A stretch of DNA of 46,525 nt, from positions 1-46,525 of IMG/VR virus record IMGVR_UViG_3300044698_000275; one strand, written 5' to 3'. Source of the stretch: a virus. Lineage: Duplodnaviria; Caudoviricetes. Under the pieces are notes generated by a model. It worked only from the letters and a program-made list of their open reading frames with translations, did no database searches and was not told where the DNA came from. Both the position numbers and the translations under genes were made by a program. Positions 1 through 46,525 of this stretch are shown here, piece by piece. How positions within the stretch are numbered: position 1 is the stretch's first letter; the number at the start of each line of letters is the position of its first letter.

Positions 1-127
1 TCAAGGGCGATCGGGTGAAGATCGCCGGCCGGGTGCACGCGATCGAGGCCGCGACTGGGATCCGGCTCGCCGGCACGCTGGTGCGCATCGAGATGCAGGT
101 GAGGGGGTGATGGCCGGCGCGAGCGGC
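1..127. repeat. Terminal direct repeat identical to 46399..46525 (circular assembly overlap)
   Basis: tcaagggcgatcgggtg...ggcgcgagcggc occurs at both ends. It cuts through the head-closure gene, and 127 bp is a typical assembler k-mer length. Confidence 0.95.
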
Positions 128-166
128 ACCCCCACCCCAACCCTCCCCCACGAGGGGGGAGGGAGC
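127..166. repeat. REP-like palindrome, family A (CCCTCCCCC..GGGGGAGGG). Related copies at 1311-1350, 2950-3002, 7144-7219, 13283-13350, 20865-20905
   Basis: caccccaaccctcccccacgagggggagggag-type hairpin recurring between genes. Confidence 0.8.
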
Positions 167-177
167 AGGAGGAGCTG

Positions 178-849
178 ATGGCGCGGACACCAAGGGTGCA
201 GGCGCTGTCGCGGTCGTTCACGGCGGCCTTCGACGGCGCGGTGGAGGAGCAGCGGGCGCAGCTCGCCACCTTCGCGCGGGCCGAAAACGCCAAGATCATG
301 GCCGAGGAGCCGCGGCCGACGGATTTCAGGCGCTGGGTCGACGGGCACGAGGGCGCGGCCGAGGAGACGGTGCAGCCGGACGGGGTGATCCGCTACCTCT
401 ACGAGCGGCTCGACCAGGTGGTGGACTTCGCGCTTCTGACGCTTCGCGAGCTGTCGCCGGTGTGGTCGGGCGACTACCGCGACAGCCATACGGTGTTCGT
501 CAACGAGACCGCGATCGACAGCCTGGCCGACAGCCTTGGCGGCAGTCTGCTGGGGGGGCGGCGCGAGGGCAGCGAGATCGTCATCGCCAACGGCGTGCCC
601 TACGCGCGCAAGATCGAGCACGGGACCATGAAGATGAAGGTGCCGGGCACCGACCACGTCTACCAGCAGGCCGAGGTGATCGTGAAACGCCGCATGGGCA
701 ACCTCGCCAAGATCAGCTTCAGCTGGCGCACCGTGCTGCCGGCCGGCGTCCGGGCCGGCACGCGCACCAGCGGCGGCCTGGCGGGCAACCGGACCCGCAC
801 CGTCGAGGACGCCTTCCGCTTTCCCGCCCTCGTGATCACGGAGCGCTGA
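178..849 (+). CDS. Neck/tail-completion protein, HK97 gp10-like
   Basis: SPVWSGDYRDSH and NGVPYARKIEHG motifs; GGAG RBS; lies between head closure and tail terminator. Confidence 0.7.
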   Translation: MARTPRVQALSRSFTAAFDGAVEEQRAQLATFARAENAKIMAEEPRPTDFRRWVDGHEGAAEETVQPDGVIRYLYERLDQVVDFALLTLRELSPVWSGDYRDSHTVFVNETAIDSLADSLGGSLLGGRREGSEIVIANGVPYARKIEHGTMKMKVPGTDHVYQQAEVIVKRRMGNLAKISFSWRTVLPAGVRAGTRTSGGLAGNRTRTVEDAFRFPALVITER

Positions 850-850
850 G

Positions 851-1297
851 ATGGCGGACTTCGCCGGCGCGGTGGCCGCCATCAAGGCGCGCCTCGAGGC
901 CAACTGGGCGACGACGCCGATCGGCTACCCCAACGGGGACCCCGCCGCGACCCGCGACGCGAGCGGCAATCCGCAGGCCTGGGTGCTGGCCGAGATCGTC
1001 GGCGCCGCCAACACCATCCATGCCGCCGGAAAGGCCGGCAGCGTGGTGTACGTCCAGGACGGGCTGATCCATGCCCACGTCTTCGTGCCCAAGGGGAGCG
1101 GCGACGCCACGGCGCGCACCCATGCGGTGGCGCTGGGCGAGATCTTCCGGGGCAAGCTGTTCTACGACGACGTCACGCCCGGGCACTACGTGCGCAGCTG
1201 GGCGCCGCGGATCGACGGCGGCGGCGACGGCAGCGACGACGGGCTGTGGTTCCGCGTCACCGCGACGATCCCGTTCGAGTATTGGCATCTGGGGTAG
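851..1297 (+). CDS. Tail terminator-like protein
   Basis: 148 aa; GLIHAHVFVPKGSG...WFRVTATIPFEY pattern; directly upstream of the tail tube gene. Confidence 0.7.
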   Translation: MADFAGAVAAIKARLEANWATTPIGYPNGDPAATRDASGNPQAWVLAEIVGAANTIHAAGKAGSVVYVQDGLIHAHVFVPKGSGDATARTHAVALGEIFRGKLFYDDVTPGHYVRSWAPRIDGGGDGSDDGLWFRVTATIPFEYWHLG

Positions 1298-1375
1298 GCC
1301 CGAGCGAGTGGCACCCCTCCCCTAGCCCCTCCCCACAAGGGGGAGGGGAACTTTCATCGATGAAGGAGACGAACC

Positions 1376-2614
1376 GTGTCCTACCAGACCCAGTGGAATG
1401 CCTATATCGCCTACAAGGCGCAGACGGCGCTCGGTGCCCAGGCGAGCGGCACCGGCGCGGCCATCCTGCGCACCACCGGCGGCGCCGGCGGACGGCTCAC
1501 CAAGGCCGCCGTCGAAAGCCAGGAGATTTCCCACGACGCCATGTCGACGCGCGGCCGCCACGGCACGCAGAAGACGACCGGCACCTACACCGCCGAGACG
1601 TCGATCGGCTCCTTCGACGACATCCTGGAGGCCGTCATGCGCGGCGCCTGGGAGGCGGCGCTCACCATCACCGAGGCGACCGGCGGCATGTCGTCGGCGA
1701 CGCTCGCCGTCGGCGCCAGCACGATCACCGCCTCGGCCGGCTCGTGGATCACCTCGGGGCTCCGCGTCGGCGACGTGATGCGCCTCACCGCCGGCTTCGT
1801 CGCCGGCAACCTCAACCGCAACCTGCGCATCACCGGGCTCACCGCCACGGTGGTCACGGTCGCCGAGACGCTCACGGTGGAGGCCGGGCCGCTCTCGACC
1901 TACACGGTGGTGCGCAAGGGCCAGAAGCTGATCAACCCGGCGGCTGGATCGATCGTGAAGCCCTATTTCACCGTCGAGGAGCACGAGATCGACATCGACG
2001 GCTCGGAGGTCTTCACCGACTGCCAGTGGGGATCCTTGCGCTTCCAGATGCAGCCCAACGGGCTCCTCACCATCGAGCCCACCTGGGTCGGCACCGGCCA
2101 GATGGAGACCAAGACGGCCGGCGACTCGCCGTTCTTCACAAGCCCAAGCGAGACGACGTCGGTGCCGCTGGCGGTGCTCGACGCGAGCCTGCTGCTCGGC
2201 GGCGCCGCGGTGGTCGATCTCACGAGCTTCGACCTCACCATCGACAACCAGCTGACCGCCCCCGACGTGGCGGCCTCGAAGTTCGCCCCGGACGTGTTCG
2301 ACGGCCAGCAGATGGTGGGCATGAACCTGACGGCGCTGCGCCAGGACCTGGCGAAGGTCGCCGACTTCCTCGACGAGACGGTGCTCAGCCTGCAGCTGCT
2401 GGCGGTCGAGAACGAGGCCGAGCCGAAGGACTTCCTGTCGATCTACGTGCCCAACTTCACGCTCGGGAGCGTGGACAAGTCGGCGCTGTCGAAGCAGGGC
2501 GGCCCGCGCACCCAGACGTTCTCGGTGGCGCCGGCGCTGGTCGGCCGCGACGACACCGGCGGGGCGTTCGATGCCTGCATGGTGAAGTTCCAGGTGTCGA
2601 ACGACGCGGCGTAA
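1376..2614 (+). CDS. Major tail tube protein
   Basis: 412 aa; AAGGAG RBS; VESQEISHDAM..GRHG, FDDILEAVMRGAW and YFTVEE motifs of siphophage tube proteins; synteny. Confidence 0.8.
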   Translation: MSYQTQWNAYIAYKAQTALGAQASGTGAAILRTTGGAGGRLTKAAVESQEISHDAMSTRGRHGTQKTTGTYTAETSIGSFDDILEAVMRGAWEAALTITEATGGMSSATLAVGASTITASAGSWITSGLRVGDVMRLTAGFVAGNLNRNLRITGLTATVVTVAETLTVEAGPLSTYTVVRKGQKLINPAAGSIVKPYFTVEEHEIDIDGSEVFTDCQWGSLRFQMQPNGLLTIEPTWVGTGQMETKTAGDSPFFTSPSETTSVPLAVLDASLLLGGAAVVDLTSFDLTIDNQLTAPDVAASKFAPDVFDGQQMVGMNLTALRQDLAKVADFLDETVLSLQLLAVENEAEPKDFLSIYVPNFTLGSVDKSALSKQGGPRTQTFSVAPALVGRDDTGGAFDACMVKFQVSNDAA

Positions 2615-2629
2615 GCGGGGTGAGTGGCG

Positions 2630-2725
2630 CCCTTCGAGACGCCGCGCTGCGCGGCGGCTCCTCAGGGTGAGGTGACGAGTGGCGCCCTTCGAGACGCCGC
2701 CTGGCGGCGGCTCCTCAGGGTGAGG
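2630..2725. repeat. Tandem pair of REP-like palindromes, family B (CCTTCGAGAC..CTCCTCAGG.TGAGG). Other copies at 7168-7204, 27023-27056, 41281-41319
   Basis: Two near-identical hairpin units at 2630-2672 and 2685-2725. Confidence 0.85.
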
Positions 2726-2746
2726 TGGTGAATGGAAGGACGTGAG

Positions 2747-2947
2747 ATGACCGGGAAAGAGACGGCGAAAGAGACTGCGAAGGCGCCCCGCAAGGCGGCG
2801 CCGGACGAGGCGGTGCGGGCGAAGGCGGCCGAGCTCGCCGCGGCGATCGAGGCGGCCAGGGCGGCGGGATATGCCGTCACCTGGCCGAGCCGCGCGGAAG
2901 GCCTGGCGGCGATCGCGGTGAGCGAGACGGGCAAGGTTCGGGGCTAG
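2747..2947 (+). CDS. Small hypothetical protein
   Basis: MTGKETAKETAKAPRK...; Ala-rich, phage-like codon usage; in the tail operon. Confidence 0.55.
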   Translation: MTGKETAKETAKAPRKAAPDEAVRAKAAELAAAIEAARAAGYAVTWPSRAEGLAAIAVSETGKVRG

Positions 2948-3028
2948 CGGCACCCCTCCCCCATCCCCTCCCCTGGTCGAGTCGACTTGGGGGGGAGGGG
3001 GTTTGACGGATCCGACAAAGGACAGATC

Positions 3029-3502
3029 ATGAGCGAGACGAAACACGTGCCGGCCGAGGACGGCGGGGCGATCGACATTTCGGGGGCGATGCCGGTGGAC
3101 ACCGGGATCCTCGACATCTGCAGGAGCGGCACGGCCGAGCCGACGGGGTGGAAGGTCACCTTCGCCGGCCCGTCGCACCCGAAGACGCTGGCCTGGGCCG
3201 ACAAGGCGTCCAGGCGCAACCTCAGGCGCCAGGCCGAGATCGAGGCCGCCCAGGTCAACGGCCGCAAGTACAAGGCGGAGGACCGGACGCCTGAAGACGT
3301 GCGGCGCGACAACGTCGAGTGGGTGGTCGGGCGCATCGTCGACTGGACGCCGGTGAAGATCGGCCAGGACGTCTACGCCTTCTCCGAGGCCGCGGCGATC
3401 GAGCTGCTGCTGCGCCCCGACATGGGCTGGGCATTCGTCCAGATGGTCGATTACCTGGCGGCGGAAACGTCTTTTACCAGGCGCTCCGCGAAGACCTCGT
3501 AG
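3029..3502 (+). CDS. Tail assembly chaperone (gpG analogue)
   Basis: AAAGGA RBS before ATG 3029; TGWKVTFAGPSHP..IVDWTP motif; sits between tube and tape measure genes. Confidence 0.75.
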   Translation: MSETKHVPAEDGGAIDISGAMPVDTGILDICRSGTAEPTGWKVTFAGPSHPKTLAWADKASRRNLRRQAEIEAAQVNGRKYKAEDRTPEDVRRDNVEWVVGRIVDWTPVKIGQDVYAFSEAAAIELLLRPDMGWAFVQMVDYLAAETSFTRRSAKTS

Positions 3503-3852
3503 CCTTCGCGGAGCGGCATTTCGCGCTTGCCTCGGTCGAGGACGGGCAGAGCTACCGCGAGATCCTCGAGGGCCTGCTCGCCCGGGCGAAGAGCCCCGAG
3601 CGCCGGGCCGAGATCGAGGCCGAGCTCGCCGGGCCGCCCTGCCCGGCGGCGCTTTCCTACATCTGGCGCGCCTTCCTTCGCCTGTCGCACCGCCGGCCAT
3701 GCGGCTTCGGCCCGTCGCCGCTCACCTGGAGCGACATTTGCGCCTTCATGACCGCGTCGGGCCTGCGCCTGGTGCCGTGGGAGATCGAGATGATCGAAGA
3801 GCTTGACGATCTCTGGCTCGCCGAGCGGGCGCGGGCGAGGAGCGACCAGTGA
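3472..3852 (+). CDS. Tail assembly chaperone extension (gpT analogue), probably reached by -1 frameshift
   Basis: -1 frame ORF FYQALREDLVAF...PCPAALSYIWRAFLRLSHRR..LTWSDI..WEIEMIEELD with no start of its own; overlaps the gpG 3' end. Confidence 0.7.
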   Translation, partial: FYQALREDLVAFAERHFALASVEDGQSYREILEGLLARAKSPERRAEIEAELAGPPCPAALSYIWRAFLRLSHRRPCGFGPSPLTWSDICAFMTASGLRLVPWEIEMIEELDDLWLAERARARSDQ

Positions 3853-6800
3853 ACCAGGCCGTCACCGAGCTCATCGTCCGGGGGCGCACCGAGGGCGTGG
3901 CGGAAGCGCGCGCCGAGGTGGAGGCGCTCGAGCGGGCGCATGTCAAGGCGCAGGAGACGACGGAAAAGGCGACGCTCGGCCTGGAGCGCATGTCGGCGCG
4001 CGTGCAGTCGCGCCTCGATCCGCAGTTCCGCGCCACCCAGCAGCTCGCGAAAGTGGAGGCCGATCTCGACCTGCTGCGGTCGAAGGGCCTGATCACGCTG
4101 GAGCGCCAGAACGCGCTCATGGCGCTGGCCGCCCAGCGCTACGGGGTCGTCGGCACCGCCGCGGCCGGCGCGGCCGTCGGCATGGCGGCACCCGGCCAGG
4201 CGGCGCAGCTCTCGGCCTTCCAGATGCAGAACCTGTCGTTCCAGATGAACGACATCGCATCCGGTCTCGCCATGGGGCAAAGCCCGTTGCGCATCATGGC
4301 CCAGCAGGGCGGCCAGATCGTGCAGATCTTCGGCTCGGGCACCGGCGTGGTGGCGGCGGTCAAGGCCGCCGGGTCGGCGATGGCGACCTTCCTGCTCAAT
4401 CCGCTCACCCTCGCCGCCCTCGGCTTCGGCCTGGCGCTGGAGGTGGGGATGCGGTTCTTCTCGAGCGTGTCGAGCGGCGCTTCCGATGCTGAGAAGCATC
4501 TCGAGCGCCACAAGGACCTGATCGACCGGATCGGGGACGCCTGGCCGGAAGCGGCCGGCAAGATGCGCGAGTATGCGCGCGAGAGCCGCTCGGTGCTGGA
4601 TTTCCTGAGGCGGGCCAGCCGCGACGACCTGGCGGTCGATGTGCAGGCGGAAGCCCGCAGGGTGCTCGACCAGACGACGACCTTCCTGCAGCGCGACATC
4701 AGGGGCGACCCGGTCTTCCGCGTCAATTCCGACTTCGAGGCCTTCGCCCCGGCGATCGACGCCCTGCGGGAACGCCTCAGGGAGGGCACGCCCGACATCG
4801 CGGCGTTCCGGGAGGAGGTGCAGAGGCTCGCCGATCTGCAGCCCAACGATGCAGCTTTGCGGGCGGCGGGGGCCGCGCTGATCGCCATGTCCGATGCCGG
4901 TTTCGACGCCGAACGGGGTCTCGACGCCGGCACCGCCGCCCTGGACCGCATGAGCGCCTCGGCCGAGCGGGCGGCCAAGGACCTCGGCAAGGCGCTCGAC
5001 GCCCTGCGCGGCCTCGCGGTGCCGAAGCTCTCCGAGCGTGACCAGGCGGGCGCCCTGCTGGGCCGCTCCCTCGGGTCGGCCGGCGCCCTGTCGGACATCG
5101 CCGAAAGGCGCTCGGCGGTCGAGACGGCGGTGCGGGAATACGAAGCCGCCCTCGAGCGGATCACGGCGGCGGAGCGCAAGGCCGGCATCGAGGCGCTGGG
5201 CGATCTCCAGTTCAAGCTCGATACGATGCACCTGTCGGACTATGCCCGCGGCCTCGCCGAGATCAACCGCGAATACGATTTGCTGATCGCCAAGGCCCGC
5301 GAGGCCGGCGCCGACACGACGCTGCTCGAGCGCCGCCGCGGCATCGACCTGCAGGCTTTTGATGCGTCGCGCGAGGCCGAGTTCAACGAGCTCATCGCCG
5401 AGCGCCGCCGGGCGCTGGGCGAGGAGGCCGGCGCGCTCGGGCTGTCGGAGACGGCGCTGGCGAAGTACCGCACCGAGATCGAGCTCACCAATGCCGCCAT
5501 GCGGCTGTTCGGGGCCGTGTCGCCGGAGATGGCGGCGCAGATCCGCGCGCTCGGCGACGCGGCGGCCGCCGCGGTGGCGGCGCAAGCGCGCATGGCCGAG
5601 CAGATCGCCGCCATGGACGCCCTGCGCGGCGACGTGCGCGGATTTCTCGGCGACTTCGTCACGGGCCTGCGCCAGGGCGAAAGCGCCGCCGACGCGCTCA
5701 CGGCGGCGCTCAACCGGCTGCTCGACCGGCTGATCAACTCAGGCCTCGACATGATCGTCGCCGGCCTGTTCGGGCAGCAGGGGACGGCGGGCGGCGGTCT
5801 GCTGGGAGGAGGCGGCGGACTGTTCTCCGGGCTGTTCGGGGGCCTGTTCGGTGGCGGAGGGGGCGGCGCGCGCGCCTCCGGCCCGGTCCCGGTGACCATC
5901 GCCGCGGTGGCGCCGAACCTCGGCGCGCCGGGCGGGGCCAGCGGCGGCTATATCGCCGCCAACGGGCTCGATCTGGCCGCCGGCGGCCTGCGCATCAGCC
6001 CGCTCGGCGGCGGGGCGCAGACGCGCGGGATGCGCAACAATAATCCCGGCAACATCGAATTCGGCAGCTTCGCGCAAAGTTTCGGCGCCACCGGCGGGGA
6101 TCCGCGCTTTGCCGTGTTTCCCAGCCTCGACCAGGGCGTCGGCGCCATGCAGGGGCTGCTCCAGTCCTACGGCCGGCGCGGCTTCAACACCATCGACTCG
6201 ATCGTCGGGCGCTGGGCCCCGGCAGGCGAGAACAACGTCGGGGCCTATGCCAACTTCGTCTCCGGCCAGACAGGCTTCGGCCGCGACCAGACGCTCGATC
6301 TCGGCAACCAGGCCACGCTCGACAGCCTCACCGATGCGATGGTCCGGTACGAGAGCGGGGTCACGAACGTCACCGAACAGATCACGGCGGGCGCCCAGCA
6401 GATGGTGGACGCCACCGGCCAGGCCGCCGACACGCTCAGCGCCGGACTGCCCAAGGCCGCCAACGAGGCCGTGGCGGGAGCCGAGCAGCTCAGTTCGGGC
6501 GTCGGCCAGGCCGGCCGGACGGCGCAGGACGCCGCCGGGCAGTTCTCGGGAACCTTTCCGGGCGCGCTGCAACAGGTCATCCAGTCGATCGCCTCAGGCA
6601 CCGGCGGGGCGCCGTTCGGCGGCTTCCCGGGTGGGAATTTCTTCGGGACCTTCCTGGGCGGCGGCGGCTTTGGCGGGGCGCCCGGCTTCACGCCGGGCGT
6701 GGTCATGTCGCGCCATCGCGGCGGCGTCGTCGGGGACCTCGCCGCCGACAACGACAACGCCCTGCGGCTCGCCTCGCCGGCGTGGTTCCGCAACGCGGTG

Positions 6801-7109
6801 CGGGCGCACGGAGGGCTGAACCTGGCGCCCGACGAGCGCCCGATCATCGCCCAGACCGGCGAGCGGGTGCTCAGCCGGGCCGAGACGACGGCCTTCGAGC
6901 AGGGCAGGCACCGCGGCGGCCGCGCTGCGGCGCCGTCGGTCACCATCCGCACCGGCGATACGATCCTCAACGTGGCCTCCGACGTGCCGGAGAAGACGAG
7001 GCGCGAGCTGCAGGCGATGCTCGAGGACAACAACGCCCGCCAGAGCCAAGAGCTCAAGGCGACGTTCGGCGAATACCAGAACTCCTACGCGACGCTGAAA
7101 GCAGGGTGA
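3849..7109 (+). CDS. Tape measure protein with an embedded lysozyme-like domain
   Basis: 1086 aa, Ala-rich helical; QNLSFQMNDIASGLAMGQSPLRIMAQQGGQI tape-measure motif; RNNNPGNI...RWAP..ENN...ESG domain; HGGL..DERPIIAQTGERVL C-terminal motif. Confidence 0.9.
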   Translation: MNQAVTELIVRGRTEGVAEARAEVEALERAHVKAQETTEKATLGLERMSARVQSRLDPQFRATQQLAKVEADLDLLRSKGLITLERQNALMALAAQRYGVVGTAAAGAAVGMAAPGQAAQLSAFQMQNLSFQMNDIASGLAMGQSPLRIMAQQGGQIVQIFGSGTGVVAAVKAAGSAMATFLLNPLTLAALGFGLALEVGMRFFSSVSSGASDAEKHLERHKDLIDRIGDAWPEAAGKMREYARESRSVLDFLRRASRDDLAVDVQAEARRVLDQTTTFLQRDIRGDPVFRVNSDFEAFAPAIDALRERLREGTPDIAAFREEVQRLADLQPNDAALRAAGAALIAMSDAGFDAERGLDAGTAALDRMSASAERAAKDLGKALDALRGLAVPKLSERDQAGALLGRSLGSAGALSDIAERRSAVETAVREYEAALERITAAERKAGIEALGDLQFKLDTMHLSDYARGLAEINREYDLLIAKAREAGADTTLLERRRGIDLQAFDASREAEFNELIAERRRALGEEAGALGLSETALAKYRTEIELTNAAMRLFGAVSPEMAAQIRALGDAAAAAVAAQARMAEQIAAMDALRGDVRGFLGDFVTGLRQGESAADALTAALNRLLDRLINSGLDMIVAGLFGQQGTAGGGLLGGGGGLFSGLFGGLFGGGGGGARASGPVPVTIAAVAPNLGAPGGASGGYIAANGLDLAAGGLRISPLGGGAQTRGMRNNNPGNIEFGSFAQSFGATGGDPRFAVFPSLDQGVGAMQGLLQSYGRRGFNTIDSIVGRWAPAGENNVGAYANFVSGQTGFGRDQTLDLGNQATLDSLTDAMVRYESGVTNVTEQITAGAQQMVDATGQAADTLSAGLPKAANEAVAGAEQLSSGVGQAGRTAQDAAGQFSGTFPGALQQVIQSIASGTGGAPFGGFPGGNFFGTFLGGGGFGGAPGFTPGVVMSRHRGGVVGDLAADNDNALRLASPAWFRNAVRAHGGLNLAPDERPIIAQTGERVLSRAETTAFEQGRHRGGRAAAPSVTIRTGDTILNVASDVPEKTRRELQAMLEDNNARQSQELKATFGEYQNSYATLKAG

Positions 7110-7284
7110 CAGGTGTCAGGGGTCAGGGGTCAGGTGTCAGGAGGCCCCTCCCCCAGCCCCTCCCCCTCCTTCGAGACGGCCCTTCGGGCCTCCTCAGGAT
7201 GAGGAAGGGGGGAGGGAGCCCGCCCGGGCAAGTGGCGGCTTCCTGACTTCTGACGTCTGACTTCTGAAAGCGAAGCGCCCTGCC

Positions 7285-7896
7285 ATGGATACCTTCAACC
7301 TCACGATGCTGCCGCCGGGCGAGATCGTCGCCGACGTGGTGGCGGCGCAGACGGCGATCCCGCGGTCGCTGTCGGGCAAGTGGCGCCAGATCGACTTCAC
7401 CGCCGGCGGCCTCGTCGTGGCGCGCTACGCCCGCGTCGTCGTCCAGCGCCCCGCCCAGCATCTCTACGTCAACGAGCTGGCGGCGCTGCTCAACGGCGGG
7501 GCCGGGATCATCGTGCCGATCCAGACCGGCCTGACGGCGCCGGACGGCTTTGTGTCGGCGGCGCTGTCGGGAGCGCATGCGCTCAACGCCGGCACGCTCA
7601 GCTTCAGTTTTTCGGCCGGGGAGGCGCTGTCGGGCGGCGAATGGCTGGCGATCAATCACGCGGTGAAGGGCTGGCGGGCCTACCGCATCTGGGAGATCGA
7701 CGTTTTAGGCGCGACCTACACCGTGGCGATCCAGCCGCCCTTGCGCGAGGCGACGGCCGACCTGACCGCGGTCGATTTCGCCAACCCGCGCGTCGTCGCC
7801 CGGCTGGCCGAGGGATCGAGCCTGCCGTGGCGCCTGTCGGGCGCCTGGCGCGGCGAGTTCTCGGTGGAGTTCGTCGAGCGGTTCGAGGTCGGCTGA
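7285..7896 (+). CDS. Tail tip (distal-tail-like) protein, paralogue 1
   Basis: Follows the tape measure gene; ends SVEFVERF; paralogous to the next gene. Confidence 0.65.
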   Translation: MDTFNLTMLPPGEIVADVVAAQTAIPRSLSGKWRQIDFTAGGLVVARYARVVVQRPAQHLYVNELAALLNGGAGIIVPIQTGLTAPDGFVSAALSGAHALNAGTLSFSFSAGEALSGGEWLAINHAVKGWRAYRIWEIDVLGATYTVAIQPPLREATADLTAVDFANPRVVARLAEGSSLPWRLSGAWRGEFSVEFVERFEVG

Positions 7897-8531
7897 TGGC
7901 CGTAGCCCTGACATGGGACCTCTCGGTGCTGCACCCGGGGGCGTTCGAGGCCGACGTGGTCGGCACGAGCGTGTCGGGCGGGGTGGCGGTGCCGGGTGGG
8001 GTGTCGCATGCGGCATCTTACGCCTACGGCGGGCTGGTGCAGGTCGCCTACGGGCGGATCCCCGTCCTCGGCAAGGCGCAGCACCTGCTGTGGAACCGGC
8101 TGGCGGCGCGGCTCAACGGGGGCCTGCGCGACGTCGCCGTCCCGATCCTCACCGACCGGATCGCCCCGGCCGGGATCGTCGCCACCCTCGACGGGGCGCA
8201 CAGCCTGCAGGCCACGAGCGTGGCGATCGCGGTCACCGCGGGGGCGGCGCTCAACGGTGGCGAGTGGTTGGGCCTCGATCACGCCGACGCCGAGCTCAGG
8301 GTCTACCGCATCGCGTCGATCGTGTCGGCCACCCCGCTGGGCGGCGGGGCGGTCGACTACGTGGTGACCGTCGCGCCGCCGCTGCGTGACGCCGCGGCCT
8401 CCGGGGCCACGGTCAATTTCGTCCGGCCGGCCTGCCAGATGAAGCTGGCGCCGGGTGAATCGATGGCCTGGCGGGTCGGGGCGGACTGGACGTCGCGGCC
8501 GTCGGTCAGCTTCGTCGAGGCGGAATTCTGA
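7896..8531 (+). CDS. Tail tip (distal-tail-like) protein, paralogue 2
   Basis: TGATG-coupled start MAVALTWD; shares LNGG, GAH.L, ALxGGEWL, YRI, PPLR and SFVE motifs with 7285..7896. Confidence 0.65.
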   Translation: MAVALTWDLSVLHPGAFEADVVGTSVSGGVAVPGGVSHAASYAYGGLVQVAYGRIPVLGKAQHLLWNRLAARLNGGLRDVAVPILTDRIAPAGIVATLDGAHSLQATSVAIAVTAGAALNGGEWLGLDHADAELRVYRIASIVSATPLGGGAVDYVVTVAPPLRDAAASGATVNFVRPACQMKLAPGESMAWRVGADWTSRPSVSFVEAEF

Positions 8532-9499
8532 TGGCGATCGTCGACCTCGATGGCGTCAACAACGCGGCGGCATCGGCCGCCGGCGGTCTGACCAAGGGCG
8601 TGACGCTCGGCGGCTTCAACCCCGGCGACACGCTGACGCTCAGCCTGCCGTCGGGCCAGACACACGTCGCCTGGTCGGCCTGGTCGAGCGGCGCGCGCTG
8701 GCTCAACGAGTTCCGCGTCATCCGCGACGGCGACCCGAACAACGTGGCGGTGTTCGGCGACCTGACTCAGCACGCCACGGCGGAGGCCGCGCGGGCAGCC
8801 TTCGCCGGCGGATCGATCACCGGAGCATCCTCCTATACCTTCTACATCCAGGACGCCGGCGCCTCGATCAGCGACAACCGGGGCGGCCTGTCGGTCGAGA
8901 CCGTTCTCACCCCGGCGACGATCGCCCAGGGGGTGGCCCGCACCATCCGGGCGGTGTTCTTCCGCCTCGCCACCACGCCCGACCCCTTGCGCCTGTGGTG
9001 CGGCATCAACGACATCCCGATCGGCATCGACGTGATCGACGAGGCCGGCGCGGTCTACCTGGGCGCCGGGCGGCTGCTCAACGTGCCCGACCTCGAGGTG
9101 CTGATCAACGGCAAGGCCGACCGGGTCGACTTCCTGCTGCCCGGCGTCACGGTGGAGAACGCGGCCCGCGTGGCGGCCGCCGCTCCCGACGTCAAGGGCA
9201 AGGCGCTGCACATCGGGGTGGCGACGCTCGACGACCGCTACCAGCCGCTCACCGCCATCACGCCCGTCTGGTACGGGCTCGCCGACCTGTGGCGGATGCG
9301 CCAGCCGAAGACCGCCGACCTCCAGGCCCCGACGCGGACGCTGGTGCTGTCGGTGGGGTCGGGCGCCACCGGCCGGGCCCGGGCCCGGCGCGCCTCCTAC
9401 ACCAGCGCCCAGCAGAAGCTGGTCCATCCGACCGACAAGTTCTGCGACTTCACCTCGCGCTACACGACCCTCAGAGAGACGAAATGGCCGAATTTCTGA
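8531..9499 (+). CDS. Tail tip protein with an extra N-terminal beta-rich domain
   Basis: TGATG coupling; C-terminal part FFRL...LRLWCG...YLGAG.LL.VP.LE.LING.A.R..F...QK..HPTDKFC typical of alphaproteobacterial tail-tip proteins. Confidence 0.65.
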   Translation: MAIVDLDGVNNAAASAAGGLTKGVTLGGFNPGDTLTLSLPSGQTHVAWSAWSSGARWLNEFRVIRDGDPNNVAVFGDLTQHATAEAARAAFAGGSITGASSYTFYIQDAGASISDNRGGLSVETVLTPATIAQGVARTIRAVFFRLATTPDPLRLWCGINDIPIGIDVIDEAGAVYLGAGRLLNVPDLEVLINGKADRVDFLLPGVTVENAARVAAAAPDVKGKALHIGVATLDDRYQPLTAITPVWYGLADLWRMRQPKTADLQAPTRTLVLSVGSGATGRARARRASYTSAQQKLVHPTDKFCDFTSRYTTLRETKWPNF

Positions 9500-9999
9500 C
9501 CAGGGGACAGGCGTCGGGCGTCAGGGGTCAGGCGTCGGGCGTCAGGGGTCAGGACGTGCGGGCGTTTCTCGCGCGGGCGGCGCGGGAGCCGTTCGTGTGG
9601 GGGGTCAGCGACTGCTTCCTGCTGGCGGCGGACTGGGTGCTGAGCTGCGGGCGCCGGGATCCGGCGATTGGCTGGCGTGGGACCTATCGCTCGGCGCTGG
9701 CGGCGCGGCGGCTGCTGCGCCGGGCCGGCGGGGCGGAGGCCCTGGCCCGGGACGCGATGCGGGGGTTTGCCGAGTTCGACCCGGAGGCTGAGGCGCCGCG
9801 CGACGGCGACGTCGGGCTGGTCGAGGGCGGGCTCGAGCTGCGCCGTGGCCGGCCGTGGCTCAGCCACGCGGCGGCGCTGCATGTGAACGGCCTGTGGGTG
9901 GTGCGGACGCCCAAGAGCCTGATCGGCGGCCGGTCGCCGCTGATCGTCGCCGTGGCCGGATGGAGGGTCCTCGGGTCAAGCCCGAGGATTGAAACCTGA
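9484..9999 (+). CDS. NlpC/P60-like (gpK-like) tail tip protein; start at 9484 (ATG) or 9556 (GTG)
   Basis: PFVWGVSDC..AADWV...DPA..WRGTY...GDVGLV...HAA motif; lies before the central tail protein. Confidence 0.75.
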   Translation: MAEFLTRGQASGVRGQASGVRGQDVRAFLARAAREPFVWGVSDCFLLAADWVLSCGRRDPAIGWRGTYRSALAARRLLRRAGGAEALARDAMRGFAEFDPEAEAPRDGDVGLVEGGLELRRGRPWLSHAAALHVNGLWVVRTPKSLIGGRSPLIVAVAGWRVLGSSPRIET

Positions 10000-11909
10000 T
10001 GCCGGTTCTCATCGCGCCCGCGCTGGTCGGCGGACTCGGCATGTCGGCGGCGGGCGCCCAGCTCGTCTCCGGGATCATCTTCACCGTCGGCTCGACCCTG
10101 CTCAGCCAGCTGCTGATGCCGGGGCCCGACGTGCCCGACGGCAAGATCCCGTTCAAGCAGCCGATCCCGCCCCGGGGCTACGGCGGCGGGCGGTCCCGCG
10201 TCTACGGCTCGGTCATGCTGCACGAGGCCGCCGGCGGCAACGGCGGCAAGCTCCTCATCGTGCAGGCGCTGGTCAGCCACCCGTGCAGCGCCTTCGTGCA
10301 GTACTTCCTGCACGAGGACGAGGTCGAGTTCTACGACGGGGCCAAGGTCGAGAAGGTCGACGGCGGCAAGGGCTATCACGACAAGGTGTTTCTCTACACC
10401 CGCCTCGGCGCCGTCCCGGAGACGGCGATCGCCGAGATCACCGGGGCCCAGATCACCGATTCGCCCTGGACGTCGGACCACCGCGGCGACGGCATCACCT
10501 ATCTCGCCCTGCGCTGCGACGACGCCGACGAGGATTCGCAGCCCAAGAAGTTCCCCTTCGGCAAGCCGGTGGCCTCGGCGGTGCTCGACCTCGCCTTGAT
10601 GTTCGACCCGCGCCAGCCCGGCCACGACGTCGAGGACGACGCGACCTGGGAATGGTCGGACAACCCGGTGATCAACATCCTGTGGTTACAGTGCCACTGC
10701 GAATGGGGCTACCAGCGCGACTACGCCACCGCGATCCTGCCCTACGTCGAGACCTGGAAGGCCGCGGCCGACGCCTGCGACGTGGCCGAGGCGCTCGACG
10801 GAGGCGGTGCTGAGAAGCGCTACCGCTGCGGGTGGAACGAGACCACCAAGACGGACCCGCGCGCGGTGCTGGCGCAGCTGCTGGCGTCCTGCGACGGCTG
10901 GATCGTCGACCGCGGCGACGGCGGCATCGACATCCGGGTCGGGACCTTCGAGGAGCCCGAGATCGTCGTCACCGACGACGACATCGTGGGCTTCGACATC
11001 GCCTACGGGATCCCCGACGAGGAGGTGGTCAACCGCCTCGCCGTCACCTTCACCAACCCGGACGACAAGTACACCGAGACCGAGGTCGACCCGTTCGAGG
11101 ACGCGGCCGACCAGACGGCGCGGGGCACGGTGCGCGAGCATCGCTTCCCGCTCAACTACGTGCAGAGCCCGACCCAGGCGCGGCGCTTAGGGAAACGCGA
11201 GTTCGCCCGGCTCACCGAACCCCTGCGCGGCACCCTCGACCTGAGGCTCGACGTCCTCGACGCCTGCTACGCCCGCTGGATCCGGGTGCAGTCGGCGACC
11301 ATCCCGCAGCTCGCCGACCGGGTGATCGAGAACCGCAAGGGGCACCTCTCGCTGCTGGCCGGCTCGGTGCGCCTGGCCTTCCTCGGCTCGGGATCCTCGA
11401 TCGACGACTGGACGCCGGCGACCGACGAGGGAACCCTGCCCGCGACGCCGGTGGGGCCGCCGGAGCAGGGTTTCCCCATCCTGCAGAACCTGACCATCGA
11501 TTACGTCCAGTTCACCAACGCCGACGGCGGCATCGTGCGGGCGCTGCGGGCCGTGTTCGACGAGCCGGCGACGGTGCAGCACTACGTGATGCGCTGGACC
11601 TGGACCGAGGACACGCCCGACGGGATGGTGGTGCGATCGGAATCGGAAACCTTCACCGCCGCCGCGGCCTCCGGCGGGGCGATCACGCTGCTCACCAGCG
11701 TGGCCATCCCCGAGGTCGCGGCGCTCGGCGTCCAGGTGGCGGTGAAGAGCGTTTCGGGGCCGACGCTCGGCGACTACCAGCCCGATCCGGCGGTGGTGCT
11801 CGACACCCGCACCGTGACGACCACCACCGCCGACGGCACCGAGCTGCGCGAGGACGGCAGCGCCGAGCTGCGCGAGGACGGCAGCCTGGAGCTGCGGGAA
11901 ACCACGTGA
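9999..11909 (+). CDS. Central tail / host-specificity protein (gpJ-like)
   Basis: 636 aa; WTSDHRGDGI, DPR...TWEWSDNP, EKRYRCG and VQSPTQARRL motifs; ends in (ELREDGS)x3 repeats. Confidence 0.85.
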   Translation: MPVLIAPALVGGLGMSAAGAQLVSGIIFTVGSTLLSQLLMPGPDVPDGKIPFKQPIPPRGYGGGRSRVYGSVMLHEAAGGNGGKLLIVQALVSHPCSAFVQYFLHEDEVEFYDGAKVEKVDGGKGYHDKVFLYTRLGAVPETAIAEITGAQITDSPWTSDHRGDGITYLALRCDDADEDSQPKKFPFGKPVASAVLDLALMFDPRQPGHDVEDDATWEWSDNPVINILWLQCHCEWGYQRDYATAILPYVETWKAAADACDVAEALDGGGAEKRYRCGWNETTKTDPRAVLAQLLASCDGWIVDRGDGGIDIRVGTFEEPEIVVTDDDIVGFDIAYGIPDEEVVNRLAVTFTNPDDKYTETEVDPFEDAADQTARGTVREHRFPLNYVQSPTQARRLGKREFARLTEPLRGTLDLRLDVLDACYARWIRVQSATIPQLADRVIENRKGHLSLLAGSVRLAFLGSGSSIDDWTPATDEGTLPATPVGPPEQGFPILQNLTIDYVQFTNADGGIVRALRAVFDEPATVQHYVMRWTWTEDTPDGMVVRSESETFTAAAASGGAITLLTSVAIPEVAALGVQVAVKSVSGPTLGDYQPDPAVVLDTRTVTTTTADGTELREDGSAELREDGSLELRETT

Positions 11910-11921
11910 GGGACAACACCG

Positions 11922-12824
11922 ATGGTTGACACCAAGACCAGCGACGAGACCGCCGCCGCCGTGCTCGACGGCAGCGAGCTCGTGCGCGTCGTACAGGGCG
12001 GCAACATGCGCAAGGCGCGCTCGGGGCAGTTCATGGGCCTCAGCGTCGTTCGCGCCGTGGCCACGGCAAATGTCGCGCTTGCGACCGCGCTGGAGAACGG
12101 CGATTCGCTCGACGGGGTGACCCTGGCGACGGGCGACCTGGTGCTGCTCACGGCCCAGACGGCGCCGGCCGAGAACGGGGTCTACGTCGTGCCGGCGAGC
12201 GGGGCGGCGGCGCGGCATGCGAGCTTTGCTGCCTACGACGAGCTGCCGGGGCGGTATTTCTCGGTCATGGAGGGCACGGCCAAGGCCGACACGCTGTGGC
12301 GCTGCACCTCCGATCGCGGCGGCACCATCGACACGACGGCGCTGGCGATCTCGCAGTTCACCGGCGGCAGCGGCAAGGTCGCCCAGGTGGTCAACACGCA
12401 GACGGGGGCGGTATCGACCACGGCAACGACCATTCCCGGCGATGACACCATCCCTCAGAACACCGAGGGCGGGGAGTTCATGACGTTGGCGATCACGCCG
12501 ACCGATGCGGCGTCGAAGTTGGTCATCGAGGTGGAAGTGCAGGGAGCAGTCAATGCGGGTGCACGATCGATGGCAGCCGCGGTTTTTCAGGATACTATAG
12601 CGGGCGCTTTGGCCGCCGGGTTCCACTTTTTGCCGACCATAAACACGGGGGGGCGCATACATCTCCGTCACGTCATGACGGCCGGCACCACGAGCGCAAC
12701 GACGTTCAAGGTGCGGGCCGGGTCACTCGACGCAAGCACCTTCACATTTAACGGGGTCAATGGCGCCCGCATCTTCGGCGGCGTGCTGGCGTCGTCCATC
12801 ACCATCACCGAAGTCCTGCCGTAG
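11922..12824 (+). CDS. Tail fibre / receptor-binding protein
   Basis: LDGSELVRVVQGG N-terminus; DGVTLATGDLVLLTAQT..ENGVY domain; C-terminal beta domain of different base composition. Confidence 0.7.
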   Translation: MVDTKTSDETAAAVLDGSELVRVVQGGNMRKARSGQFMGLSVVRAVATANVALATALENGDSLDGVTLATGDLVLLTAQTAPAENGVYVVPASGAAARHASFAAYDELPGRYFSVMEGTAKADTLWRCTSDRGGTIDTTALAISQFTGGSGKVAQVVNTQTGAVSTTATTIPGDDTIPQNTEGGEFMTLAITPTDAASKLVIEVEVQGAVNAGARSMAAAVFQDTIAGALAAGFHFLPTINTGGRIHLRHVMTAGTTSATTFKVRAGSLDASTFTFNGVNGARIFGGVLASSITITEVLP

Positions 12825-12878
12825 CGGCCGACGGGCGCAAGGCCCGCGACCTCACGACGACAACAGGGGACCACGACC

Positions 12879-13271
12879 ATGACCTCGATCGAGGCCGGCC
12901 GGCTCGCCGACCGGGCGGCGGAGAACGCCTACCTGAAGCTCTTGTCGCGGCTCATGATGACGGTCACGGCGCCCCTCGTCGGCTTCCTCGCCTGGCAGGT
13001 GTTCACCGACGTTGGACAGCTCAAGGGCGAGGTGGCGCGGCTCGACGTCGGCGCCGCGCGGCTCGACACCCGCCTCGGCCACGCCGAGGGCCAGATCGCC
13101 GGCCACACCGCCTCGATCGACGGCACCAGAGAGGCCGGCCGGGGCTTCCAGCAGGACGTGATCGGGGAACTCGCCGGCGTGAGGGTGGAGCTGCGGGGCA
13201 TGCGCGCCGACATCAACCGGCTGTTCGACCGGGCCGACCGCGCCCGGCCGACGGCGGCGAGCGCCGAATAG
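12879..13271 (+). CDS. Single-TM coiled-coil protein (lysis region)
   Basis: Hydrophobic LMMTVTAPLVGFLAWQVF followed by heptad repeats; precedes the endolysin. Confidence 0.55.
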   Translation: MTSIEAGRLADRAAENAYLKLLSRLMMTVTAPLVGFLAWQVFTDVGQLKGEVARLDVGAARLDTRLGHAEGQIAGHTASIDGTREAGRGFQQDVIGELAGVRVELRGMRADINRLFDRADRARPTAASAE

Positions 13272-13464
13272 GGCGGCGCGCGCCCCAGCCCTCCCCCGGC
13301 CCCCACCCCAGCCCTCCCCCGGTCGACGCGACTTTGGGGGGAGGGGGGCAGGGAAGGCCGCTGACGGCCGGCACCGGTGCCGCGGCTCCACCCGTAGCCC
13401 CAAAACCGTTTCGCCCGCCGTGCCCGCCCCGCGCGGGCGGGGAGGGGGCATTTCAGGAGCAACC

Positions 13465-14271
13465 ATGATCAGTTCCCAGGGCCTCGACTTCGTCGTGCGC
13501 CACGAAGGCTTCGTGTCGCAGGCCTACCGCGACCCGGTGGGGGTGTGGACCGTCGGCACCGGCTTCACCAACGGATCGGGCGTGGCGGTGGAGATGCTGG
13601 GCCGCATCGGGCCCGGCAGGACCGTGACCCGGGCGCAGAGCGACCGCGTGCTCAGCGAGGCCTTCGCCCGCGAATACGGACCGCCGGTCGATCAGGCCAT
13701 GCCCGGCGGAAAACAGCACGAGCGCGACGCCGGCTATTCCTATTGCTTCAACTGCGGCCCCGCCGCCATGGGCGACAGGTGGGTCGGGCTGTGGCGCACG
13801 GGCGCCGCCGCCCAAGCCGGCGAGCGGCTGGCGGTGTCGCGCGTCACGGCCAAGGGCAAGCGGCTGCGGGGGCTGGTCAACCGCCGGGCGGCCGAGGCCC
13901 GGCTGCTCACCACCGGCCAGTACGGCGCCGAGGCGCCGGCGCGCGACGCCCCGGCCGACTACCGCCGCAAGCTGCGCGACCTCGGCTACGACAGCGTCAT
14001 CGCCTTCCAGAAGCATCATCCGCACCTCGTCGACGACGGCATCCTGGGGCCCGCCACCCGGGCCCAGATCGACCGCGACGCCGCCGCCAGGAAGGAAGGC
14101 GCCGGCGTCGGCACCGGCGCGGCGATCGGCGTCGGCCTCGCCGCCTGGCTCGCGGCCAACGGGCATGTGCTGGCGATCGCCGCCGGCCTCGCCATCGCGG
14201 CGCTGGTCGCCTGGTTCGTGCTGCGCCGGCGCGAGGAAATCACCCACTGGATCGCAAACAGGAAAGGCTGA
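13465..14271 (+). CDS. Endolysin: GH24 lysozyme with peptidoglycan-binding domain and C-terminal TM segments
   Basis: AGGAG RBS; HEGFVSQAYRDPVGVWTVGTG (E..D..T triad); GLVNRRAAEARL; VIAFQKHH..LVDDGILGPAT PG-binding motif; hydrophobic tail. Confidence 0.9.
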   Translation: MISSQGLDFVVRHEGFVSQAYRDPVGVWTVGTGFTNGSGVAVEMLGRIGPGRTVTRAQSDRVLSEAFAREYGPPVDQAMPGGKQHERDAGYSYCFNCGPAAMGDRWVGLWRTGAAAQAGERLAVSRVTAKGKRLRGLVNRRAAEARLLTTGQYGAEAPARDAPADYRRKLRDLGYDSVIAFQKHHPHLVDDGILGPATRAQIDRDAAARKEGAGVGTGAAIGVGLAAWLAANGHVLAIAAGLAIAALVAWFVLRRREEITHWIANRKG

Positions 14272-14274
14272 CTC

Positions 14275-14583
14275 ATGGAAATCGACATTTCGCGCTACCG
14301 CAAGATCGTCGCCCTCGTCGTCACCGGGGCCGTCGTCTACGGGCTCAAGCTTGCAGGCCTCGGCGTCGCCGACCTGGGGCAGTTCGGCCTCAGCCTCGGC
14401 GCCGTCTCCGAACCGATCGTCGACTTCCTGGTGTCGGTCGGGTTGCCCGCCGTCGCCGCCCTGGCGCAGCCCAACGAACAGGGCGATTCGCTGTGGCGCC
14501 ACTGGCGCTGGCTGGCCGGCGGGACGGCGGCGATCGGCGTGCTGATCGTGCTGGCGATCGCGGCCGGCAGGGTGCTCGCATGA
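14275..14583 (+). CDS. Holin-like membrane protein
   Basis: 102 aa, about three hydrophobic segments, immediately after the endolysin. Confidence 0.6.
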   Translation: MEIDISRYRKIVALVVTGAVVYGLKLAGLGVADLGQFGLSLGAVSEPIVDFLVSVGLPAVAALAQPNEQGDSLWRHWRWLAGGTAAIGVLIVLAIAAGRVLA

Positions 14584-14759
14584 GGACGCTCCTCTGGGGG
14601 CTGGCGGGGTTCGCCGCCGCGGCGGGCCTCGTCTCGGTCACGCTCGACGTCCGGGCTTGCGCGCGCCGCCGGCGGGGCTTCCCGGCGTGGTCGCTGTCGG
14701 CGATCCTGTCGGGGACGGTGGCCGGCGGCCTCGCCCTCGGCCTGGCGATGACGCCATGA
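14580..14759 (+). CDS. Small two-TM membrane protein
   Basis: MRTLLWGLAGFAAAAGLVSV...WSLSAILSGTVAGGLALGLAMTP; ATGA overlaps at both ends. Confidence 0.55.
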   Translation: MRTLLWGLAGFAAAAGLVSVTLDVRACARRRRGFPAWSLSAILSGTVAGGLALGLAMTP

Positions 14760-15205
14760 TCGCGCAACTCATCCTCGGCCTGGTCGGCGGGCCGCTCGTC
14801 GAGGGGCTGCTGAAAGGCTACCGGGCCAAGCTCGACGCGGCCAACACGTCGGAGCGCATCGCCGCCGACCTCGCGATCAAGGACATCGAGGCCGGGATCC
14901 AGGCGCGGGCCCATGCCAAGGAGATCCGCATGGCGACGTCCGGCTTCTGGGAGATGCGGCTGATGACCTTCGCCATCGCGCTTCCCTTCGTGTCGCACCT
15001 GTGGGCGGTGTGGCTCGACACCCAGTTCGGCACGTTCCGCGACCACTGCTGGGAGCAGGCCGGCAGGACGCTGTGCGGCGTGCCTGCCTTCCCGGAGCCG
15101 TTCAACGAGTGGCAGGGGGCGATCCTCTTGTCGTTCTTCGGCATCTACACGCTGGGCAAGACGGTGCAGTCGGTCGGGTCGGCGATCGCGCTGCGCCGGC
15201 GTTAA
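14756..15205 (+). CDS. 3TM holin-like protein
   Basis: MIAQLILGLVGGPLVEGLLKGY..; WLDT..; PEPFNEWQGAILLSFFG motif. Confidence 0.6.
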   Translation: MIAQLILGLVGGPLVEGLLKGYRAKLDAANTSERIAADLAIKDIEAGIQARAHAKEIRMATSGFWEMRLMTFAIALPFVSHLWAVWLDTQFGTFRDHCWEQAGRTLCGVPAFPEPFNEWQGAILLSFFGIYTLGKTVQSVGSAIALRRR

Positions 15206-15307
15206 CCCGCTGGCCGGATTCGTGTGTCACACGTGAAACGGATCGCGAACCCCGGCTCGCAGGCCGGGGCAGGCTTTCCCATTTGTTCTCACGAGGAGTG
15301 TCGTGAT

Positions 15308-15847
15308 GTGACCAGGATGACCATCAATGCCTGCGCCGAGACGATCGCCGCGATCGGCGCTCTCGATCGCAAGCTGGCGCGTCTGCAGTCGGAACTCGAC
15401 GAGCAGGTGGCGAAGGCCAAGGCGGACTACGAGGCCAAGGCCGGGCCGCTGCGCGACGACCGCGAAACTGCCGAGGCGCAAGTCCGGGCGTTCTGCGAGG
15501 CCAGGCGCGACTCGCTGTGCGAGGGGGACTCCAAGTCGATCGAGTTCGCCACCGGCGAGGCCGGCTGGCGCATGGGCCAGGCGAAGCTCGAGGTGGAGTC
15601 GAAACGACTCCCGGAGATCCTCAAGGCGCTGATGGTGCCGAAGCTCAAGCACCTGCTGCGCTTCCGCGACCCCGAGATCGACAAGCGCGCCGTGCTCAAG
15701 CAGCCCGAGCTGGTGAAGGGGCTGAAGGGGCTGAAGATCGTGCCGGCCGAGGAAAGCTTCTGGGTCAAGCCGACGGCGCTCGACCTGGCCGAAGGGCCGG
15801 GGACCCGGGCCGACGTCGTGCCGCTCAAGGCGGCGTCCGGGCGCTGA
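15308..15847 (+). CDS. gam: Mu Gam-like host-nuclease inhibitor / DNA end-binding protein
   Basis: GAGGAG RBS then GTG; coiled coil then FCEARRDSLC..KSIEFATGEAGWR...EIDKRAVLK...EESFWVKP, the Mu Gam pattern. Confidence 0.85.
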   Translation: MTRMTINACAETIAAIGALDRKLARLQSELDEQVAKAKADYEAKAGPLRDDRETAEAQVRAFCEARRDSLCEGDSKSIEFATGEAGWRMGQAKLEVESKRLPEILKALMVPKLKHLLRFRDPEIDKRAVLKQPELVKGLKGLKIVPAEESFWVKPTALDLAEGPGTRADVVPLKAASGR

Positions 15848-16073
15848 TCTCCCGACACCCGGCCGATCGCGGCTTCACCAGGTGCTTCGCAATGTACTGC
15901 AGGACCTCCATCCGTGTGCCTTGCGCCAAGGTGGGCCGCCCGCTCTCGATGGCTTCAAAATCAAAGATGAGGTCCCAATAGGCGTGCATCGACCCATACC
16001 GTGCCGCCTCTTCGCGAGCTGCTGGGATCGCCTCGCGCACCTGCTGCATAAGCTGCCGCTCTTCGTCGGTCAT
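15825..16073 (-). CDS. Hypothetical protein downstream of the integrase
   Basis: 82 aa ORF with GAGG upstream; lower GC; converges on gam. Confidence 0.5.
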   Translation of the reverse strand: MTDEERQLMQQVREAIPAAREEAARYGSMHAYWDLIFDFEAIESGRPTLAQGTRMEVLQYIAKHLVKPRSAGCREISARTPP

Positions 16074-16083
16074 CGGCTTGCCT

Positions 16084-17376
16084 CTACACCGACACCGCGA
16101 TCTTCAGCAGCCAGTCGCGCTTGTGCTCCAGCGTCCCGCCCTCGCCGTAGAGCGGCCGGTTGAACTTGTGGCCCATCAGGTCGGCGGCGATGCGGTCGGG
16201 AGCGTCGGCCGCCGTCAGGCGGTCCTGGAAGGAGTGGCGAAGGCTGTAGAGCGAATGCCGCTCGGACGGCAGCAGCTGGTTCTCGGTCATGAACTTGTTC
16301 ACGGTGGCCGATAGGGTCGAGGAGCGATCCCAATAGCGCGGGAAGCCCCGGGGATGGGCGCGCATCGCCTCGAGCGAGATCCCGATCAGCGGCATGTCGC
16401 GCTGGGAGTAGGGCGTCTTGAGCCGTCGCCGGCCGGGCCCGCCGACGATCTTCACGTGCGGCACGTTCGCCCCGAGCAGGATGTCGTCGGGCTGCAGCCC
16501 GCAGATCTCCGACGGCCGCAATCCCGTCTCCACCATGATCTGCAGGATGGCCCGGGCCTCGCCGTTGAGCCTTGAGAGCGCGCCGTCGGCCAGCAGCGTC
16601 CCCACAATCCATTGCGTCGTGAAGGTGGCCCTCTGGCCGGCCTTCTCGTCCTCCAGGCGCAGCCCCTCGAAGGGAGCCCCGATGCCGAGCTCGAGCGCGT
16701 CGGTGAGGACGCGGAAGATCTGCGCCAGATGGCCGATGTCCTTGTTGGCCGACTGTGCGGTGAGGTTCTCGTCCTGGACGCGATCGACCCACCAGGCGCG
16801 CAAGGCCAGGGCGTCGGAGCGCCGGACGTCCTTCAGCGGCTTGTCGCCGACCACCGACACCAGGTTGTTGACGGCCTTCTGCCGCGGCGCCTTCCAGCGC
16901 CGGAGCTGGTCGGGTGAGTATTTGCGCTGCCGGTCGCGGGTGAGCTCGAGGTACTGCTGCCAGCCGGCGGTGACGGTGAGCTGGGGCGCGGTACGGCCGC
17001 CGAGCAGGGCGGTGCGCGCCGTCTCGTCCAGGAGGCCGATCTGCTCGAGGCGGTCGATGCGCTGCAGGATCTCCGCGAACGAGCCTTGCGCGATCTCGCG
17101 CGCCGGGCGGTACTGGAAGCCCTCGAGGCGGGCGAGCTCGACGGCGCCCTGGTAGCGGTCCTCGGCCTCGCCGCCGCTGCCCTGCTTGAGCGCCAGCCAG
17201 CGCTGCTCGACGGCCTTCTCGATCTGGGCTTTCAGCGCCTCGGCGCGATCGAGGTCGCGGGTGTCGAGCGACACCTCGACGTGGCTGCGCGGATCCACGT
17301 CGGCGAACAGCAGCGGCACGCGCCGGCGATAATGCCAGATGCCCGCGCGCCTGATCAGGCGTCGCGCCTTGCCCAC
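16084..17376 (-). CDS. int: Tyrosine integrase with N-terminal DUF6538-type arm-binding domain
   Basis: GIWHYRRRVP..VSLDTRD N-domain; catalytic ETGLRPSEI, LKT, YSLRHSF, LMGH, LYG. Likely GTG start at 17376 after GGAG; the frame stays open to 17775. Confidence 0.92.
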   Translation of the reverse strand: MGKARRLIRRAGIWHYRRRVPLLFADVDPRSHVEVSLDTRDLDRAEALKAQIEKAVEQRWLALKQGSGGEAEDRYQGAVELARLEGFQYRPAREIAQGSFAEILQRIDRLEQIGLLDETARTALLGGRTAPQLTVTAGWQQYLELTRDRQRKYSPDQLRRWKAPRQKAVNNLVSVVGDKPLKDVRRSDALALRAWWVDRVQDENLTAQSANKDIGHLAQIFRVLTDALELGIGAPFEGLRLEDEKAGQRATFTTQWIVGTLLADGALSRLNGEARAILQIMVETGLRPSEICGLQPDDILLGANVPHVKIVGGPGRRRLKTPYSQRDMPLIGISLEAMRAHPRGFPRYWDRSSTLSATVNKFMTENQLLPSERHSLYSLRHSFQDRLTAADAPDRIAADLMGHKFNRPLYGEGGTLEHKRDWLLKIAVSV

Positions 17377-17472
17377 CTCTCCACTCCCCTCGGCGTTCCC
17401 CCGCGTGTCCCGATTCGACCCATTTCTACCCATGGGACCGGACCCGCGCGCCGCCGGCGTCGGCAAATCGCC

Positions 17473-17726
17473 GTGGGGCGGTTTGTGTGGCGCCGTGTGT
17501 GGCGATTTAGCCATGCCGGCGCCCGCGCCCGCAAGCCCGAAAGCCGTCGATCCCGCCGATTCCATGGTCTCCAGCCATCCTTTCCGATCCTTCCCGCCGT
17601 CGAAAATGGCGACCCCGGCAGGATTCGAACCCTGGCTCTCAGGATGGAAAAGGCTTGGTTGATCTGGGGTTAACGACGGCGCCAGCGGCGGTGTGGGCGG
17701 ATTTGTGTGGCGGTTCGTGTGGCGAT
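17473..17726. repeat. attP arm-type direct repeats (GTGTGGCG-like, about 12-bp period) on both sides of the core
   Basis: gtggggcggtttgtgtggcgccgtgtgtggcgat (17473-17506) and gtgggcggatttgtgtggcggttcgtgtggcgat (17693-17726). Confidence 0.75.
17607..17631 (-). other. attP core: 3' end of a tRNA (T-loop to CCA), probably tRNA-Arg
   Basis: Minus strand reads GGTTCGAATCCTGCCGGGGTCGCCA; adjacent to the integrase. The Arg assignment is from recalled tRNA sequences only. Confidence 0.88.
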
Positions 17727-17782
17727 CGGCGCCCTCGCTGCAGGGGCCAGGAAACGCGATGACCTTGGCTGCCACGGCCCCG

Positions 17783-17998
17783 CTATTCGGCCGCGGCCGC
17801 GATCGCGGCGGCCTGGTGGATGAGCTCGGCCTGGCGCCGGCGGCTGTCGCGCTCGGCGAGCGCGCGCTCGAAGATCGGCAGGTAGACGGCCGTCCCGTCG
17901 AGCTGCACGATGCGCGCCATCACCGCGACGGCGCGCTCCACGTCGGCGAGCGTGATCTCGTCGTCGCGCCGGACGCGCGTTTCCGCCCGCCTAGCCAT
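17783..17998 (-). CDS. Small hypothetical protein next to attP (possible recombination directionality factor)
   Basis: 71 aa; last gene of the left operon; YLPIFER motif; function inferred from position only. Confidence 0.55.
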   Translation of the reverse strand: MARRAETRVRRDDEITLADVERAVAVMARIVQLDGTAVYLPIFERALAERDSRRRQAELIHQAAAIAAAAE

Positions 17999-18374
17999 CG
18001 CCGCCCTTCCGGATGCGCCGCGCAGCGAGGCCCGTTTCCAGCGCCCGCGGCAGGCCCGCGAGCACCTCGCTCAGGATTCCGCCGACGATCTTGCGGGCGT
18101 CGTCGTCGGTGAGCCCCGCCGACAGGGCCGTCTCGCACAGCTCCTGGGTGATGAGCAGCGGCAGGGCGAGGACGATCGCCTCGCCCGTTTCCGCCTCGCG
18201 CCACTCGCACTGGGCACGGCGATAGCCGCGGGCGTAGAGCCGCCCCACGGCCCGGGCGGCGAAGTCGCCGGAGGCCTCGAGGTCGGCGAGCTCAGCCGCA
18301 ATCATCGCGTCGATCTGGCCGGCGTCGGCCGACAGCACCATCCGATCGGCCAGCCTGCGCGCGTCGTCGATCAT
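17991..18374 (-). CDS. Hypothetical protein
   Basis: MIDDARRLADRM...; coupled by overlaps to its neighbours. Confidence 0.6.
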   Translation of the reverse strand: MIDDARRLADRMVLSADAGQIDAMIAAELADLEASGDFAARAVGRLYARGYRRAQCEWREAETGEAIVLALPLLITQELCETALSAGLTDDDARKIVGGILSEVLAGLPRALETGLAARRIRKGGDG

Positions 18375-18448
18375 TCCCGCCACCTTTCCAGTCCCTTCAG
18401 CGCCGCCACGCGGGCAGTTTCCCTCGAAAGCTGTTCCAGGACGTTCAT
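18371..18448 (-). CDS. 25-aa coupling mini-ORF or gene remnant
   Basis: MNVLEQLSRETARVAALKGLERWRE*; ATGA overlaps with both flanking genes. Confidence 0.5.
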   Translation of the reverse strand: MNVLEQLSRETARVAALKGLERWRE

Positions 18449-19545
18449 GGCATCCCCGACCATTCGCGGCCGTCGAGCAGGCGGCCGGCGCGGGCCTTGC
18501 CAAGGCGATAGACGTCCGGCTCGTCGTCGCGGTGCGTTTCCTCGCTCACGCGGGGCGACAGCCGGCCATAGCTCCAGCGATCATCCCAGTGCCACGCCAC
18601 CGGCTCGGTTCGGGTCTGCGGGCCGTCGGCGCATTCCCCCGGCGCCCACTCCCCCCACTGCTTGAAGAAGAAGGGCACCTGCGCCGCGGTGCACTGGTCG
18701 CGGAGGGAGCGGGCCCAGTCGGGGTGCATCGGGCGGGCCGCCTTGCCGGACTCGCCGCCGACGATGACCCAGTCGAGACAGACCATCCCGTCGGCGGCGT
18801 TCCCGGGATACCAGCCGCGCAACGCGTCGATCCGCGCCGGCTCGCCCGCGAACTGCCGCACCGCGATGCTGTTTAGGTCGATCGGGCCGAGCAGCGGCTC
18901 GAGGCTGACGAAGCGGACGGCGGCCGGGGTGGCGAGGAGCTCGGGGATGCGCGCGTCGGCCTCCTGCTGGCGCTCGGCCGAGATGCCGAGCCAGACGTTG
19001 GGGAGCCCGCCGTGCGCACGGTTGATCACCTCATCGCGGACGCGAGACGCCCTGATCGGGTACGTCGTCTTGACCGAGCCCGAAGTGACGCTCTCGAACT
19101 CTTCCATGATCGAAACGGCGTTGCCGCCGAGGTTTCGGCTCAGACCAGCTGCTTGGGTGACATAAGCCCGCATGCGCCCCGACCTCTTGGTTAAGCACTG
19201 GAACGTGTGCTGCGGCGCCAGCGCCATGATGGCGAAGACCTTGTCGATCCAGGCGTCGGGCACCGACTCATGGAACAGGTCGCCGTGGGCGCAGACGAAG
19301 ACCATGCGGGGGCGGCGCCAGCGCAAGGGGAGGTCGAGCCACTGCTCGTTGAAGCGCACCTCGCCGGTCCATACCGGGCCGGCCTTGCTCGGGGTCGTCA
19401 GCCCGGCCCGGCTCGGGTGGTGCTGCAGCCGGGTGCCGGCGAGCGTCATGGCGTAGCAGTTGGTGCAGCCGGGCGAGACGACGGAACAGCCGGTGACCGG
19501 GTTCCAGGTCGCGTCGGTCCATTCGATGTGGGAGTGGTCAGCCAT
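18445..19545 (-). CDS. Phage Gp37/Gp68 family (DUF5131) three-Cys radical-SAM-like protein
   Basis: IEWTDATWNPVTGCSVVSPGCTNCYA, DLFHE, LTKR, RFVSLEPLLGP, WVIVGGESG..ARPMHPDW, FFFKQWG. Confidence 0.92.
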   Translation of the reverse strand: MADHSHIEWTDATWNPVTGCSVVSPGCTNCYAMTLAGTRLQHHPSRAGLTTPSKAGPVWTGEVRFNEQWLDLPLRWRRPRMVFVCAHGDLFHESVPDAWIDKVFAIMALAPQHTFQCLTKRSGRMRAYVTQAAGLSRNLGGNAVSIMEEFESVTSGSVKTTYPIRASRVRDEVINRAHGGLPNVWLGISAERQQEADARIPELLATPAAVRFVSLEPLLGPIDLNSIAVRQFAGEPARIDALRGWYPGNAADGMVCLDWVIVGGESGKAARPMHPDWARSLRDQCTAAQVPFFFKQWGEWAPGECADGPQTRTEPVAWHWDDRWSYGRLSPRVSEETHRDDEPDVYRLGKARAGRLLDGREWSGMP

Positions 19546-19981
19546 TGGAGCCTGCCTTGCCTTCGAACGGCACGACCCTCGGGTCAAGCCCGAGGGCAGG
19601 CTCTTCGGCCGGGTCGAAGTCCGGGTGCTTGGTGGCCATGTGGCGGTGCAGGTCCTGGAACGAGCGGTTGCAGCACGGGCACAGGCCGGCCTTGGCGCGG
19701 GTCCGAAGCCTGGTGACCTGTCCGCGGTAGGCGGCGGCGCTGCGCTCGCTGCGCTCCAGCCGGGCCCGCGCCCGCTCGCGCTCCTGGCGGATCTCGTCGT
19801 CCTTCTGTGCCAGCTGCTGCTTCAGGCGCTCGGCCTCGCCCTCGGGCCCGGTGCCGGGCGGCGCGGCGTAGCCCCTCGGCACCTCGGAGGCGCGGCGGCG
19901 CATGCGCCGGCGCTCGGCGTCGGTCAGCGCGGGTGCATCCTTCAGAAGGTCGAGCTGGCCGGGGAGGTGGTGGGCGACCAT
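19538..19981 (-). CDS. Coiled-coil protein with a C-terminal C2H2-like zinc finger
   Basis: CPCCNRSFQDLHRHMATKH. Confidence 0.65.
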   Translation of the reverse strand: MVAHHLPGQLDLLKDAPALTDAERRRMRRRASEVPRGYAAPPGTGPEGEAERLKQQLAQKDDEIRQERERARARLERSERSAAAYRGQVTRLRTRAKAGLCPCCNRSFQDLHRHMATKHPDFDPAEEPALGLDPRVVPFEGKAGSNG

Positions 19982-19989
19982 GGCGGGCC

Positions 19990-21771
19990 TCAGGGGAACA
20001 GGACGTCGGCGGCGCGCACGTGGCCTGGCCTCGGATAGGTGATCAGGCCCAGGCTGCGCAGTCGGCCGCGGTTGTTGCTGAAGCTGGATGACGTGAGGCT
20101 CTGACCGGCGCGTTCGGCGAGCTGCTCGAGCGGGAGCTCCAGCGGATAGACGGCGACGGCGGCCTGAAGCATGCGGGCCTGCGCGGGCGCGAGTTTCGCC
20201 CGGACGAGGTCCATGATCTCGGCATGGCTCGGCGCCGCCACCGGCGGAGCTGCGTCGCGCCCGGCGTCGGCCAGGGCGACGGTGCCGCCGCTCGGATAGT
20301 CGATCAGGCCAGCGCTGCGCATTGCCCCGAGGTTGTTGCTGAAGGCGGACGACTTGGGGCTCGCGCCGGCGAACCAGGCGACGTTGGCCTTCTCGGGCGC
20401 GGCCTGGCCGATCGCCTCGAGCTGGCGGAGCGCCACCAGGATCCGGCGCTTCGCCGGCGTCAGGCCCTCGGCGTTGACTTCTATGTCAACACGCGCGGCC
20501 GCCTCCTCCGGAGGAGGGCCGGCGGGCGGACTTTCGCCTTCCGGCCGATCGGTCGGCGGGGCTTCGGAAGTGAACTTGACCTTCTGAAGCTGCAGCGAGC
20601 CCAGGGCTTCGGCATCGCCGTTCAGCATGGCGGCGCCGGCGAGAGCCTCGACGACACGGCGCATCTGGGCGTTGGCGCCTTCGCGGTGGCCGTGGCTGCG
20701 CCCCTCCTTGTAGCCCTCCCGTTTTCCCTCTTCGAAAGCCTTGCCGCGGGCCAGCTCGAGGTATGGGCTTCCCTTTGCCCGCTCCTCGTCCCGCCCGTGG
20801 CGCTCGCCGCGCGCGAAGCCCCGCCGCTCGGCTTCGGCGAGCCGCTCCTTCAGATCGGACGGCAACCCCCCGCCCCGGCCCTCCCCCACAAGGGGGGAGG
20901 GAGTGCCGGCAGCGGCGAGGGCTTCGCGGATCGGGCCGACGTCGATCTCCGCCAGCGTCTTGGCCGCCTTTCGTTCGTCGCCGGCCTTGGGCGTCGCCGA
21001 GGTGTCCAGCGTCCGGATGGCGGGCAGCCGCACGCGCTCGAGCATGTCGAGATCGGGCGCCCAGACCCAGGCCTCGCCGGTCTCGAGCTTCGCCAGCGTG
21101 TCGAAGACCTCGCGGGCGAGATCGCGATCGGCGTTGCCCTCGACCCAGGCGCGCAGCGCCTCGCGGTCCTGCGGGCTGGTCAGCCCGAGCGCCACCAGGG
21201 TCGAGAGCTGGGTCAGCACGTCCTTGTGCAGCCGCGCCGGGCGCTGGCTCATGGTGATCAGCCGGAAGCCAAAGGCGCGGCCGCGGCGCGCAATCCGGTC
21301 GACTTCGCCGAGCAGCTGGGCGGTGTCGCCCATCGGGTTCTGCGGCGCGAACAGATCCGCCTCCTCGAGCACCAGCCACAGCGGATCCCGGTTCGCCGCA
21401 TAGAGCTCGTCGAAGAAGGCCGTCGCGAAGCGGATGATCCCTGCCTTGCGCATGTCGGCCAGGTCGAGCACCGCCGGCAGGTTCTCGCTTGCCAACACGC
21501 GGGCGAGCGGGCGCGCCATCTCGTCGACCAGCGGCATGTCGCCATGGTCGCCGCCGAACACCGCGATTCGGTACCCCGGACGCTTGCCGTCGGCGGCAGT
21601 GCGCAAGCCCCACCACACGCCCATCGGATCGACCACGACGACGCGGCGGCCGAGGTCGAGCAGGCGCTCGACCAGCCCTTTGGCGGCATAGGTCTTGCCC
21701 TTGCCCTTCTTGCCCAGGATGGCGATGTCACGCTCCAGAGCGGCGTCGGGGATGGCGTGGGTGCGGGTCAC
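19990..21771 (-). CDS. HerA/FtsK-like (DUF87) P-loop ATPase with C-terminal winged-helix repeats
   Basis: Walker A GKKGKGKT, VVVVDPMG, Walker B LVLEEAD, ARRGRAFG, SQRPA; two SSxFSNNxGxLRSxGLIxYP repeats. Confidence 0.85.
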   Translation of the reverse strand: MTRTHAIPDAALERDIAILGKKGKGKTYAAKGLVERLLDLGRRVVVVDPMGVWWGLRTAADGKRPGYRIAVFGGDHGDMPLVDEMARPLARVLASENLPAVLDLADMRKAGIIRFATAFFDELYAANRDPLWLVLEEADLFAPQNPMGDTAQLLGEVDRIARRGRAFGFRLITMSQRPARLHKDVLTQLSTLVALGLTSPQDREALRAWVEGNADRDLAREVFDTLAKLETGEAWVWAPDLDMLERVRLPAIRTLDTSATPKAGDERKAAKTLAEIDVGPIREALAAAGTPSPLVGEGRGGGLPSDLKERLAEAERRGFARGERHGRDEERAKGSPYLELARGKAFEEGKREGYKEGRSHGHREGANAQMRRVVEALAGAAMLNGDAEALGSLQLQKVKFTSEAPPTDRPEGESPPAGPPPEEAAARVDIEVNAEGLTPAKRRILVALRQLEAIGQAAPEKANVAWFAGASPKSSAFSNNLGAMRSAGLIDYPSGGTVALADAGRDAAPPVAAPSHAEIMDLVRAKLAPAQARMLQAAVAVYPLELPLEQLAERAGQSLTSSSFSNNRGRLRSLGLITYPRPGHVRAADVLFP

Positions 21772-22187
21772 TTGCCGCCGGCCTCCTCGATGGCGAGATG
21801 GGTGAGCCGGCGCTGGAGTTTGAGCAACGTCTCCATAGATTCGCGCTGCCTGGCCATGAGCAGCTCGACGGCGCCCTGGCTTTGCTCGATGCACTGCTGG
21901 CGGCGCCGGCGGGTCACGTCGGGCGCGGACGGGCTTTCGAGGGCCTCCGGCGGCAGGAACCAGGCGACGGGCGCGTCGAGCGCGGCGGCGACCGCCACCA
22001 GGCGGGAGACGGCCACGCGGTTGCGGCCGTTTTCGTACTTCTGCACCTGCTGGAAGCTGACGCCCAGCCGGTGGGCCAGCTTCACCTGGCTCAAGCCCAG
22101 CTGGTCGCGGCGCTCGCGCAGGCGCCGGCCGAGCCAGGCGTCGACGTCGGTGCGGCCGCGGGGGTCCTGCGGGGCGGGCTCAGCCAT
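21768..22187 (-). CDS. XRE-family HTH regulator (PraR/StaR-like)
   Basis: GRRLRERR..GLSQ..LA..LGVSFQQVQKYENGRNRV..SRL..A.AL..P..WF. Confidence 0.88.
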   Translation of the reverse strand: MAEPAPQDPRGRTDVDAWLGRRLRERRDQLGLSQVKLAHRLGVSFQQVQKYENGRNRVAVSRLVAVAAALDAPVAWFLPPEALESPSAPDVTRRRRQQCIEQSQGAVELLMARQRESMETLLKLQRRLTHLAIEEAGGK

Positions 22188-22446
22188 CGGTCTTGCCCCT
22201 AATCGTCCGGAGCTCGCGACGGCAGGTGAACTCCACCAGCACGACCTCCTTGCCCGAGGCGGCGGCGATCGCCTCCGCCCAGGACGTGAGCGACTCGAGC
22301 CTCGCCTCGTCGGCCGCGATCAGCGGCACCGGCCCGATGCCCTGTATCAGAGGCGCGGCGAGCACCCCCTCGCCGCCCTCGTCGCGGCTGAGATAGGCCC
22401 AGATTCGGTCGATCGACTGGATGGTGTTTGGGGGGACGTGCATCAC
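22180..22446 (-). CDS. Hypothetical protein
   Basis: 88 aa; overlapping start/stop coupling in the left operon. Confidence 0.65.
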   Translation of the reverse strand: MMHVPPNTIQSIDRIWAYLSRDEGGEGVLAAPLIQGIGPVPLIAADEARLESLTSWAEAIAAASGKEVVLVEFTCRRELRTIRGKTDG

Positions 22447-22670
22447 AGCACCAGGCGGGCCGGGATGGCGTCGGCGGCGGGGCTGGGCGGCGGGGAGGCC
22501 TCGAGGTCGCGGTCGAAGGCGCGCAGCTCGTCGGCGAACACCGTCTGGGGCGAGATCAGCGACACGTAGGCGTGCACCGGCACGCCGTCCTCGCTGCAGC
22601 CCTCCCAGATGCGGGTGGGCACGCCGTTGAGGTCGATCACCTTGGCGGTCGAGTCGAGAATGATGCGCAT
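22443..22670 (-). CDS. Hypothetical protein
   Basis: 75 aa; AAAGGAG RBS; NGVPTRIWEG motif. Confidence 0.7.
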   Translation of the reverse strand: MRIILDSTAKVIDLNGVPTRIWEGCSEDGVPVHAYVSLISPQTVFADELRAFDRDLEASPPPSPAADAIPARLVL

Positions 22671-22706
22671 GGCAGGGCGCTCCTTTCAGGGGTCAGGGGT
22701 CAGGGA

Positions 22707-23084
22707 TCAGGCGGCGCCGTTGGGGCCGAGGTGCTTCGAGAAGGGCCCGGAGGCCTCCCGCTGCAGCCGCCGGTCGTGGAAGCCCGGCTTGCCGCTGGCC
22801 TCCTGCTGCGGCTCGGCCTCGATCAGGAGGGCGGCGCAGCCTTCGCGGTACTGGGTGAGACGGCTGAGGTTGAACTCGAGCTGCTGGACGTGCTCGAGGC
22901 CGAGGGTCTGGAACTGGCGCAGGCGCTCGATCTCGCGCTCGTAGGCGCGGATCGTCTCCTCGGTCGCCCCGAGGGTGTCGCGGGCGTCGTCGAGCTGATC
23001 CTTGCAGCGGGAAATCTCGTCCTCGGTCGAGCGCCGGCGCTCGGCGATCGCCGTGGCGAAGGTGGTGATGTGGGTGGTTTGCAT
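22707..23084 (-). CDS. Hypothetical coiled-coil protein
   Basis: 125 aa; AAAGGA RBS. Confidence 0.65.
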   Translation of the reverse strand: MQTTHITTFATAIAERRRSTEDEISRCKDQLDDARDTLGATEETIRAYEREIERLRQFQTLGLEHVQQLEFNLSRLTQYREGCAALLIEAEPQQEASGKPGFHDRRLQREASGPFSKHLGPNGAA

Positions 23085-23113
23085 GGCAGGGCGGTCCTTT
23101 CAGGGGTCAGTGG

Positions 23114-23383
23114 TCAGGGGTCAGGATGGGGCTTGGAGCCGGCGAGGCGATGAAGCTCGTTGATCAGGGCCTGGCGGCCGGCGATGGTTATGCGGGCGAG
23201 GCCTTCGTTCTCGAGGGGCACATCGAGGAAGCCCAGGCGCTCGAGCGCGTCGATCGTTTTCGGCAGCGCCCGCCAATGCGGGACCGACCTGTCGCCCTGG
23301 GCGCGCCAGCCGTTCGGATACCATTCCAGCGGCCCCTTGCTGGCGCGGGCGAGTGCGTTGCGCTGGCTGAGCGTGAGCTTCAT
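23114..23383 (-). CDS. Hypothetical winged-helix-like protein
   Basis: MKLTLSQRNAL...TIDALERLGFL...ITIAGRQAL. Confidence 0.6.
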   Translation of the reverse strand: MKLTLSQRNALARASKGPLEWYPNGWRAQGDRSVPHWRALPKTIDALERLGFLDVPLENEGLARITIAGRQALINELHRLAGSKPHPDP

Positions 23384-23670
23384 CCTCGGGTCTCGCCCGA
23401 GGACCGGGTCCCGCCCGAGGACCGCCGCCCGCGCCCATGGCGTGCGTTCTGGGGGCGCATGTCGATGCCGAGCACGGTGGTGACGATGGGGCCGCCGACG
23501 CGGTCGCGGCCGATGCACAGGATCACCCCGTCGACGGTCACCACCCGGGCGCCGCGGCCGGCGTCGAAGTCGGCCTTGGCGGCGATCGCGGCGCGCACCG
23601 CCTCGACGTCGATGCCCCGGCGCCGCTCGAGGTAACGCAGCACGGCGTGGTCGGAGACGGCCAGCGTCAT
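23380..23670 (-). CDS. Hypothetical phage protein (SDHAVLRYLER family)
   Basis: MTLAVSDHAVLRYLERRRGIDVEAVR...IVTTVL; GGAGG RBS. Confidence 0.65.
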   Translation of the reverse strand: MTLAVSDHAVLRYLERRRGIDVEAVRAAIAAKADFDAGRGARVVTVDGVILCIGRDRVGGPIVTTVLGIDMRPQNARHGRGRRSSGGTRSSGETRG

Positions 23671-24035
23671 GATGCCTCCAGGAGCTCGTCGCGGCGGGCC
23701 AGCGTCATCAGGCGGCCGCGGACGGAGTTGGACTTGCGGCCGAGCCGCCGGCCAATCTCGGTGTCGCCCAGGCCCTCGGCCTCGAGCGCGAGCAGCCGCG
23801 CATCCTCCTCGGGCGTGAAGCGGCGGACCACATGATTGCCCCGGGTGACGACAAGCGGCCCCCTGACGCCGCTCCATGGCCTGGTGCCCTTGGGCGGCTC
23901 GGCGGCAAGCTTCAGCAGGTTCCAGGAGACTGCGCCTTGCGAGCATCCGAGGTGCCGCGCGATCCGCGCGACGGTGCATCCCCGCTCGCGCATCTCGACC
24001 ATGCGGACCTTGTCCTCTGCGGTGAGCCGCTTCAT
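23667..24035 (-). CDS. Double HTH protein; second HTH resembles the GcrA/Myb-like DNA-binding domain
   Basis: IARHLGCSQGAVSW and FTPEEDARLLAL..EGL..TEIGRRLGRKSNSVRGRL. Confidence 0.7.
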   Translation of the reverse strand: MKRLTAEDKVRMVEMRERGCTVARIARHLGCSQGAVSWNLLKLAAEPPKGTRPWSGVRGPLVVTRGNHVVRRFTPEEDARLLALEAEGLGDTEIGRRLGRKSNSVRGRLMTLARRDELLEAS

Positions 24036-24364
24036 GGCCGGGCACCGCGTCCTGACGCCTGACCCCTGGCACCTGTTCCCTGGCCCGCCGCCGCGATCAT
24101 GGCCTTCTCGGGCCGGCCGAGCTTGTGGCCGAGGCTGCGGGCGCGGCTGGCGAGGGCGGCGCGGAGGACGCCGGCGCGCGGATAGGCCGGCGTGGCGGTC
24201 GCGGCGAGGGCGCGCCAGACGGTCTTCGACAGCGACACCGGGGCGCCGGTGACGGCGCAGCGCAGGCGCACCCACTTGGGGCCGTCGTGCTCGAGGAACA
24301 CGACGCGCCAGCCGGAGCCGATGCGCGGGGCCTCGTTCTCGAAACAGACGCGGTAGAAGCTCAT
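24032..24364 (-). CDS. Hypothetical protein, first gene of the PL operon
   Basis: GAGGAGGGG RBS; APRIGSGWR..GPKWVRL motif. Confidence 0.7.
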   Translation of the reverse strand: MSFYRVCFENEAPRIGSGWRVVFLEHDGPKWVRLRCAVTGAPVSLSKTVWRALAATATPAYPRAGVLRAALASRARSLGHKLGRPEKAMIAAAGQGTGARGQASGRGARP

Positions 24365-24396
24365 GGTCGTCCCCTCCTCGATTCGAGTCGGGGTCG

Positions 24397-24448
24397 ATGC
24401 TAAGCCCGGTAAAGTTACCGCGTCAAGTGGAAATCGGTAGAATTACCG
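24397..24448 (-). promoter_or_regulatory. PL promoter (TTGACG-N18-TAGCAT) with operators OL1/OL2
   Basis: Palindromes CGGTAAAGTTACCG (24407-24420, in the spacer) and CGGTAGAATTACCG (24435-24448). Confidence 0.8.
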
Positions 24449-24464
24449 GAGCCGATGCGCGGGG

Positions 24465-24839
24465 TCACTCCAGGGGAAGGCCGTACTCGGCGCACAGGCC
24501 CGCGAGGACCTGGGGATTGTCTTCGTCGATCATCGCGAGCCCGTCGCGGCCGGATTCGGTGACGATGGCGTAGAACGGCTTTCGACCGACGTAGCCGCCG
24601 AAGCTGTTCCTGGCGTTGACCCAGCCGCAGATGTGCAGCGAGCGGCCGTTGGCATCGGGGCGCGCCACCAAGCCCTCGAACAGGGCCGATGGCGGGTCCT
24701 TCAGCTCCTTCCTGACGAGGTCCTCGGCAAGCTGACGCTGGGCCGGGGAGATCTCCGCCGCCGCGGCCGGCGCCTGCTGGGCGACAGCCGCCGCCACGAA
24801 GAAGCATGCAGCAGCCATGTGGTGCGGCATTCGAGGCAC
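24465..24839 (-). CDS. Secreted/periplasmic protein in the immunity operon (possible superinfection exclusion)
   Basis: Signal-peptide-like N-terminus; LKDPPSALF...CGWVNARNSFGGYVG..PF motif. Confidence 0.7.
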   Translation of the reverse strand: MPRMPHHMAAACFFVAAAVAQQAPAAAAEISPAQRQLAEDLVRKELKDPPSALFEGLVARPDANGRSLHICGWVNARNSFGGYVGRKPFYAIVTESGRDGLAMIDEDNPQVLAGLCAEYGLPLE

Positions 24840-24863
24840 CTGTCCTTCTCTCCCGGTTGACGG

Positions 24864-25643
24864 CTACTCGACCCCGCGCTCCTCGAGCAGCTCCTTGAGC
24901 AGCTGCCACCGGCGGACCTCCTCCTCGTCCAGCTGGCCGTCGGCGTCGATGATCTCGGGGACGCGGTCGAGGACGAATTGGGCGTGGAGGTGCTCGGCCA
25001 TCACCAGCGCTTCCAGCGCCTCGGCGAACTGAGCGCTGGTGGGAAACATCGTGCGCATGAGCGCATCGACCGCGGGCTTGACGACGCGGCCCTTGATCGA
25101 GCAACGGTCCTTCTGCCAGTCGAGATAGTCCCACAGAATCGCGCGCTCGGCCGCGTGCAGCTCGCCGTCGGAGTTGGCGAAATAGAGCAGGACCACCAGG
25201 CCGTTCACGCTTTCCGCCAAGAGGCCATCGGTGGCGTCGCGCCGCTTGTGCGGCTTCACCGGCTTGGCGAGGTCGATCAGCGGGGCAAGGTAGGCCCGCG
25301 GGTTCTCGCTCACCTCGCCCGTCCGCATGTCCACGATCTCGACAATGCGGTCGATGCGGAAGCATTGAACACGGCTCCTCAGCTCACAGAATCCCCACAT
25401 GACGTAATCGTCGCCGTGGGACTGAACGCTCTTGACCTGGATGACGCGGTGGCTCCGCGCGCCCTTGCCGTCCTCGTAGTGGAGCGCCAGGCGCACCGTG
25501 CCGAGCGGCCCGGCGTCGAGCACCGTTGCCGGTGCCGGCTCCATGTCGTCGTCGTCCGGGCCGGCGGCGCCGGGAACGAAGCCGGGGGGAAGGCGGGACG
25601 GTCGCTCGCCGAAGACGCTGTGGATGCTCGATCGCAGGTCCAT
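24864..25643 (-). CDS. WYL domain plus TerB-like domain protein
   Basis: LHYEDGKGARSHRVI...GFCELRSRVQCFRIDRI (WYL); LLYFANSDGELHAAERAIL and IIDADGQLDEEE (TerB); GAGGA RBS. Confidence 0.8.
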   Translation of the reverse strand: MDLRSSIHSVFGERPSRLPPGFVPGAAGPDDDDMEPAPATVLDAGPLGTVRLALHYEDGKGARSHRVIQVKSVQSHGDDYVMWGFCELRSRVQCFRIDRIVEIVDMRTGEVSENPRAYLAPLIDLAKPVKPHKRRDATDGLLAESVNGLVVLLYFANSDGELHAAERAILWDYLDWQKDRCSIKGRVVKPAVDALMRTMFPTSAQFAEALEALVMAEHLHAQFVLDRVPEIIDADGQLDEEEVRRWQLLKELLEERGVE

Positions 25644-25681
25644 GGCTTCCTCCTCTCATCGAGCGGCCGCCGGCGATCCGC

Positions 25682-26305
25682 TCAGTTGCGCAGCTTCACC
25701 CAGGCGACGGGGAAGGCCCGGTCGACGGACTGATCCTCGATGTCCGGCTCGTCGGGGTTGACGGAGCGAAGGGTGAAGAGGTCGGGCTGCGAGCCCCGGG
25801 TCAGCTTCTTGATGTAGCGGCGGCCGTCGGCCAGGCGCACGTAGCAGGTGCGCCCGACGAGGTCCCGGGGGTCGTGGTCCCTGGGTTCGCAGACCACGAC
25901 GTCGCCCGGCACGAAGCGCGGCCGCATGGACTCGCCGCGCACCACCACCGCGGCACCGCCGGCGCAGCCCGGCGGCGCCTCGATGTCGCCGAGGTAGGGA
26001 TCCTCGCCGTTGAAATCGAACACCTGCTCGCCGGCGCCGGCATAGCCGGCCAGCGCGATCGTCGAGGACCTCTCCTCCGGACCTATGCCCTCGAGCAGCC
26101 AGCCCGCGGTCGTGCCCAGCACCGGGGCGAGCGACAGGATGGTGCGCGTGGAAACGCCGTGCCTGTCGGCCGGATGGTCCTTCGCAGCGCGCCTCAGGTT
26201 GCGGATCGCATCGTCGCTCAGCCCCGCCTTCCGGGAGGCCGCCGTGGCGCTCAAGTTCACAACCTTCAGGCGCTGGTCGACCCGCCTCACAATGTCCTCC
26301 AGCAT
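25682..26305 (-). CDS. cI: CI-like repressor with S24 autopeptidase
   Basis: N-terminal HTH; GYAGAG cleavage site; GESMRP (Ser) and YIKKL (Lys); divergent from cro. Confidence 0.9.
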   Translation of the reverse strand: MLEDIVRRVDQRLKVVNLSATAASRKAGLSDDAIRNLRRAAKDHPADRHGVSTRTILSLAPVLGTTAGWLLEGIGPEERSSTIALAGYAGAGEQVFDFNGEDPYLGDIEAPPGCAGGAAVVVRGESMRPRFVPGDVVVCEPRDHDPRDLVGRTCYVRLADGRRYIKKLTRGSQPDLFTLRSVNPDEPDIEDQSVDRAFPVAWVKLRN

Positions 26306-26309
26306 GTAT

Positions 26310-26386
26310 CGGTAGAATGACCGGATGCCCGGTTCGACGCGACCGGTAAGATGACCGTTGACAGCATCGGTAATTTTACCGATGAT
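26310..26386. promoter_or_regulatory. OR region: three operators and the PR promoter
   Basis: CGGTAGAATGACCG (26310-23), CGGTAAGATGACCG (26344-57), CGGTAATTTTACCG (26368-81); TTGACA (26358) N17 GATGAT (26381). Confidence 0.85.
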
Positions 26387-26393
26387 CGCCGCC

Positions 26394-26660
26394 ATGACGT
26401 CCATCAATCATCTGCTGCGAGTCGCGCGCGCCTACGGCGCGGCCGAAGGAATCGCGCCGTCGACGGTGAGCTGGCGCGTATTCGGAGACACCAAGAAGCT
26501 GGGCGCGCTCGAGACGGGGTCCGACATCCAGATCGGGCGCTGGGAGCGCGCCATGCAGTGGTTTTCCGACAACTGGCCCGCCGGCACCGAGTGGCCGGCG
26601 GGCATCGCGCGGCCGATGCCGCAGCCGGACCAGGCCACCCCCGAATCCAAGGCGAGCTGA
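26394..26660 (+). CDS. cro: Cro-like repressor
   Basis: ARAYGAAEGIAPSTVSWRVFGDTKKL...WFSDNWP....WP; divergent from cI. Confidence 0.8.
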   Translation: MTSINHLLRVARAYGAAEGIAPSTVSWRVFGDTKKLGALETGSDIQIGRWERAMQWFSDNWPAGTEWPAGIARPMPQPDQATPESKAS

Positions 26661-26956
26661 CGCGATGGGGGGGGCAGGGGACAGGCGCCGGGGATCAGGG
26701 CTCGGGAGGTGCGGTCGCGAGGGCCTGTTCCCGACACCCGAGACCCGACCCCTGGCGCCCCGGATCGAGTCCGGGGCAGGCTCTGAACCGAACGGCCGGG
26801 AGATCCCCTCCGGCCTGGCCCCGGACGCGCCGCCGGGGCCGGTGGGGCGCGGGAGTGGTGCCCACCTCGCCCGCGCCCTCCACCTTCGAGGAAGCCTACG
26901 CTTACGCACACTCACAAGCTCGCTCACGCCGGCCAGTCTGTCAGGGATCGGGTGTC

Positions 26957-27445
26957 ATGGCGATCAATGAGTCATGGGTCGTTTCGGGGCGCTCCGGGGT
27001 GGTGCTGGGCTCGGCCGGCCGTCCTTCGAGACGGTTCGGGCCTCCTCAGGACGAGGGGCTGCGGCTGGAGCGGGCGAAGGCGAAGCACCGGCGCCTGGTC
27101 GAGCGCGAGAGCCGGGGCTTCGGCGACACCGACGGCGCGATGCGGCGGCTGTCGGAGCTGGGGCTGCCGTACTGGACGCAGTGGAGCCTGCGGGCCGGGC
27201 GGTTGAAGCGCGCCACCAGCTGTACGGGTGACATCCTGGCGCGGGTGCGCTCGGCCCTGCTGCGCCACCTGGCGGCGAGCGTGCGGGCCGATCTCGCCGC
27301 ACTCAACCTTGAGCTCGAGGAGGCCAATGGAGCTCCTGAAACTGATCTTGAGGGCCTGGCGGCTGAAGTGCGCGAGGCGCAGACGCTGCTCGCCGACATC
27401 GCGCGAGCCGTCGGGGACGGGGCCCGACAAGGGAGGCGGCGATGA
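26957..27445 (+). CDS. CII-like regulatory protein (start uncertain)
   Basis: ESRGFGDTDGAMRRL..GLPYWTQWSLR; position after cro. Confidence 0.55.
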   Translation: MAINESWVVSGRSGVVLGSAGRPSRRFGPPQDEGLRLERAKAKHRRLVERESRGFGDTDGAMRRLSELGLPYWTQWSLRAGRLKRATSCTGDILARVRSALLRHLAASVRADLAALNLELEEANGAPETDLEGLAAEVREAQTLLADIARAVGDGARQGRRR

Positions 27446-27738
27446 GGCGGGGGCGGGGGAAGGCTGGCAAGGCACCGGACCCGGGCGTGCGCCTGGAGAT
27501 CGTGATCGGGGCGGCTGACGCGCGCCGGCTGCTGCGCCTGGCGATCGCGGCGGGACTGACGGCGGAGGCGTGCGCGGCCTCGATCGTGGCGGAGGTGCTG
27601 GCCGACGACGCGGCGGCACACAGGGAGCAGGGGGCGGGGGTCAGGGAACAGGGGTCGGGGGTCAGGTGTCAGGAAGCGGCGGCGGTGGCTTGGGACGAGG
27701 CGGGCGGCGCCCCGCCGGCGGGAGGGTGGCTGCAATGA
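27442..27738 (+). CDS. Hypothetical protein
   Basis: GGAGG RBS, ATGA coupling; C-terminus encoded by heptamer repeats. Confidence 0.55.
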   Translation: MRRGRGKAGKAPDPGVRLEIVIGAADARRLLRLAIAAGLTAEACAASIVAEVLADDAAAHREQGAGVREQGSGVRCQEAAAVAWDEAGGAPPAGGWLQ

Positions 27739-28178
27739 GGCTGGTGGGGCTCGGCAAGGGACGGTTCGAGATGCTGGGTCCAGGGGACGGGGGTCAGGCG
27801 TCAGGGGTCAGGAGGGCGCCTGCCAAGCCGACGCTGATGGCGCAGGCGGCGATGCGCGCGGCGGAGCGACGGGCCGACGAGCGGCGCTTCGCCGAGGATG
27901 CCGGGATCGCGGCGCCGGCGTATCGGCCGGCGCGCTTCACCGATCTGGTGGCCGACGAGTGCCAATGGCCGATCGATGAGCAAGGCGACTTGCGCTGCGG
28001 CGCCAAGCAGGCGGCGGGGCCGGGCCAGCCGTACTGTCCACAGCACCGCGCAATCTCGCGCGGTGCCAGGGGACGGGGGCCAGGCGTCAGGGACCAGGAC
28101 GACGTCCTGACCCCCCGGATCGAGTCCGGGGCAGGCTCTGACACCCGACCCCTGAAGCCCGCCAAGCGGGCGTCCTGA
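27735..28178 (+). CDS. gcrA: GcrA C-terminal (Cys3-His) domain protein lacking the N-terminal HTH
   Basis: FTDLVADECQWPI....RCGA.....PYCPQHRAI matches the GcrA C-terminal pattern. Confidence 0.75.
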   Translation: MRLVGLGKGRFEMLGPGDGGQASGVRRAPAKPTLMAQAAMRAAERRADERRFAEDAGIAAPAYRPARFTDLVADECQWPIDEQGDLRCGAKQAAGPGQPYCPQHRAISRGARGRGPGVRDQDDVLTPRIESGAGSDTRPLKPAKRAS

Positions 28179-28179
28179 C

Positions 28180-28869
28180 ATGGCCACCCGGGCGAGCGGC
28201 TACGCGCCCGACCCGCTGGGGCGCTACTACACGCCAGCCTGGGCGGTGGGGGCGCTGCTGCATGGCTGTCCACTGCTAGAGCAGGCCAGCTGCTTCTGGG
28301 ATCCGTGCGCCGGCGCGGGGCACATTCTCGCGGCGCTCGACGCGATGGTACTCGGGGTGCTGGTCGGATCGGACATCGCGCCGGATCCCGAGCGGGTGTG
28401 GAGGGGTGCCATCGTGGAGGCCGACGCGCGCAGCGCACCGTCGCCCTGGCTGCCTCGGCTAGGCCGGCGCATCGCCGTGATCACCAACCCGCCCTATGGC
28501 TTTCAGGGCAAGCTCGCGACGGAGATCATCACGGCGATGCTGGCTGCTACGGAGCCACATCGCGGCTTGGTGGCCATGCTGCTGCGCGACAGTTTTGAGG
28601 GGCGGCCAAGCCGGAACGCGCTGTTCGATCATCCGGCCGCCGCCGGCCGGATTGTCCTCACCGACCGCATCCGCTGGGAGAACGTCGAGCAGAAGAAGGC
28701 CGGACCCAGCCAGGGGCATGTGTGGTGGGTGTGGGACTGGAACCTGCACAAGCCAGCCCGCCCACCGCGCGTGCTGCGGCGGTCGAAAGAGGACGGAGAA
28801 CTGAGGCTCCGGTGGGGGGACGTCGCCGATGGCCCGTTCCACCTGCCCTCCGGGGAACCGGCCGCATGA
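28180..28869 (+). CDS. Orphan DNA amino-methyltransferase (probably m6A)
   Basis: YYTP, WDPCAGAG (motif I), ITNPPY (motif IV), RIRW, WWVWD. Confidence 0.85.
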   Translation: MATRASGYAPDPLGRYYTPAWAVGALLHGCPLLEQASCFWDPCAGAGHILAALDAMVLGVLVGSDIAPDPERVWRGAIVEADARSAPSPWLPRLGRRIAVITNPPYGFQGKLATEIITAMLAATEPHRGLVAMLLRDSFEGRPSRNALFDHPAAAGRIVLTDRIRWENVEQKKAGPSQGHVWWVWDWNLHKPARPPRVLRRSKEDGELRLRWGDVADGPFHLPSGEPAA

Positions 28870-29066
28870 TCACGCTGCCGAAGTTCCTCGGCGCCTTGCG
28901 GGCGCTGTTCGGGGTCGACCGGGACGAGCTGGTCGCGGCGGGGGTGCTGGCGGCCGGCGACGGCGAGGCCTGGCGGGCCTTCCGCTGCGATCCGCCGCGC
29001 TGGCTGATGGCCGCCGACGACGAGCGCCAGCGGCGGCTGTGGACCATTCTGGAGGGGAGGGGATGA
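28866..29066 (+). CDS. Hypothetical protein
   Basis: MITLPKFLGALR...WRAFRCDPPRW; ATGA coupling. Confidence 0.6.
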   Translation: MITLPKFLGALRALFGVDRDELVAAGVLAAGDGEAWRAFRCDPPRWLMAADDERQRRLWTILEGRG

Positions 29067-29272
29067 TGGTGGCAGGGGTCAGGGGGCAGGGGTCAGGGGT
29101 CAGGACGTGTCTGGGCGAACGGGCGATCATGGCGCTGCTCGAGCGGCCGGACCTGGTGGCCGAGCTCGCGGTCGCCGAGGCGGCGCTCGACGCCGGTGAC
29201 GAGGAGCTCGCCGACAGGGCGCTGCGGGCGCTGTCGGGCGGGCTGCGGCGCGCCAGCCAGCGGGCACGGTAG
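29063..29272 (+). CDS. Hypothetical protein
   Basis: ATGA coupling with GGAGGGG RBS; N-terminus encoded by a heptamer repeat (GVRGQGSGVR). Confidence 0.5.
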   Translation: MMVAGVRGQGSGVRTCLGERAIMALLERPDLVAELAVAEAALDAGDEELADRALRALSGGLRRASQRAR

Positions 29273-29276
29273 CACC

Positions 29277-30389
29277 ATGGCACCACGACAGTCGCGCATT
29301 CCGGCCGAGGCCGCCACCGACCGGCGGCTGCGGCCGTGCGCCAGGCGCGTGCTGATGGTGCTGGGCGTGCACACCGACCGCAACGGCTGGTGCGTGCGGT
29401 CGCTGTCGAAGATCGCCGCGGAGCTCGGCTACGACGTGCGCTCGGTGCGCCGGGCCGTCCGCCAACTGGAGGACATCGGCTACGTCGAGGTCGCGGCGCG
29501 GCGCGGCAGCGCCGGCAGCTGGCTCGCCTCGGGCTACCGGGTGAAGACGCCCGGGATGGCGGTCCCCCCGCTGGCTCCTGAGTCCGGGGGGTCCGGACAC
29601 GGGAGTCCGGAGGGGTCGGACTCCCAGGAGTCCGGGGGGTCCGGACTCTCAGGAGTCCGCCCCGTACCCTTAACGGCTTCTTCTAACGAGGCAGCAGCAG
29701 GGCGCGGGCGCGGGCGCAGTCGCGCCGACGCGCGCGAGGCCCCCGAAGCTGCCGCCGCTGCCGCCGAAGGGGGGGAGTCGGGGTTGGAAGAAGACAGCCG
29801 GGAGCGGCAGCGCAAAATGGCGGCGGCGGTGGCGCTGCACCGGCGCATCGCCGAGCGGCTGGGCCATCCGGGCGGCTACCGCGACGAGCTGGGCGAGGTG
29901 TGCGCCTGGCTCGAGGCGGGCTACGACCCCGACCGCCACGTGATGGCGGCGGTGGAGCGCGCGGCCAGGCGGCGGAACTTCCAGGCGCCGCTGATGCTGC
30001 GCTATTTCCGCGAGCTGATCGCCGAGGCCGCGGAACGAGCGCCGGGGATCCGTAGGGCCGCCGGGGCAACTTTTGCCGCCACAAACGAGGCGTTGAAAAG
30101 TAACGAGGCGGCGGCCGAGCCGGAGCCAGAGGGGCCGGCGGAGTGGCTGGCGATGCGGGGGGCGCTTCGCCGGGCGGTGGGTGAGGACGCGTTCTCGAGC
30201 TGGTTCGCCCGGCTGGAGTGGCGGGGGGTGGCGGGGCGCACCCTCACGCTTGCCGCGCCGACGCGGTTCATCGCCGGCGAGATCGCCAAGCGCCACGGCC
30301 AGGCGCTCGACGCGATCGCCTCGGGGCTGGTGGCCGGGGTCGAAGCGGTAAGGCTCGTGGTGGAGAAGCGCAAAGGGGCGGGGCCATGA
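29277..30389 (+). CDS. Replication initiator: N-terminal wHTH, C-terminal DnaA N-terminal-like domain
   Basis: SLSKIAAELGYDVRSVRRAVRQLEDIGYV; LRRAVGEDAFSSWF..L....LTLAAPTRFIA (DnaA domain I-like); internal iterons. Confidence 0.85.
   Translation: MAPRQSRIPAEAATDRRLRPCARRVLMVLGVHTDRNGWCVRSLSKIAAELGYDVRSVRRAVRQLEDIGYVEVAARRGSAGSWLASGYRVKTPGMAVPPLAPESGGSGHGSPEGSDSQESGGSGLSGVRPVPLTASSNEAAAGRGRGRSRADAREAPEAAAAAAEGGESGLEEDSRERQRKMAAAVALHRRIAERLGHPGGYRDELGEVCAWLEAGYDPDRHVMAAVERAARRRNFQAPLMLRYFRELIAEAAERAPGIRRAAGATFAATNEALKSNEAAAEPEPEGPAEWLAMRGALRRAVGEDAFSSWFARLEWRGVAGRTLTLAAPTRFIAGEIAKRHGQALDAIASGLVAGVEAVRLVVEKRKGAGP
29572..29660. repeat. Putative origin: four palindromic iterons CGGACTC-N4-GAGTCCG inside the initiator gene
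   Basis: Two complete copies (29617-29634, 29642-29659) and two degenerate upstream copies, spaced by G runs. Confidence 0.75.
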
Positions 30390-30661
30390 GCCGGGACAAG
30401 ATGAGCCGGGATGACGAGCTGCTGCGCCAGCACCGGCGCGGGGAGGCGATGATGCAGGGGCTGGCGGCGCACATCGAGGAGACGCTGCCCGAGGGCTTCG
30501 CCTTCGCGCTCGTCGCCTTCACCTGCGGCGAGGGCGGCTATGTCGGGTATGTGTCCAATGCCGAGCGGGGCGACATGATCGCGGCGCTCCGCGAGTGCGC
30601 CGACACGCTGGAGGCGCGGCGCGATTCGCCGCCCGGCGCGCCGATCGTCCGGCAGCATTGA
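30386..30661 (+). CDS. Hypothetical protein
   Basis: GFAFALVAF..G...YVSNAERGDMIAALRE; ATGA coupling. Confidence 0.7.
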   Translation: MSRDKMSRDDELLRQHRRGEAMMQGLAAHIEETLPEGFAFALVAFTCGEGGYVGYVSNAERGDMIAALRECADTLEARRDSPPGAPIVRQH

Positions 30662-30849
30662 GGCCGAGCGGACCGTCGTCAGGCTACTGCCTGCAGACCT
30701 CCCGAGCCTCGCTTCGCGCGACGCATTAACGCGGCGGGGCAACATCGCCACCGGGATTGCGATTCGATTGTGGCGGCGCTTTAAGGTACCCTGATCCCCG
30801 CTGGTTGGGGGAGGTCCGATCGGCCCTCATCCGAAGGGCCACGTCACGA

Positions 30850-31368
30850 ATGCAAACCGAGCACCTGCTGTCGCCGGCCGGGCGGCCCACACCGGGGTCC
30901 GCCCGCATGGTCGAGCTGCGCCGCCACTGCGAGCGCCTGGTCGAGCGCTCCATCCTCACCCTTGCCGCCGTCCCCGACCCCGACGCCCGCTACCGGCGCT
31001 GGTGGGTGTCCTCGATGCCCGAGCCGGTCAGGCGGGCGGTGGAGGCCTACAACATCGAGGAGGCGCCGCGGGTGCGCCGCTTCGTGCCGTCGCGCGCCGA
31101 CCACGACCGCTACCTCGAGGTGCTCGGCTGGCTGAACTGGCTGGCGGCCGGCAACGACGGGCCGCGGGAGCTCAAGATCGTGTGGCTGCGCGCCTTCGGG
31201 GTGCCGTACTGGAAGATCGCCCAGCGCTTCGGGCGCTCCGACCGCACCATCCAGCGCTGGCACGAGGCGGCGATCTCCAGGCTGTTCCGGCGCTACTGGA
31301 TCGACGTCGACCGGCTGGCGACCGACCCGCTGCCGGGCGCGGGCGCCGGCATGGAGGCGGCCGAGTGA
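30850..31368 (+). CDS. DUF6362-like late-gene regulator (Q/sigma region 4-like)
   Basis: S.MPEPVR...AY...PSRADHDRYLEVLGWLNWL...KIVWLRAFGVPYWKIA..GRS...RW; precedes a promoter-terminator unit. Confidence 0.7.
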   Translation: MQTEHLLSPAGRPTPGSARMVELRRHCERLVERSILTLAAVPDPDARYRRWWVSSMPEPVRRAVEAYNIEEAPRVRRFVPSRADHDRYLEVLGWLNWLAAGNDGPRELKIVWLRAFGVPYWKIAQRFGRSDRTIQRWHEAAISRLFRRYWIDVDRLATDPLPGAGAGMEAAE

Positions 31369-31424
31369 GCGCGGAAGCGCGCAAAGCGTCAACAAAGCGT
31401 TCACCATAGCGAGAAATTTCCTGC

Positions 31425-31455
31425 TTGACGGTGTCGCGGATGTCGGTCAAAGCTG
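31425..31455 (+). promoter_or_regulatory. Putative late promoter (PR'-like)
   Basis: TTGACG at 31425 after an AT-rich gaaattt; weak -10 near 31448-31454. Confidence 0.5.
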
Positions 31456-31471
31456 GCCATGGCATGGCAAG

Positions 31472-31510
31472 AGGCCCGAAGCGCGCGACATCCGCGCCTC
31501 GGGCCTTTTT
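31472..31510 (+). terminator. Intrinsic terminator (tR'-like)
   Basis: aggcccga...tcgggcc stem followed by TTTTT. Confidence 0.75.
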
Positions 31511-31659
31511 CATGCCGTTCCCTGTGTAAGCAGCCGATCGTCGCTCACCCCCTCCAGCACCTGGACGGGGCGGCCTGCCCTTGCGAGTCGCACGCCGTCC
31601 CGGTCCCGGCCCGCGGGGACGGGCGGCAACGATCCGGGTGCGCGAACAGTTCCCGAGAC

Positions 31660-31980
31660 ATGATCACGGCCTCAGAATCGGCCGCGCTGGCGCTGATCGA
31701 CGAGATCGAGGGGCTGAGCGCGGGCCTAGGACGCACGGACACCGGCCGGTGGATGCACCGGACGCTGGCCTACGGGCGCCCGCGCCTGGCGCTGGTCGAC
31801 GAGCGCGAGGCGCTGGTGGCGCTGTTCGCCGAGGGGGTCGAGCCCCATATCGCCGAGCTCACGGCGCTGCTGCACAGCCACTGCCACACGCTTGCCGCGC
31901 TCGCGCGGCTCGGCCTCGAGGGCCATGTCGCCCTGCCGCCGCGGCCGCTGGCGCGCCAGCTCTCGCTGGTGCGCTCCTGA
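31660..31980 (+). CDS. Hypothetical protein
   Basis: MITASESAALALIDEIEGL...; phage-like codon usage. Confidence 0.55.
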   Translation: MITASESAALALIDEIEGLSAGLGRTDTGRWMHRTLAYGRPRLALVDEREALVALFAEGVEPHIAELTALLHSHCHTLAALARLGLEGHVALPPRPLARQLSLVRS

Positions 31981-32207
31981 CTTCTGACCCTCGGGTCGCG
32001 GCCCGAGGGCAGGCTTTCTGACTTCCGTCCCCTGAAACCCGGGCGCCCCGGCGAGCGAGCCCCTCCCTGCTCAACCCCTCGCGCCGGTGGCACTTTCGCC
32101 GCCCCGCCCGCCCGGGCCACGCCGGAGCCTTCTCCGGCCGCCCCTCCGACCCGCCGGGGACCAGGGTCGAGGGGCCCAATTCGCCCACCTGAGATCTGGA
32201 CCCTGAA

Positions 32208-32894
32208 ATGCACCTGCTCGTCGCCGAGCCGCACCCCGACACATCCTCATGCCTCGAGCTCATGCTGCGCTCGGAAGGCTTCCGCGTGCGCCTGACGGCG
32301 GAGGCGGAAGAGGCCGACTATCTCGCCCGGCACTTCTCCTTCGACCTGGTGACGCTCGAGCCGGGCATGGAGGGCGGCAAGGGCTGGGAGGTGCTGCGGG
32401 GCATCAGGCGCGCCAAGGTGGCGGTGCCGGTGATCCTGGTGTCGGGGCTTGCAGGTGTCCATGACGTGGTGCGGGGGCTCGACCTGGGCGCCGACGACTA
32501 TCTGACCAAGCCGTTCCACAAGGACAATCTGGTGGCGCGCATCCGGGCGGTGGTGCGGCGCGCCCGCGGGTTCGAGAGCTCCGTCGTGGAGGCGGGGCCG
32601 CTGCGGCTCGATCTCGCGTCGTGCCTGGTGGAGGTCGACGGCCAGCCCGTCCACCTGACGGGCAAGGAATACGGCCTGCTCGAGCTGCTGGTGCTGCGGC
32701 GAGGGCAGGTGGTGGCGAAGGACCGGATCCTCGATCACCTCTACGGCGGGCGCGATGAGCCCGAACTGAAGATCGTCGACGTGTTCGCCTGCAAGCTGCG
32801 CCGCAAATTGGCGGACGCCGGCGCCGGCGGGCTGATCGAGACGGAGTGGGGCAGGGGCTACGTGCTGCGCGCCCCGGCCGCCGCGGCGGCGTGA
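32208..32894 (+). CDS. ctrA: CtrA cell-cycle response-regulator homologue with Glu at the phospho-acceptor position 51
   Basis: ELMLRSEGF, GADDYLTKPFHKD.LVARI, VHLTGKEY..LELL.LR.G, HLYGG.DEPELKI.DVF.CKLR.KL and IET.WGRGYVLR are CtrA signatures. Confidence 0.92.
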   Translation: MHLLVAEPHPDTSSCLELMLRSEGFRVRLTAEAEEADYLARHFSFDLVTLEPGMEGGKGWEVLRGIRRAKVAVPVILVSGLAGVHDVVRGLDLGADDYLTKPFHKDNLVARIRAVVRRARGFESSVVEAGPLRLDLASCLVEVDGQPVHLTGKEYGLLELLVLRRGQVVAKDRILDHLYGGRDEPELKIVDVFACKLRRKLADAGAGGLIETEWGRGYVLRAPAAAAA

Positions 32895-32945
32895 GCCTGT
32901 CCGATTGACAGGTGTGCTTGCCGGGGCACCCGGCGGGCGGTAATC

Positions 32946-33094
32946 GAGCTCGTGGCCCTTCGGGGCCGAGGGAGACGAGAGCCGGAGCCCGTAAACGCTC
33001 CGGACGCGGGGCCAACCAGCCAAGGACAGACCCCGCGCAGCGCCAGCCTGGATAACGCTCTCCCGCCACCGCCTTTCGGCGGCGGGGCGAGCTC
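32946..33094 (+). ncRNA. Candidate multi-stem structured RNA / 5' leader of the com-methyltransferase unit
   Basis: Nested complementary segments: gagctc/gagctc, ggccc-ttcg-gggcc, gggag/ctccc, ccggagc/gctccgg, cgcgggg/ccccgcg, ccgcc-tttc-ggcgg. Confidence 0.5.
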
Positions 33095-33111
33095 ACCCGG
33101 GCTTGGCCGCC

Positions 33112-33429
33112 GTGTCACTGCAAAGCGTCCATTGTGGTAAATGCCGCGCCCTCCTGTTCAGGGCCGGACGAACCGCCATCCGCGATGTCATCGAAATCAA
33201 GTGCCGCCGCTGCGGTCACTTGAACATCCTGAGGCCTCCAGAGCCCAAGCCTAAGCGCCCCGACCCTGACCGGCAGCGGCGCGAGCAAGGTCAAGGGCCA
33301 TGGACTCAGGAGCGCGGCGCATCCGGCGCGGCGACGTCTGGCAGCTCGGGACGCACCGCCTCCTGTGCGGAGACGCGACCGACGCCGGCGACGTCGCGCG
33401 GATCCTCGAAGGGCAAACGCCGCACCTGA
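33112..33429 (+). CDS. com: Mu Com-family zinc-finger regulator (start uncertain: 33103 or 33112)
   Basis: HCGKCRALLFR.......IEIKCRRCGHLN; its 3' end overlaps the methyltransferase start, as in Mu com/mom. Confidence 0.8.
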   Translation: MSLQSVHCGKCRALLFRAGRTAIRDVIEIKCRRCGHLNILRPPEPKPKRPDPDRQRREQGQGPWTQERGASGAATSGSSGRTASCAETRPTPATSRGSSKGKRRT

Positions 33430-34070
33430 TGGTCACCGACCCGCCCTACGGGGTGCGCTACGACCCGGCCTGGCGGGTGGGCAAGGTCGGCCGGGGCTCC
33501 AAGGTGGCCGGGAGGCCTTTCGCCGGCGACACGCAAGCGGACTGGTCCCCAGCCTGGAAGCTGTTCCCGGGCGATGTGGCCTATGTCTGGCATGCCGGCA
33601 AGATGGGTCACATCGTGGCCCGGTCGCTGCGGATGGCAGGCTTCGACGTGCGGTCTCAGATCATCTGGGCGAAGCCGTATTTCGCCATCTCGAGAGGTCA
33701 TTACCACTGGCAGCACGAACCCTGCTTCTATGCGGTGCGGCAGGGGGCAACGGGTCACTGGAACGGCGATCGCAAGCAGTCGACCCTGTGGCGGATCACA
33801 GGGCAGACGACGGGCATCATGCGCGACCGCAAGGAGACGTACACGGGCCATGGCGCCCAGAAGCCGGTGGAGGCCATGGCTCGACCGATGCGCAACAACA
33901 GCCAAGCGGGCGATCTCGTCTACGACCCCTTCCTCGGCAGCGGGACCAGCGTCATGGCGGCCGAGCGCGAGGGCAGGGTTTGCGTCGGGCTCGAGATCGA
34001 GCCGGTGTGCTGCGATATGATCCTGCGGCGCTGGGAACGGGAGACCGGCACGCCGGCGAAGCGCGGGTGA
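33300..34070 (+). CDS. DNA methyltransferase, N6/N4 beta class
   Basis: GDVWQLGTHRLLCGDAT, VTDPPY, HGAQKPVE, YDPFLGSGT. Confidence 0.92.
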   Translation: MDSGARRIRRGDVWQLGTHRLLCGDATDAGDVARILEGQTPHLMVTDPPYGVRYDPAWRVGKVGRGSKVAGRPFAGDTQADWSPAWKLFPGDVAYVWHAGKMGHIVARSLRMAGFDVRSQIIWAKPYFAISRGHYHWQHEPCFYAVRQGATGHWNGDRKQSTLWRITGQTTGIMRDRKETYTGHGAQKPVEAMARPMRNNSQAGDLVYDPFLGSGTSVMAAEREGRVCVGLEIEPVCCDMILRRWERETGTPAKRG

Positions 34071-34375
34071 CGCGGCCCTCGGCGCGGGCCCGGCTCTACG
34101 ACAGCCGCTGGGACAAGGCGCGGGCTGGCTGGCTGGCCAAGCACCCGCTGTGCGTCATGTGTCTGGCGCGGGGGCTCGTGGTGGCGGCGACGGTGGTCGA
34201 CCACATCAAGGCCCACAAGGGCGATCTGAAGCTGTTCTGGGATCGGAAGAACTGGCAGTCGCTCTGCGAGCACGATCACAACGCCCGCAAGCAGCAGATC
34301 GAGCGCCGCGGCTACTCCGCCGAGGTCGGCGCCGACGGCTGGCCCACTGACCCCGCCCACCCAGCCAACCGCTGA
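34067..34375 (+). CDS. Terminase-associated HNH endonuclease
   Basis: HPLCVMC...ATVVDHIKAHKGD..LFWD..NWQSLC..DHN..KQ. Confidence 0.9.
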   Translation: MTRPSARARLYDSRWDKARAGWLAKHPLCVMCLARGLVVAATVVDHIKAHKGDLKLFWDRKNWQSLCEHDHNARKQQIERRGYSAEVGADGWPTDPAHPANR

Positions 34376-34450
34376 CCCCCGGGGGGCGGGTCAAATCTCT
34401 GCCACCCCTGGGGCCCGGACCGGCTGGGGTGACTTCTGCGTTCGGCCGCG
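34376..34450. other. Probable cos packaging region
   Basis: Intergenic gggggggcgggtcaaatctctg...ggaccggctgggg between HNH and TerS, where HK97-like cos sites usually lie. Confidence 0.45.
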
Positions 34451-34476
34451 AAATTGAGACGAAAACCTGGACTGCC

Positions 34477-34944
34477 ATGAAAGGGCGCAAACCGACGCCG
34501 TCGCACCTTAAGCTGGTGAAGGGGAATCCCGGCAAGCGGTCGCTCAATCCGAAGGAGCCGAAGCCCCGTCGGTCGCGGACCTCCGCTCCGGTTCATATGA
34601 GCGACAAGGCGCGCGAGACCTGGGGTTACGTGACCGGGCTGCTCGACCGCATGGGCGTCCTGACGGAGGTCGACGCCGTTGCGCTCGAGATGATGTGCGA
34701 GGCCTACGCCGATTATCTCGGCGCCCGGGCCGAACTCGATGACTTCGGCAGCAACTACTACGAGACGGTCAACCAAACGGGCGGTGTGATGCACCGAACG
34801 CACCCGGCGGTCGCCGTGATGCAGGACGCCGACCGGAGGATCAAGTCGTGGCTCGCCGAATTCGGCATGACACCAAGCGCGCGGACACGGGTGAGTGGTA
34901 GTGGCGAGGAAGACGAAGACCCCGCCGACCGATTCTTCGCCTGA
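34477..34944 (+). CDS. terS: Terminase small subunit, P27 family
   Basis: MKGRKPTPSHLKLVKGNPGKR...HPAV...EFGMTPSARTR. Confidence 0.92.
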   Translation: MKGRKPTPSHLKLVKGNPGKRSLNPKEPKPRRSRTSAPVHMSDKARETWGYVTGLLDRMGVLTEVDAVALEMMCEAYADYLGARAELDDFGSNYYETVNQTGGVMHRTHPAVAVMQDADRRIKSWLAEFGMTPSARTRVSGSGEEDEDPADRFFA

Positions 34945-36655
34945 CGCCGCAACCGCCTATGCGCAAGGAGTGATCGCCGGCACGATCATCGCCGGTCCGC
35001 ATGTCCGCGACGCCTGCGCCAGGCATCTGCGGGATCTCGAGGAGGGACCGAAGCGGGGCCTGAGGTGGGACGTCGCCGAGGTCGAGAAGGCGATCGCCTT
35101 CTTCGCCGAGGTGCTCGTCCTCAACGGCGGCCAGTTCGAGGGCAAGCCGTTCATTCTCAACGGCTGGCAATCGTTCATCGTCGGCTCGCTATTCGGCTGG
35201 AAGCGGGCGGACGGCTCGCGCCGGTTCCGGACCGCCTATATCGAGACCGGCAAGGGCTCCGGCAAGTCGCCGCTGGCCGCCGGCATCGGCCTGAAGCTCC
35301 TGTGCGCCGATAACGAGCCGCGGGCCGAGATATACGCCGCGGCCGTGAAGCAGGACCAGGCGAAGGTCCTGTTCCGCGACGCCGTCGCCATGGTCCAGCA
35401 GTCGAAGAACCTCGGCCGCCGGCTCAGCCTGTCGGGAGGCATGCACCCCGACAACATCGCCCACCTCGCCTCGGGCAGCTTCTTCCGGCCGATCTCGTCG
35501 GAACGGCAGGGGCGCGGCCAGTCGGGGCCGCGGCCGCACTGCGCCCTGCTCGACGAGATCCATGAGCACCCGACCAACGCGATCGTGGAGTTCCTGGCGG
35601 CAGGCGTGAAGTGGCGCCGGCAGCCGCTAATCTTGATGATTACCAACAGCGGGTCGGATCGACAGACGATCTGCTGGGAATACCATCGGCAAGGCGCTGA
35701 AATCTGCGCCGGCACCAAGAAGAACGACCGGTTCTTCGCCTTCATCTGCGGCCTCGACACGGGCGACGACCCGCTCACCGACGAGGCCTGCTGGATCAAG
35801 GCGAATCCGAGCCTGCCCGAGATCCCGGGCTACGATTACGTCCGCGGCGAGGTCGCCAACGCCCGCGGCATGCCGTCGAAGGAGAGCCTGGTCCGGCGGC
35901 TGAACTTCTGCGAGTGGACCGACGCCGCCGAAGCGTGGATCACCAAGGACATCTGGTCGAATGTCCAGGCGAAGCTCGACCTGGCGGATTACGATGGCCG
36001 CGAGTGCGTCGGCGGGCTCGACCTGTCGATCTCGAGCGACCTGACCTCGCTCCTGCTCTTCTTCCCGGCCGGGGAGCGCCGGTGGGACGTGTTCTCGTGG
36101 TTCTGGATGCCGGGCGACCGCCTCCTGGAGCTCGAGGCCAAGGACGGCATGTCGCCCCACTACCAGCTGTGGCGCGACGCCGGGCACCTGCAGGCGCCGT
36201 CGGGCAAGACCATCGACTACGGCCACGCGGCCAACCTGCTGGCGAAGCTGCTCGCCCGCTTCAAAATCAAGGCGATCGCCTACGACCGGGCCAAGATCGA
36301 GCTGCTGCGGGCTGAGCTCGACAAGATCGACTGTGACGCGCCGCTGATCGAGCACGGCCAGGGCTTCTTCAAGGCCAAGGACACGGGGTTGTGGATGCCC
36401 GGCTCGATCGAGGAGCTGGAGGCGGCGCTGCGCGAGGAGCGGATCCGGGTCAACGAGAACCCGGTGCTGTCGTGGAACGTCGCGTCGGCCGTGACGCAGT
36501 CGAGCAACATCGAGCCGGCCGACCGCTACTTCTCGAAGCGCAAGGCGACGGCCCGGATCGACGGCGCGGTCGCCATGGCGATGGCCATGGGCGCGGCGAC
36601 GATGAAGACCGAGGGCCCGTCCGTCTATCGCGGGCGTGGCGCACTGGTGCTGTGA
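34895..36655 (+). CDS. terL: Terminase large subunit
   Basis: RRFRTAYIETGKGSGKS (Walker A), LLDEIHEH (Walker B), GGLDLS..SDL, RIDGAVAMAMA. Confidence 0.95.
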   Translation: MVVARKTKTPPTDSSPDAATAYAQGVIAGTIIAGPHVRDACARHLRDLEEGPKRGLRWDVAEVEKAIAFFAEVLVLNGGQFEGKPFILNGWQSFIVGSLFGWKRADGSRRFRTAYIETGKGSGKSPLAAGIGLKLLCADNEPRAEIYAAAVKQDQAKVLFRDAVAMVQQSKNLGRRLSLSGGMHPDNIAHLASGSFFRPISSERQGRGQSGPRPHCALLDEIHEHPTNAIVEFLAAGVKWRRQPLILMITNSGSDRQTICWEYHRQGAEICAGTKKNDRFFAFICGLDTGDDPLTDEACWIKANPSLPEIPGYDYVRGEVANARGMPSKESLVRRLNFCEWTDAAEAWITKDIWSNVQAKLDLADYDGRECVGGLDLSISSDLTSLLLFFPAGERRWDVFSWFWMPGDRLLELEAKDGMSPHYQLWRDAGHLQAPSGKTIDYGHAANLLAKLLARFKIKAIAYDRAKIELLRAELDKIDCDAPLIEHGQGFFKAKDTGLWMPGSIEELEAALREERIRVNENPVLSWNVASAVTQSSNIEPADRYFSKRKATARIDGAVAMAMAMGAATMKTEGPSVYRGRGALVL

Positions 36656-36661
36656 GGGAAA

Positions 36662-38005
36662 ATGGGGCTGTTCAACTTCTGGCGGCGGGCGACGCCGGCC
36701 GCGGACGAGCAGCCCGTGGCCAATGCATCGCCGGCGGAGCCGGTCCTGCCCATGCCGATCCGGGCGTCGACCCAGCTGTCCGGCGGCGGCACGCTGATCA
36801 CCACGTCGGAGCAGCTCGCCGAGGTTCTGCGCAGCGGGGCGGTTTCGGTCTCCGGGATAAGCGTCACGCCGGATTCCGCCATGCGGGTCGGGGCCGTCTA
36901 CGCCTGCGTGCGGCTGATCTCGGGCGCGCCGGCCAACCTGCCCCTCGACACCAAGCGGCGCCGCGATGCGGACACGCGCGAGGACGCCTCCGATCATCCG
37001 CTGTGGCGCATCTTCCGGCACCGCCCGAACCGCTGGCAGACGCCGTCGCAGTTCAAGCGCATGATGACGGCGCACCTGCTGCTCAGGGGCAACGCCTATG
37101 CGCTGATCGTGCGGTCGGGCCTGCGCGGAGTTGTCGAGCTGGTGCCGCTGCACCCGGACCGGGTCAAGACCAGTCAGAGGGACGACCTCAGCCTCGCCTA
37201 CGACTATACCCGCAAGGATGGCCGCAAGGTCACCCTGGAGCAGAACGAGGTGTTCCACCTGGTCGGGCTCACGCTCGACGGCTTCACCGGCGTCTCGGTG
37301 CTCACCTATGCCCGCGAGGCCATCGGCTCGTCGCTGGTGATGGAGCGGCACGGGGCGACGACGTTCAAGAACGCGGCGCGGCCGAGCATAGCGCTCAGGC
37401 ATCCCGCCCAGCTCGGCAAGGAGGGGCAGGAGAACCTGCGCGCCAGCCTCGACGAGTACAGGGCGGGCGGCGAGAGCGAGGGCAAGGCCCTGATCCTCGA
37501 GGAGGGGATGGAAGTCGTCGAGATTTCGATGACGGCCCAGGACGCCCAGTGGATCGAGGGGCGCAAGTTCTCGCGCTCCGACATCGCCATGTTCTTCGGC
37601 GTGCCGCCGCACATGATCGGCGACACCGAGAAGTCGACGAGCTGGGGCACCGGCATCGAGCAGCAGTCGATCGGCTTCGTCACCTACACGCTCGAGGACT
37701 ATTTCACGACCTGGGAGGAGACGGTCAAGCGCGACCTGATCGCCGAGACCGAGCCCGACATCTACGCCCGCTTCAACCGCAAGGCGCTGGTGCGCGGCGA
37801 CATCAAGGCCCGTCAGGGCTTCTATGTCGCGATGCTGCAGTGGGGCGTCTACAGCCCGAACGAAATCCGCGCGCTGGAGGACGAGAACCCGCGCGAGGGC
37901 GGCGAGGTCTACTACGACCCGCCGAACACCGCCGGCGGCGAGCAAGCGCCCGGCGACGGCGACAAAGGAGACGGCAATGAGCCTCAGAACCCTCCCCGAG
38001 ATTAA
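36662..38005 (+). CDS. HK97-family portal protein
   Basis: AVYACVRLIS, LLLRGNAYA, LVPLHPDRV, DAQWIEGRKF, FGVPPHMIG, NEIRALED. Confidence 0.95.
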   Translation: MGLFNFWRRATPAADEQPVANASPAEPVLPMPIRASTQLSGGGTLITTSEQLAEVLRSGAVSVSGISVTPDSAMRVGAVYACVRLISGAPANLPLDTKRRRDADTREDASDHPLWRIFRHRPNRWQTPSQFKRMMTAHLLLRGNAYALIVRSGLRGVVELVPLHPDRVKTSQRDDLSLAYDYTRKDGRKVTLEQNEVFHLVGLTLDGFTGVSVLTYAREAIGSSLVMERHGATTFKNAARPSIALRHPAQLGKEGQENLRASLDEYRAGGESEGKALILEEGMEVVEISMTAQDAQWIEGRKFSRSDIAMFFGVPPHMIGDTEKSTSWGTGIEQQSIGFVTYTLEDYFTTWEETVKRDLIAETEPDIYARFNRKALVRGDIKARQGFYVAMLQWGVYSPNEIRALEDENPREGGEVYYDPPNTAGGEQAPGDGDKGDGNEPQNPPRD

Positions 38006-38810
38006 GGCGTTCGCGCGCCCCCAGGGCTATTCCTGGGACGTGCCGTCGGACGTGCTGGCGCGGTGGAGCGAGACCGTCGCCGCCGAGAGCGACGACGCCA
38101 ACACCATCACCATCTACGACGTCATCGGCGAGGACTGGTGGTCGGGCGGCGGCTTCACCGCCAAGCGCATGGCGGCCGCGCTGCGCTCGATCGGCCGCAA
38201 CGACGTCACGGTGAAGATCAACTCGCCCGGCGGCGACGTGTTCGAGGGCTTCACCATCTACAACCAGCTCGCGCAGCACCCGGCGAAGGTAACGGTCGAC
38301 GTCATGGGCATCGCCGCCTCGGCCGCCTCGGTGATCGCCATGGCCGGCGACAGCGTGCGCATGGGGCTGGGCACCTTCATCATGGTGCACAACGCCTGGG
38401 GCATCGTGATCGGCAACCGGCACGACCTGACCAGCGCGGCCGAGCTGCTCGGCCAGATCGACGGCGCGATGGTCGACATCTACGAGGCCCGCACCGGGCT
38501 GAAGCGGGCCGAGATCGAGGCGCTGCTCGACGCCGAGACCTTCCTCGGCGCCCAGGCCGCGGTCGACAACGGCTTCGCCGACGACACCATCCAGATCGAC
38601 AAACAGGGCGCGCAGGCGATGCGGCGCCCGGAGATCCAGGCGCGCAAGCGCCTCGATGCCCTCCTTGCCCAGGCCGGCGTGCCGCGTGTCGAGCGCCGCC
38701 GGCTGTTCAAGGAGACGGGGGTTACGCAGGACGCTGACCCGACGGCTACGCATGACGCTGGCCCCGACCTGGCTGCCATCGCGCAGCTCACCCAACTCAT
38801 CCGCTCATAA
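37977..38810 (+). CDS. ClpP-like prohead protease
   Basis: AAAGGAG RBS; INSPGGDVFEG, GIAASAASVIAMAG, MVHNAW, ETFL.A..AV..GFAD. Confidence 0.93.
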   Translation: MSLRTLPEIKAFARPQGYSWDVPSDVLARWSETVAAESDDANTITIYDVIGEDWWSGGGFTAKRMAAALRSIGRNDVTVKINSPGGDVFEGFTIYNQLAQHPAKVTVDVMGIAASAASVIAMAGDSVRMGLGTFIMVHNAWGIVIGNRHDLTSAAELLGQIDGAMVDIYEARTGLKRAEIEALLDAETFLGAQAAVDNGFADDTIQIDKQGAQAMRRPEIQARKRLDALLAQAGVPRVERRRLFKETGVTQDADPTATHDAGPDLAAIAQLTQLIRS

Positions 38811-38820
38811 GGAGACAACC

Positions 38821-40128
38821 ATGAGCACTCTCAATTCCACGCGCCTGCCGATGCTCGGCGCGCCTGCCCTCAACGCCCGGGCCCGGGGCCTGGTCGGCGT
38901 TCGCGCCGATGGCAGCAACGCCACCGCCGTGCTCAACGAGATGAAGAAGGCCTTCGAGGACTTCAAGGCGGCCCGCGACGAGGAGATCAAGGGCATCAAC
39001 GCGAAGTTCGACGACGTCGTCACCAAGGACAAGGTGGAGCGCGTCAACACCGAGATCACCTCGCTGCAGGCCTCCCTCGACGCCATCAACGCGTCGATCG
39101 CCGCCCTCAAGGTCGGCGGCGGCGGGACCGACAGCGACCCGGCCAAGGCCGAGCACGCCAAGGCGTTCAACCGGTTCTTCCGCAAGGGCGTCTCCGACGG
39201 CCTGGCCGACCTCGCGGTGAAAGCCTCGCTGCAGACCGACTCGAGCGAGGACGGCGGCTACGTGGTGCCCGAGCAGATGGAGACGACCATCGACCGGGTG
39301 CTCGGCACGGTGTCGATGATGCGCTCGATCGCCAGCGTCATGTCGATCTCGACCGACGTCTACAAGAAGCTGGTGGGCCAGGGCGGCGCCGGCGCGGGCT
39401 GGGTGGGCGAACGCGAATCGCGCCCCGAGACCGACACGCCGACGCTGTCCGAGCTGACCTTCAACGCGATGGAGATCTACGCCAACCCGGCCGCGACCCA
39501 GAAGCTGCTCGACGACGCGCGCGTCAACATCGAGCAGTGGCTGGCGGACGAGGTGTCGATCGCCTTCGCCGAGGCCGAGGGCACGGCCTTCATCTCCGGC
39601 AGCGGGGTGAACCAGCCGCGCGGCCTGCTCAGCTACGACACCATCGCCGACTCGTCCTATGCCTGGGGCAAGCTCGGCTTCTACGTCACCGGCGTGGCGG
39701 CCGACATCAGCGACGGCAGCAACAACGGCATCGACCCGCTGATCAACATGGTCTACGGGATCAAGCAGGGCTACCGCAACAACGCCCGCTGGCTGATGAA
39801 CCGCACCCTGCAGGGCAAGGTGCGCAAGCTCAAGTCGGCGACCGAGGAGCTGTACCTGTGGCAGCCCCCGGTGCAGGCCGGCCAGCCGGCGACGCTGCTG
39901 GGCTATCCGGTGGTCGACGACGACAACATGTCGGACGTGGGCGCCAACGCCTTCCCGGTGGCCTTCGGCGACTTCCGCCGCGGCTACCTGATCGTCGACC
40001 GCCTGGGCGTGCGGGTGCTGCGCGACCCCTACACCAACAAGCCCTATGTGCACTTCTACACCACCAAGCGGGTGGGCGGCGGGGTGCAGAACTTCGAGGC
40101 GATCAAGCTGCTGAAGTGCAGCACCTGA
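38821..40128 (+). CDS. HK97-fold major capsid protein
   Basis: AAGGAG RBS; delta-domain coiled coil; DGGYVVPE, LLDDA, AFGDFRRGYLIVDR, KRVGG. Confidence 0.95.
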   Translation: MSTLNSTRLPMLGAPALNARARGLVGVRADGSNATAVLNEMKKAFEDFKAARDEEIKGINAKFDDVVTKDKVERVNTEITSLQASLDAINASIAALKVGGGGTDSDPAKAEHAKAFNRFFRKGVSDGLADLAVKASLQTDSSEDGGYVVPEQMETTIDRVLGTVSMMRSIASVMSISTDVYKKLVGQGGAGAGWVGERESRPETDTPTLSELTFNAMEIYANPAATQKLLDDARVNIEQWLADEVSIAFAEAEGTAFISGSGVNQPRGLLSYDTIADSSYAWGKLGFYVTGVAADISDGSNNGIDPLINMVYGIKQGYRNNARWLMNRTLQGKVRKLKSATEELYLWQPPVQAGQPATLLGYPVVDDDNMSDVGANAFPVAFGDFRRGYLIVDRLGVRVLRDPYTNKPYVHFYTTKRVGGGVQNFEAIKLLKCST

Positions 40129-40230
40129 CCTGATCGCCTGGACTGACGCCTGAGCGAACCGGGCGGCTTCGGCCGCCCGCCACTCCCCTCTCCCCCCTTT
40201 CACACTTAGTGTCCATCTGGAGACCTCGAA

Positions 40231-40668
40231 ATGAAAGACATGCATTCCAGCATCAAGGTGCTGCGGGCCATCGAGCCGGTGGCGGTCGGCACCTCCGGCA
40301 TCGCCGGCGGGCAGCTGAGCCCGGTCCTCGACCGGCGCGGCTACAACTCGGCCGAGTTCGTCATCAGCCACGGCACCGCCGGCGCGACCAGCGACACCAC
40401 CTCGGTGGTCGCCTACGAGTGCTCCACCTCCGACGGCAGCTTCACCTCGGTCGCCGACGCCGACCTCATCGGCACCGAGGCCGCGGCCGGCCTGCCGGCC
40501 GAGGCGACGTCGCGCACTTCGGGCGTCGGCAAGAACATCGCCACCAGGCTCGGCTATCGCGGCAACAAGCGCTACCTGAAGCTGCGCCTCTACGGCACCG
40601 GCCATGCCACCGGCCTGGTGGCTGCCGCGCTGGTGCTCGGCGATCCGGACCTCGGCCCGGTCGCGTAA
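40231..40668 (+). CDS. Capsid-associated/decoration-like protein
   Basis: 145 aa beta-rich protein right after the capsid gene; GGAG RBS; LGYRGNKRYL motif. Confidence 0.6.
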   Translation: MKDMHSSIKVLRAIEPVAVGTSGIAGGQLSPVLDRRGYNSAEFVISHGTAGATSDTTSVVAYECSTSDGSFTSVADADLIGTEAAAGLPAEATSRTSGVGKNIATRLGYRGNKRYLKLRLYGTGHATGLVAAALVLGDPDLGPVA

Positions 40669-40682
40669 AGAGCGCGCAGGCC

Positions 40683-42077
40683 TTGCTCGACAACGGAGAA
40701 CGGCAGGTCGCGCCCGAGCTTTCGGGCATCAGGCGCGACCACCTTGCCCGCTACCGGTGGGCTGTCCGGCAGCTGCCGGCCGGCTCGCGCGTGCTGGATT
40801 GCGCCTGCGGGGTGGGCTACGGCGCCTTCATCCTGGCCAACGCCTTCCATCGCGTCACGGCCGTCGACAACAATGCCGAGGCCATCGCCTACGGGCGCGC
40901 GCACTACGCCAGCGACCGCATCGACTATTTCATCGGCGACGCGGCGGAGCTCGAGGGGATAGAGCTCGGCCAGTTCGACGCCGTGACGTCATTCGAGACC
41001 ATCGAGCACCTGGCCGACCCGCTGCCGATGCTGAAAGCGTTCCGCGCCGCCGCGCCGAACCTGATGGCGAGCGTGCCGAACGAGGAGAAATTCCCCTACC
41101 GGGGTTACGCCTTCCACCACCGCCACTACACGCGGGCCGAATTCCAGGAGCTGCTCGCCGAGGCGGGCTGGCAGGTGACCGGCTGGTACGGCCAGGAAGG
41201 CCCTGAGTCGGATGTCGGGGCGGGCGTCAACGGCAGAACCGCCATCGTGACCGCGATGCGGGCGGAGGCGGAGTCCGCATCCTTCGAGACGGCCGCTTCG
41301 CGGCCTCCTCAGGATGAGGCCGCTGCCGAGGTCGTGCCGGAGCATGTGGCGATCCTCGGGGTGGGGCCGTCGCTGACGGCCTATCTGGAGATCGCCAAGA
41401 GGCTGGGCGGCCGCCGGGCCTATTGCGACGAGACCTGGGGCATCAACGCGGTCGGCGGCGTGATCAGTTGCGACCGGGTGTTCCACATGGACGACCTGAA
41501 GGTGCAGGAGGCACGGAGCCAGGCGGCGCCGCAGGGCAACATCGCCCGCATGGTCGACTGGCTGAGAACCCACCCGGGCCCGGTCTACACCAGCCGGCGG
41601 CGCGAGGGCTATCCGGGCCTGGTCGAGTTCCCACTCGAGGCGGTGCTCAACGGAGGCTACGACGGGAACGGCGGGGCGCCCTACTTCAATTCGACGGCGG
41701 CCTATGCCGTCGCCTACGCGATCCACATCGGGGTCAAGCGCATCTCGGCCTTCGGCATCGACTTCACGCTGCCGAACATGCATTCGGGGGAGCGCGGGCG
41801 GGCCTGCGTCGAATTCTGGCTGGGGATCGCCGCGGCGCGCGGCATCGAGATCACGGTGCCCGAGACGTCGACGCTGCTCGACGCCTGCGCGCCCGACGGC
41901 GAGCGGCTCTATGGCTACGACTGCACCGACGTGCGCTTCGCGGAGGATGCCACCGGGCATCTCCGGGTGATCTTCGAGGAGCGCGAGACCATCCCGAGCG
42001 CGGCCGAGATCGAGCGCCGCTACGACCACTCCCGCCATCCCAACCGGCTGCTGGCCGGCGACCACGAGGAGAGCTGA
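40683..42077 (+). CDS. Class I SAM methyltransferase fused to a DUF115/sialyltransferase-like Rossmann domain
   Basis: GER...HLARY, VLDCACGVGYG, SFETIEHL; then VAILGVGPS..WGINA..YFNST.AYAVAYA...I..FGIDF; TTG start inferred. Confidence 0.7.
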   Translation: MLDNGERQVAPELSGIRRDHLARYRWAVRQLPAGSRVLDCACGVGYGAFILANAFHRVTAVDNNAEAIAYGRAHYASDRIDYFIGDAAELEGIELGQFDAVTSFETIEHLADPLPMLKAFRAAAPNLMASVPNEEKFPYRGYAFHHRHYTRAEFQELLAEAGWQVTGWYGQEGPESDVGAGVNGRTAIVTAMRAEAESASFETAASRPPQDEAAAEVVPEHVAILGVGPSLTAYLEIAKRLGGRRAYCDETWGINAVGGVISCDRVFHMDDLKVQEARSQAAPQGNIARMVDWLRTHPGPVYTSRRREGYPGLVEFPLEAVLNGGYDGNGGAPYFNSTAAYAVAYAIHIGVKRISAFGIDFTLPNMHSGERGRACVEFWLGIAAARGIEITVPETSTLLDACAPDGERLYGYDCTDVRFAEDATGHLRVIFEERETIPSAAEIERRYDHSRHPNRLLAGDHEES

Positions 42078-42078
42078 C

Positions 42079-42387
42079 ATGAAGGCGACGGTTATCAAGG
42101 AATTCCCGGGCCGGCCCGACCGCGAGGTCCTGGCCCGCACCATCAAGGCCGGCGAGGTCATCGACGGCGAACTCGCGGCCGTGGCGGTCCGCGCGGGCTG
42201 GGCGGAGGAGATGAAGGCCGAGGAACCTGCGCCTGCTTCAAGGGGCGGCGATGATCTCGGCAAGCTCACAGTGGCGGAGCTCGAGGCGCTGGCCGATGAG
42301 CGTGGCGTCGACCTCGCCGGCGTACATCGCAAGGCCGACATCATTGCCGTGCTTGCGGCGGGGGCGGCTCGGGCGGCTGAGGGCTGA
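42079..42387 (+). CDS. Small head-associated protein with HeH/Rho-N-like C-terminus
   Basis: GAGGAG RBS; LTVAELEALADERGVDL....KADIIAVL. Confidence 0.65.
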   Translation: MKATVIKEFPGRPDREVLARTIKAGEVIDGELAAVAVRAGWAEEMKAEEPAPASRGGDDLGKLTVAELEALADERGVDLAGVHRKADIIAVLAAGAARAAEG

Positions 42388-42413
42388 GCCCCGGATCAGG
42401 AAAGGACTAGACG

Positions 42414-42854
42414 ATGAGCGCCAGCAATGCCTTCGAGACAGACCTGCTCGAGCATATCTTCCAGAATGCCGCGATCGCCAACATCGGCGATGCCGGAGGG
42501 CTGCAGCCTTCGGCCGCGGCGGGCTCGCTGTACATCTCGCTGCACACCGGCGATCCCGGCGAGGCCGGTGACCAGACCACCAGCGAGGCGGCCTACACCA
42601 GCTACGCGCGCGTCGCGGTGGCACGGTCGGCCGGCGGCTGGACGATCGCCGACAACGCGGTGGACAACGCCGCCGCGGTCGTGTTCCCCGAGGCGACCGG
42701 CGGGTCGGAGACGATCACCCACTTCGGCATCGGCACCGCATCGAGCGCCGCCGGCAACCTGCTGTTCTCCGGTGCGCTCGACGCCTCGCTGGCGGTGTCG
42801 AGCGGGATCACCCCGAGCTTCGCGATCGGCGAGCTCAACGTGACGGACGACTGA
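42414..42854 (+). CDS. Virion structural protein (fibre base-like)
   Basis: LYISLHTGDPGE..TSEAAYTSYARVAV..FP..TGG...THFGI..FAIGEL. Confidence 0.7.
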   Translation: MSASNAFETDLLEHIFQNAAIANIGDAGGLQPSAAAGSLYISLHTGDPGEAGDQTTSEAAYTSYARVAVARSAGGWTIADNAVDNAAAVVFPEATGGSETITHFGIGTASSAAGNLLFSGALDASLAVSSGITPSFAIGELNVTDD

Positions 42855-42892
42855 TCGGACGACTGATCGGACCGGGGCAAGGGCCGGCGCCC

Positions 42893-43264
42893 ATGACGAC
42901 ATCAACGCCGACATGCCGTTGCCCGCTGTGCGGCGGGGAGGTGGCGGACGACGAGCTGCTGGTGATGGCCGACCGGGGGGTGATCGTGCGCGGCGGCCGG
43001 GCGGCGGTGCTGCCGCGGCGCCAGTTCGCGCTCTTCCTGGCGCTGTACGAGGCCAGGCCGCGGGTGGTGTCCTACGACACGCTGATCTACCGCATGTACG
43101 ACCACGGCGCCGACGAGCCGGAGCATGCGCTGAGCGTGCTGCAGGTGCTCATGTCCAACAAGATCCGGCCCGAGATCGCACGGCTCGGGCTGACCGTCAC
43201 CAATGCCCACAAGTGGGGCTACGCGCTCGACTACACCGGGCCTTCCAGGGCCCTCACGCCATGA
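42893..43264 (+). CDS. Stand-alone OmpR/PhoB-type winged-helix protein with N-terminal CxCPxC
   Basis: LPRRQFALFLAL...VSYDTLI..MY...DEPE...VLQV.MS.KIR....V......GYAL. Confidence 0.75.
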   Translation: MTTSTPTCRCPLCGGEVADDELLVMADRGVIVRGGRAAVLPRRQFALFLALYEARPRVVSYDTLIYRMYDHGADEPEHALSVLQVLMSNKIRPEIARLGLTVTNAHKWGYALDYTGPSRALTP

Positions 43265-43276
43265 AGGGGTTCTAAG

Positions 43277-43537
43277 ATGATTTACGCCAAGATCGCATTC
43301 ACCGTCGTCCGCCAGAGCGATGGCGCCGAAGAGAAGGTCGTCCGCTGGGCGGCGTCCGGGCACTCGAGCCTCGGGGCGGCGGCCTATGCCATGCAGACCC
43401 TCGCCAGCGGGTACTACCTCGGCGGCGGCCAGACGGCCAAGGTCGTGACGGTGACGATCGAGGAGCCGGACGAGGAGACATTGAACCTCGAGGAGCTGCG
43501 CGCCGCGCTCGAGGCGGCGGCGGCGGGGAGCGTGTGA
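43277..43537 (+). CDS. Hypothetical protein
   Basis: 86 aa with AAGGGG upstream; in the operon. Confidence 0.55.
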   Translation: MIYAKIAFTVVRQSDGAEEKVVRWAASGHSSLGAAAYAMQTLASGYYLGGGQTAKVVTVTIEEPDEETLNLEELRAALEAAAAGSV

Positions 43538-43540
43538 CCT

Positions 43541-45502
43541 GTGGCGCTCCCACCGCACTCCGCCGACCTCGCGTATTTCATCGACGTTCAGCAGAGCGAG
43601 ATCACCAAGACCGGCGACCTGATCGACGCCATATCCGACCTGTCGGGCGTCGGCGCCGCCACGACATCGACAGGGACTTTGCGGCCCACGCACAAAACCG
43701 CGGCCGGCGGGGGCATCCGGTTCTCGGGCGCCCAGGAGATGCTTGTCGACACCGCCTGGTCCATGAACCGGCAGGCGTCGGCGCTGTTCATCGTCAGCCG
43801 TACCGATCGTTTGGGCAGCACCACGAACGCACTCACCTACATGCCGCAGTCGGGCGGCACGAACAGGCTGGCGGCCTACTATACGGGACAGATGTTCTCC
43901 GGCTTCGACAGTGCTCAGCGCAATTCCGCGCTGGAACACGGCCACGGCATCGAAACCCATTTCATGTCTCTTGGAACGACGGGGTCCAGGCTCGGGGTCG
44001 GCGCCGAGGAAATGACCACTGTTGCTTTCGGGGCCGGCACAGTCACGGGAGGCAAGATCGGCCGGTGGGATGGCACCAGCTTCCCGTTGGGCGCCGAGAT
44101 CATCGCCATCATCGCCTACAATCGGGAACTCAGCCAGGCCGAATGCAACGAGGTCCGCGACTGGTGCGAGACGCAATACCAGGCGGTGGCGCGGGACGAG
44201 GCGACAGTCCTGATCTTCGACGGCGACAGCCTCACCGATGGTGTTCAATCATCCGATGCGATGACGTTCTCCTACCCGGCGCAGTTGTCGCGTCTGGGAT
44301 CGCACTACCCGAAGATATGGAACGACGGCACTGGTGGAGCCAAAATCCAGGACAATGTTCTGGCGACCAACGTCAAGACCCAGCTGACCAACTTCGCCGC
44401 CTACACGAACCGGGTGGTCATGTTCTGGTTCGGGACGAACGACATCTCGTCGGGAAGGACCGAGGCGCAGATCGAGGCCGACATCGACAGCTTCATCAGC
44501 GCCGTTCGAGCCCACGACGCGGGCGCAATCATCATCGCCACCACGATCATCGCCCGGGAGCCGTTCAATCCCACCCAGGACGCGCTCATCGTCACGATCA
44601 ACGATCACATCAAGGTCACGGCCGACTTCGACCGGGTGGTCGATCTGGCGGCAGACGCGAGGCTTTCGGACGGCACCGACACCACCTACTACGACGCCGA
44701 CGGCATTCACCTCAACGACACCGGCTATGGCGTGGTGGCCGATCTGGTCCGTGCCGATCTGGTGACCGCCGGCTATCTGACCGAGGCGGCCGGCGAGATC
44801 GCAGGCACGACAGCACTGGCCTTCTCGGGCACGGCCGCGCTCGCCGGCACGGGCGCGCTCTCCGGCGTCTCGGCCCTGAGCCTCGCCGCGTCCGGCGCGC
44901 TGAAGGCGACCGCGGCGGCCAGCGGCGCCACGACGCTCGGCTTCGCCGCCACGGCGGCGCTCGCCGCGACCGGCGCCCTCGCCGGCACGTCGTCGCTCAC
45001 GTTCGCCGCCACGGCGACGGCGGCGAGCGCCGGCGGCCTCTCCGGATCGGCCGCCATCACCTTCGACCTGGCGGCCAACCTGACGGCCGCCGCGGCGCTG
45101 TCGGGCACCGTGGCGGTCGGGATCGCCGCCACCGGGCGCCTGACCGGCGCGGCGGCCATGGCCGCGGTGTCGGCGCTGGCGTTCGTCGCGGCCGGCGAGC
45201 TTCGCGGCCGCGGGGCGCTGGCCGGCGCCTCGGCGCTCGCCTTCACGACCGAAGGCGCGATCACCGGCGAGCAGGGCGGGGTCGCCGGCACGGCCGCGCT
45301 GGCGTTCGCCGCCTCCGGCGCCCTGCAGGGCACAGGCGCGCTTGCCGGTGCGGCGGCGCTGGCGTTCGCGCTCACCGCGGCGATCTCCGGGGCTGCGGCC
45401 GCGGGCGTGCCCGCCCGGCTTCCCGCCGGGGGGGCGCGGCGATCGAGCGCCGGCCCGGCGCGGCGGATGACGGGCGGCGGCCCGGCGGCGAGGATGCGAT
45501 AG
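43541..45502 (+). CDS. Fibre/spike protein: beta-sandwich domain, SGNH/GDSL esterase, and ten 20-aa Ala/Gly repeats
   Basis: FDGDSLT (block I), FGTND (block III), DGIHLN (block V); repeats LxGxxALxFxAxGAL from about 44798 to 45400. Confidence 0.75.
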   Translation: MALPPHSADLAYFIDVQQSEITKTGDLIDAISDLSGVGAATTSTGTLRPTHKTAAGGGIRFSGAQEMLVDTAWSMNRQASALFIVSRTDRLGSTTNALTYMPQSGGTNRLAAYYTGQMFSGFDSAQRNSALEHGHGIETHFMSLGTTGSRLGVGAEEMTTVAFGAGTVTGGKIGRWDGTSFPLGAEIIAIIAYNRELSQAECNEVRDWCETQYQAVARDEATVLIFDGDSLTDGVQSSDAMTFSYPAQLSRLGSHYPKIWNDGTGGAKIQDNVLATNVKTQLTNFAAYTNRVVMFWFGTNDISSGRTEAQIEADIDSFISAVRAHDAGAIIIATTIIAREPFNPTQDALIVTINDHIKVTADFDRVVDLAADARLSDGTDTTYYDADGIHLNDTGYGVVADLVRADLVTAGYLTEAAGEIAGTTALAFSGTAALAGTGALSGVSALSLAASGALKATAAASGATTLGFAATAALAATGALAGTSSLTFAATATAASAGGLSGSAAITFDLAANLTAAAALSGTVAVGIAATGRLTGAAAMAAVSALAFVAAGELRGRGALAGASALAFTTEGAITGEQGGVAGTAALAFAASGALQGTGALAGAAALAFALTAAISGAAAAGVPARLPAGGARRSSAGPARRMTGGGPAARMR

Positions 45503-46141
45503 ATGCTGAAACCCGTTCGCACGTCCGCGCCGGCGGAGACGCCGGTGTCGCTCACCGAGGCCAAGGCGCAGCTCGGGGTGACCGGCAGCGGCAGCGACAC
45601 GCTCATCACGGCGCTGATCGCGGCCGCGACCGAACGGCTCGACGGCTGGGCAGGCGTCCTCGGCCGGGCGCTGGTGACCCAGACCTGGGCGCAGACGTTC
45701 CCGCGCTTTCCGGCGTGCGAGGTGATCGGGCTGGCGCTGGCGCCGGTGCAGTCGGTGACCTCGATCGCCTATTACGACGCCGACAACGCCGCGCAGACGC
45801 TCAGCGCCTCCGTCTACACCCTGCTCGACGACGAGATCGGCCCGTTCGTGACGCTGCAGGCGGACCAGTCCTGGCCGGGCACCTACGCCCGCGAGGACGC
45901 GGTGACGGTGACCTATGTCGCCGGCTACGGCGCCGCGGCGGCCGTGCCGGCGCCGATCCGCCAGGCGATCATCCTGATGGTGCGCGAGCTTCACCAGTTC
46001 AGCTTGCAGGACTCCCGCCTGGTGCGCGAGCAGGTGCCGGGGGTGGGCATGCGCGAATATGCGCAAGGCGCGGCGGCGCAGTCGCCGCTGCCGAGGGCGG
46101 CCGCGGCGCTGCTGGCGCCCTATCGCCGGGTGGGGGTCTGA
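45503..46141 (+). CDS. Head-tail connector (HK97 gp6-like)
   Basis: PVSLTEAKAQL, LGRALVTQTW, AVTVTYVAGYG..VPAPIRQAI, LLAPYR. Confidence 0.9.
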   Translation: MLKPVRTSAPAETPVSLTEAKAQLGVTGSGSDTLITALIAAATERLDGWAGVLGRALVTQTWAQTFPRFPACEVIGLALAPVQSVTSIAYYDADNAAQTLSASVYTLLDDEIGPFVTLQADQSWPGTYAREDAVTVTYVAGYGAAAAVPAPIRQAIILMVRELHQFSLQDSRLVREQVPGVGMREYAQGAAAQSPLPRAAAALLAPYRRVGV

Positions 46142-46142
46142 G

Positions 46143-46508
46143 ATGACGGCGGCCGAGGCCATCGCCATGCTCGATTCGATGCTGCTGAGAAACGGCGAGG
46201 ACGTGGTGCTGCAGAAGATCGTGGCCGGGTCGGTTTCGGCCTCGGTGACCTGCCGCGCGATCGTGCGCGGCTACAGGCCCGAGGAGCTGCTCGCCGGGAT
46301 CGTGCAGGAGGATCGCCAGGTCATCATCTCGCCGACCGAGATCGACGCCGCCGCCTGGCCGGGCGGGGCCGACGGGCCCGAGGACGAGCGCGAGCCGGTC
46401 AAGGGCGATCGGGTGAAGATCGCCGGCCGGGTGCACGCGATCGAGGCCGCGACTGGGATCCGGCTCGCCGGCACGCTGGTGCGCATCGAGATGCAGGTGA
46501 GGGGGTGA
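46143..46508 (+). CDS. Head closure protein
   Basis: 121 aa between the connector and the gp10-like gene (across the circular join); VIISPT, KGDRVKIAG, RIEMQVRG. Confidence 0.7.
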   Translation: MTAAEAIAMLDSMLLRNGEDVVLQKIVAGSVSASVTCRAIVRGYRPEELLAGIVQEDRQVIISPTEIDAAAWPGGADGPEDEREPVKGDRVKIAGRVHAIEAATGIRLAGTLVRIEMQVRG

Positions 46509-46525
46509 TGGCCGGCGCGAGCGGC
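46399..46525. repeat. Terminal direct repeat identical to 1..127
   Basis: Exact duplicate of the window start. Confidence 0.95.

Follow-up and report, generated by a model that had tools for sequence, protein, structure and literature searches.

CtrA is the central cell-cycle switch of the Alphaproteobacteria, among them model organisms, plant symbionts, and marine bacteria, and the ctrA-like gene found in the virus record IMGVR_UViG_3300044698_000275 (Caudoviricetes) raises the question of what a phage would do with a copy of this regulator in which the phospho-acceptor aspartate has become glutamate. The window analyzed here, positions 1 to 46,525, is the entire IMG/VR record. Its completeness is 100%, it has direct terminal repeats of 127 bp, and its gene set includes an integrase, an S24 repressor, and terminase, portal, capsid, and tail genes. 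The genome with the ctrA-like gene is a complete temperate phage, and the description of the gene as phage encoded in the first-pass annotation of this DNA holds on all of these grounds. The features of the gene and of its surroundings are collected in Table 1.

Table 1. Positions of the ctrA-like gene, its parts, and the surrounding phage genes in the 46,525-nt window
Feature	Position	Strand	Basis or remark
Tail genes	178-12800		
Lysozyme	13420		
Gam	15224		
Tyrosine integrase	16087-17775	-	
S24 repressor	25685-26407	-	
Replication initiator, DnaA_N domain	29196-30386		
DUF6362	30757		
ORF, function unassigned	31459-31977		
Upstream intergenic region	31981..32207	+	Degenerate CTGA-heptad motifs; AGGAG absent before ATG
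ctrA-like gene	32208..32894	+	ATG start, 228 codons, TGA stop
Receiver domain, residues 1-122, pseudo-receiver type	32208..32573	+	Near-invariant columns changed; fold match 4qpj_C
E7-P8-H9 replacing acidic pocket E-D-D	32226..32234	+	Sequence and 120-row alignment
Glu51, codon GAG, phospho-acceptor position	32358..32360	+	Context FDLVTLE
β3-α3 loop, residues 52-60, most diverged stretch	32361..32387	+	Host-consensus identity
Ser79-Lys101 stretch with switch residues S79, Y98, K101	32442..32510	+	120-row alignment
α4-β5-α5 face, residues 84-122, predicted homodimer interface	32457..32573	+	Host identity and dimer contacts
Winged-helix DNA-binding domain, residues 125-222	32580..32873	+	Pfam and column conservation
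Recognition helix, residues 188-203, KIVDVFACKLRRKLAD	32769..32816	+	Helix in AlphaFold2 model
C-terminal Ala5 tail	32877..32891	+	Sequence; protein ends RAPAAAAA
Com-like zinc ribbon	33103		
DNA methylase	33300-34067		
HNH	up to 34372		
Small terminase; large terminase	34429; 34895		
Portal	36662		
ClpP-type protease	37824		
Capsid	38656		

The encoded protein is a regulator of the OmpR/PhoB type, with both Pfam domains present in full (receiver PF00072, residues 4 to 113, 1.3e-20; Trans_reg_C PF00486, residues 145 to 220, 1.7e-20) and a matching fold. Its best NCBIfam match is CtrA, NF045991 (258.7 bits, residues 1 to 223 aligned with profile positions 1 to 224), which confirms the earlier reading that the protein is colinear with CtrA from residue 1. 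The second-best family, cztR/silR/copR, scores 143.8 bits, and the possibility that the closest families are OmpR regulators other than CtrA, which would have contradicted this reading, is thereby answered; the CtrA score itself lies below the curated NF045991 cut-off of 350. A homologue set of the best 120 rows, the ctrA-like protein included, was drawn from 5.8 billion clustered proteins; the 119 relatives in it are 47 to 57% identical to the phage protein, none exceeds 57%, and the sources that name these best relatives label them CtrA. In PHROGs, the protein matches phrog_731, a phage protein family with no assigned function, from end to end (5.5e-56, residues 1 to 222 against profile positions 2 to 226 of 227); phage-borne OmpR-type regulators are therefore already cataloged. 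Judged by these alignments, the protein is a diverged, phage-borne paralogue of CtrA.

To describe the divergence, 114 of the 120 rows served as the host-type reference, the phage protein itself, P0002, and four sequences with odd active sites being set aside, and columns at least 95% conserved among the 114 host-type CtrAs were called near-invariant. The receiver has changed at 23 of its 66 near-invariant columns; the changes include D8P, D9H, D51E, L54M, P55E, and D56G, as well as A13S, S15C, and I16L in helix α1. Across the 120 rows, aspartate occupies column 8 in 116, column 9 in 118, and column 51 in 116, and the phage protein is the only one with glutamate at column 51, so both D51E and the exchange of the acidic pocket EDD for EPH, which had been read directly from the DNA, are borne out by the alignment as well as by the sequence. 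Identity to the host consensus is 0.30 in the pocket, 0.33 in β3, and 0.11 in the β3-α3 loop, while it is 1.00 in β5 and 0.82 in α5. The switch columns 79 (S or T), 98 (Y), and 101 (K), which are conserved in the 120 rows, are retained in the phage protein. By its residues, this domain is a pseudo-receiver, still recognizable as PF00072 with D51, D8, and D9 replaced. Because the metal-binding pocket and the aspartate are both missing, we infer that it cannot be phosphorylated, and phosphorylation by CckA-ChpT in particular is predicted to be absent, since helix α1 is changed in addition.

The DNA-binding domain has changed at only 4 of its 54 near-invariant host columns (V134L, T168V, T170A, and N176D). 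None of these lies in the recognition helix or the wing, where every column at least 95% conserved in the 114 host-type CtrAs is unchanged, in agreement with the earlier claim that both elements are retained; residues 183 to 201, the region of the recognition helix, are 84% identical to the host consensus. The YGG-x-DEPELK loop between helices 2 and 3 of this domain, which we take to be the surface contacting RNA polymerase in the OmpR-type family, is retained except for M182R. The divergence is lopsided: the active-site loops are wrecked, and β5-α5, S79/Y98/K101, the recognition helix, and the wing are kept.

A receiver active site so heavily mutated, together with a residue 51 that varies among phage relatives, would suit a decaying passenger, that is, a host ctrA picked up by chance in which E51 is one random step of decay. 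We consider this highly improbable, because the reading frame is intact in a complete genome and the codon usage is that of the rest of the phage, because 50 of 54 near-invariant DNA-binding columns and β5/α5 are kept despite about 45% overall divergence, because both Pfam domains are full length and the structural model is confident (pLDDT 92.7), and because similar copies recur in unrelated phages. The GC content of the gene is unremarkable within the phage genome, and its third-position GC (0.92) is that of other phage genes.

The AlphaFold2 model (mean pLDDT 92.7, pTM 0.75) consists of a canonical receiver and a winged helix. The model receiver superimposes on the solved CtrA receiver 4qpj_C with a TM score of 0.95 on the target and an RMSD of 1.2 Å at 47% identity, and its leading fold matches all belong to the OmpR/PhoB regulators, HP1043 (2hqr) among them. 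When residues 1 to 122 were modeled as a homodimer, the score was 0.59, against 0.00 for the best of three controls, with contacts at residues 72 to 122, that is, across the α4-β5-α5 face; at least 96% of the contacts are common to the runs, and the pLDDT of the partner is at least 93. Of 30 proteins solved as one-chain pairs, 20 reached the mark applied, as did 1 of 23 solved single chains, and the pass may reflect mere likeness, since similar OmpR/PhoB receiver dimers have been solved. Dimerization through α4-β5-α5 is thus a prediction of the model.

Set beside cellular CtrA (NF045991; receiver solved with ChpT, PDB 4QPJ), the phage protein is colinear, has 50 of the 54 DNA-binding columns in common, and folds its receiver within 1.2 Å; it differs in being 47 to 57% identical to the copies found, in the replacement of D51, D8, and D9, and in its rewritten β3-α3 loop. 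Cellular CtrA is chromosomal, and the 44 chromosomal loci checked all have D51, whereas the copy described here is virus encoded and has E51. We class it as an atypical pseudo-receiver regulator of the OmpR/PhoB family that is a phage-borne copy of CtrA.

The proposal that D51E might recur among phage and prophage homologues of CtrA was followed up by pattern scans of IMG/VR with the phage protein and two odd relatives as queries, followed by translation and alignment. The resulting phage set comprises 19 full-length CtrA genes on viral contigs, the present gene included; the partial copies L024, L025, L026, and L047 and short forms were left out. Residue 51 is D in 9 of the 19, E in 6 (the present copy, L007, L008, L011, L014, and L017), N in 2, A in 1, and G in 1, and both pocket aspartates are retained in only 5. 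All 19 copies lie amid phage genes, such as those for integrases, terminases, DnaB, polymerase A, RtcB, and methylases, and the L017 locus also carries a strong GcrA. These loci have almost no other gene in common with the 46,525-nt phage, from which we conclude that the phage backbones are unrelated. When 1.84 billion cluster representatives were searched exhaustively with HMMER, 123 of the best 150 covered the N terminus; at position 51, these divergent CtrA-like representatives have D in 75 cases, E in 17, S in 7, N, A, and G in 6 each, and another residue in 6. The search for recurrent D51E was positive, with five more E51 forms among the 18 other phage copies and 17 among the 123 cluster representatives. 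On chromosomes, sampled in 401 genomes of the order to which the host of the nearest prophage belongs and in two further genomes, D51 is present in 44 of 44 loci (two of them other OmpR-type regulators) and EDD in all 43 with the N terminus present. With seven candidates scored per genome, a CtrA match was found in 381 of the 401 genomes; five genomes have two, and all ten of these copies have D51.

E51 requires at least four changes on well-supported branches in both trees, and the best trees require 20 changes for 24 rows (FastTree) and 12 changes for 23 rows (IQ-TREE). This residue varies between close relatives: L014 (E) pairs with P0021 (A) at a support of 99, and further close pairs are L017 (E) with L013 (D), P0249 (E) with P0232 (D), and L007 (E) with P0004 (D). 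Glu51 is therefore neither strictly required nor fixed in the group. The phage protein itself sits on a long, unplaced branch (1.01 changes per column in IQ-TREE), and its grouping with other P8/E51 proteins in FastTree (support 80) was not recovered in IQ-TREE and was dropped. In raw counts, P8 goes with E51 (12 of 19 versus 12 of 130; Fisher p = 5e-7), but an independent-pairs test that allows for relatedness had too few pairs (median p = 1). K101 is retained in 20 of 24 E51 forms and 71 of 83 D51 forms, compared with 17 of 42 other aspartate-less forms; these, too, are raw counts, for which the relatedness-corrected test had no power, and the retention fits a glutamate that engages the switch.

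What glutamate does at this position can be approached through alleles and relatives already described. The first-pass annotation had called the protein a natural phosphomimetic. The substitution is real; the role of Glu51 as a necessary mimic is weakened, because close relatives carry E/A or E/D and because glutamate is reported to be the commonest replacement of aspartate in pseudo-receivers, where the phosphomimic idea failed in some of the cases tested (PMC12632262). The laboratory allele ctrA(D51E) carries the same substitution at the same residue. It has been used as an active or phosphomimetic allele, giving G1 arrest when combined with a stabilizing C-terminal change (PMC5189948), and CtrA(D51E) is reported to bind a promoter left unbound by the wild type (PMC6363796). 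In the laboratory allele, the acidic pocket and the rest of the wild-type protein are intact, whereas the phage protein is without D8 and D9 and has 23 near-invariant receiver changes, and its state can therefore not be read from the laboratory allele alone. Another parallel is ChxR, an atypical OmpR/PhoB regulator reported to dimerize, bind DNA, and activate without phosphorylation (PMC3960148). ChxR and HP1043 combine a receiver that cannot be phosphorylated with a working winged helix, as is predicted for the phage protein; they are chromosomal and have regulons of their own, whereas the phage protein is a copy of the host's master regulator that has kept its DNA-reading residues.

A copy of this kind could also act in the opposite direction, as the first-pass annotation too had considered, being a dominant-negative decoy that occupies CtrA boxes or forms mixed dimers with host CtrA without activating, so that the CtrA regulon would be turned off; the block to replication initiation might then be released, for instance, or pili and flagella shut down to exclude other phages. 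The conserved DNA-binding domain and dimer face would serve a decoy equally well, and A, N, G, and S, classic "off" substitutions, are found at residue 51 in phage relatives beside the E forms, sometimes in near-identical sisters. We regard a decoy as unlikely for three reasons. The YGG-x-DEPELK loop, the presumed contact with RNA polymerase, is retained apart from M182R. In keeping with an active-like state, K101 and S/T79 are about as frequent in the E51 forms as in true receivers, in contrast to other aspartate-less forms. Finally, D51E alleles are reported to act as active in two species (PMC5189948 and PMC6363796).

For the reading in which the phage copy is active, the next question is which promoters it would act on. 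From the conservation of the DNA-binding domain, we infer that the phage protein can bind TTAA-N7-TTAA, the site of CtrA. The phage genome contains no exact CtrA box and no excess over chance: one box with a single mismatch was found, inside the integrase gene (0.09 expected), and six with up to two mismatches (4.5 expected). If CtrA boxes are what the protein recognizes, its targets would have to be sought in the host, and the idea that it activates the phage's own late promoter from canonical CtrA sites was dropped, as boxes do not go beyond chance. Site preference may nevertheless differ from TTAA-N7-TTAA, because A194 and E213 are rare in the DNA-binding domain (each in 2 of 120 and 4 of 161 rows) and occur together, within the alignments, only in the phage protein and in a receiver-less CtrA-like phage protein at L006.

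The position of the gene has to be weighed here as well. It lies on the lytic strand where replication genes give way to packaging genes: the replication module precedes it, a block of Com-like, DNA methylase, HNH, and terminase genes follows, and intergenic stretches of 227 and 208 bp separate it from its neighbors. Expression from the late region, as proposed in the first-pass annotation, is not supported, as the gene stands outside the late operon proper, ahead of the packaging genes, and a scan of 30500 to 34600 found neither promoters nor terminators; such a scan is uninformative for an alphaproteobacterial phage of 70% GC. In the upstream intergenic region, CCCTGAAATG directly adjoins the start codon, and no Shine-Dalgarno-like AGGAG was found before it. 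The whole 46,525-nt genome has no Rfam match and no tRNA gene that could be found, and a protein atlas search with the upstream neighboring ORF gave no usable match.

Middle and late activators are often located just upstream of packaging genes, as this gene is, and the rare pair A194 and E213 is common to it and the receiver-less protein at L006; both would suit a CtrA scaffold that has come to recognize a new DNA site and activates the phage's own middle or late genes. We think this quite unlikely, since CtrA-type sites show no excess anywhere in the phage genome and the near-invariant DNA-contact columns are all unchanged. In addition, the nearest prophage, which lies in a Nitrobacter genome and has a portal 71% identical, shares the head genes with this phage and encodes a related methylase, yet the 10 kb upstream of its portal gene contain no ctrA gene, and the packaging module can thus evidently run without ctrA. 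No close cultured relatives were found, no phage record exceeding 55% identity to the large terminase, and no close CtrA-type match to the protein was present among the 40 matches listed from phage records. Among the sequencing runs listed as matches there was only one DNA dataset, possibly the source sample itself, and RNA datasets were absent. A phage "cell-cycle trio" of GcrA, CtrA, and CcrM was considered and rejected: with 38 bits where the cut-off is 830, the methylase is no CcrM, and the GcrA-like match at 27570 to 28175 scores 26.2 against a Pfam threshold of 26.9 and has no NCBIfam match.

The C terminus bears on how long the protein would persist. In Caulobacter CtrA, the C-terminal Ala-Ala is part of the ClpXP degradation signal, and the first-pass annotation read such a degron in the phage protein, which does end in five alanines. 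The tail is predicted to be disordered, because its pLDDT is under 50, and it is compatible with recognition by ClpXP; as a sign of a degron it does not discriminate, since 46 of the 120 homologues and 6 of the 19 phage copies end in AA.

On balance, we favor the reading that the protein is a phosphorylation-independent CtrA, predicted from its sequence and its model to dimerize and to bind host CtrA boxes and so to impose CtrA output irrespective of CckA-ChpT. Its receiver, without D51, D8, and D9, would not be phosphorylated by CckA-ChpT; it would dimerize through α4-β5-α5 free of phosphorylation and then bind TTAA-N7-TTAA. The targets would be sites in the host chromosome, at the origin or at division, motility, pilus, or GTA promoters, and after infection or induction the phage would impose a CtrA-on state whatever the cell-cycle phase of the host. 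A G1 arrest of the host and a rewired expression of receptors, both raised in the first-pass annotation, are putative outcomes.

The links between phages and this circuit that we found in the literature run mostly the other way. Host CtrA is reported to bind phage DNA (Mascolo et al. 2022, PMC9437464) and to act on the sites of phage Jorvik (PMC10589892); in these phages the host's CtrA works on phage sites, whereas here the phage encodes CtrA and is without CtrA boxes of its own. Phage phiCbK encodes a homologue of GcrA, another master regulator (PMC3556154), and is likewise an alphaproteobacterial phage that copies a regulator of the CtrA/GcrA circuit. Full-text searches of the main texts of openly available articles found no description of a phage-encoded CtrA.

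The substitution of the classic constitutive allele has thus been made in nature several times, and close relatives supply ready-made variants (E, A, N, G, and D) for probing residue 51. The phage CtrA may furthermore serve as a simple genetic means of making CtrA output independent of CckA-ChpT. More tentatively, alphaproteobacterial phages may have repeatedly captured ctrA and turned it into a kinase-independent form, most often by changing Asp51 to Glu, as a portable switch that forces the CtrA-on state; the present copy would then be one working example of a widespread, as yet undescribed class of takeover factors. The phages in the literature that we found listen to the CtrA of their host, and a CtrA of their own, beyond the reach of the host phosphorelay, would reverse these roles, with the virus seizing the switch itself.

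A CtrA-like DNA-binding domain stands alone behind an unrelated N terminus in the short phage proteins of five loci (L005, L006, L027, L033, and L037) on IMG/VR viral contigs; these proteins are receiver-less CtrA mimics and share the motif DEPE-x-KI-x-DVF-x-CK … WG-x-GY. Within the DNA-binding domain of the window's protein, A194 and E213 are rare residues, each found in 2 of the 120 rows of one alignment of CtrA homologues and in 4 of the 161 rows of another; they occur together only in this protein and the receiver-less protein of L006, and their pairing may point to an altered DNA preference. A C-terminal extension of 40 to 50 residues, in which SPSLAPE-x-RD-x-ID is conserved, is common to several of the phage-borne CtrAs that have Glu or Ala at residue 51 (loci L007, L008, L014, and L016 and proteins P0021 and P0040); this extension is absent from host CtrAs, and the window's protein does not have it either.

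The window ORF at 27570-28175 (+) weakly matches the GcrA C-terminal region (26.2 bits versus the Pfam cut-off of 26.9), and an NCBIfam search of the same ORF gave no match. In the L017 phage, GcrA is clearly recognised at 4737-5351 (1.4e-36), and the E51 ctrA of that phage follows 2.6 kb downstream. The window's DNA methylase gene starts inside a Com-like zinc-ribbon ORF, an arrangement resembling Mu com-mom, and DNA methylases also adjoin ctrA in L011, L019, and L021.

Table. Coordinates of features in the window and in viral loci
Feature	Location	Position	Strand
Receiver-less CtrA-like protein	L005	5647-6246	
Receiver-less CtrA-like protein	L006	5764-6261	
A194 codon, ctrA-like gene	Window	32787-32789	
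E213 codon, ctrA-like gene	Window	32844-32846	
Com-like zinc-ribbon ORF	Window	33103-33426	+
N6/N4 DNA methylase, not CcrM	Window	33300-34067	+
622-aa ORF, SAM-methyltransferase domain	Window	40209-42074	+
653-aa protein, GDSL lipase/acylhydrolase domain	Window	43541-45499	+
CTGANNN array	Window	7116-7140	-
CTGANNN array	Window	7243-7267	+
CTGANNN array	Window	22686-22710	-
CTGANNN array	Window	23100-23124	-
CTGANNN array	Window	27794-27811	-
Degenerate CTGANNN array copies	Window	31977, 32018, 32189	
Host-type ctrA 3' fragment	IMG/VR provirus records L028-L032 and L034-L036	about 8001-8200 in each	

The heptad CTGANNN forms arrays of three to four copies at several window sites, and its 7-base period brings TGA into each of the three reading frames. 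Three of the arrays precede gene starts of the AAGGAG-like and CGCCCTGCC-ATG type, and CCCTGAAA occurs 5 times in the window versus 0.5 expected; the arrays may serve as a three-frame stop cassette or as a regulatory site between genes. The 622-aa ORF lies within the head-tail region and is overlapped by shorter ORFs in other frames, and the 653-aa protein is likely a tail-associated esterase.

Eight provirus records end in the last 55 to 65 codons only of a host-type ctrA. A tyrosine integrase ORF (6956-7960) is located immediately upstream of the fragment in L032, and NAD-dependent DNA ligase comes after it in L029, L030, and L034. The arrangement in these eight records looks like phage integration into the 3' end of host ctrA, with duplication of that end.
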